From contig NC_134026.1 in the NCBI RefSeq assembly GCF_964204645.1, positions 24,462,150 through 24,526,149 of the forward strand: a stretch of DNA of 64,000 bases, in the 5' to 3' direction. Position 1 is the first letter of the stretch. Every line of letters starts with the position of its first letter. The DNA is from Tubulanus polymorphus (lineage: Eukaryota > Animalia > Nemertea). The position numbers were made by a program, and so were the translations under genes. The notes under the pieces are model-generated. The model searched no databases. It saw nothing but the letters and a program-made list of their open reading frames with translations, and was not told the DNA's origin. Shown one piece after another: positions 1 to 64,000 of this stretch.

Positions 1-2060
1 TTGCCCTTGCAGAATTATGTATTCTGTGACAGAAGAGTCCATGGTTGAACCAGGCAGCCATATAACAACTTAGAAACCAGCGGTGAAAATGAAAGTTTTA
101 GGTTGCCTAGGGCCAAGGAAATGATTCACGTTCCGGGCACACGACCAGCCCAGGTGTGAAATCGTTGAGATTACAATAACAATTTCCTGGTGAAAAAGAC
201 ACCCCAGGAACCGCCGACAGTTCTATAGGCATCCAGCTGATATGAGTCATTATAATCAAGTTTCCCTATTGTCACTCGAAAACTGCGAAAATCACCAACA
301 TATTATCATATATTTATTCACCCCAAGACCGACTGACTCATCGTCGCTGAATATAGGCTTCGGCCCTAGATATTCATGAGTGTCCCCGAAATAAGAATAT
401 CATCGACAGATCAAAAGCGTAAGAGAAGATTCCGCTACGTATTACGCATGTACATGCAAGTTTAGAGCAGAAATTCAATGTCTCAAATAAAGGGCCTGTT
501 TCACAACACGAAATCCCAATTTTTCTATACGCATAAAAATCAATCTTCCTTAATCTGATGTTTAGAATAATCGCATTTGAAAGGTAATATACAACCATGC
601 GGTGTAAGTTCAAGTTCATCATCACATATGATCATTTGCTAATAATTGCAACCCAGAAAATTCACGCGCTAGATCACTTTCATTACGTGAAGTGTGGTGA
701 GAATGTAACAAGCAAACTTCACACAAGCCAAACATACTGATGAATCCTGGAATAAGGATAAACCTATTTTCAAAGCTGATGAACGATGGTTTTGCTTTAA
801 TACAAACCATATAAAACTTCATTCGTAGTTGCAAATTGTCGGCGATCAACTGGTGAATTAACGTCTGCACTCGTCATCTGAAACTTAACCAACGTTCGAT
901 TTGCCGGAATAAAGAAACTCGCTAAAAACCGATATTCATCGTATCCATGATTCGGTCTCGTATATTGAGTTAATTAATTCGCTGAAATGAAGTTATATGA
1001 AATGTTATTCACAGAACATCTCAAGCAAGAGTTCGCGGGTTTTCACTTAAATGATTTACAAAATCTTTAATTTTACAAATAATCAGCATCTGCGCACTGA
1101 AGTGAGGAGTACCCAATGATCAGCCGTAATGAATATACGATTGTAATAAACATGTTGTAGTCGGCAATGTCGTGATTTCATTTCTTTTATTTGTGGTAGA
1201 GTCCTGTGGCTACTATATACACTCTCTCGACACTGTCAACATAGACAGCGACTGGCATTATTTTCTGATCATATGTTAAAATAAACACTGATAATGACAC
1301 TGATATTGCGGTCGGGGACAATTTAAATTCATCGGTGTCACAAATGATCGCTATAAATGTCGATCTGATCTTAATTTGAGTTGGTAAATGTATACACGAC
1401 AATCTTGTTATTCACGTTCCCACGCATGCTTCTTCGCAGAGATCACTTGACATTTTGAAGTTAATTTTTTTCATATCAGGTTTATATATACGTAACGTAC
1501 CATTGTGACAATATTTGATCATATCAATACTGTACTGCCATTCACTATTGATATATCGCACTCATCCCTCAGCTGGCCAGGCGGTCCAATAGAATATACA
1601 TGAGTCCAAACTCATCAATTGCTTCTCTACGACTCGGGTTTTCAATTGATTATCATTACGCTTGGATTTGGGAACTGATGTATGTTGATTGATTTTTCAC
1701 CAATGCCAACCCGAATTATCGCAAACCTGGGAAAAGAAACTTAAAATGAAAAAATTGAAAAAACGCTTAGGTGGTCGCCACGTATTGTTAATTCACTACG
1801 ATATTTCCGAGCTTCCCAGGAAAAATGCAACGACTCATAGTCCAACATGGCAGAGAGTTTCGTATCAATTCTTCAAAAAAGTGTAGATTTATGGATTTGC
1901 AATCAAGGATTTGCTTTTAAGATCAGGCAGTTTGTTAATTCAGTGGCACAAGTACCACCGGGTCACACGGGATTTGTGGCCCCTGTCAAAAGTAATTTGG
2001 GAATTCACATATCCCTTTAAAAAAGCAAGAAGACCTCTTTTGTGTGTTTCAGGACCCGAT

Positions 2061-2462
2061 GTAAACAGTTTGCCGGTAGTTTTATGAATGACATGATCGG
2101 CTCGTCCGGACCGACTTTTAATATATACCGATACTAAAAATAGAATTTCTAGGATATTAGTCACAGTGCGCTTGTCAGCATTTTAGTGTCGCAAGAAATA
2201 TGCGAAATATGTGGAAACTCGACCTAAATCGAACCAGCTGTTTCATAGATGACTCAGCGCCACCGTGCGACATGTATTTGTTGTGAATGAAACATGGCAA
2301 CGCTCGATCGAAGCTCCTCTCAACCCACGAGCTAGTTGACACTGAGCCATGCGTGTTGCGCGGGAGCTCTTTATATATGTTACTAAAAATAGTTCTTCGT
2401 TGCTATTGGTTGGATTATTAATTACTTCCATATACGGCGCACGCTTGACATTTGGGCCAATC
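2061..2462 (+). promoter_or_regulatory. KLF proximal promoter: two MEF2 sites, FoxO site, AP-1/ARE-like site, CCAAT boxes
   Basis: CTAAAAATAG at 2134-2143 and 2383-2392; GTAAACA at 2061; TGACTCAGC at ~2250; ATTGG at ~2406 and GGCCAATC at ~2455; all within 600 bp of ATG 2653. Confidence 0.55.
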
Positions 2463-2652
2463 ACCTTGCACAACAGCAATATTTTGAAAATTGCCGGTGA
2501 ATCATGCATATTCTAATGAGTTTGACTGACCTATTACGAAAATCGCGAATGAAAATATCGTAATGCTCGAACTTCGAACAGAACTCGTGTTTATGTCGAA
2601 CTGTCAACAGTGAACAGAAAATAGCTGCTCTTAGATAGAGTACTCCATCAAT

Positions 2653-5275
2653 ATGGCGCAAGTGATGGATCCATTACTGACCACGACAAATCTTTACACA
2701 TCGGCTTTACTGACCAAGTATAACGACGAAAACATTGACATTCAGTCGGTAAGTGAATTATTTCCTTTTATTAGATATTCAAGCGTTTAAAGCTGTGGCA
2801 TTTAGTTAGCTTATACGCAACACGTGGTTGCATCCGAATTCGCAGAGTCTGAAGAGTCAGGTTTATTAGCTTTTTACACAAGACTAGCTGCAATTTAAAA
2901 CCATTTAATGACAACAAGACAAATCTAGATACTCGAAACTAATCGAGTTTTTAGAGAGTTACGTATCTTTAAAAAACCTTGAAAATGGGAATGATTCGTC
3001 AAATCTATGTTATACAGCTAACAGATGTATACACAATAGCTATAAGTCTCATCATCAGAGAACCGAACTGCAGCAGTAGGTGTATGCTAGCGAACATCTG
3101 CGCTGTTTGTAGCAGACGATATTTTACTGAGCAGACGACACGAATGTTATTGATCGATTGGAGTAGTCCCAATCCATCATATTCTCAACATTTAGTAAAA
3201 ACATAGTTGTTTTGAAAAGGATAGCATAATAGACTTCGTAGTTGACATTTTTGCAGTAAAATAAACTTATCAACCTATTTCTGTGCATTAGCTTGATAAT
3301 GATCACTCAGTGGCCTCCCTCTGACTCGAGAGGTTCGAGTCCTGTGTGTGAGTGTCGAATTAGTATTATTCTAGAGTAATACGAAAATAAATAAATATTG
3401 TTCTTATGACATGAGCTGGTGCTTGAATTGAAAAATCACTGCCCGGAGATATAAAATTGCAAACCTCGAACAGCATTGTTCGACTAATGATCGTTGTTGC
3501 ATTTCACACCTGTGGATGGTTAGTTTTGCATATGTAACCCGCTATCAATATTACTTGAAGCAAACTGATGGTAGATGTTAATAACGGTTCATAAAAGAAA
3601 CACGGTGTCGAATTCTGGGTGTAAATTGAAATGTTGCACGCGCTCCCAGTGGGTGGTTGCACGCGCTGCCTCTGGCTATATCATTGTACATAGACTCGTT
3701 ATTGGTTTCATTCTTCAACGATTTGGACAAAGAAATGTAACAAAAACGAAAAACATGTAATTTTTCTAAGTTTTGAAAATATTTCGAAATGAAAGGCATT
3801 AGTTCGAATACAGAATAAGACATTTTTCATTGCCGTTAGGTGATTTCCGATACGGTTTATAGCTGAAACTCCATTGACCTTTTTTTTTAAAGTATCAAAA
3901 TCATTGGCCTGATTGAATTAGTCGCTATCGTGCGTAAGCCGTGTTACGAGTATTTAACGCCTGTTGATAATAGTAATTCATCAAGCACATTTAGATAATG
4001 CATCACAATAAGATTATCAAACACTTCAGCAAATTCGAGGACAATCGTATTTTCTTCAATGAAGATTTTCCGCTCACAAAGAATTGGGCCGATTTTTTTT
4101 CTTTTAAAAATAACACTCAATTAGTCCCATGTAAAAACTATCGTTGACGAAACGAAAGAAAATCATTAGGCATTCTTGGTATCGCCTTGGAATCGAGGCA
4201 TGACTTTTCAGCGACACGCGATGTATTACGAACCACTTATCGACGGATAAATTACATAAAACAAGCTTGTTATCTTGTTCTGACCACTCGGTGTTTATCT
4301 ATTTTTCAGGCCTGGCAGGATGTTGAAAACTTCCTACAACAGGAGATGACTGCTTATGACAAGATGCTGCTCTCTGGGATGCAACACGATGGTATCCATG
4401 GCAACACATTTTACGATATGTCGTCCAGATTATCGGATGTTCCACCTCAAGAGACGTACCGTTTCCCTGAAGATTATGAATCATTACTGGATTTTGATTT
4501 TATCCTGAACAATACGGTAGAACACATGTCAGAGAATGTGAACTTCACCGAAGAGGGCTTACAACGGCTAAAACAGTCTAAAATGTCGTTACCGAACTTT
4601 CAATCAGCATTCATAGAGTTACCAGAAATTAAAGAAGAAAATTCGCTATCAGACTCTCGCTCACATCATATATCTAGTGAACAATATTCAGAATCGGGAT
4701 ATTCAGCTGGATTAATGCACGGGCATGTAAACATTCCCGGTCAATTATCACCCCCTGCTTCTCCAGAAATGACGGATGAACCGCAAATGTTAGATTTGCG
4801 TACAACGAAACAGCAACAGGACATGCTAGGCACTGCCACACAGGAACTTGTCGCCCGTGTCTCCCAGTCTCAAATGAAACCCATATCTCATATGATAACT
4901 CCTCCGTCGTCACCGCAGCTCACTGACTTGTTAAATTTATCCCACCAACAGGCGGCCCTCGTGGAGGGTATGCCAAAAAAGCGTGGGCGACGCAGCTGGG
5001 GCCGCAAGAAGCAGACGACTCATACGTGTTCGTACCCCGGTTGTAGTAAAACGTACACTAAAAGTTCACACTTAAAAGCTCATCTGCGTACTCACACGGG
5101 CGAAAAGCCGTACCATTGTAATTGGGAAGGATGCGGTTGGAAATTCGCGCGATCAGACGAACTTACACGACATTACCGAAAACATACTGGTGACCGGCCG
5201 TTCCAGTGTCAACTCTGCGAGCGCGCCTTTTCAAGAAGTGACCACTTATCGCTTCATATGAAGAGGCATATGTAA
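2653..5275 (+). CDS. KLF4: Kruppel-like factor, KLF1/2/4 group (exons 2653-2748 and 4310-5275, ~353 aa)
   Basis: Three C-terminal C2H2 fingers preceded by [44 protein letters not shown], nearly identical to vertebrate KLF2/4. The acidic motif [12 protein letters not shown] resembles the KLF4 activation motif. Exon 1 [13 protein letters not shown] ends at TCG|GTAAGT (phase 0) and joins in frame to ttttcag|GCC at 4310. The ORF-track start 4187 is intronic. The symbol denotes the KLF1/2/4 pro-orthologue. Confidence 0.93.
3305..3350 (+). mobile_element. tRNA-derived SINE head remnant
   Basis: CTCAGTGG (A-box-like) followed by GGTTCGAGTCC (B box) and ctgtgtgtg; no full cloverleaf; intronic. Confidence 0.35.
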
Positions 5276-7308
5276 TCGAAAATTTGCTATTATTATCATA
5301 TTCATGTGACTCAATATACACAGCGTTGGTTCTTGAGTGTCGATCACTCGTGCTAAGGACTAAGAAGACAATTATTATTTGGTGCAGTTCGAAATTGTCA
5401 GTATTTCTTTAAACGGTGCATAACCACGTGCGTTTTGTCATTTCAAAAAACCCGCTTTTTCCCGTTTTTCGCGCGGTAATTCTATTTCATTCAGAGACTG
5501 GTATTGCCTTCTCCAAAACTGCATCTGCTGGCTGAAAGATGCGCGAAAGGGGGCGAAGCGATGACCATGTCTTTCTATAATGCGAATAATACTCATTTTT
5601 TAAGTACTCCTATGTCCACAGCGTTTCTGTCCAAGCAATACACTACCCGGAGGTCATATCAAGTTGATATGCGTAACGGGTTGGGTATCATTTGCACAAC
5701 ATCTGTCCAAATCTAACGTCCGGAACGGGTGTAAAAACCACCAGTAAATTCTGAAACGCTTTCTATGCAACAACTTCGAAGTTGAATGCAACCGGCTCTG
5801 TATGTCTTTTTTGTACAACAAGAGATTTTTTCACGGCTATGATATAGATATGATTATATATGTAATATAAACAGCAGAATTGCAGTATTTTGGTGGTTGT
5901 TATACCTTTATTTCAATGACGAATCGAGCACATGTTTGTTTTATCTGTGATAACGTATATTTTACCTATATCTACATAAATATACACAGGGACTAGACAA
6001 AAGTATGGTATTTTAGGATTTCAGATTTATTGTTAAACTCAAATATAATCCTCTCTTCGAACTGGTGACGTCCGCTTTCGCTTTGATACTATTCGGCCTA
6101 CCTACTTAAATTCGTCCACACCAGTTTCTCAGTCCTGCCGATATAACTTTGGAATATGTATTTTAAAAAACTTACACCGTCCTGAGTTTCGTCCAATATT
6201 TAGTCAGTTTATGAGAAATACCGCAAATGATAGAAAAGTGTTTTCTGGAATCATGAACATTCCTATTCAAACGTTCTTGTAAAAACGGCATTTTTGACTG
6301 TCTCAGAATACATCCTATACTTATGCTTACATATCATGTGATTATGTATCAATGTTATTGGTTACGCTAAGGTTACGAAAATCATTAATTGGGATGATGG
6401 ACATTAGATCCGTGTACTTTCCTTCACGTCTTCTTGAATTATTTGGTTGTGACCAAGATACTTGTATTAAATGTTTTCCAAATTTCGATGGCTTTGGTTC
6501 GTTATGATGTGTGTACATATATTGTCCTGTTAACAAGACAGCCAGCACTCCGGCTAGCCTACCTTTAATAACGGCTGTCATCGTTGACTAAATTTACGTG
6601 CATTTGTTTAAATTAATTATCGCAGGGTAGAGTGAGTTTCCCTGACTGTCCACATATACACACGCTATGAAAATAATCTGGTCAAAACGTCTGTGACGTC
6701 ATATAGTCTTCGTGCAATCGCTGTAAATAGTGTCGATATATAAATGATATATATCTATTATATATGTACAGTAATTTATTTACCAATGAGGTCTCGTACA
6801 TGTTGTCGTTTTTATTCGTGAGAAATAACTACCATGCCAAAAAGACATCTTTGGTGATATTTCTTTTCAATCGACACTTTATGGTAGATGATGTTGATCA
6901 AAAATACGAATTTTGTCACGTTTATTTCTTTTTTTTTTGTATGGATATATACATACATACGAATATGATAATTTAAGGAGTATATTATGATATGTACGGT
7001 GTATATAGAAAAAAAATGATATTTTTAAATATCTAGACAAGATTTTCTGGATAATTTTGTTAATAACTTATAAATGTGAACAAAAGAAGAAAATGTGAAC
7101 AAATAAACTTCTTTTGACAAGTGAAAAAGATCGTGAACTTTCTTTCTTTCTCCAATAATTTTCGTTACTCTTCCCAAAAGATATCTCTTGTCTGGAAGTG
7201 GAACCAACGGCACTGACTAGATCCGGAGCTGGGAATATTGTGGCTAATCAGCTATGGAGTAGATGACAGTTCTTACATTTTGCTCAACGAGAAACATATT
7301 CATATATT

Positions 7309-7432
7309 CAGTAGAGTAAGACTCCGCTCGAGTCGGATCCGATCAATTCAGATGTTAGTTGAAATAATTTTTGTTACACTCCAGTCGGACACATTTTACG
7401 GTCCCAAAAGATTCGACTTGGGCGGAGTTTCG
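7309..7432. mobile_element. Degenerate MITE (Tc1/pogo-like)
   Basis: Inverted repeat actccgctcgagtcggatc (7321-7339) pairing with gattcgacttgggcggagt (7410-7428). Confidence 0.4.
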
Positions 7433-8514
7433 GATGATCAAATTCGCCTTGATTGAACTTCGGCATCCTGGTCGTTCTGAACAAATTTACAGCCAATCGC
7501 TTTGATCTGCACCGGGTATATGACCTATTTTGAACCGCAATACAGGAGAGGATGATATGAAGCCTCTGAATGAAATTATTCATTCAATGCTCTGTGTATA
7601 TTTCAGTTAAGAATCATTTCCAATCGAACTCTGAAACAGATATATTCGTATAACATAATATATATATTCTGTTAAGTGCCCTGCTTTAGAAACAAGGAGC
7701 TCTATAAGTTTCATAATGATAGAGTAATGGTGGTGATAATAGTAATGATAATAATAACATAGACAAGGTGACTATGGTTTTTGAATGTACAAGAGATTCA
7801 TTATTTCCTTGTTATTTCTAGTACTAGAGTGTATGTATTGAAACGATGCTTTGGAACCATTGGATTTATTCCGCTAAAACGATAAATTGAAAACGTGCAT
7901 TTCTTCCATATAAATGGATAAAAGTCATACATAAAAAAATCATCATGTTCAGCAGAACTATGAAAGATTGGCACGAATTGGCAGTATCCTCCTAGGGGCA
8001 ATGGATCTGAAGCGTTTCTGAAATACAAATTGGAAATATGAATATCAACCACTATTTCTCGAATATTGTCATTTTTCCAAATCATATCTGTGAAATTTGA
8101 GATAGTCTAGCTGTCCATAACACAAATTAGTAGCAAGAGCGGTTCCGTTTTGTTTATGCTTGTCTTTGACGTGGGTAAATTTCGTGACTGCCGTGAATTT
8201 GATACAGCAAAACAATCATATTGCGGGACATTCGAAATGTAGATCTACGCACCGAATTTACGTGAATAGATACTTGAGACTTTGAAATACCGAATTGCAA
8301 TCGTTACCAAATGATATGGCAGTACCAATGCAATAAAAAAGCCAGGCTTTCGTGTTTTAAATATCAAGACAATATTCTAAAGTAATACGTACATACAAAG
8401 ACGTCGCAGTTCAATTTGAATAAAGGTATTCAGGTATTATGTTAAATAGTCAGTTTTTAGAAATTAATCATTCGTGACTTTTTTCACACCTTAAGGTAAT
8501 GCAATATAGCGTGA

Positions 8515-10167
8515 CTACTGCTGCTTGCTCGGAGACCCGAAACCTTTCGAAAAGTCGGAAAGCTGTAAGATGGCAGGCGGAAGCGGGAGAACTTTGTTTC
8601 CGTTTCGTTCCGGCGGCCATTTGTATTTGACGCACGATAGTTGCATGTCACCCAACGTCAGTGGATTCATTTCCAATCTACGGTTAAGCCCATGTGGCCA
8701 CAAGCTGTCGTGTTTTAGGATCATATCATTGAAGTCTATATCGAGATATTTTGTTTCTTCGGTAGTCGTGAAATAAAAGTACCAGTCTTCGGCTTTTGTG
8801 CTCAATAGAAGAGCGGCTAGTTGCGGAAAATGGGAACATGCCGTGAGGGAGTCATTTATGCACTGTCGAACAGAGTCTAGAACATTTTCAGACTTGTCCA
8901 CGTACCGTAAATGAGGCATGGTCTTATGTTGGAAACAGAATATCCCCGGATGACCAATGTTTTTGTAAAGTTCAGGCTCATCAATTTCCGGACTCCATAG
9001 TAAACATTTCCTTACGAGAACATCAGTAAGACACGGTAAATTCATTATTCTTCCATTGAATTCATGGATGCCACGCATTATGTCAAGACCCCACCAGCCA
9101 CTTTGCAGCCTCGTATCTATTTTAAGAGCACGCACGTTGTCCTTGTCTTCTCTTTTAAAGATCTGAGCGTAGAAATCAACGATATGCTGTAAATTTGACC
9201 AATCTTCATCAGTGAACGAGTCGTGCCTTGTCTTAATCTCGTTCACCATTTCATACATGCGTCTTACGTCCTTCCCGTATCTTTCCAGGTGTTTATCATC
9301 CGATTCGACGATGAACTGTCGGTATTCGGAATAAGTGAGTCCCGAAAGTCCGGTGATGCGATCCTCACCGATACCATTGCCAGATAAGCTGGATTCCATT
9401 GAATCTATCGTTCGGTTAGCTATAGGTGGCCAGTGCCACTTTTTTGCAGATCTTCGAATTTCTGGAAGTGTCATCGGTGTTAACTGTAAGTTGATATTTC
9501 CACCAAATGGCCATAACGTATGGTGTTTGAAAATAGCCTCGTTATATGCCACGTCGATTGCGCCTTGGTCAGTAAGTGGTTCGAAATAGAACGCCCACTC
9601 ACCTGCCAGAGTCGACAACAGAATTGGCAAAAATGGCTCGAACTCCATTGTCGCACCTAGAGCGCCGTAAATGATTTTCTGACATGCGTCAAGAATATTT
9701 TTACCCTGTCCTACGTAACGAAAACATTGTATATTCTTATGTTGAAACACAAATATACCGGAATGGCTGATTTTTTCCGATTGTTCCATCATGACGTCAC
9801 GAATTTCAAACCATTCCATCTTTTTCAAAACTAAAGTCTGTTTCAACTTTTCGATGTTCATAGTTTTTCCACTTGGGCCATTAAACGATGACTTTTCGTC
9901 GGATCCCCACCATCCGCTGTGAAAACGTAAAAGTTTCATGTAAGTTTCGCGTTCTTGTGCTGTCATGGAAACGCAACGTTCCTTGTGACGTTTGTAGATT
10001 TCTTGGCAGGTCTCCCAATCGCCGACTTCAAAGTTGTCACTTCTTTCAAGAATTGAATTTTCGAGCATTACAGTTGATCTACTTCTCTTTATGCCTGCCT
10101 CTACCGGTTCAGGTGTAGCATGGCCCATTCTACCGAGCTGGGGAACGCTCAAACGATTTGCATCCAT
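8515..10167 (-). CDS. Uncharacterised 550-aa protein with two tandem degenerate GIY-YIG-like modules
   Basis: Uninterrupted 1653-nt ORF. Internal repeat aa ~81-248 and ~353-519 (SGWWG..., GIFxFQHK..RYV(G/D), LLST..(E/D)WxFYF, LWPxGxN, WPP). A splice acceptor (tatttctag) lies just upstream of the ATG, implying a 5'UTR intron. Confidence 0.85.
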   Translation of the reverse strand: MDANRLSVPQLGRMGHATPEPVEAGIKRSRSTVMLENSILERSDNFEVGDWETCQEIYKRHKERCVSMTAQERETYMKLLRFHSGWWGSDEKSSFNGPSGKTMNIEKLKQTLVLKKMEWFEIRDVMMEQSEKISHSGIFVFQHKNIQCFRYVGQGKNILDACQKIIYGALGATMEFEPFLPILLSTLAGEWAFYFEPLTDQGAIDVAYNEAIFKHHTLWPFGGNINLQLTPMTLPEIRRSAKKWHWPPIANRTIDSMESSLSGNGIGEDRITGLSGLTYSEYRQFIVESDDKHLERYGKDVRRMYEMVNEIKTRHDSFTDEDWSNLQHIVDFYAQIFKREDKDNVRALKIDTRLQSGWWGLDIMRGIHEFNGRIMNLPCLTDVLVRKCLLWSPEIDEPELYKNIGHPGIFCFQHKTMPHLRYVDKSENVLDSVRQCINDSLTACSHFPQLAALLLSTKAEDWYFYFTTTEETKYLDIDFNDMILKHDSLWPHGLNRRLEMNPLTLGDMQLSCVKYKWPPERNGNKVLPLPPAILQLSDFSKGFGSPSKQQ

Positions 10168-13100
10168 CTTCGAAATCAGTGCTAGAAATATAAATGAGAT
10201 ACTGGATCAGCAAAATAAGTAATCTGGTATTCTAGCATTCTTTTTTATTCATTTGTTTTAATTGATTAATTTTGATTCTAGTTTATTTGATTTGAATTTT
10301 GGGTTTCCTTACAAACTCACCACACACCGGGAATGCAAACAAAGGGTTTGATTTTGAAATCAAAGTATATACAAATATAGTTGGGTGATCGGTCAAATTT
10401 AGATGATTTTCTCCTAAATCGAAGTAGATGATTAAAAATGTCGGTATTCAGATATTAACCAGATTTAATCTTGAATGTATCCTTAAAATCTGTTCTTCTT
10501 AAGCAATCCTAATTGGCAAACAGCCTCTTCTTATTATCATTAACCACCGCCTAATCTTTAGATTCTATAAGTTTTCAACTTAATTTCAATTTTAAGAAGG
10601 TCACTATAACGAAAGAATAGCTAACTCTATAATACTCTGAAATACATCAACCCATACATCGACAACCAGTATGTAAACATTTTCTATTTCAGCAATAACA
10701 TGAAATTTTCTCTTCATTTAGATAAAAGCTTCGAGACCACTAATAGTACGGATGTAACACGGTTTAATGGATATATATGCAGAATTTCATATAAAAATAC
10801 AAGCCACTAGAATGATAATATGACGAATTGATAACAGTTAATAATTCGCGAATACTATTTCTTTTTAAATGCGATGTTGAAAAATCAAAATAATTACGTA
10901 TACATGTATTGGTATTATCATGGTACGTGCGTGAGCATCTATTTTTCATTATTGAAGAACGCCAGTCCGGATAAACCCCTCTCGATCAATTTATTGCCAT
11001 GTTGTCAATTTCAAAATCACATCCGGACTGAATACGTGTATCAGTACCAGGGAAAATTAATAAATCTGTACAAATCACTATGATGTTTTAAACTAAACCG
11101 CAAATAAACCTGGTAATCCCTGATATAAATAATGACCTGCGTTTATTTATATATGATATCACAAATCATGCATATATTTTCATCTATCCATTTGCCTTAT
11201 ACCTAACGTATATTTGATAACGAAGATACAGTACATAAAATATATATGCGACGTCCTTTTGCTATTCATCTTCATTATCGACGAACAGGCTGTGTTGTCC
11301 AAACGGATTTTTTCTCAATACACACGGAGAAAGTTGCTCTATTATATTGTTTATCAAAGCAAATCTAATTAATCTGATATTGGATGGTTCTGATGCGGAC
11401 ACGGACGCTGGGTCCGCGCTGGTAATCCTGACAAAATGCTTAAAGAAACAATTTCGCCACCAACTTCGCTCCTTACACCGGATTAGTTCCGTTTATACAT
11501 AGGAGTAAGCGAAGCGAATGGGCCGATCATTAACTCGTCTGTGATGCACTCGTATGAGTATTATACATATCATAATGATGCTGTTTCTGGAGGTCCTGTT
11601 ATCCACACTCCTTTCTGTCCCGATTTGACTTTTCTAAACCATTGAGAGTGATTTTCTTGTGCTCGCTGTTGCTCGTATATTATAATATCCACTGGGTTAG
11701 CGATTTTTGATTGTGATATATATTTGAATATGAATGTAACATAATCAAAGCCTGTTGCAATTATATTACCTGAATCACTACAGTTTACCATCAGTCTCTC
11801 CCAATTTTGTTTTAAATCTCCAATTTGTGGTAACCCTTTCTAAATTTTGTTGATGATATAATGGTACTAGCTGAAACGCTTATTTCGGTCATTTTCCCAC
11901 TCCGATCTGTGTAAAGATTGGTATTTCAAAAAAAACTAACGGCGATTTTGAACCCAGCGGCAGATTTTGCTTGGCTTCCTTTCGAAGCGAGTTTTGAGGG
12001 TCTTCGCTAGGAACTCAACTCCTTTGCTTTTGGTTCGTCGCTTGCAATTGAAGGCAATCCAGCGAACAATGGACACGTGTATTTTAACTTCTAAACAAAC
12101 GTCGTTTTCCGTCGCAAATTGCGGCGATTGTCACCAAAGAGCAGATAGCGGCATTGATCGAGTGGCGGAATAAATCGATTATCGACCAATCGATGAGATG
12201 CGGATTTCATCTGATTAGTTTCAGTACAGACGACATATCGGGTTGTTCCTAGTTGTATGAGACTTTTTTCAGTATGACACCGAACATTTGTTATAACATT
12301 CAAATGAAATATTCATAAGAAATGGTTTTTAAACGTATATACATATGTATATATATGTACATATACATTAGAAATTAGAAATCATTGTATAGGAAATTGA
12401 ATATAAAATTGAGCTTAAGAAAGATGAACTTTCATGATATTCATATTGGACACACGGCTGTATTCATCTATTCATTTAATCAATTTTAAGAATTGTACAA
12501 TTGTTTGACCTTATTGCTAGTTTCGAAATTGTCTGATTTCCTTAACCGCATATTCGAGAAATGCAAACATTTCCCTTGTGCCCCAATGATTCGTCTTACA
12601 GTCGTTTTGCTATTTAGTGCTAACGCTGCACGGGGAGCGTTTTACAAATAACTTCCATTTATGACTTATTTAGACACTAATGAAACCACTCTATTTACAC
12701 CGTTCAGCCGGTTCATAACTTTATATCCCAATGTTAACGAAATGATGGATCATTTTTTTGTAAGAAAAACCAAAAGTTAGACTAAGAGCGAATGGAGATC
12801 TCGATTTGAAACCTAACATGTACCGCAAGTCTTATGTTGCAGTTCATATGTTATAAGCCATCTTTAGCTTTTGATTTGAGAAAATTGGCAGCCGGATTAG
12901 ATGGTGAATTCAGGTGCAAACGAACCCTTCGAGTTTGGAAGGGGGCAACCGAAAAGCCCTCGATTCATCCATCTTTTATTAGATTGGCTTCTTTCAGTAT
13001 GTTGAATAATTCAAGCAAAAAAGGGAAGTTCCAAAAAATTAATCAGAGAGGTAAGAAGCACGTTACACCAACCGGTCCCGGACAATATCACTACAGTGCA

Positions 13101-13997
13101 CAGCACCAGAGAGTTCCAGAGCCCTTGGCTGGCTGGTCCCGTCTGTTCATTACAACAATTTCATATCTGTCTAAAAGAAAATATTGAGTTTTACAGTTAA
13201 CCTACGATTATTGCCGCCTTTAACTTACCTTTTCTACGAGGATAAGAAATGAAATATTTCAGCGTGTACTGGTACTATCGAGTGTAAATCTGCTGGAATG
13301 CTGGTCTAAACAGCTATAGCTAGTAGATATCGGGTCTCCATTAGCTACCATATATACCAGTTGTGTGGCATAGAATGAAATGTCAACATATTCTTTTGAT
13401 TTGCAGACCTGCACGTAGTATGAACGCAGTAAAAGAGAAACGAGGACCGAGTCGATGGGTGTCCGCGACCTGATTAGATTTTATCGGATTATTTAAGGCC
13501 TGTCTTAAAATAAATCTTTATAATCATTGTCATGCGATATTAACGATTTATTATTCTATTCTCATAACTACATACTAATCTGCCATAAGCCGCTATGTTC
13601 GCACCGGTCACGTATGTTGCTAATAATTCGTTTGAGCTTCATATATTTACTACTTTTAAAATGGTTTTTGTAGTGCCGAACCTCAAATCTAGGTACACAG
13701 GCATGAAAAAAGACTAAAATCATTAATTGAACCAATAAACTAACTATTTATTATCGATAAAACGAACGTCATTACACAGGTTAATATAAATGTAGTATAA
13801 ACTACTAGACTCAAAATCAAGCGATTTTCTCAAAAACAAACTGTAATATTTGGAATAATATATGTATATGTATGTACACAATGCTGATTGCTTCTTGCAC
13901 AGTCTCATAACTTAAGAAGATGGGGACAAGCGTTTCCAACGAGGCAAATCCTTTAGATGCGAATTGGCATATACGTTTTTTTGGAGAGGATTTAATT

Positions 13998-16900
13998 TTA
14001 CAAGGAAAAGTCAAAGTCGTCCAAATCACTTTGTATGATGTCAAAAATCTCGGAAATACCGGGGCGCAATCCCTCCAAGGTTTGATCAACTACGTGGATA
14101 ATTCCATTGGTTGCTGGCAGGTCACATGCGCTGATACGAGCGATATCTCTTCGTCGATTGACTATTCGAACATCACCGGCCACATGACGGAAATTCAAGG
14201 TCATTCCGCTGAGGGAAAATGCTGGTAGTACTGAGCTACTCTTACAGCAGAAAACCCCTATTATGAGAAATGTATGATAGCTCAACAAACATTTTTAAGG
14301 TATTAATCAAACACGCTGAAAAACCTTATTCGGAATTACCTCTAATGATGTGACTTTTTATGAATTCTTTCAGGTTTCTCCTTCTGCCATGCGACCGACG
14401 CGACATCTGAAATACCTAAAAAATCTCATAGTCAGTTAACTACATCAAAATGCTGAAGTCATGAATAATCGCGGAGAGAAATTATTCGTTTTTACCGCAT
14501 TGGTTGGGGCTAAAATAGTCATAGGATGGTCAGATTGTAAATGATGATGTAAGCCTGTCGTTCTCAAAAGAGTGACAAATTCTGTGAATTGTGGATCGGC
14601 TGAAAGCGTGTCCAACAGGTTCGCTTGCGGCGTGTGTAACACCTATGATGATACGGAAAATCGTAGACAGTAAATTCTGACTCAAGTAATATAATCCTTA
14701 TGTGCCGTATCTTATGGCACTTCATAGATTTTAATGAATATCATGGTTCATACACAGACCTTGTCGATAAGAAACACGTTTACGTTAGAACACGTTCTTA
14801 GATTGTATTTCACCAACTGGGCGCATTGTACCAATGGCTTAATCCACTGAAATTCAAATAACGACATATTTTCACTAGAACTAACAATTCTAGTATAATG
14901 TGATTTTTCTTACGGATTCCAGTTTATGTGATACGCACGTGTCTCGAGTTGACAGTGAGAGTCTTGTTCTCGGACATTGATGGTAGATGTCGCGCGTGTT
15001 TTATTTTACGATAGTCGTACAGTCCGCTGACGAAATGGTACTTCAAAAGCGTCTTCAATTCCTGCTTGTTTTTCATCAATTCATCCATTTCTTCTTTCGG
15101 TTCTTGCTACAAAGGAATTGATGAACTAATTACCATTGTGAATTCCAATCAACTGATTTGGTAATTAATGAAAACGTATTCTATCTATCTACACACACTG
15201 CAGACAGGAGTGCCGTTCCCGCATTAGCAACACAGCCATAGCGGACGCTGTCCACAGCAATAGGCTACACACAGGGCTTGATCCCATGATCCTCCGGGAC
15301 CGAGACCGGTGCCTACTATTTCATTTATAGACCAATTTTATTTTCATTTAAGTGACATGTCCTTACTATGATGGCTCCGTTCGTTGGTAAGAATAGGGTT
15401 GCGTTCTCCATGGATTCTACATATGACAGTAATTCCGCTTTCTTTATCATATTGATGATTTCAGTGGCGCCTTCTGCTTTCGCCAAACTAACGGGACTCA
15501 TTTCTAAAAATAAGAATATACACCTGTTCAACTCCTCATATAAGATTCAAAAGTTGGTGCTTTTTTTCCTAAATAGCCAATTTCTGTCCATACTTTCCAT
15601 CCCGAGCACCTTGTCAACAACCAGAACAACTCCGTCACTTGCCACATAACTAGCAGTGACCTTGACCCCAGAGAGAAAAAGACTATTTTCCGCATCTTTC
15701 GTCAGACGTAATCGTTTCTTGTTTAGATCAGTGACTGTAAGACCATCAGTAGTGATCACCGTCGGACATATCGAATTCTTGATCACGTGCGACCGAAGAA
15801 AATCTAGAGTGACGAGAATATAGTGAAACTGTATACATTGTAAAATCATCCCGTCCCGTGGGCGTGTATATAGGAATATACTCACGATCACCGAAACATT
15901 TTTTCAATAGATTTTCCAGATTCGGTTCGTTGAAGGCATTATCTGTCGGAGCAATAATAGTATAACCGTCATCGCCACGGAGAGTTTCATTCCACTTCGA
16001 CTTCAATTCTGAAATGACCATGTGATCAGATTCATAATCTGATAATAACGTGATGGCTATATTGCGATACACAAACATATCTAAATGCGAACCTTCGATG
16101 AATTTCTTATGATTTCCAGTGTCTTGAAGAATCTGTATTGTTGTTCTGCCGATAGTTGGAATAATGTCTTCGGCAACGTGAATGATACCGTTAGATGCTA
16201 GATTATCCACAGAGACCAATTTCACACAGTTTGCCGTTATTACCTTAACAATTTAACCAATCATCTTAATGATACATATTTTTTGGATGATAAATTCAAT
16301 ATAATGAATTGTGAGTTCACCTAGAAAGTTTTTTTTTTAAATTCAAACTAACAAAATGATTCAAAGTCAAATATGTAATGTCAGAATTGAGGTTTTCTGT
16401 CTGATATTTTTATCTAGTGTGTATCACTGTTCGTGCCACATATAATTAGCAGTAAGAATTAGCATACCCCAGTACGTTTATCCTTATTAAACCTGATTTG
16501 AGAACCGGGCAACGTTGGATCCACCACCATATCGTCTATCATGTGGTGAGAAAGCAACTCTCTCTTTGGGATTATATGATTGAGTACAGTTTCTACTGCG
16601 TGGCCCGCCTCACTCGCCGTATCTTGCGATACCACCACCAAGTTGTTCATCAGGAGATTCTAAAAAGCAAATTTTATTTCATGTAAGAATTTTGTGTAAA
16701 ATTGTGTAAACATGCCTAAGATTAATGAAATTGCGTAGCCTTCAGTGTCAGTCTCTGTTTTCCATTTTCAGTACCTGTTCCGATGTATACTGCTTCAGTT
16801 TTTCGTTAGGGGGCGCTAATAGTGTGAGCGTTGTATTTGTTAACGATTCGTTGAGCCCTATGCTGGATAATGCTCTCCTGAACTCGGTCAGATCCAAATC

Positions 16901-19031
16901 CTTCAAAACCTCTAGAATATCTTTCAGCTCCACCTCTGAAATAGGATAATTTTCAGAATCGTTCATGATATGCGTTTTAATATGTGAATTATGTAATTAT
17001 ATTTAATTCAATTTTCTTTTCTCTTCACTCCAGTTCATTCAATCTGAATCTTCTGCAGTATACTCAACAAACTTTACCCTGTTGGCATCCTAGTTCTCCT
17101 TGTCTATGACCAAATCCACTACAACAGGTGTATGTTACCACACTCGTATTCTTCCATGCGCCACATTCGATACTATGAAAGTTATAGATTCATAAATTAA
17201 TTGCAAATCGTAAGTTTAATGGTACTTGGTTTTACGTACGTGAAATTTTCACATTACATAATTTAATCAAAGATAATGTTAACGAAGAGACAATGTATTT
17301 AATCGAAAGAGAGCATTTACAAACACAATATAATACAAACTATACTTCGTTTGCAATCTTCAAAAAACTTATGTCGAAAGAGACACGAGAGGTAAAAACA
17401 AAAGCTTACGTTGATTCACAAACATAAGCAGAAGCTTTGTCTTGACATCGGTTGATTTTCGTGATGAAAAATGAACTAGACGGGTTTTCTTTGCGTTCAG
17501 TGGTCGTCCGCCTCTTCTTACAAACGTTAGGCCTGTAATCCAGTGATACAAATAGCAGTTATATGCAATAAGTGCAATAGAACGAAACTATGCACATTTG
17601 GCATTTATTGACCATATAGATGCCCTAAAGTGAAATAATGCTAGAACATATCTCTGCTGCTTTTGGATTTTACGTCAATCTAAAATTATTCACGGAAAGA
17701 AGGAGATTAAAAATACGTACCCTCTCCACCAGTCAGTTGAACTGCTGAATTCAACATCGAAGTCGAAACCAAAATTTATATCCCAGTCAGGGATACCCAG
17801 TCGTGCGGCTAGTTGTACCCAACTGAAAATATGTGCATTTAAAAGATACATTTAAGGGAACGCGTTAGTTTGAGTCTCCTAATTAATCTCAGAATGTTCT
17901 CATTTTCATTTTCACGCTGAGCAACTTGTTTCTGAATCGTTGCCAAACGAATTGTTTTGCACTTCTCGATGCGTGAAAACAAGCTTGTATCCGCGTCTGA
18001 ACTTTGTGTAAACACTCATGTTTCCTGTTCATCTTGCCAACCATACAGATACACATTTCCATGATTTACACAGCGCCATCAAATCCTCATAACGTTTACT
18101 CGATAGTTTATCTTCTACAAGGAGTATGTTTCGCGTATTTTCCATGGCAAAATAAGAAAGACTCAATACAATTAGATCAGACTGTTTCGTCTAATTTTGT
18201 TTGGAGTTTTCTAGATCTAGATTGACAAGAAATACAAAATACAACACGAAAGAAACAGATTTTAGATAGATAGAAATTTTCAATGCGGATTAAATTCGTT
18301 ATCGATAGTGTTCTTTTACGGTGGAGGCGTCCTATCAACAATCCCCCCCCTTTCCAGCATTCCTTCCTAGCGTATCTTTCATCAAGCAAGTTAATCGAGA
18401 AAGGTTAAACCTGCCGTTACGAATTAGATACATCTAGCTGAGATCTCATCAGTCTTTGCCAACTTCTCTGAAAATACCTTTCTGTTCCGCTCGATACGTT
18501 CATTTAATACAAGAATTCATTTACTTACTCTACCAGGTTTTTGCCATTTTCCAAAATACTGCTTTGTCTTCCTCCACGCCGCTTCGAAGAACCACGTTTG
18601 TGGGTAACATGGTGCCCAGGTCTCCGGGACACTCCTCGGCCTCCTCGTCCGAATCCTCCTCTCCGTCCAATTGTCCGACTATTGAGTTCCACATCGTCTA
18701 CTCTTCCTCCGCGTCCTCTTCTGCGATTGTCTCCCCTTGAAGGTTGTCGTATCCTAAAACCTGGATCTTCGATGCCGTGTACTCGTCGCCATGGTGGATC
18801 AACTGAACCCATATTTCGGCCACTTTTTGCCAGCCAGTCGTAGTCGTACACATCATCACCACCATCGTCATATTCGTCAAAATAATCGTCCAGTAAGTCA
18901 ATATCCGTAACGAATGGTTCCAAGGCTTCAAGATGATGCGGTCCTCGCCGACTTAAGGCTTGTTGCCACGAAACACGCCCTACAGATAAAGACACGCACA
19001 CTAAACAAATCAACAACAGTGCTAGTCTCAT
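13998..19031 (-). CDS. Secreted TGFBI/periostin-like fasciclin protein: signal peptide, low-complexity N-extension, EMI domain, four FAS1 domains (~14 exons)
   Basis: Signal peptide MRLALLLICLVCVSLSVG. Spliced exons 18529-19031, 17721-17822, 17410-17532 and 17078-17172 give WWRGPNVC...TYTCCSGFGHRQGELGC (EMI). FAS1 H1 motifs TLLAPPNE, TIIAPTDNAF, TLFLPTNGA, TILAPTNA; H2 motifs ASNGIIHVAEDII, ASDGVVLVVDKVL, VFLIDKV, ATNGIIHVVDQTL. Stop at 13998. Confidence 0.9.
15181..15320 (-). mobile_element. Putative tRNA-derived SINE in a fasciclin-gene intron
   Basis: GC-rich insert in an AT-rich intron. The minus strand has a B-box-like GGGATCAAGCCC followed by tgtgtgt (as at 3340) and ends in a gtgtgt/agat simple-repeat tail. 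Confidence 0.35.
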
Positions 19032-19747
19032 TTTGTTGTTGCCCCTCGTGTAAGAATCTGGTAAATAAACTCTGTATCGATGTTGTGAACAGTAAGTATT
19101 ACTGTTATACTATAAATATCGCCTTATCGTCAGTGAGGAGAGAACTCCCTGCTATCCGGGAAAACTCGAATAATCACGCGCTCGCAGATGGTTTTGTAAC
19201 ATTTTTTCTTTGTCAAAACTCATCTTCAAGTGAATGTCACTTGAGTTTGAGTAATCTTTCTTCGAAAAGAGAGCAACCACCAAGAATCGAAATGGAAGAT
19301 TTTTTGTGTGTGTTGGCGTTAGACAGCTGGTTATATAGCTTAGAGGTCCTTTTAGCTAACTATCAAACTGAATTGAAATGAATTAATTATTCTTTGTTGC
19401 AACTTGATATGATTTGTAAAAGCACTGAAGATACTTAAGTAAAATGTTGGAGTAAAATTTTTTCATTTCTCATACGTTAAATGAACGTCCAATGACTGTC
19501 CAATGAATGTCCATCGGATTATTGTGGTTTAACATGACTCAACATACAAACATAGTTATCATTCTATGGTATGTGGGCGCATTGAGTAAACCTTCAGTTT
19601 TCGCTAATAACGCGACCTTGGATAAATATTGTACATTGTCATTAATCCAATAAATCGGTTAATAATTAAAGAATATGCCCAAACCATTGATATGCATAGC
19701 TCGAATGACACACTCAGTTAGTCGCGAACTTTCTATAGAAAATAACG
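19032..19747. promoter_or_regulatory. Probable bidirectional promoter between the fasciclin gene and the Ig-receptor gene
   Basis: Divergent ATGs only 716 bp apart; tandem GTCCAATGA repeats (CCAAT) at ~19487-19512, another CCAAT at ~19647, TATAAATA at 19111. Confidence 0.5.
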
Positions 19748-22700
19748 ATGTCGCGAAAAAATCAAATGTTGTTTTCACTCTTGACTTTTTGCAGCATCCT
19801 GTTTGGATTTAACACTTTGTCAGTTAAAGGCTTCACAGTATCTTATCCATCAGTTTTAGGTTCGACTGCTAGTTTGAATTCGTGTAAAAAACAAATAACT
19901 CAAGGCGCAATTCACGTGTGGGCACGTAAGACCGCTTCTTCGGAACCAAGCGTCTTATCATTGAACGGGCTACTGGACCAGTTTACTGATCGAAATAAAT
20001 ACTCGGTACGCGTTAGTGGAACAAATGTTGTTCTGGATATTTTGCAAGTTTCGCTTGGTGACGAGGGGGAATATTTGTGTTATTATTTGAATCAGCAGAA
20101 TGATGCCAGTTCGTTCAGATTGATCGTACTCGGTAAGTACCCGCAGTTAAGTCAGCCTTACGCAAAGCTGATGAGGTGATATACAACAGGAAAATCCGCA
20201 CTCAACGCAAAACATAAAATTATTGAAGGCTGGTTTCCACATGCAGTTTCCAGCGCAGAGAAACCGCTCGAATATCGAAAAACTTGTCCCGAACCGGAAA
20301 ACGCGGCAGCAGAAAAAACTACTGCACAATCTGCAGGAAATAGCTGACTGGAAACCGCTCGTCAAAGCAAGCCTTTATTTCTGAGAAATGACTGACGACT
20401 GCAAGACATCTGGCTTCGAGATTGCTCGGGAGACTGCGGCGTTTACGGAAAACTTGGAAAAGAATATTTTTCCCCCTTTGTTTTGAGTAAATGAATTTAA
20501 TTGCAATTTGATTGTTTAACTATTTGTTGATATAAGATGGTATAAATGCTACTGCACGTCGACCACTAATCGGTTTCAAGCCCTTAAAATCCATTTTAAA
20601 TTTAATTTGAAATCCTATTTTAATCTTTTGTAATTTCTTTGCAAACTTATTGACCATGGAATACTAATCATATAATACTATAGACATTTTATTTTTTGTT
20701 TATGCAAGTTTTTGAGTGACAAAATGCAAATACAGGGTTGCTTCAACTATTAAGAATAGGTCCATGAATTTACATAAAAATGTATTCCAGTTCGCCCTAC
20801 GTCACTTTTTGCTGAAAATCCGATTCTACCAGTGAAAGAAGGCGGTAAAACAAGTTTGAAATGTCGTGCAAGTGCTTCGAAGCCACTCCCAGAGATAACA
20901 TGGACAATCAAAGGTAACTACGTTTCTAAAACTTCTATAATTTCTCTTTTTATCTGCTCAAGAATTATTGTTGGATAAAATCCAAAATTAAGCTCGTGGG
21001 TTAATAACCTCAAGCAATAGATATGTTAGTAAGTAATTCGAAATTATCGAATTTACTTTGGCGTATGTGTATATACATGACTTATCCCAATGTTTAGGAC
21101 GCTAGTATTATGAAGACAATGTGGAATCCACAAAATTATTCTAAATTGATTATAGTGAGCATAAAATGTGCATTACTGGCAAATCGTTAAGTCATGGGTG
21201 GAATACACTATCCTCATGAATGGATAGATCCCTGAGCATGAAAAACGATTGAAGAAAATCTCGATTTTTTCGGCATTTTCCGCTTGATACAGTTTTGATA
21301 AATAAGTATGAATGTATGCATATCACCCAGCCCCAATCACCCTCAATGTATCCTGAGAATCGAGCATGTGAGTTTGGCATTTAGTGTTCACTTATATAAT
21401 CGCATTATCCCTCACTTAGGAAGGTTCTACACTTTCATCTAATTTCGTTCGCACAATATATATCACAAATTACTAAAGGCATAAAAGTGTTTTTTTTGCC
21501 AAGGTGTTAAACTTTTTTTAAGACACATTGTCGTTCGAGCATTAAAGATTGTTGTCGGTAGTCTAATACAAATCATATAAGTAGGAGGCACGAACATTCT
21601 TCTTTTCCATCATCGCCCTCCTGAAAGGTTTACACGTTTTGCTGGTTACGAAAACCTCATTAAGACTTGTATCATTTCAGCTGCAGATGGTAGTTTGATC
21701 AGGTTCGAGGATGATATAGGGTCCGTTTCTAATTCCGATAATCAGTTCCCCAATGGTACCGCCAGTCGAGAGAGTACACTCAGCATAACAAACGCCACCA
21801 GGCAACTTTACCGATCCACCTTCAAATGCGAAGCCACCATACAATATTTCTACTACGACGAGAGAAAATTGCCGTTCACTATGAAAGGTACAAAACTTTC
21901 CACTTAACCAAAAATCTGAACTAATGAAAAAATATCGACACTTTCTCCGCTGAATATATTAATGTGCAATTTTCTTCGTAGTGAGTCCAATGCGGCCCTA
22001 TTTTTCTGGACTATCTGCTGATGTAGGTATGCCGCTTACACTTACCTGTCACGTGTACGGTGCAGACCCAATAGCTGACGTTATCATACTCGAAAATAAC
22101 GTCCGTCTACTAAGGGTCCGCACCGACTTCATCAACATTGCCGACGGTACCACGAATACCACAGGGTCCGTAGAAATTAAATCTATAGCAGAAGTTACGG
22201 ACGACGGGCGTACGTTTGAATGCCGCACAACAAATGGAATTCTTTTGCCAAGAAATCAATTTGGAATTGTGTCCATAAATCGTATGTATCAATTTCAACA
22301 GAATGAAACAAATATTATACACTCATATATGTAATGGAATGAATAACAAACTAGTCGCCAGGTGAACTAAACATACTTAACTTAATGAGTAGGAAGAATA
22401 TCTGAGATCTGAGGCGCAGTTTCTTTATTCCAAATTGAGATTAAGACGTTTCGGCCTTAAAACCTTTATCAATTGAACGATTTTGAAAAAAACATTCTTC
22501 CTACGAGGTGAGGTGAACACGATTAACTCCATCAACATTTCTAAATACCTAAAACTTAACAATAAACTAAGCCATCACGATGTTACGTAGGGTACTTCCT
22601 CGATGAGGATTGTATCATCATTTACGATATACTTTTGCATTATCATTCGGTTCTATATCGTTCTACCAACTGCTATTAATGAACTTTCTATGAATTACAA

Positions 22701-25700
22701 ACTTCTTTAATGAAATTTGTGTTCCTATTTATATTCGTGTTCACATGTATTTGAAACAGGTGCACCAAGTTATGCTTTTTTATCAGCCAACTCCTCCACA
22801 GCTACAGAAGACGAGCAGTTCAAGTTATATTGCTCGTCAGATGCCAATCCTGCGCCTTTAAACTCTCAAGTCATCTGGTTTAAAAATGAAGCAACTATTG
22901 ACGTCACGATATCGATCCATTACGTCACAACCGTCCGTAACGATACTGTGGCAACGTTGACACTGAACACAGTTAAAAGGTAGAGCAATGGCAATGAATA
23001 ATATGCTTGGTGGTTCTTTTTTTGGAATCGTAATTTTTTGAATAATTGGAAAATCGTAAATATTTGAGCATGTGATGTTATACAGAACTGATGCAGGCGT
23101 ATATCGATGTCGTATCGAAAACAGACTAGGCGTGGCGTTGAGTGCCCCTTACGAGATCCATACTTTATGTACGTAAATTGAGCGGTTTCAGAAAGAGAGC
23201 ATAGTATCCAAAATCCTCATTCTACTTTGCTTACTTGTATATTTTAACCTTCTTTTGAAGATCGACCAGTTTGTCGGCCTTTCCAAACGCTGAAATACGC
23301 TTGTAGGCAAGGTGAAACCGTTGAAATTGCGTGCTACGTATTGGCCAATCCTAGTAGTGGCGTCATGTTTAACTGGACCCAATCGGATGGCGCCCTGGAT
23401 TCTTATGGAACGACGTTGGGGAGCGAACTCTCGACTAATATCGTTGTATCGACAATTCCCGTTTCAGTCAGGTGGGTAATAAGATAAACGGCCTCCACCC
23501 ATTCTATACAATTTTCTCCTGTCAATTTATCACGGAGCTTCTAATTAGTCGACTCCGGGTAGATTGTAATTCAGTTTTTAATTACAAAAAACAGAAACAA
23601 ACAGGGATCTGATGCTGTGTTCCCATCAGCTACATTCAGCGTTTAATTAATTTAGAGTTTTTGGTTAATTGGATCAATTTCGTTATGCACCGGTTAATGG
23701 ATCATGCAACGTCGTAACTAAGTACATGTCAATTACATAAAATTCCTAGACTAGCAAGTATGTCACTCAATCCGTGAACACATGAAGTGGGATCATTAAA
23801 TCACGGGAAGTTGTCAATGTAAGATGAAGACTCTTACTGTTAGTTTTTAAGTACAGCGTTCGCTATATCTTGCTTACAGGGCAGCTTGCGATTACAGATT
23901 GTATGAATGTAAAGCTAGTAACGACATCGGCGAAATGGTTTCACCGTGTCGCATAGCAGTTGTTCAGCCCGGTAAGAGAAAGTTCCTTCCATCGCGACAA
24001 ATTGTAATCACTATTTCAATCAACCAACGTTTTGTTTGCCAAGGTGTAGGATAGAAACATCGTTTATTACGCATGGCTGCAACTTCTATTACTTTCTAAC
24101 ATATCTGCTCTGTCTTCTTCCGTTTAATGTATATACACAACCTATGAAATGGTTTTCTATTTCTCGCTTATTTTACTGTTTGAAAGATTTTTTTGTTTAG
24201 TTTTTTGTTATGATGATTGTTGGAAATTATTGGAAACGATGAATAAGGCTTTGATTGTATTTCAGGTAAGGCTGAAGCACCGATTAACTGTCAAATAAAC
24301 AATCTCACTGATTCTTCCCTGGATGTTGTATGCATCCCTACTTTTGACGGGGGTTCGAAGCCACATTTTGCCATATCTTTGAAGTCAGCAAAAATCAATG
24401 GCGGAGAGTTCGTAGTAAAGTCTAATCTAAGTGATCCAACATTTGCCGTTTTTGGTTTGTTGCCATCGACGGAGTACTATTTTCAAGTGTGCGTATCCAA
24501 TGCTGAGTTTTGGAAGGAGGTCGACTGTACTCAAGAATCAGTTTTCACGACATCAGGTAAGCGCATTTATTGGGTTTTCTAGTTACAGGAGACGACGCGT
24601 CCGACTGATTGAAACGAGGGTTTTGGAAGACTCGTATTCACAGAAACATAACCCTGAAACGCTAAGTTAGAAATAAGTACCGTAAAACGCCTGTAACGTC
24701 CAGATGCGATCGACAGATTCTATAGAGGAGTTATTACTGATCTTGATACTATTTCCAAATATGGTTAAATCCTCGATATTTTCATTTAAGTAAAATGCCG
24801 TGTTTTCATTCGTTTAGAATCCAACGTGACATTGTCTCAAGCGGGATTGGTGTCACCAGAGATGTTACCTCTGGTGATAGCTTCTACCGTTATTGGAGTG
24901 CTCATAATTGTTCTCGTCGTTGCTGTTCTAGTGATGACGAAAGGTCAATGCCATCGGTGTCGACATTCTCAGGTAAGATAATCGTCTCCGGTGTCTTTCG
25001 CTTGATGTTTTATTACCTCAGCATCGATACGATCATGTTCACGTACTATCTATTATGACTCGACATCGAAGTAAAAAGATCTTTAAAATTGTTATAAAAA
25101 TTACACGATAATGTATCTAATGAGTCATGGTGAACGGGAGACATCGAAAGCGATATGTGAAAGGTTCGATTTCATGTCAAGATCAACGCGTTCAATTTCA
25201 GGCAGACGTCAACAAAAGTTCAACAAGCATCGAAATGAGTAAGTAAAAGTTCACAAACGGAATATTCCTTGGATAGTACCTAATTGGTTGTCGCCTCTGG
25301 TATTCGATTTAACTTCGTTAGATGTTCGTATTGATAAGACGGCCGTACGAGACAAATCAACTAGAAATTCTTAATTAAACAATTACAAAACATTGACCTG
25401 CAGATATAGCCAACGGCATCTTCACACGCAGGAAATGAAAGCTCCATATTCTGTCCATATGACTACTACGGTCATCCTAGCTAACGGAATATATATATTT
25501 GTTACATTCCAGATCCTCCACCATCAAAATCAAATCTGAGACCAAGCATCGTAACGGTGTACGAAGATTCGATACATTCCGAAAATGGGAAAAATAGAAG
25601 TAAAAAAGTTACTCGATTCAGTGACCAGGAATGCGTTCAGAATCCGGCACAGATATGGCTCGGTCCTGATGATCAGCGCATCCAGAAAGATGACGAAATG

Positions 25701-26357
25701 AGTGGCTTTCATCAGAATATGTCGCAAGAAGATAACTCCGACCCAGATACAGCGGATACATTCATATCAAACGGAGAAGAAAGTTCTGCGAAGCCTGCTA
25801 CCCCAGTTGTCGGTGATGCACCCACTGACGAAAGAAAAATTAAACCATACTTATCACGTAGTGTTAATGTCGACGACAACGATGATGAGGCAGTAGAACA
25901 CGAGGGGCAAGAATCGCCTCGAAAAGCGTCGATAGACGTGACAGCTGTGATACAACAACTGCGAGCTGAATCCGCTGAAAGACGCACAAGTCTAGACTCA
26001 CCACCACCACCACTTCCTCCACGTAGCTCTCCAAAACCGGCGATTGCCAAACGTAACGCCCCAGTGGTAGCCAATGACAGTCATGAACATCCTCAGAGAC
26101 TTCGACCAGCGTTATCCTTCCTGGAAGCTATTGGTGATAGTTCTACGTCTGAGTCGGAGATATCTTCCTCCTTCTCGTCTGAGGCCGGGGAAGAAAGATT
26201 TATCGAAGCGTCGATTTCCCCAGATGACGTCCAGGTTGATGCAAATTTGAGCAATACTGATGGTCAGACGACCGATGGTGAATATTCGTCTGCGAATACT
26301 TCACAGGATGACTCGGCAAGCTTTACTATCAGAGATGACTTTGAAATGGATGTCTAA
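19748..26357 (+). CDS. Sidestep/nephrin-like type I membrane adhesion protein (signal peptide, 5 Ig, FN3, TM, long acidic/Pro-rich tail; ~13 exons)
   Basis: Exons 19748-20132, 20791-20913, 21681-21887, 21982-22281, 22760-22979, 23086-23168, 23261-23471, 23880-23971, 24266-24556, 24818-24972, two small exons ~25.2-25.5 kb, and 25513-26357, all GT-AG. Ig motifs DEGEYLC, DDGRTFEC, CSSDANP, DAGVYRC; FN3 CIPTFDGGSKPHF..LLPSTEYYFQV; TM LVIASTVIGVLIIVLVVAVLVM. Confidence 0.88.
22441..22475 (-). ncRNA. Degenerate Penelope-type hammerhead ribozyme motif
   Basis: Minus strand TTGATAA-aggt-tttaa-ggcc-GAAACGTC followed by AATAAA; core diverged from CUGANGA. Confidence 0.35.
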
Positions 26358-28008
26358 AGAATATCCTTTGTTATGAGGAGATATTTAAAAAAAATGATAT
26401 TCTTTAATCTCAAAATCACGTTATTTTATCGATAGCTAATTATGTTTAAAACTAATAAACTAATTAAACGTTACTAACTAAAGCAAGTCGAAAATAATTG
26501 AATGGAATTGAATAAATCATGAATTATGTGATCCAAAGAATTCCTGTTTTAAGACTCATTTAAAAATTTGCGCATAATGGTTGGCATTGTTTTGGATGTC
26601 TTCGGTGTTTACTATGTTCTTCATATTTCCGAATTGGAATTGTCATATCGTCGTATCGGTTTCATCCACTGTGTTATGGTGATAAATGATCAAAGGGGTC
26701 GATTATAGGGATATTCCACGCGCTTCTGAATTTGAATTTAACTCTATGAATTATTTGCGAATTGAAACGACGTCTCGATATAACACTTTCATTCGCTTCC
26801 CTTCTGTGCTGTCTTTCGATCGTGCTAGCCTATTAACCTGTTTACAATCGCTCCATTGTTTCTATGTTTATTAATTCAATACCTACGTTATATCGTCTAT
26901 GCGAGGAGTCCTTTTGTGCGCTGGGTTTAGTTTATAAACGACTCGGTAAAGTTGATTATAACGCCCTATAGCCAGTGAAGTCCGTCTCCTTAGTCTCGCT
27001 ATAACTGACGCTTAATCAGTTACAAATCTTCATTACGTCGTTGGAGTGAATCGTACCTCGCGGCCCCGATCAAAGTGCCGGAGATAATCACTACTAAATT
27101 GGCGCATGTATAACGAGCGAGCTGGTAACTGGGGTTTCTCTAGTGCATCACCATGATGCACTAGATACATGTAAATGATTTAGCGCAATCCCAGTTATCT
27201 TAAAACTTCCAATCTCAATTGGCAAACAGCTATTTCTTTTTTTCTAGCACCTTATACATTTTTCATTGACAGAGCAAATAGATCATTTAGCGATATCTTT
27301 TCTACATAGTCGTCTAAAGAATAACTAGACATTACCATACATTTCAATGCACCGAGGTTTTTTTACGGTAACTTTTTTATTTTCTGCTCTACATCGACTT
27401 TTGAGTAATACACAATTGTTTCTATATAACTACTTTCAACTTTTCAATATAACGAGAACATTAATCATAATCATATCCAATGAGATATAGTTCAACCTAT
27501 AATGGGCTTATCGTGCCGGCTTTCAATGTCACCTAACGTGCTTCGCCGATTCCTCATATTTCATGGGCTATTATAACATTTCATTATATATATTTTGCAT
27601 TCAGCTAAATACTCATATAATATGTATATGTATCAATCATGCATATACATGTACACCGTTTCAAAAAATAAATTTTTCCAATGAATAATGCATGAAAAAT
27701 AATATATCATTGATATTCCATCATTGAATTTCTTTTACACAGCACAATGATAACTAAACGTTTGCTATGAACTAGTTATTAATTCTCATTACATATATAT
27801 ACATATATAATATATATATATTTCATTTTATCCATTCTGTTGATATAATATTTTAGAACATTAAACAAATACTTATTTATATGTAAGTTACGTATAGTTT
27901 GAACGGTGCTCAATACGAGTACAGTGTATTCCGGTATTGTCTCTTTTTATTTTCAATCACTCCACGCTTTGGAAGAAATATTTTCTTAGAACGATTCTGC
28001 ACCATCCT

Positions 28009-38003
<9,995 letters not shown>

Positions 38004-40211
38004 GGTGTTGTAAAGACTATTTGAAAATTATCTACTCATACAATGTTCTCAATCAGTGTATGCCATCGTTGCAAACAGGTGTGATCCTTATGAATAAATT
38101 TGATTATTCATTGCGGTCATTCTTCCCCAAAAATGACTTCGCTAAATGATTGACTAGTTCCGATATGGTGGAGCGAAAGTTTATTTAGTTGATTCCGGTT
38201 TCCGCTGCTGCGCTAATGCCATGTCCGACGTGGTAAGTGATAAGGAAATGGGCGGCACCTTCGGTTGACAGCGCGCGCCGCCAGTAAGAGACTGCACGAC
38301 GCAAATCTCAAGAACGCTGGCGTATATTTGAATCAATGAAACAGCACCAGAATTTTATGATGACATTACAATATTGAAAGTGCACAAAGTAAAATGAATT
38401 GATGATTGATCAGTTATAGCTGCTGTTTCAAATAAATGGTACCAAATCAAGATCTGCGAATATCAATTTTCAAATATTTTGAACCAATCATTAAATATCT
38501 GTAAAAGAGGATCGATTGGGATGAAATAAAAATCTCTTGATGGGCCAGTCATGTTCTAGATTTATGACCGACATAATTCATAACGATTTCAGGAAAGTCA
38601 CCAATGAGCAACTGGGCCCATACTTCATTCTAACCGAATCTGATTCATAGATGCCAGTGATCATACTCCAGGACCCCTGCCTATCATTGCTGCATACGTT
38701 TATCACGCAATATCGTGACTTGTTGCACATTTTGCACGTCATGCACTCGAAAAACTGCGCGGTCACAAGATGCAACACAGCATGTGTGTAATGCGATGTC
38801 GGATCCTTTCAGAATTGTTCATTCATCGTCGACTGACGGAACTTCGTTTGCAGTCCATGATATGATAAACTCATGCAATAGTTGAATCAGCATCAAAACT
38901 GAAGGTTTGGTTACAGCCAGAAATATATATGCGTCGGTTTTTAGGATAGTCACAAAACCTAAGTGAACCACCAGACTAGTTTACCAGACGGGGGAATTAC
39001 TACGAATGACTTTTCATCCAACCATCGAAGATAATTCTATCAAGTGGAGGCTTATATGATAGTATATATTCTTGCGACGTCTCGTGTCGCCGCATAATCG
39101 CTATCAATCCAGTCCCTGTGAATTCCATTTGTTTGTCATTAGCCAGTTTCTACTCGTGTGCACAATTCTTCTCGGGTGATTGCAAATAATGTTTTCCGTA
39201 ACTCGAAACAAACAGTTGCTTTGCCCTGCTAATTAAGTATCATTTCAGAGCTCGGGTAGCGACCGTAAATCTACGACATATTTTGTGCTTTCGCCTGAGT
39301 TGATGCTTCAAAAGCGCCGATCATTCAGACTCAATAACGTATGTGACCAGCGTAGAATTCCAATAGACTCGTGCTCGCACCGTGCAGCTGCCGCCATTTC
39401 GATATAGCAATTACCAGTTTCCCTGATTGGCATTTGTGCATGTGTGATCGCTTTCAGGATCCATCCATGCGTCCCGTATAAAAACGGGTCGAATGTCGGG
39501 TTATTGCTGCTATACCGAGCTAGATTCCCCCTTAATCCTGCTGCCAGAAGGAAGGACGTGATTCAGTTAGCGGTGTATATTCTTTATTTTATGGCGATGT
39601 CCACTTACCATCGGCCACTGAATCGTTTTGGCGCGCGTAACGTTACAACAGTAAGCTTATTAAGAGTTTATCCTTTTTTGTAAAGATATGATCGCTTCGA
39701 ATTTCTAATGTTCGATTGACGGGATTATTGTGTCATTTGCGCGATAAGGGCAATAAATCGATTTATGATTTGTCGGAACTTCATGCAAACAAACAAGAAA
39801 AACAGCTGGGAGAAATTTACTTCGTAGATAGTTCAATTTATCCATAAGGATGTTAGTTTTTAAGATTAGGATATCAGTAGAGAGGTCCGTTGACAGGTAA
39901 AAAACCGGTGTTTGACTTTTATCATCAAACTGATGCCGATGATTGAAACACTGCTACATAGCGAATGATTTTACATCCAGCAATCGACACAACGCCAATA
40001 TTTCTATGAGACAACTATAAAGTCGATATCATCTCACAATGACGACGAAGAGTAACTCTTAAGTACTCGTATGTCAAGAAAATTGGAGCTTCTCAATGGT
40101 TGGACAGCTGTTTCGATTCTCACATATCCAAGCAGATTTAGCACCGTCATAGTTGGCAGGCGCTCCATTTCAAAACCATTTGAATCCTTAAGTTATCATA
40201 TCCAAAAAAAT

Positions 40212-40283
40212 AAGAATATAATGTAAAATGTATTGACAAACACCTCAAGAGGTGTTTGTCAATACATTTTACATTATATTCTT
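40212..40283. repeat. Perfect palindrome: 35-bp arms, 2-nt spacer
   Basis: aagaatataatgtaaaatgtattgacaaacacctc-aa-gaggtgtttgtcaatacattttacattatattctt. Confidence 0.97.
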
Positions 40284-40900
40284 GTGGTGTGGCTCTTCTA
40301 CAAGATTGTGAAGATATTCTCGGCGATGAAGTGATTTACGCCGACTGGTGTTCGAAGAATATTTCATTGGACATTGCGATTTATGAATAAGCAGATTTTC
40401 TGCTAACGCCTGATTAACGTGAATGAAGGATATAGGATCGCGCTCAATGTGTCGTTTCTTTAAGACCCTTTTCGCTGAAACTTCGCTAAAACCAATTCCC
40501 AATTTAGACATAAAGAATTTAGTCATAAAGAATTTAGAAACTTTGATTAAAAACTGCAAATTTTCAGTTAGCTAAATTCACCCAAAAAAGAGTTTTGTGT
40601 TTTGAATTTATTTTTGCGCCGTTATCTACTTTTGTGCATTTAAATTTGTGTATGCGTGTTTTCGTGGAAGATGATGAAAACAACCGTGGCCCGAATCAGT
40701 CGCTCCATTCTGTTTTAAGTGTTTCTAGAGACCTCTCGACGTCGGCTCCATCTACTGTAAAATATTAAGTAATAAATGTGATATTTCAGCTTGTAACGAC
40801 TGCCATCTTAATCATGTTAACTTCAATTTCCTCCTCCTTATTAAGAATCGCACTATTCAATATATAAACAGTACTATTCGTCGAATGAGGAGAGTTTTAG

Positions 40901-40951
40901 TATGGAATTCCTCAAGGGCCATACGAGTAACGATTTACGAATTACGAGTTA
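40901..40951 (+). mobile_element. Solo terminal fragment of the foldback-like element
   Basis: TATGGAATTCCTCAAGGGCCATACGA.., identical to the start of the arm at 41208, followed by TTACGA units. Confidence 0.8.
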
Positions 40952-41209
40952 TCTACCATCTCCGGCTACATAATCAATTATTATCTAGAGATATCATCAA
41001 CACGATCTCTACTAGATTTTGGTTAGATATAATAAAATTTGTAATCAGTTCCTGCCGGGTCTTTTATAGGGTTATGGTATAAATTGATCAGGATTTTAAA
41101 AACAGTGTAGGCCTACAGGCCCGGTAGCCGTAGGAGCCCGTCAGTCAATAGAGGGAGACATAGCACCGATCCTTTGAAATTCTGCCAAAGACTTCTTTAC
41201 CATTCATTA

Positions 41210-42069
41210 TGGAATTCCTCAAGGGCCATACGACTTACGAGTTACGTTTTACGACTTACGAGTTACGTTTTACGAGTTACGATTTACGTTTTACGAGTTA
41301 CTTATACATTTCCTTGAATATTCGTTACGACTTCCGTTTTATGAGTTACGAATTACAACTTAAATACGTTTTACGAATTACGAGTTACGATTTACGAGTT
41401 AAGTGTTGGAGTTTCGGTTTGCAAGAGTTCAAGGACAGTGGCCACGTGGTAGGCCATTTCACTGTGTGGGTGTAATTATTAGACGAATAACTGTAACGAT
41501 GATGGATTGCTGTATGCGGCCCAGTGTTTTCAAAAAATAAATACATTTTTTCTAAATTGATGAATCTTGTTCTAATTATCAAAATCATTTCCAGCTAAGA
41601 TCTATTGAAATATCGTCTATTAAAATCATCGTGCACGTAACGGGGCAGTCATCAGTCAGTGTGAAATGTATTGTCAGCATTTAATAGATTTTGAGAAGGT
41701 TCGCACCAGATGGCCAACGCGCAAATTTTCTGTCCTGTAATAGACCACTGCAGTCGAGATTGATTCACTATGTACAATAAATTACTCTTATTATGCTGTT
41801 TGAAATGACAATTCGACTTCATTTTGAAACCCGTTCTTTGAATTATGCGCTTCGGATATCCGAAGCCAGTTAGTGAAAAACGTGTAATTCGTAAAACGTA
41901 AGTCGTAAATCGTAAGTCGTAACGTATTGTAGGAAATGTATTAGTAACTCGTAAAACGTAAATCGTAACTCGTAAAACGGAAGTCGTAACGAATATTCAA
42001 GGAAATGTATAAGTAACTCGTAAAACGTAAATCGTAACTCGTAAGTCGTATGGCCCTTGAGGTATTCCA
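41210..42069. mobile_element. Foldback-like non-autonomous DNA element with ~190-bp modular inverted arms, flanked by TA
   Basis: Left arm TGGAATTCCTCAAGGGCCATACGA + (TTACGAG/TTACGTT/TTACGAT)n at 41210-41400; the reverse-complement arm is at ~41881-42069; TA lies on both sides. Confidence 0.85.
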
Positions 42070-42487
42070 TAATTATTCAATAATTCGGCCTGAATATCTC
42101 GCGGATTACACAAAAAATACTGCCGTGGATACCCTGATTTGAATATTCTCGGAGCTACCCTTTGTATTCGTCGGTACAGAAGAGACCTGCAAGTGGAGCC
42201 GGAAATTGCGGGAATGGCATTAATGGCGGTGTTATTGAAGCAGGTATAACTGTATGCCGTTTTACGGCATGCAGCCCCAATTAGCGGCCCCAGGGATCTT
42301 AACTGGATGGGTATTGTTCGTTAACGTCCCTGAGGATATTGAATGGTCATATCTGACATACTTACAGCCCTTTAGGGTAAATTGATTAATTATATTTCTA
42401 TGAGTAAATGTGGCTTTAAACGAACCAAAAAAGTCAAAATTCAGCAAAATATCCCTCCGGATTGTTGATTTAATCAGATAAATTTTT

Positions 42488-43767
42488 ACAACCCTGGGAA
42501 CTTTGACTGGACATTATCTGGCATATTTACATACCTGGGGCTGATATCTGCATTAACAACCCTAGGGACCTTAACTGGACATTATCTGGCATATTAACAT
42601 CCCCAGGGCTGATATCTGCATTAACAACCCTGGGGACCTTAACTGGACATTATCTGGCATATTAACATCCCTGAAGTTGATATTTACATTAACAACCCTA
42701 GGGACCTTACCTGGACATTATCTGGTATATTTACATCCCTGGGGGTTGATATTTACATTAACAACCCTGGGGACCTTAACTGGACATTATCTGGCATATT
42801 AACATCCCTGAAGTTGATATTTACATTAACAACCCTGGGGACCTTAACTGGACATTATCTGGCATATTAACATCCCTGAAGTTGATATTTACATTAACAA
42901 CCCTGGGGACCTTACCTGGACATTATCTGGTATATTTACATCCCTGGGGGTTGATATTTACATTAACAATTCTGGGGACCTTAACTGGACATTATCTGGC
43001 ATATTAACATCCCTGGGGTTGATATCTGCATTAACAACCCTGGGGACCTTAACTGGACATTATCTGGCATATTAACATCCCTGAAGTTGATATTTACATT
43101 AACAACCCTGGGGACCTTAAATGAACATTATCTGGCATATTTACATCCCTGAAGTTGATATTTATATTAACAACCCTGGGGACCTTAAATGAACATTATC
43201 TGGCATATTTACATCCCTGGGGGTTGATATTTACATTAACAACCCTGGGACCTTAAATGGACATTATCTGGCATATTAACATCCCTGAAGTTGATATTTA
43301 CATTAACAACCCTGGGGACCTTAACTGGACATTATCTGGCATATTAACATCCCTGAAGTTGATATTTACATTAACAACCCTGGGGACCTTACCTGGACAT
43401 TATCTGGTATATTTACATCCCTGGGGGTTGATATTTACATTAACAACCCTGGGGACCTTAACTGGACATTATCTGGCATATTAACATCCCTGAAGTTGAT
43501 ATTTACATTAACAACCCTGGGGACCTTACCTGGACATTATCTGGTATATTTACATCCCTGGGGGTTGATATTTACATTAACAACCCTGGGACCTTAAATG
43601 GACATTATCTGGCATTTTTACATCCCTGAAGTTGATATTTATATTAACAACCCTGGGGACCTTAAATGAACATTATCTGGCATATTTACATCCCTGAAGT
43701 TGATATCTGCATTAACAACCCTGGGGACCTTAACTGGACATTATCTGGCATATTAACATCCCTGGGG
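42488..43767 (+). repeat. Minisatellite, ~68-69-bp unit, ~19 copies, subterminal in the transposon
   Basis: Unit acaaccctggggaccttaactggacattatctggcatattaacatccctgaagttgatatttacatta with variants. Confidence 0.97.
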
Positions 43768-44020
43768 ATAGCTGACATCCTCTAACCATTCGTCCATCCA
43801 TCAACTTTCGATTCAAATTGCACCACGAGTCAGTATATCCATAAAAACATAGAAAATATCTCCTTTCACCAAAAAATACAGTAAACCTTGACCGACCAAC
43901 TTGAACTTAATAAGTGCAAGTCTGAATGAGTTGGTAATGTTTTACAATCCAATGTAAGAGAAAAACGATTACAGTATAAAATATATTTCGAATTGTCTAT
44001 TCACAAAATACAAAACATTA

Positions 44021-44673
44021 TTACAGTGCACAAATTGGACAAACACCTCTTCTCAATCGGCAACTTCCTTTACCCCTCTTGATACACTGCCTGTGCAGCC
44101 AAAAGAATTCACACCTCTCACATCCTTCCTTAAAAAGAGATAATCCAATAATCTGATCAGAGTATGGTAATAATAATATAAGTGATTATTAACAGCTTTT
44201 TTGTATCTCTTACCCAGAGAATTCTTTTGTGTTTGTCATCAGCTGGTTCCTTTTGGCCACACAACCGGCATACCATTTTTAGTATTTCTGTATCTATAGA
44301 AATATATATATTGTTCATTTCATTTATTTCAGATGTATCTTGACCACCAACAAGTTGCGCTTTGATCTACTGATAGAAGAGTACCTACCGCATACACCAT
44401 GGAGAATTTCCAGCACTTGTTCTTGCATAGATTCGATTCCAGAACTAGCTGATTCAAAATCCTCTAGCGAGGTTTCGCATATTAGACCTTCAGCGAACTG
44501 AAAGAAGAGAATTTCAGGTAATGCGAAGACCTATAAATTAAAGAAACTATCAGTGATTATTTTGAAGGAGTTATTGAATTTTTTTTGCTACTCACAGCAA
44601 GGCATAGAAGTCCACATGACGTGCTATCCTGCTGCTTAGTATGTGGAATTGTCCTGATTTTCCATTTGTTTCG
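44021..44673 (-). pseudogene. 3' part of the transposon gene: Ulp1/C48 protease C-terminus + PHD finger (exons ~44596-44673, 44389-44497, 44214-44293, 44021-44128)
   Basis: WKIRTIPHTKQQDSTSCGLLCLA|FAE matches the Ulp1 Q..CG catalytic motif. Spliced in frame to CRLC...W|EGCERCEFFWLHRQC...CPIC* (C4-H-C3 PHD). The catalytic His/Asp region is absent and the frame is disconnected from the 5' part. Confidence 0.75.
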
Positions 44674-46004
44674 GTCAAAATTCAGCAAAATATCCCTCCG
44701 GATTGTTGATTTAATCAGGCCACCATGTAGGTCTATTCGTGTCATGGCCCCATATTGATCGACTTTTTTTTCCTTCTGAAAATAACATAAGAATTTGTAA
44801 TAGAATGTATGATTTAACCTTACTTGGATCAGCCTCCCAGAATTCTGCCAAAATCATCTAATTAAAGAAAAAGTCCTCCCTGTTTTCATCACAATTTTTC
44901 AAAAGTAATAAATTTTTTTGTCATGTACGTCTCGGTTTGCAATCTAGCAACTTGTAAAAATTTATGTTCATCTCAATGTTCAATCTTGTAATTTTCAAAA
45001 AAAGTTTTTTCATTTCTCCCATTATTTGAATCAAATTCATCACAATTTTCACTCCTTTTTTATTTTTTTCTGCAGTCCTTCTGAGGTTTAATGTAGGAAA
45101 TACTCAAAATAATTCTAAAAAACTTTTTAAAAAAAATTTTTTCCCTGTTTTCTTCCAGTTTAAAGCACATATTATCAAATATTCCCTTAGCCCTCCCACT
45201 ATTTCGTGAAAAATTCTGAACTCCGACTAATAAAAAAGGCCTTAGTGTTAACTCACCAGCTCCGACGATAATTCTTGAGACCAAAGCTCTTAGAGTATGA
45301 TTCCCTTGGGCGTCAATTTCTTCATATGCATGGTCCTTCAATGAAACTTTACTCCATAACGCTTCTCCATCTGAATTTTCATCCGTAGATTTTTTTAGGG
45401 ACGCTACTACCACTTTTAAGAACTCCGACTTAAGTACGGAATTTTGTGTTGCCGTCTGAAGTGCAGGGATGTCTAAAAAGAAAAAAAATATTTGCTGAAT
45501 TATGATCACTTGATTGTCACCAAGTCATGTGGTTCCATACATGTATTTATCAAGAAAAATTATCCTGTGAATTGTCAGATATGAGAATCATATATATTCG
45601 TTAAACAAGTATTTGAAACAATAAACATGTTTGGTACTTGCTTGAAACAATATCTACAGACCCCTTGTTATATTGAAGTAAAACCATTGCTGGCAAGTTC
45701 TTTTCTGATTTTATCTGAAAAATGTTATAATCATATGAAAATCTCGTAGGCCCTTTCATTTACTTTTGAATATATTATGAAAACATGATTCTTGTATGAT
45801 CTGTTCTTATAAAAGTAATTTTGTTTTCACCTTTTTAGTTATTCTTGCAAACCTTTTTCTTTCATTACACCTCAACTTCTGTAGAGAGGTCAGCTTGCGT
45901 TTAACAGTCTGAAGATGAGAATAATGCATGACCGTTACAAATTTATCAAAAACATATTTAACTACTGGTATAAGATAAGGGGTAGTAGATAAAACCCCTG
46001 GGTT

Positions 46005-47250
46005 GAAATCCTTTGAAGTAGGTAAAAATCTCTACTTGGTATTTTCAATCACATATCAAAAAAAAGATGATTCTCCAATTCTATTAGCTTGCAATAAAAC
46101 TGCAATATATCCAAACAGTGCAATAAACTCTTTCGATAGATTCTTAAATAAATAATTAGAACTGTGCGATTAACACTGAAACCAATTTTTCAGTTTCCTG
46201 CAAGATAAAGGGTTATGCTATGTGAACTTTTTTTTACCTGACTTACCTGTGAGGCGATTGTAGGAAAAAATACCACCAGTGAAAATGACAGTAGGAAAAA
46301 AATGCCATAGACATTCAGAATATAATTACTGCTTACGAATTTGATTTTAACTAACAATAGAGTAATAATTTTTGATTAACTTTTAATTTTTGATTTAAGT
46401 AATGTTCATAGTATGCCACAAACTAAAGAAATTTTAAGTGGAGAAACTTAGGGGTACTAAAATACAGCGCCAAATACAATAGCAGGTTTGAAATTCAATA
46501 GAAAGAGATCATTGATAAAATGACTGATAATTAATGCAGTCAACTCGAATACATATGTTCATAACAACTGAGTTCTTTTTCCTACTATACAAAAAGTGAC
46601 ATTTTTTCCTATGTTGCAAAATTTGGTGGCAATAGATATTGCCAACACAAGTTCTAGGGATTGTCCAAAGCAATGCAAGTATTATGTGAAAGTATTATGT
46701 AATTATGTGAAATTACCTACATTACCAAGTTAGCAAGGCTAGACTGGATCATTTTTTCAAACTCAAAAATCTTTTTTCAAGGACTGTGTTTTAGAAGTAT
46801 TTGTCATTTTTCATTAACTAAGAATTAACAAACACCCATAGAAATGATTCTAGCTGTCTTAATATCCATGATATCATAAAAGTGTGTAAGCAAACTTCTA
46901 TGACAATACAGACCATGAGCTTCACCTGGCCTTGCAATCCTATTGTCCTGTTGTTAACATGAACAATTGCCATGCAGTTGTGGTCCCACTAATTATTTAA
47001 GTATTGGCTGGATTCCTTACAATTAAGATAATGAAGTTGAACTAAGTAAATATTAACAGCTTTACTTAATGGGGAGCCACAACTCTGGAAATCGAAATTG
47101 TAAAAATCCATAATATGATCAATAATTTATTATGCTAGCTTGATTTCAAAATATTTAATAATTAATTCTAATAATTCATCGCATCGCACAGTTAAAAATA
47201 CTACAAGTAAAAAATTGCCAAGAGTTGATTTTTACCTACTTTGAAGATTT
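46005..47250. mobile_element. Possible nested element defined by inverted AGTAGGTAAAAATC ends, enclosing a second inverted pair GTAGGAAAAA/TTTTTCCTAC
   Basis: aaatcctttgaagtaggtaaaaatctctacttgg (~46006-46039) pairs with ccaagagttgatttttacctactttgaagattt (~47218-47250); a third copy lies at ~49391. Inner repeats at 46260-46307 and 46576-46612. Confidence 0.45.
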
Positions 47251-47425
47251 TGAGATGATTATTGTACCATTTGAATGAAAAGGTACTGCAAATCAATAGT
47301 TCATTAATACTAAGTTAATACTTAAAGTTACCGCACAGCTCAAATTTATCACGAGTTGAAGAAAATTCATCACACAGTTTAAATAGATTACACTAGCTAA
47401 ATAGATTACACAACTGTTTAAAAAA

Positions 47426-47467
47426 ACACCTGACGATGATCTCTAGGTTGAGATCGAAACGTTGTGT
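47426..47467 (+). ncRNA. Minimal type I hammerhead ribozyme (Penelope-like element pLTR remnant)
   Basis: ACAC-CTGACGA-T-GATCTC-taggtt-GAGATC-GAAACGTT-GTGT: stem I, intact core, perfect 6-bp stem II, palindromic stem III; AATAAA and a T-rich tract follow. Confidence 0.8.
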
Positions 47468-48067
47468 ATTCTATATATTTTAGATTGAATAAATAAATTC
47501 TTGTTTTTAAATTCTTTTAATCTGTAAGTAGTGGGTTTTTATCTTATTATACGTTCACCACATTTGAGTGTGGTTATCGTTCTATCAAAATATTTCAATT
47601 TTGAATTTTGAAATATTACATAAGTTCATTAATTCCATCAATTTAACAATTTATTTAATTCTGAGAATTAAAAGTTAAAAAAACACGAATTGGAGAAATA
47701 TATTTAAATAATTGCTGACCAAAATGGATCATTCGATGATTCCAAAAATGTATTTTAGTGCAAATCCTATTTTTAGAATAGCCTACATGAAAATCTGAAA
47801 ATACGTATGGATGCCCTTGATTTTGAAAATGACGGATGTCACTGCTTTAAAAAAATGTTCTGTCACTTACCGTATTCGTGAATGATTGTTCATCAGACAT
47901 CGTGTACTTTGTTTTGTCAATTCCTATATGTATATTTATCTCTTCCAGGTTGGTTGATCTAATAATAAGCGGGTTATGATCCTCAGCACCCAGAAGTATA
48001 TTTATATGCAGAGCCTCCGAAAATACCCGTGAAAGGATACTAATTAACGCTCTCAAAAACATGGCAT

Positions 48068-48450
48068 GGCATTTATGATAAGGTTTAATTCAGGTGGCTG
48101 CTAGTTACTGATGGAATTTAATTACTGGCTAGGAAGCAGTTGTTAATTAATTATTTCTACCTGTTTCAGCTGCTTATTTTGTAAAGCGTCACCATTAATT
48201 TGATATTATAAGTCAGACCACTTGACAGAATGAAGTAGAATTGTACATTGTAATTACTTTGGCATTTATAAGGTTTAATTCAGGTGGCTGCTAGTTATTG
48301 ATAGAATTAAATTACTGGCTAGGAAGCAGTTGTTAATTAATTATTTCTACCCGTTTAAGCTGCTTATTTTGTAAAGTGTCACCATTAATTTGACATTATA
48401 AGTCAGACCACTTGACAGAATGAAGTAGAATTGTACAATGTAATTACTTT
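48068..48450 (+). repeat. Tandem duplication, two copies of ~190 bp
   Basis: ggcatttat..aaggtttaattcaggtggctgctag...tgtaattacttt at 48068-48260 and 48261-48450. Confidence 0.92.
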
Positions 48451-48732
48451 GTATGGACAAGAATAATACAAATGTATCAAAATTATGATGAAATCTGTAA
48501 TAAAGAGATATATATTTAAATTTTGAGTTGATCATTTGTTTAATTTTTATATTTTCCCTACTTAAAAAAAAATACAAGTTCTGAATGCTAAATTTCAAGC
48601 TAATTATTCACAAGATTAAGATTACAGGCTAACCATTTAGAAAGATGATGAGCTGTTTTGGAACAGTTGTTGGTAGTGGGAGCCATTGAGCTTTGGTGAA
48701 CAGGGCCTGCCTTATTTTGCAACCAAGATCAG

Positions 48733-48854
48733 GGGCCAGTTGCACAGTCGTGACTTAAGTCCAAAAGTGGTCTTAAATCTTAAGACTTAAGTTGTTAGAT
48801 TGGCTATAGAACTCAGTTGGTCTTAAATCTAAGTCATGACTATGCAACCGGCCC
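48733..48854. mobile_element. PIF/Harbinger-type MITE
   Basis: TIRs GGGCCAGTTGCACAGTCGTGACTTA / TAAGTCATGACTATGCAACCGGCCC with CAG on both sides (3-bp CWG TSD). Confidence 0.8.
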
Positions 48855-48900
48855 CAGGAGCCTAATATTGTATTCATCTAATATTCCTAAACGTGAGAAC

Positions 48901-49010
48901 TCCCACCAAAATAATTCAGCCAAAAAGAGAATTTGTATATATTTAATCAATGTGTCTATTATATACTGTTCTATTCAAGAATTCTTTTTGGCTGAATTAT
49001 TTTGGTGGGA
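48901..49010. mobile_element. MITE-like hairpin with perfect 28-bp inverted repeats
   Basis: tcccaccaaaataattcagccaaaaaga ... tctttttggctgaattattttggtggga. Confidence 0.75.
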
Positions 49011-49980
49011 TTTCTTTTGTTCATTTATTGTACACTATGGATGTTGTGTTTCTTCTTGACTAATGTGATAGTCCTATCACAGCTGCATTACTTAGGGGGG
49101 TATTTAATTACCATATTTGTCTACCAATGACTACTTACAAGTCCCCATTTAATTGTTCTTTAAATAAACACTAAGGAAATCAGAGAAACAGATTTTGGAA
49201 TGGTAGACCAGTTTCGAGAGACACTCATAAAAATAATTAAAGAAATTGTGTATCAAAGACATTATGATCATAATTTATTTACAATTACAAATTATATATA
49301 AGTTGAATTTGCACAAAAATGTTAACTTCAATAAATGAACAGAGAAAAGCCCTATAATAAATCACTACTGGTTTTGAAACAAAGACTAATGAAAGTAGGT
49401 AAATATCAACTCCTGGTAAAAATCCCTCAGTTCTCTGTATAAAGCCCAAATGAAAATAGATAATTATTATGTACATAGATATTTTACTATAACTTTCGGA
49501 CCTAATTTTTTAACAGAAATTTTAACAAAAACTACTAACAATATTATTTTTATGCATGTTACTTGCTTAAAGTCACAGAGTAATGTCATTTCATGACCAT
49601 AGCTTGGTAAAAGTCACACATTGTCAAAGAAAAACACCACGGAAAATTTGAAATTTTTGAAAACTACATATATATTTAAGTTTTTCAACAAGAATATTGA
49701 CGAATTTTATTTAAATTTGCTGTGAAACCAAGTTTTGGGTACTTTCACCGGGTGGGATTATCTGTTACCCATTCTAATAACATTCTAATAACATTCTTTA
49801 ACATCCATGGTTCAGACATCTGCAAAATACAAATCATGTCCATATAGAGTATCACAAGGAAAAAATGTTAGAATATGAAATAAATTTAGGATAAATTCTA
49901 AAGAAATGCATTCAAATTATTACACTGGATAAAGAATAATGAGACGAGTAGTACTGTATAGGTTAACTATTTATTTGACG

Positions 49981-50021
49981 CACAAGCTTTCGATTCTAAT
50001 GAATAAAAGCTTCATCAGGTG
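49981..50021 (-). ncRNA. Minimal hammerhead ribozyme (Penelope-like remnant), stem II partly decayed
   Basis: Minus strand CAC-CTGATGA-agcttttattcattagaatc-GAAAGCTT-GTG followed by AATAAA. Confidence 0.6.
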
Positions 50022-51828
50022 AATGAGTATAGTCAATGGAAAAACAACAGTATTTATAGGTAGAGACACCAATTACAGAGAACTGAGTGAGAAGAGTTAT
50101 TACAAATAAATGATGAGTGAAATAATTAATAACTAAGTGAGTGAGTAGATAATTAATTAATTAAGGAACAACAAACTAAAACAAATCAAAGAGAAATAGG
50201 TCTAAATCAAAATGAAACTATATCAAAGTAAAATAAACAGATGGTATCTAAGAGCAACGAATAACAAGAAATGGAAGTCCGAGATAAGTCGAGATACAAT
50301 GAATAACAAACGAAATAAAAACTGTAGTGGGACATGAATCCTAGGTAGATCGCGATTGAGGCCAAGATTGATTGAAGGATTGACACCTTGATAAAGAGTA
50401 AGACAACTGCACAAGGGCAATTAATCATAACATAGCCATCAGGACCAAGTTCCACAGTTGTTAGTTTAGGATTTGACTGAATCTATCAATGTTTTTGGGA
50501 TATTTCGCTAAATGTTTTGAACGCATGCCTCGAATTTGGTCTTCATACGACCAGTAAAACTGTGCAGCCTCAATGAACCATCGTTTTTTATCCATTTTAC
50601 ACTGTAGGCCTATTGAAGCATTGCCAAAGTCTTCATTTTCTCATGTTGGAATGAGAAAAGATCAGTTATTTAAGTCTCTTACCTCCGATTGAAATGATTT
50701 ACAGAAGACTTTTTAGCAATCAGTTTTAGCAATCCTTCAATACATAGTGTTTTTTAAATGGATAAAATTAAAAACGATGCGATGATGGCACAAGTTTCAC
50801 TGGTCGTAGGCCTATTACAATCGCCTAAGACTAAGACCAAATTGAGGTGCGAGTGTTCAGAAGATTTTTAAGAGAAATGTCCCAAAAAGATCAATTTCAG
50901 AAAAAAAAAATTTACAACTGACTCAGTGACTTGTGCCCGTGGAACTGGATCGGAGAAATGTGGCTCACCTTTTTTGCCGGCCGCTTGCGATCCGAAGTAC
51001 TGACCAACGAAACCTTAAACTAAAAAGTTTACTTAAAGAATAAGTAAGAAGGCCCTCTTCGTAGTAATAAGTTCACCAACTTTTGATAGTCTAGTCCAGT
51101 GGCAGTAGTGAGACGAATTTAAACGAAATAAGACGGACGAGTAGAGTAACTGAGCAGTCCGTATATCTGTTAACTGATAAATCTATGCAAGCTCGAAAAA
51201 TGTAGGTCCGTACGCTAGGGATTTTAAAATTCGAATGCGTAATAGGCCTAATTTGTATTGAATTGAATTGGAGCATACGCTGCTGCGATTGGTCAATTGT
51301 GGTCACGTGAGGTCTGTACTGAGGGTCGCTAGACGGGGCTGTATGCCATAAAATGGCGTCTGTAAATACCTCATTGAAGTGATAGATTTTTCAGTAATTA
51401 AATTCGGCGAATCGAAGCGAATGCGCGACTGTCCAGTGGTTTCAAGTGTTACTGCTCGACCAATTCTGAATGTAGGTACAATTCTTTTAACCTGTCTTCA
51501 TGGTCTGGAGTTAAAAATTATTTTCGATACTGATTGATGCTGTCGGACGTGGCTCTTCTGCTATCGCACACTTCTTTTTCGCACTTTCCTTCGGCAACCA
51601 ATCATCATCAATCCACACTACAGTACTATGTATATAGTACCTTGGATATTGGATGATCTAAGCTACAGTTCACCCCCAAGGCCAAACTTCAAATATGAGC
51701 CCCTGTGCATCAATCATTCGATTCAGCATGCGTTCGCATGATTGAGCGAGGTGAATGATATAAATATAAGTTAAAAAGTTGTCTCATACTATGTGTTTTC
51801 AGGCACGTTTTGTCATTGTTGGATAAAC

Positions 51829-53407
51829 ATGTCCCATAAAAATAAGAATAACTCTGCATCTGCTAATCATCGTTTGGAAGGAAATTCTCATTATGTGGAG
51901 GCACTTCGAAATGGAATCAATCCCTCAGTATCTGAGGTACGGTTACAGAAAGCCATCAACTGTTACTATCTAGCTGAACAGACATCCAATACTGATGAAG
52001 AAAAGGCTTCCGCGTCAAAAAACTATGCCATGGCTTCCTGGAAAATAGCTCATGTGAAATGGGCAAGAGGTGAAAAGATTATACTTGTAACGCACAATTT
52101 CAAAGAAGCCATAGATTATTTCATGCGGGCCCAGAGAGCTGGTAATTCCAAGAACTTGACTTGGTGGCAAAAATTAGAGGCATCAATCACCGAATGTTTA
52201 GACGCAGTTTTCGAATATCTCCTAGCAAATTACAGCAAAGGACAAGAACGTGGACGTCAGTTGGAAACATTTGCTCGTTTACTTCCGGATGGCATTTCGA
52301 AGGCTAAATGTTACTTAGAAATTGCGCGAGGTTTTTTCCACCAAGGAATTGAAGACATCAGTAATGGGATTTATGTGACCGCTTTATCATTGATGAAGGA
52401 GTGTTATTACCCGATAGAAGAGGCTGCTCGGCTCGGTAGGCATGACGTGGAATTGAGTTCTGATGTAAGAATACAAAGGGAAGATGTTTTCAATAATCAG
52501 TGCATTGCTGAATCCATGCAGTCAAGGCAACAAGGTATGTATACAACAGTTCGAACTTACTGAATTATTTTCCTTGCAGATAATCAATTTTACAGAGATA
52601 ATTGTTTTAGGGGATGATATGTACAAGGTGCTACTGATGGACACTGAAGAGTTAAGCATGGATCTGGCGTGGAATGTGATAGATTGCTATACTCAAGCTA
52701 TTGTGCAAACCAGAAATATGTCTGTAAGATCTGGGGTTTGAAAATTTGTACTTGTAATCAAGACTTTAAGACTGAAAAATCTGTTGTTTCAGATTGAAAA
52801 TGAGGCAGCTGCTCTGAGTCGATTGGGGCGAGTTTATTCCGTCGTTCTGAAAATGAAACACAAGGCTAAAGACTTGTTCCAGAAATCCATAGAGCTCGCG
52901 TTAACAATGGTGCCTTGTTCCCCAGAGAGAGAAGGTATGTTGTCAACTAAGATGAGAACTTGAACTCTGCCTTCAAACCTATTCTTGACAATAACATGAT
53001 ACAGGCATATTTTTTTTGTAGAATGGTTTCAAGAAGCCAAAGCTTTTGTTTCTAAATACCAACTTGAAAAACAAGAAGAGGAGAACAAGAAATGGGAAAA
53101 CCTGCGTAAACCATTCAGAGATGAGATTGATGCAGAGATAAGAAAACTTGATGAACTCGCAAATAAACGCGATGAAAAGAAATTACTTTCGTACATTTAC
53201 AAGACATATCCGCCGAAAGACAAAGGTGTTGTTGTGCTTCCCTCTGGTGAGAATTGGGATATGTCAACAAGTAAGAAGGCAATTACAAAAGCATTGATAC
53301 ATTACCATCCGGATAAAATTGATATGGAGAAATTCGGAATTAAATGGAAAGTTATTTGCGAAGAAATAACTAAGGTTTTAAATAATCGATTTACGTGTTA
53401 CAAGTAA
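51829..53407 (+). CDS. TPR-like helical-repeat protein with C-terminal J-domain-like HPD motif (exons 51829-52534, 52611-52723, 52793-52934, 53022-53407)
   Basis: In-frame GT-AG splicing. TPR-like helices (RLEGNSHY..LQKAINCYYLA; EAAALSRLGRVY..AKDLFQKSIELA). C-terminus KKAITKALIHYHPDKID..EEITKVLNNRF. Confidence 0.85.
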
Positions 53408-56032
53408 AAGCCAGTTCAGTATCATGTGTTTTAATTTTTACGGAGTTTTTATTGTTTTATCGTTTTCTAATCAATATATCGATTAAGATTCTAAATGCTT
53501 TGATTGCTGTTTATTTGACCGTGATATATTCTTAAATTGCTGGAATAGCGATTAGTTTTAATTACATAGCTCTTTACTACAATTTTAAATACTATTCTTG
53601 TGCATGTGAACCATTATTAATTTTGGCTCAATTATTATATAACGCAATATTCATTCATCATAATGTCTACATTCTACTCTATTCTACTACTGTCATACTA
53701 TTTTGCTGATCGTATACTCTGGTGTTATTTCTTATCTCGTATTGGTGCATTAAAACAGTATTATCCGCATTAATAATTGTGTAATTCAAATATTTTATGC
53801 ATGTTCATTAGAAAAGAATAGGAAAAATTTGTCCAGACTAGTGAAAATATATATCTGGTCATGAAAATAAATTAAGACATAAAGTTCATTTCTTATGGTA
53901 AAGGAATATATTCATTTCTGAAAGCAATCAAGACCCTAGACATAATTGGTAGGATAAGAAGTGTTTTAATGCAAATGTAGTAATAAAAACGCATCTTGCC
54001 CATCCACACATTCAATGTCTTCATTGCAAATATTCCCTTTCAATAAACAAAATGCCCTTGAATGTGCCACAAGACCAAAGGAAGGCATTGAATCTATCCT
54101 TGAAACACCACCGACCAACATCGACTGGATTTAACAAAGACAATGGTGGTTGATGGCAGTGCCCATAAAAGGAGTATTTGTTTTGTTTATATCTGCATCC
54201 TCTTGCGAAACCACTAAATCAAATACGTGTAAAACTGTCATCAACATGAGAAGATTTGTATGGCCAACATCCCATCAAGACGCTCCCGGTTTGAGCATAA
54301 GTCTAATCATAACATGTTGTATCCAGCAAACTCGACCAGAAGTAACTAAATAACAAGTGGATTAAAATAGTGCAATTTTTATATTCAGATAATTTTTGGG
54401 ACATGTAGCTGAAGGTCTAACTACAGGCAAAGATGTACATTTGATACATGTATAAACATACTATTTAAATTCATCTATACATATATTTCAAATAAAATAT
54501 TTTCCAATGGAACAAACTCCACAAAATTTCTTAGTAATTGCCATATAATAATGCCTTATATGTAAACATATATTACCATTATATCATTTATATCAAGGTA
54601 TTAGGGTAATTATCAACTATATAACTTAAAAATATGAGTTCACTGAAATATCTTATTGCAAATATGTTTGACAATATATTATGATTTACAGATCTACAAT
54701 TTTTATTCATTAAGAGTTTACAAATATTGCATGACTCAATTATTTGAAGACTGCAAGTTATTCTTTAACTAAACAACTGTTGCTAAGGTGGGTTTGAAAA
54801 TATACGATAAAAATCTTTGTACTATGTACAATTCCAACTTTTCAACGCTGATTTCGTAACAAGGAACATGTTTAAGAATAATCGAAACTGTACATAATAT
54901 ATGATATACTTCCAAAAGTAAACTTGTGGTCATTCAAATCAGATGAATCTTATGAATACAGAAACATGGGATGACCTTCGACGCTTCAATGTTCTCAAAT
55001 AAAATTTTAGACCGATATAAACGAAATTGAAAAAGTATAAAAATTCTGTTAAATACCGTAGTGCTGATCCCCAACAATACAACTCCATAGAATTTCAAAG
55101 AGTTTTTCATTAGCAACCTATTAGAATATCTGTAGTTCCAGTGAAATTCTGCAATTTTCTTAGGTTTTTTGCCTAGGCAAAAAAGCTAACCAATATGAAA
55201 ATAAGCCATTGAAGTTCTTGTGCATTAAAGATCTAATATCTATGTTCACCACACTAATGGATTGAAATGTAAAATGGCACCTGTTTGTGAACATTCTGTA
55301 CTCAGATACAATGTATATGGATATACACTTTATATAATCATTTTCGCCAACCATTACTGAACATTTCTTTATTCATCAACATATTGAATCAAACATCAGT
55401 TATTTCCATGAACATCAGTTATCTTTGCCAGTCAAATGAAGAAGTCAATACAACATTTATCGGACAGCTTCAGATTTTCTTTATGCATCTACAAGAGGGA
55501 CAGATATGCAAGATATGTGTACACAAAATAACGTTTTGATGTCTACTTCAAACCTCGTAAAACCATACTGCACTGGTCATGAATGATGAATTCGATGAGG
55601 TGCAGATGAAACTAGTAACCAACAACGGCGTCTGCCCTAAACATCAATTCAACATCCTACAGTGTTTCTTAGAAAAACAAAATCCTGAATCAGGTGACAC
55701 CGGAATCAAATATCGACAAATGAACTAATTTCAACTGGAGTTGGGTCTAATCATCAAAATTGCAGTGAAGCTAAAAAATGCATAACTCTGACATGATGCA
55801 TGCACAACAGTTTCAGAAAAATTTTCAAATATTTCGACAGAAAATGAAGTAACATGGAACGAAGTACCAAGTATTCAAACATATGAAAAATTCAGATGTA
55901 ACGATTTTTAAAAACGCACATTTTACATGCACAAATATTGAGCACAAGTATTTTTTGTAACAAATCACAAAATATATAATGATATTAAAATACACAGTAA
56001 CACTGTAAATATAATTTGATTGTACAGTGATG

Positions 56033-59000
56033 CTACACATACTGGATCTCAGAATCTGGTTCAGCAAAGTACTTTCCTGAAAATACAGAAAAGAGTACTG
56101 TAGATTTCATGTAAAAACTTCCAAGATGCATCCTATGTTTGACAATTTGATGACACCGGGAATTCATGTAAGCCATCACCTCAATATCCTTCTGTAAATT
56201 CTTACCTGATGATAATCGTCGTTTTGCTAATGATAATCTGTACCCTGGTCCGACGAGTTCGAAATCAATTCCTGAGATAGTAGATCCCTCACACAAAAAT
56301 TGAACAGCAACATTTTGAGGTGTACTGGGTCCAGCAGCCACCTCAAATTTAGCCCGTATACACCCTTGTCCGCCATTTTCATTCATATCTGACACACTAT
56401 CTAATTTCCACGTTGCCCGTTGTTTATCCTTCGACCTGAAGCGAAAAACAATTTCGATAACTATTGACTCAAATATCTAAGAAAAATTCATTCTTTATCC
56501 TGAGCTACTCAGATGAAAGAACTAGGTAGGTAGAGAAATGACCGTCAACTTACCAGAAACCAGCTGGAAGGGATTGTAAAGATGTGGCATCACCATTAAC
56601 TGGGACTAGAATATTCACATTACACAAAGGCATAGGATTCGACAAAGCAGCACCATTATAACTATAATCCAATTTAAAGTCTGTATGAGATGCCTCGCAT
56701 TTCCAATAAGGCGTTATATGTAACGGTGTACTTTGCGCCTCCGGGAGAGGTTTCACCTAGAAATGTGAATTCGACGAAAATGTTTCATCATAAAATGAAT
56801 AATGTGTTCAATCAGTCATTGAAGATTTTTGAAAAACTCACCTGATACTTTAATATATCTACATTATAATATGAGGCATTTTTATGTTGATCAGCTTGAG
56901 TTCGTAAATGGTCGATCAAGGCTGTCATGTGAAATAAAAACATTCTACTATCACTAGTGCTTTGGCGTGTATCCCTAAAATAGAAATAACAATTCAAAAA
57001 TAATGCCCACAAAAATAGGGGTCCAGGGACACCGTACCCACTAGGTGAAATGCTTGACAATGTGACAATTTCAATATTCAACACCCTCTGGTGAACAAAT
57101 CAAGTAATCAATAAGCATGAAACTCATCACAATCATGAAACTTGTCATGAGCAAGAATTTTGTGGTTGATTGTGTTTAAAAAGATATGCCGAAGTACCAT
57201 CATACGAAGTTTAATACCACTAATTCTTCTATTCAACACATTTCAATACTCACTCTGTTATGAGGTTCTTATTCGTAACTAAAGACTCCAATCTGTTCAT
57301 ATTTTTCATTCTAAATGTAAGCTGCGCTGGAGATGGATTTTCAGTAAGAACTCGCACGATACCCTGTGGAAACGACATCTTCATGTCTCCAGACAGTCGC
57401 ACTAGACACCTGACATACAAATAATACACACAGCATTGACTGTTGATATCTATACAGAAAATCAACATGATGTTAATTGATTCAAGACTCACTTCGAATG
57501 ATTTGATCCTTTGAAAATTGCATTGATAGTTTCCGTATAGGCAACTGCTAATGGAATAGTATCCGACATGCCAATAGTCAGTGGACTCGGTCCCCTCGAT
57601 GAACCAATAGGAACTGATGTAGTATTAAATGTTATACTACTAAGACTACCTTGACTGTCGTTTCGACTCATGTTCGTAATTGGACTTTGTCGACCTCTGG
57701 TTGTCTATAATTGATCAAATGCCATAACTGCTGTTTAAGCTCATCAATAAATATGATTTCATGACAATAATTAAGTTACAAAATACTTACCAATTTTGTT
57801 CGAGAGGCTGTCTTAGGTGGTGGTCCAGGAAGGAGCACAGGAGATGAACCAGAAAGGCCATTTCGATGTTGTTTGGCAGGAAGAGCTGGTGGAGTATCGT
57901 TATCATTTTCATAATTATCTAAATATGGACCTGTGAAAAATAAAACCATTAAAGGTCGATGCAGATTGAATGCAGTATATACATTTAGATATAAATGATT
58001 TAGACATACCTGGTGTAGAAACTGGTGTTGAAGACACAGGGGTGGATGCCTCGCTGCCTGCATTACTTGAAAACCCACTATGATTAGAACAACTTGGGAA
58101 CAATGATGACGGGAAGGAATAGTTACCACCGGTGGGAGTCGATGCACTTGATGATGCAAACAGATTTGACATCGTTTGACTTGTACCGAGCAAATCCTGA
58201 CTAGGTTTAGCAGCACTACAAATTACAACCAACCATCAAACTGAATTCTGGGGCAAAATCCATATTCATTGCTTTTTGTTGCTTTTCATTGTATTCTATA
58301 GACTCTATCTCAGTCAATGAAGGGAGGGTTACTTACTGTATAGTGTCAGAAACTGAGACTGAACGCTTCATATTGTTGGCATCTGATGAACTATTACTAA
58401 CACTCCGACGACGCTAGAAAATACCAAGATATATATATTAGACAATTCTTCAACATTATAATAACTTATCAAGATAATAGGAGCTGATAAACTTACTCCT
58501 CCGACGGGAGATAATTTCAACCCCTCAAAAGATGCACGGATATCATCGACATTGGATGTACTGGTTGAAGAACCATTTGGACTCAGAGGCTTAATTTCTA
58601 CTTTGATTTTGCGTAATTTATCAGAATCAGCATCTGAAACAGAAACATATGCAGAATGGATAAAAAACCTGTTTAAGAGGGTTTTACACTGCTGATTATT
58701 CCGAGATTGGGATGGAGAAGAAATATCACCTGATTCGCTATCTGAACTTGAACTGTCTTGGGTACCTGAAATTTACAAGAATCATAGATGAAAATGAAAA
58801 CTTGTACACGAGTAAGTATCAACTAGATGGAGAGACTTTTACCATAGTTTAAAGGGTCATCTGGCCGTATGCTGTATCCTTCATCATCTACCATAGGTGT
58901 TGGAGTTGCCTGAACAAATATAACTTGAGATCATTAGATGGCTATAACTCCGAAAAAAAATCATATTAGACATTTTACATATCATGACACTCACCCTCTC

Positions 59001-61493
59001 AAGACTATTGACATCCCTGAAATGTAAGAGGAGTTGTCCATTAGTTTCAAGTCGAATTAGATTGAATCCAAAAAGTTCTCTGAGCTAATCATAATTTATG
59101 TAAACATATTCTATAATTCCGACAAAAATCATTTTCACTGTGTGGATATAATGCAATTACTAAAGGACTGGTTATAGTTCTATAGTGTAGTATATAATAA
59201 TAATAATGATGATAATAATAATAATAAATAATGATATAATATCATAAATAGAATGACAATATCATAAATATAACAACAAATCAAATTGATCATTGACAAT
59301 GAAATGAAGTGGAAAATCTTCAGAAAAGAGTCTGTTTTTTCCTGAAAACTGAGTGAGAATATCACTCACAGTACCGGTACTGTAACCCAAAATACTGGTA
59401 CTGTCAAAACATGACCGTAGTCTTGCTCCAGCACAATAAGTTCATTCAGTTTTCAGGTGAAACATCACATGAACAGTAAACAATCGAACATCAAATTAAC
59501 AAATAGCTCTAACAGAAAATCAGCAACGGCTGAAACATTAGTGATAACGCAGGCAGTCTAAGTTACTGCTCAGAATTTTCGCAAAAGGTAGAATCTGACC
59601 ATTGCGCATGCGTGTCTCTTGTGAGAAAAAAGCTAACTATTTTTTTCTGGCGCTGAATGTCCATATCTTTGACACAGTCTGATCGATAACAGCATACATG
59701 GACATGTACCCTCCCTAAACAAAATAGAATTGGACTAACTGCAGTAGTGCCTGTGATGAGATTGCGTGCACATATCAGTTTTCAGAAAGTTTGTGAATTT
59801 TCATTCCATTTAATCACTGTAACCTTGGAAGACATGAAAGCGATATGAATAAAGCTATTTCTAATTTTTGAATATACAGTATAGGACAGGTGTTAATGGG
59901 CAAGGGTTGATACTAGTGATTACTACACTTGATGATAATTAATGATATCTTGCTTGCAGGAGAGAGCCGAAATCAGTTTGTAATTACCGATATTACTACC
60001 TGTATTATGTTGATTTTAATGGGCTTAAGATTTCATTTTAGAACCTTAGTCCTTGAGAATGATTACTAACAAAAATTGGAATGTGCAAAAATCAAAATGA
60101 AATCTACAATCAAAATCAAGTTTATTCTCTAGAGATTGCTGAATTCATAAGTTAGGAAGGAGATATATAAGTACCGATAGACAAAAATATTAATTAATGG
60201 TTGTGAATTAATTATGATCGTATCCTTCCCTTTTTTACAGTAGCTATGGTCAGTTACCTGAATAAAATTCAATTGTACACAGAGTTGACTAAAGCTACAT
60301 GAAAATGGAAGAATACCAAGACAGAATAAGCGAGTGCAAAAGATGGATAGGATACGACTGTCTCGTGTACATGAAAGTATTACAGATATTACATTAATAC
60401 CTTGAGATGTGGTGTCGACAGACGTATTTAGCGATGTTGCGCATCAGTATTGGGTTAGAGTGAGCCCATGCGGGGAAGGTACATGTACATGTAGCATAAG
60501 ATAGGGCGGTAGATGTATTCATATTGGGATCTACAGGCTCAAACAAACATGGATCATTCTGAATTCTACAGAAATATATAGATACACAATGATTAATACA
60601 AGAGCACAGCAGAAAATTCCCGTTTAGAGTTGTCTTATTGTATTAGTTAGTATCGAAAGTTGAAAATGAATATATGAATGAATGAAATGCGCGATTAATA
60701 ACCAGTTACTCGTTACATTCTGGTATTGATGATAATGAAGTCCACACCCCATGCACGTGTAGCCTCGAAACAAAGTGCGACCAACTTTTTTTGATAAGGA
60801 AATAAAATACTGAGTTGAAGAGACCACAACAACAGACAAAAATGCCCCCCAAGTCATGTACATTAATTTCACAAACAACAGCATTAATTTTGTTGTTGCT
60901 TCATCTTTGTGACAAGGGGCACATTCTGTTTGACGTGGATTATATGTAATGTGACAATTTTTACCAGATAATCAACTCTGGCGGTGGACATAAGATGGGG
61001 CTGATAGCTCTCAGGCTAACTTTAGACAACTGCCGTACAGTTCTGGGGCTAATGGAAAGAAAATGAAACAAATGAAATAAGAGAGAAATGCATTTTAGAA
61101 AGAGGCGTGAAGTTAAAACACCACATTATCAAGTCTAAATGAAAATGTAATAAAGTGATCGAAATAACTCAATAACAACTCACAAAATCAAATGCCTGCA
61201 TGGATTACAGGGATTAAAACTATTCTACTTAAATCGATGACATTTCCAGCGCATTCTAATTATCTACGTCTTTTGAGGACAGCATGCTTAACCATGCGTG
61301 TTTAGGATTAGATTATATTTCATAAAAGCATTGGGAGGAAAGAATAGTTGAAATGTAGCCTAGCCTTGTTTCTCAAAAGTATGTCCGCTCAACGAAAAAG
61401 ATACGTACGGAGACTCTGATTCTTCTTTATCCTTGTCACTTTTTTTCTTCTTTTTCTTCTTTTCCTTTTCTTTCTTCCCTTTGCTGAGAAACC
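56033..61493 (-). CDS. FCHO2: FCH domain only protein (FCHO1/2, SGIP1-like): linker and mu-homology domain; F-BAR exons lie beyond the window
   Basis: Exons encode [14 protein letters not shown] (61409-61493), [122 protein letters not shown]; stop at 56033. The symbol denotes the FCHO1/2 pro-orthologue. Confidence 0.93.
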
Positions 61494-64000
61494 CTGGAAA
61501 ACAGAAGCACAATTGAAATTAGAACCGGCCTTTCATACTGGCTGTCGGATGCTAAGACACATAAATATGTAGAGAAAAACATCTAAGATTTGGAGACAAG
61601 TGACGGAGAGTCAATGATCAAAAACATACACAACTTAAACCATTACGCAACGGATGCATTCAAATTATATACACAGTAAAAAAAACCAGGACTTCGATGG
61701 GGAGGGAGTGAACCAATTCACAGAATTACAATTAAGAAGATTATCGAATTGGAAAACAGGTAATACAGATCTAAATGAAAAATCTATCTTGTGAAAACAA
61801 TCAGGGTTATCGTTATATAGCCTATACACGAGCATACTTGGAGGTTAATGAAGTTAAACTGTTCGCTTAACACAGGTGATTATTTACAAAAAACATTTTG
61901 AAGTTGATCCTATGATTTAACATAGAATTGGTGCAACCAGTATGTTAACTGTAATAGAGTTCATAATCCCAACTATTCAATGGATTACATTGGCATTAAA
62001 TCTAAATGGTGTTTGGTTAGAAAAAAATGGTTATGTACACAAATTAGTTAGATGCCTGTCCCACAAATACAATTCATGAAATACACGTTTGATTATTACA
62101 CCAACACTAGAAAATTCAGGCATAGCAGTTATTTTACTTAATCATCTAAGCACAAGGACAAAAGTTTCAAAGTGACTTTAAAAAAGCTATCCTGACTGAA
62201 AAGTATACATATTTAGGATACACAAGTGCTATGACTGAAGTTAACCGGTGTAAACCCAACACAGAAATATTTTTAGAATCATTATTCTAAGAAACCACAT
62301 CCAACCTCGACTGATGATATTGTTGTCTTTATCGTGATTATCACCACCGATTTTCAGCAGATCAAAGCTAGGCCCTTTCATTAACAAAAAAGAAAATACA
62401 GAGGAAAAATATGTTAATACCAAATTTCGAATTCGAAGAAAAAGAAATACCATCGATTTCATCACATCATAACAGTTCTAAAAGGCTGGAATATTATTTA
62501 GCGCTGATCAAGTGTGATCTCTCTAATAGAGAGCAATTCAACCTGCTAATGGATTTTCACTAATAGAAGGTATAGCTATGGCTTTCAACACTCAGATAAA
62601 CCAGAGGGGAAATCGTTCATATCAAACCTTATGTTTAACGAAAATTACAATAGCAAAGTAGAAGGAATCAGAACAGAAAAAAAAACGAAAAAATCAAACA
62701 AACAAAATATAATAGTTTTCAGAAACCCATTAGTGAAGGATAATGGTACAGTGACGGGGGTCATCAGCATCTTTCCACAGTTGCTGAAGGAAGTAAGAAT
62801 ACTCCAGTTAAATCAATAGCCCATTTCCCGAGGAACAGTGTGCGATGATACAGGTCACTCCGTTCACAATATCCTGACTAAGATTTCCTGTGCAGACCCA
62901 TAGACCTCGACCGACAAATATTAATGAGATAAAGATAATGTAACAGATTAATATTCAAAATGACAACACACAGGCTGGCACAAGCTTCCATGGCATGAGA
63001 TTCACAGTTAATTCCCACACACACACACACGCGCGCGAAATTGTGCATGAACCAAGAATCACTGGTACCAGGAATATTAATTCGATTTGATCAAACCTAG
63101 CACATCACCTTTTCCGAATACATGTACATCAATAAACAATTATCTGAACTTAAATGACGTTCGGAAAAATAACAGGAAAATGCTCTCAGGCTGGACAAAT
63201 TGAAAAATAAATTGTACAACAAGTATTACTTCATGACCAGTCAGACTGTCTTATTGTGCAAAAATGTATACAATTTGATGTGCTTTCGCAAATGATTCAA
63301 TAATTTTGACTGGAAATGAATGTAGGGACTTACAGCGGACAATCTTAAAATAAGGTGCACAAAGCCCAGCGGGTACAAAGTACAGATGCAACTGTACACC
63401 ATTTTAACGAGAGGAAAAGTGAATATAGCAAAACATAGACACATTTCAACTTTATCCATCACTCTCAACAAGCTTTCAATGCATATGTATTCAATCAACC
63501 GATGATATTTCTATCAAAGGCTTATCTAAGAAATATTAGGGCATTCATTCATCACTTTCTTTATGATTGCAACACTAGAAAAGAGGATGCTTATTATTGT
63601 GTTATAAAAGCATTTTTTTCTACAGATGCTTAAATTTTTGATACATAATCATATAGCGATAATTAAAACATCTATTCTATTAACCATAATTGAAAGTGAA
63701 CTAAATAAAGCGTGAGCAACTAAATAAATAAAGTAAATGTGTCCAGATTTTTGCATCTATTTACATCGTGAACCCCGGAGACCAGCTGGACTGCGACTCC
63801 GTTCTATAAACGGACTGAGCTTGTTCCAGTTATACTCATTATTTGTGTTGATAGGGACTTCGTCTGAAAACAAACAGACAACTTACAGTGAAGAAACATA
63901 AAAACTAGTGTGAAACATATAACCGTACATTAGTGTGATCAGTTCTGTGAGGCCACCAAAAAAATCTAACAACTCTAGCGTTAACAGCTTTTTCATAAAA

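What the first reader, a model, noticed from the sequence alone, without database searches (positions are those of the whole stretch)
42241..51372. 9.1-kb TIR transposon with 7-bp TSD carrying a spliced NRF1-like + Ulp1 + PHD gene: possibly an undescribed family
Seen: matching imperfect TIRs (27/38 identical over the outer 38 bp, with similarity extending to ~53 bp), an exact flanking ATTGAAG duplication, and nine GT/GC-AG exons on the minus strand. These encode an NRF1/EWG-like segment (LRALV..WG..P.WWP), a Ulp1 QQD..CG motif and a complete PHD finger. Established: Ulp1 and PHD accessory domains occur in Ginger1, MULE and KDZ/Zisupton transposons, but those typically make 4, 9-11 and 8-bp TSDs; 7-bp TSDs are more P- or Dada-like. 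Inference: the combination fits none neatly. The autonomous parent may be a new group that uses an NRF1-type DNA-binding module plus chromatin-reading and deSUMOylating domains, which would bear on the origin of NRF1/EWG factors. No transposase is visible in this copy, so the superfamily cannot be assigned here.
Basis: partly seen in the sequence, partly recalled or inferred. Interest (0 to 1): 0.88.

Follow-up and report, generated by a model that had tools for sequence, protein, structure and literature searches.

The report
Motif-targeting transposon with NRF1-like remnant
This is a several-copy animal DNA transposon whose broken gene likely once joined an NRF1-like DNA-binding part, a now-lost transposase, a SUMO-protease and a PHD finger; the copies seen all sit 18 bases behind a short ATGGC motif that also lies in the element's own ends, which likely steers it to the starts of genes.

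Summary
The element is real. TIRs (27/38) and the ATTGAAG duplication are confirmed. Public runs show about three near-identical copies in one sample, with other flanks starting exactly at 42241.

The gene is not intact. The NRF1-like part stops at WWPD*. The Ulp1-like tail and C4HC3 PHD lie in another frame, behind a 45-bp filler copied from the element's 3' end. This points to a deletion that likely removed the transposase. Domain calls are weak (Pfam E 0.12; PDB E 0.64-3.1).

New here: all 4 left-flank read-outs seen carry ATGGC starting exactly 18 nt before the TIR. The same half-site lies 20 nt inside both termini. Target choice looks motif-guided, by the element's own protein or by host YY1.

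A 7-bp TSD is not outside known groups: Kyakuja (KDZ) and hAT7 make it. The superfamily is unassigned, with Kyakuja-like my best guess. No empty site, autonomous parent or protein relative was found. The scan noted an NRF1-like gene beside a KDZ transposase on other DNA (e1-6728510).

The parts
42223..42229 (+). Target-side motif ATGGCGG (YY1-like, consensus recalled), starting 18 nt before the element; outside the element and the TSD
   Evidence: Sequence. Same offset in the three other flank read-outs
42234..42240 (+). Left TSD copy ATTGAAG
42241..42293 (+). Left TIR (starts CAGG); holds an inverted pair of AYGGCR half-sites at 42254-42270
   Evidence: An X1 unitig starts exactly at 42241 and 14 X6 reads are loose before it
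42433..42477 (-). 3' subterminal 45-bp segment, likely donor of the filler
   Evidence: 100% identical to 44674-44718; resembles the tandem unit
42488..43764 (.). 68-bp tandem array, 18.7 copies, related to subterminal motif 42280-42307
   Evidence: TRF; family D3
44021..44128 (-). Exon E9: second half of the PHD finger and stop codon
   Evidence: best PDB hit is the BPTF PHD, E 0.64
44214..44293 (-). Exon E8: first CxxC of the PHD finger
44389..44497 (-). Exon E7: end of the Ulp1-like domain and linker
   Evidence: phase check
44596..44673 (-). 3' part of exon E6: Ulp1-like C-terminal remnant (W..QQDSTSCG)
   Evidence: Motif by eye (Ulp1 pattern recalled). Only Pfam hit is Peptidase_C39, E 0.074
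44674..44718 (-). 45-bp filler at the inferred deletion junction; the frame break lies here
   Evidence: the junction is present in contigs of X1, X2 and X3
44719..44775 (-). 5' part of exon E6: NRF1-like WG..P.WWP, cut off
   Evidence: PF10491 E 0.12 and 0.59; PDB 8k3d E 3.1; Atlas top two hits are PF10491 clusters
45257..45472 (-). Exon E5 (acceptor 45472 or 45455), ends with LRALV, in frame with E6
47871..47958 (-). Predicted exon E4
   Evidence: phase-compatible model only
49749..49819 (-). Predicted exon E3 with a possible start codon
   Evidence: phase-compatible model only
50683..51100 (-). Region of two predicted non-coding 5' exons (donors after 50969 and 50683)
   Evidence: donor motifs only
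48732..48855 (.). Nested high-copy MITE in an intron (GGGCC ends, likely CAG duplication; Harbinger-like by recalled features)
47426..47549 (.). Nested high-copy repeat fragment in an intron
   Evidence: depth and loose ends; sequence
51320..51372 (-). Right TIR (reads GAGG from the end); inverted pair of ATGGCR half-sites at 51343-51359, the outer one starting 20 nt from the terminus
51373..51379 (+). Right TSD copy ATTGAAG

Best explanation
This is one of several near-identical, TIR-bounded copies of a DNA transposon that lacks a transposase, likely lost it in an internal deletion and is likely moved by an intact relative, and whose observed copies all lie 18 nt behind an ATGGC motif that the transposase likely reads in both the target and its own ends. 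Shown: TIRs, a 7-bp duplication in this copy, other flanks at the same left border, the shared fixed offset of ATGGC, the frame break with a 45-bp filler, and no transposase remnant. Inferred: the parent encoded one multi-exon protein in the order NRF1-like domain, catalytic core, Ulp1, PHD. A gap-repair deletion fused WWP to the Ulp1 tail through filler DNA. The deleted copy was then mobilised in trans by cut-and-paste with a 7-bp staggered cut. Its DNA-binding domain, most likely the NRF1-like one, grips the AYGGCR half-sites 20 nt inside each end and an ATGGC site in the target, which sets position and orientation. ATGGCG is a YY1-type motif near gene starts, so insertions would fall in promoters and 5' UTRs, with the PHD perhaps helping through promoter histone marks. 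My odds for the superfamily: Kyakuja/KDZ-like 0.4, hAT with 7-bp TSD 0.2, P 0.1, other or undescribed 0.3.
For: Ends and TSD. Copies: six X1 unitigs inside the element have depth 117-137 and 0-2 differences over 571-827 nt, against 44 on the right flank. A unitig starts at exactly 42241 with depth 109, against 34 for the junction unitig, and X6 depth steps from 2-3 to about 26 there. Target motif: 4 of 4 flank read-outs shown plus the window (window; 6 X6 reads; consensus of 14 X6 reads; one diverged X3 contig). ATGGC occurs at 7.2e-4 per site; three further matches give about 1e-8 allowing 25 offsets, or about 1e-5 by hand arithmetic without the 6-read set. Half-sites in both TIRs. Deletion and filler; the junction is in X1, X2 and X3 contigs. 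Precedents: Ulp1+PHD at the C-terminus of Ginger1 and Mutator transposases (PMC2836005); 7-bp TSD and CA ends in Kyakuja (PMC12730594); multi-exon Zisupton (PMC9297572); end motif echoed in the target in Dada (PMC3706591); YY1 motif enriched just downstream of human start sites (PMC8384218).
Against: No empty site was seen; the X1 junction unitig is unbroken, so that run shows no empty allele. TSD length rests on one copy, and the right terminal base is mismatched. Only left flanks were read, only four read-outs were shown (22 loose-end rows were not), one is a mixed consensus (agreement 0.64) and one was picked up because it resembles the window flank. The tool warns that contig depth is no copy number. 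All domain hits are below curated cut-offs. The Ulp1 call has no Peptidase_C48 hit, and E5 alone hits no NRF1 protein. No relative with a transposase was found. The offsets differ (18 in the target, 20 in the ends). Binding of ATGGC by an NRF1-type domain is untested, and NRF1's own site is different (recalled). Fungal Kyakuja have no TIRs.
Confidence: 0.6

Rival explanations
1. Same element, but targeting is by a host factor. YY1 (Pho) binds the AAAATGGCG site in the right TIR and the promoter motif, and tethers the transposase at a fixed distance. The NRF1-like piece has another job or none.
For: The target read-outs and the right TIR match the YY1 consensus (recalled) beyond the 5-mer. The same motif overlaps the apparent start codon of a neighbouring gene at 39397, so the host has such sites. 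YY1 motifs cluster downstream of human start sites (PMC8384218).
Against: The left TIR has ACGGCA in place of ATGGCG, and one flank reads ATGGCC; both fit YY1 poorly. Base-exact spacing and an end motif echoed in the target fit direct reading by the transposase, as speculated for Dada.
Confidence: 0.2
2. An ordinary non-autonomous member of a family already in Repbase or Dfam (animal Kyakuja/Zisupton, hATw, 7-bp hAT or P) whose architecture and target preference are known there.
For: 7-bp TSD groups exist: Kyakuja and hAT7, and hAT families annotated '7-bp TSD' in Repbase (PMC4455052). Ulp1 and PHD are common add-ons. Repbase, Dfam, Iyer 2014 and Boehne 2012 could not be read.
Against: No paper in the held library joins NRF1, Ulp1, PHD and TIR (0 papers). 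One paper holds YY1 with target-site preference (listing only; it concerns MLV and piggyBac vectors).
Confidence: 0.3
3. A pack-type element: the exons are captured pieces of one or two host genes (an NRF1-like gene and a Ulp1/PHD gene), not remnants of the element's own transposase gene.
For: No transposase remnant. The two halves are out of frame and joined by filler. An earlier scan note has an NRF1-like gene separate from a KDZ transposase gene (e1-6728510, unchecked).
Against: The gene runs from near one TIR to the subterminal array of the other, on one strand. Ulp1-PHD in this order is a known transposase tail. E5 has no relative among 1.84 billion representatives, unlike a conserved host gene.
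Confidence: 0.12

Closest known systems
Kyakuja (KDZ group; Kyakuja-1_LB, Kyakuja-2_LB; PMC12730594)
   Same: 7-bp TSD; CA start (Kyakuja-2_LB starts CAGGG). The related Zisupton are multi-exon (PMC9297572) and carry Ulp1 (recalled).
   Different: Fungal Kyakuja have no TIRs and end in TG; this has 53-bp imperfect TIRs and ends in TC. No KDZ domain in this copy. No NRF1-like domain or target motif in the passages read.
hAT with 7-bp TSD (hAT7 in fungi; hATw in animals, its 7-bp TSD recalled)
   Same: 7-bp TSD, TIRs, subterminal repeats, CAGG-like start (recalled), deletion derivatives with filler DNA as in Ds (recalled).
   Different: No hAT domain here. An NRF1-like/Ulp1/PHD architecture and a one-sided motif outside the TSD are not described in what I read.
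Dada (PMC3706591, PMC8869645)
   Same: 6-7-bp TSD, site-directed insertion, short subterminal inverted repeats echoed in the target at a fixed distance from the TSD.
   Different: Dada has no TIRs and targets multicopy small RNA genes. Here the flanks are unrelated apart from the motif, no small RNA gene is found, and the spacing is 18 against 20.
Ginger1 and Mutator transposases with a Ulp1+PHD tail (PMC2836005)
   Same: Ulp1 followed by PHD at the C-terminus, with introns.
   Different: Ginger1 has a 4-bp CCGG/CCGT TSD and TGT ends. MULE TSDs are longer (recalled).
NRF1/EWG DNA-binding domain (PF10491; PDB 8k3d)
   Same: WG..P.WWP segment aligned at profile 140-166 and to 8k3d 45-61.
   Different: Cut off after WWPD, below the Pfam cut-off, and no detectable match for the upstream exon.

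Membership tests
Kyakuja (KDZ) | 7-bp TSD | tested here: met
   ATTGAAG on both sides, one copy only; feature from PMC12730594
Kyakuja (KDZ) | 5'-CA..TG-3' termini | tested here: inconclusive
   CA..TC in this copy; right ends of other copies not read
Kyakuja (KDZ) | No TIRs (fungal members) | tested here: not met
   TIRs present, 35/53
Kyakuja (KDZ) | KDZ transposase (PF18758) with CxC domains in the autonomous element | not testable with these tools
   Absent from this copy; no genome held and no parent found
Zisupton / Dileera | 8-bp TSD | tested here: not met
   The eighth base differs (T against C) and 8 bp would need asymmetric ends; the left border is fixed at 42241
hAT (hAT7 / hATw) | 7-bp TSD with TIRs | tested here: met
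   hAT7
hAT (hAT7 / hATw) | hAT transposase (BED finger, dimerisation domain) | not testable with these tools
   No remnant in 122 ORFs; parent not available
P superfamily | 7-8-bp TSD and CA start (recalled) | tested here: met
P superfamily | N-terminal THAP domain and P transposase | tested here: not met
   The retained N-terminal exons give no THAP hit and point weakly to Nrf1_DNA-bind
Dada | No TIRs | tested here: not met
   TIRs present
Dada | Insertion into a tRNA, snRNA or 5S gene | tested here: not met
   Rfam scan of 39000-54000 finds no such gene; other flanks are not homologous
Ginger1 | 4-bp CCGG/CCGT TSD and TGT termini | tested here: not met
   against PMC2836005
GingerRoot | Mostly 6-bp TSD, TA..TA or TG..CA termini | tested here: not met
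   against PMC6839031
Nrf1_DNA-bind (PF10491) | Score at or above the gathering cut-off of 23.5 bits | tested here: inconclusive
   12.6 bits on a truncated single-exon piece; the spliced peptide was not scanned
Ulp1 / Peptidase_C48 | His-Asp-Gln-Cys catalytic core (order recalled) | tested here: inconclusive
   Only the Gln..Cys part remains; no PF02902 hit; Peptidase_C39 E 0.074
PHD finger | C4HC3 zinc-ligand spacing | tested here: met
   C8, C11, C29, C32, H38, C41, C56, C59 across E8-E9; BPTF PHD best PDB hit

The most novel reading that the evidence does not exclude
An undescribed lineage of animal TIR DNA transposons whose transposase uses an NRF1/EWG-type domain as a target selector. 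It reads the same ATGGC(G) motif in its own ends and in Pol II promoter or 5'-UTR YY1 sites, and inserts in a fixed orientation exactly 18 nt downstream, with a PHD reading promoter chromatin. It would be a eukaryotic cut-and-paste element programmed by a transcription-factor motif, and a candidate mobile source of NRF1-type factors.
Probability: 0.3. Interest if true: 0.87.

Novelty: new variant of a known kind. Interest (0 to 1): 0.62.

Why it matters
Sequence-directed insertion is rare among eukaryotic DNA transposons; Kojima 2022 (PMC8869645) names Pokey, some CryptonV families and Dada. A family that lands a fixed 18 nt behind a promoter-type motif, and carries that motif in its own ends, would be a new targeting mode aimed at ordinary gene starts. 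It would be testable with one genome assembly and one binding assay. The copies are nearly identical, so an intact parent probably exists in this species. Finding it would settle the superfamily and show whether NRF1-type domains serve transposases.

Tried and rejected
No genome is held, so no genome-wide copy or TSD table. No RNA holder listed.

Protein searches with single exons found nothing usable: 101 candidates, none at E <= 1; no candidates. The one hit among 1.84 billion representatives is a repetitive hypothetical protein, judged spurious. The Atlas search with E5 was uninformative, with recognition below the threshold. PDB searches with E5 pieces and the Ulp1 piece gave no relevant hit. 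The single-sequence fold of E5 had pLDDT 58, so it was not searched.

The TIR pattern gave 1 hit in metagenomes, 0 in viral contigs and 2 in prokaryote genomes. All three look like chance matches in unrelated context. E5 has no relative in viral contigs.

An 8-bp TSD reading was rejected because it needs two anomalies. A Dada-type small RNA target was rejected. A plus-strand transposase gene inside the element was rejected. A CpG-island argument for a promoter was dropped: the window is not CpG-depleted, and the site (17-18 CpG per 300 nt) is only near the 90th percentile. Hammerhead-like cores seen by eye in the nested repeats have no Rfam hit. The hATw paper search gave no TSD data. Four look-ups of earlier findings returned nothing.
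Full report
OBSERVATION. The ends at 42241 and 51372 match in 27 of 38 and 35 of 53 positions. The right end is the best inverted partner of the left 38 nt in the window: 27, next 22 (a self-palindrome) and 20. ATTGAAG flanks both ends exactly, with a chance of about 1e-4 for a given 7-mer. The terminal base is mismatched (CAGG left, GAGG right). An 8-bp reading would need both a TSD mismatch and asymmetric ends, so 7 bp is the simplest reading, but it rests on one copy.

IT IS A MULTI-COPY ELEMENT. No genome is held, so I used public runs of the same coded organism (5 of 10 listed runs hold the stretch or part of it; the best holder may be the assembly's source). In X1, the six listed unitigs inside the element have depth 117-137 with 0-2 differences over 571-827 nt, against 44 for the right flank. 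At the left end one unitig crosses the junction (42133-42270, depth 34) and another begins exactly at 42241 with depth 109. In X6, raw DNA reads of another study, depth steps from 2-3 to about 26 at 42241, and 14 reads carry other sequence before that base. That is about three near-identical copies in X1, though the tool warns that contig depth is no copy number. One unitig at depth 126 starts inside the nested MITE, so the copies likely multiplied after that insertion. No empty allele was seen: the X1 junction unitig is unbroken, X6 has only 2-3 reads on the flank, and 22 loose-end rows were not shown.

In the window, ATGGCGG starts at 42223, 18 nt before the element. One search shows three other left-flank read-outs. 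(a) Six X6 reads match the window from about 42223 through ATGGCGG and then differ at four places before the TIR; the start point is deduced from bin depths. (b) The consensus of the 14 loose X6 reads (agreement 0.64, so likely two or more flanks) has AATGGCGGCG, with ATGGC 18 nt before the junction. (c) A diverged X3 contig (five other letters, TIR apparently 2 nt shorter) has AAAATGGCCG, with ATGGC 18 nt before its CAGG. The offsets for (b) and (c) I counted by hand from the printed 30-letter rows. Apart from the motif the flanks are unrelated, so the target is not a repeat. ATGGC occurs at 7.2e-4 per site in the window. Three further hits at one offset give about 1e-8 after allowing 25 offsets. 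Leaving out (a), which was laid because it resembles the window, hand arithmetic gives about 1e-5. The window's right flank shows no ATGGC at the mirror position, so the motif looks one-sided; right flanks of other copies were not read. Each TIR holds an inverted pair of AYGGCR half-sites, and the outward-pointing one starts 20 nt from each terminus. The motif resembles the YY1 site (consensus recalled). The same motif overlaps an apparent start codon of a neighbouring gene at 39397. A host ORF (TPR-like by eye, no Pfam hit) starts at 51829, about 450 nt past the element, behind an acceptor at 51801-51802. A 5'-UTR or promoter position is therefore plausible but not shown.

THE GENE IS A DELETION FUSION. 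Exons E5-E9 have canonical borders and compatible phases. A phase-compatible 5' model (E3, E4, E5 from acceptor 45455, E6) gives a 140-codon frame that ends WWPD-stop; these 5' exons are predictions only. QQD..CG, E7 and the C4HC3 PHD of E8-E9 lie in a different frame that runs to the stop at 44021. The change of frame falls at 44718, where a 45-bp segment identical to 42433-42477 begins. That segment resembles the 68-bp subterminal tandem unit (18.7 copies). Filler copied from elsewhere in the element at a deletion junction is the known mark of abortive gap repair in Ds and P derivatives (recalled). The junction is in contigs of X1, X2 and X3. No transposase family hits any of 122 ORFs of 30 aa or more in 43780-51372 (two unrelated hits below cut-off).

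DOMAIN EVIDENCE IS WEAK BUT CONVERGES. For the NRF1-like piece, PF10491 is the only Pfam hit (E 0.12, 12.6 bits against a cut-off of 23.5; E 0.59). Human NRF1 (8k3d) is the third of three PDB hits (E 3.1). The two best named Atlas clusters carry PF10491 (0.84 and 0.78, lead level only). E5 alone finds no NRF1 protein. For the PHD, the spacing is complete and BPTF is the best PDB hit (E 0.64). For Ulp1 there is only the motif by eye and a Peptidase_C39 hit at E 0.074. The spliced peptides were not scanned against any library, which leaves the true scores open.

MECHANISM. Most likely (0.6), the parent made one protein in the order NRF1-like domain, catalytic core, Ulp1, PHD. This copy descends from a deletion derivative mobilised in trans. 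The protein's DNA-binding domain reads ATGGC in both ends and in the target, which fixes position and orientation, and cuts with a 7-bp stagger. The rivals are host YY1 tethering (0.2), captured host exons (0.12) and an already catalogued family (0.3, not exclusive of the first).

COMPARISON. Kojima 2025 (PMC12730594; passages and supplement rows): Kyakuja makes 7-bp TSDs with CA..TG ends and no TIRs, Zisupton and Dileera make 8 bp, and hAT7 makes 7 bp. Cryptococcus KDZ elements have TIRs and 4-8-bp TSDs (bioRxiv 10.1101/2025.05.19.654958, passages). Zisupton is multi-exonic (PMC9297572, passages). Ulp1 and PHD tails occur in Ginger1 and Mutator transposases (PMC2836005, passages). Dada has 6-7-bp TSDs, no TIRs, and subterminal inverted repeats echoed in the target (PMC3706591 and PMC8869645, passages); it is the closest precedent for the targeting logic but not a family match. 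GingerRoot does not fit (PMC6839031, first part and passages). Also seen as passages only: PMC4455052, PMC12905397 (nothing on hATw TSDs), PMC8384218 and PMC8226300. Not seen: Iyer 2014, Boehne 2012, Repbase and Dfam; any of them may already hold this family. An unchecked earlier scan note (e1-6728510) describes a KDZ relic head-to-head with an NRF1-like gene. It turned me towards KDZ, but the arrangement differs from this one.

NOVELTY. Searches for this combination in the held library: 0 papers with all five terms; 1 paper, on vectors, listing only; none of 10 listed holds the Pfam name; none of 6 listed holds 'nuclear respiratory factor'. I class it as a new variant of a known kind: a TIR cut-and-paste transposon of unassigned superfamily with an unusual domain set and a likely motif-guided target choice. 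Interest 0.62. It is held down by the missing parent, the sub-threshold domain hits and only four flank read-outs.

Noticed in passing
window 42314-42376 joined to 44333: An X2 contig of depth 749 (other X2 contigs here 10-21) joins 42376 to sequence matching 44333, skipping a GT..AG stretch on the plus strand: an apparent spliced antisense transcript from the element's left end. Whether X2 is RNA is not on record.
   Followed up: partly
window 47946-48339: X5 contigs start next to a strong plus-strand acceptor (AG at 47947-47948) with 116 other letters before: a second hint of antisense splicing inside the element.
   Followed up: partly
window 51803-53414: A spliced X5 contig covers the plus-strand host gene. 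Its first 121 letters were not listed; they would fit a first exon spanning the insertion site, or one starting in the right TIR. Not shown.
   Followed up: partly
window 41206-42073: A separate high-copy MITE-like element with long inverted arms built of short tandem repeats, 170 bp left of the insertion; a partial arm copy lies near 40900.
   Followed up: no
window 42126-42163: A 35-bp motif found with many different flanks (over 100 X6 reads loose on each side): a dispersed short repeat or shared promoter element 80 bp before the target motif.
   Followed up: no
window 47426-47549 and 49930-50400: High-copy nested repeat fragments with hammerhead-like cores by eye (Penelope or retrozyme-like, recalled); no Rfam hit.
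   Followed up: partly
window 48078-48451 and 48896-49015: A 190-bp tandem duplication (96%) and a 44-bp-arm hairpin inside introns of the element.
   Followed up: no
window 8518-10206 (-): A 563-codon single ORF that appears to be two diverged internal repeats, with no Pfam hit.
   Followed up: no
window 4148-5272 (+), 28012-29295 (-), 56036-58772 (-): Ordinary host genes: a KLF-type zinc-finger ORF (by eye), an amino-acid transporter (PF01490) and a muniscin with a mu-homology domain (PF10291).
   Followed up: no
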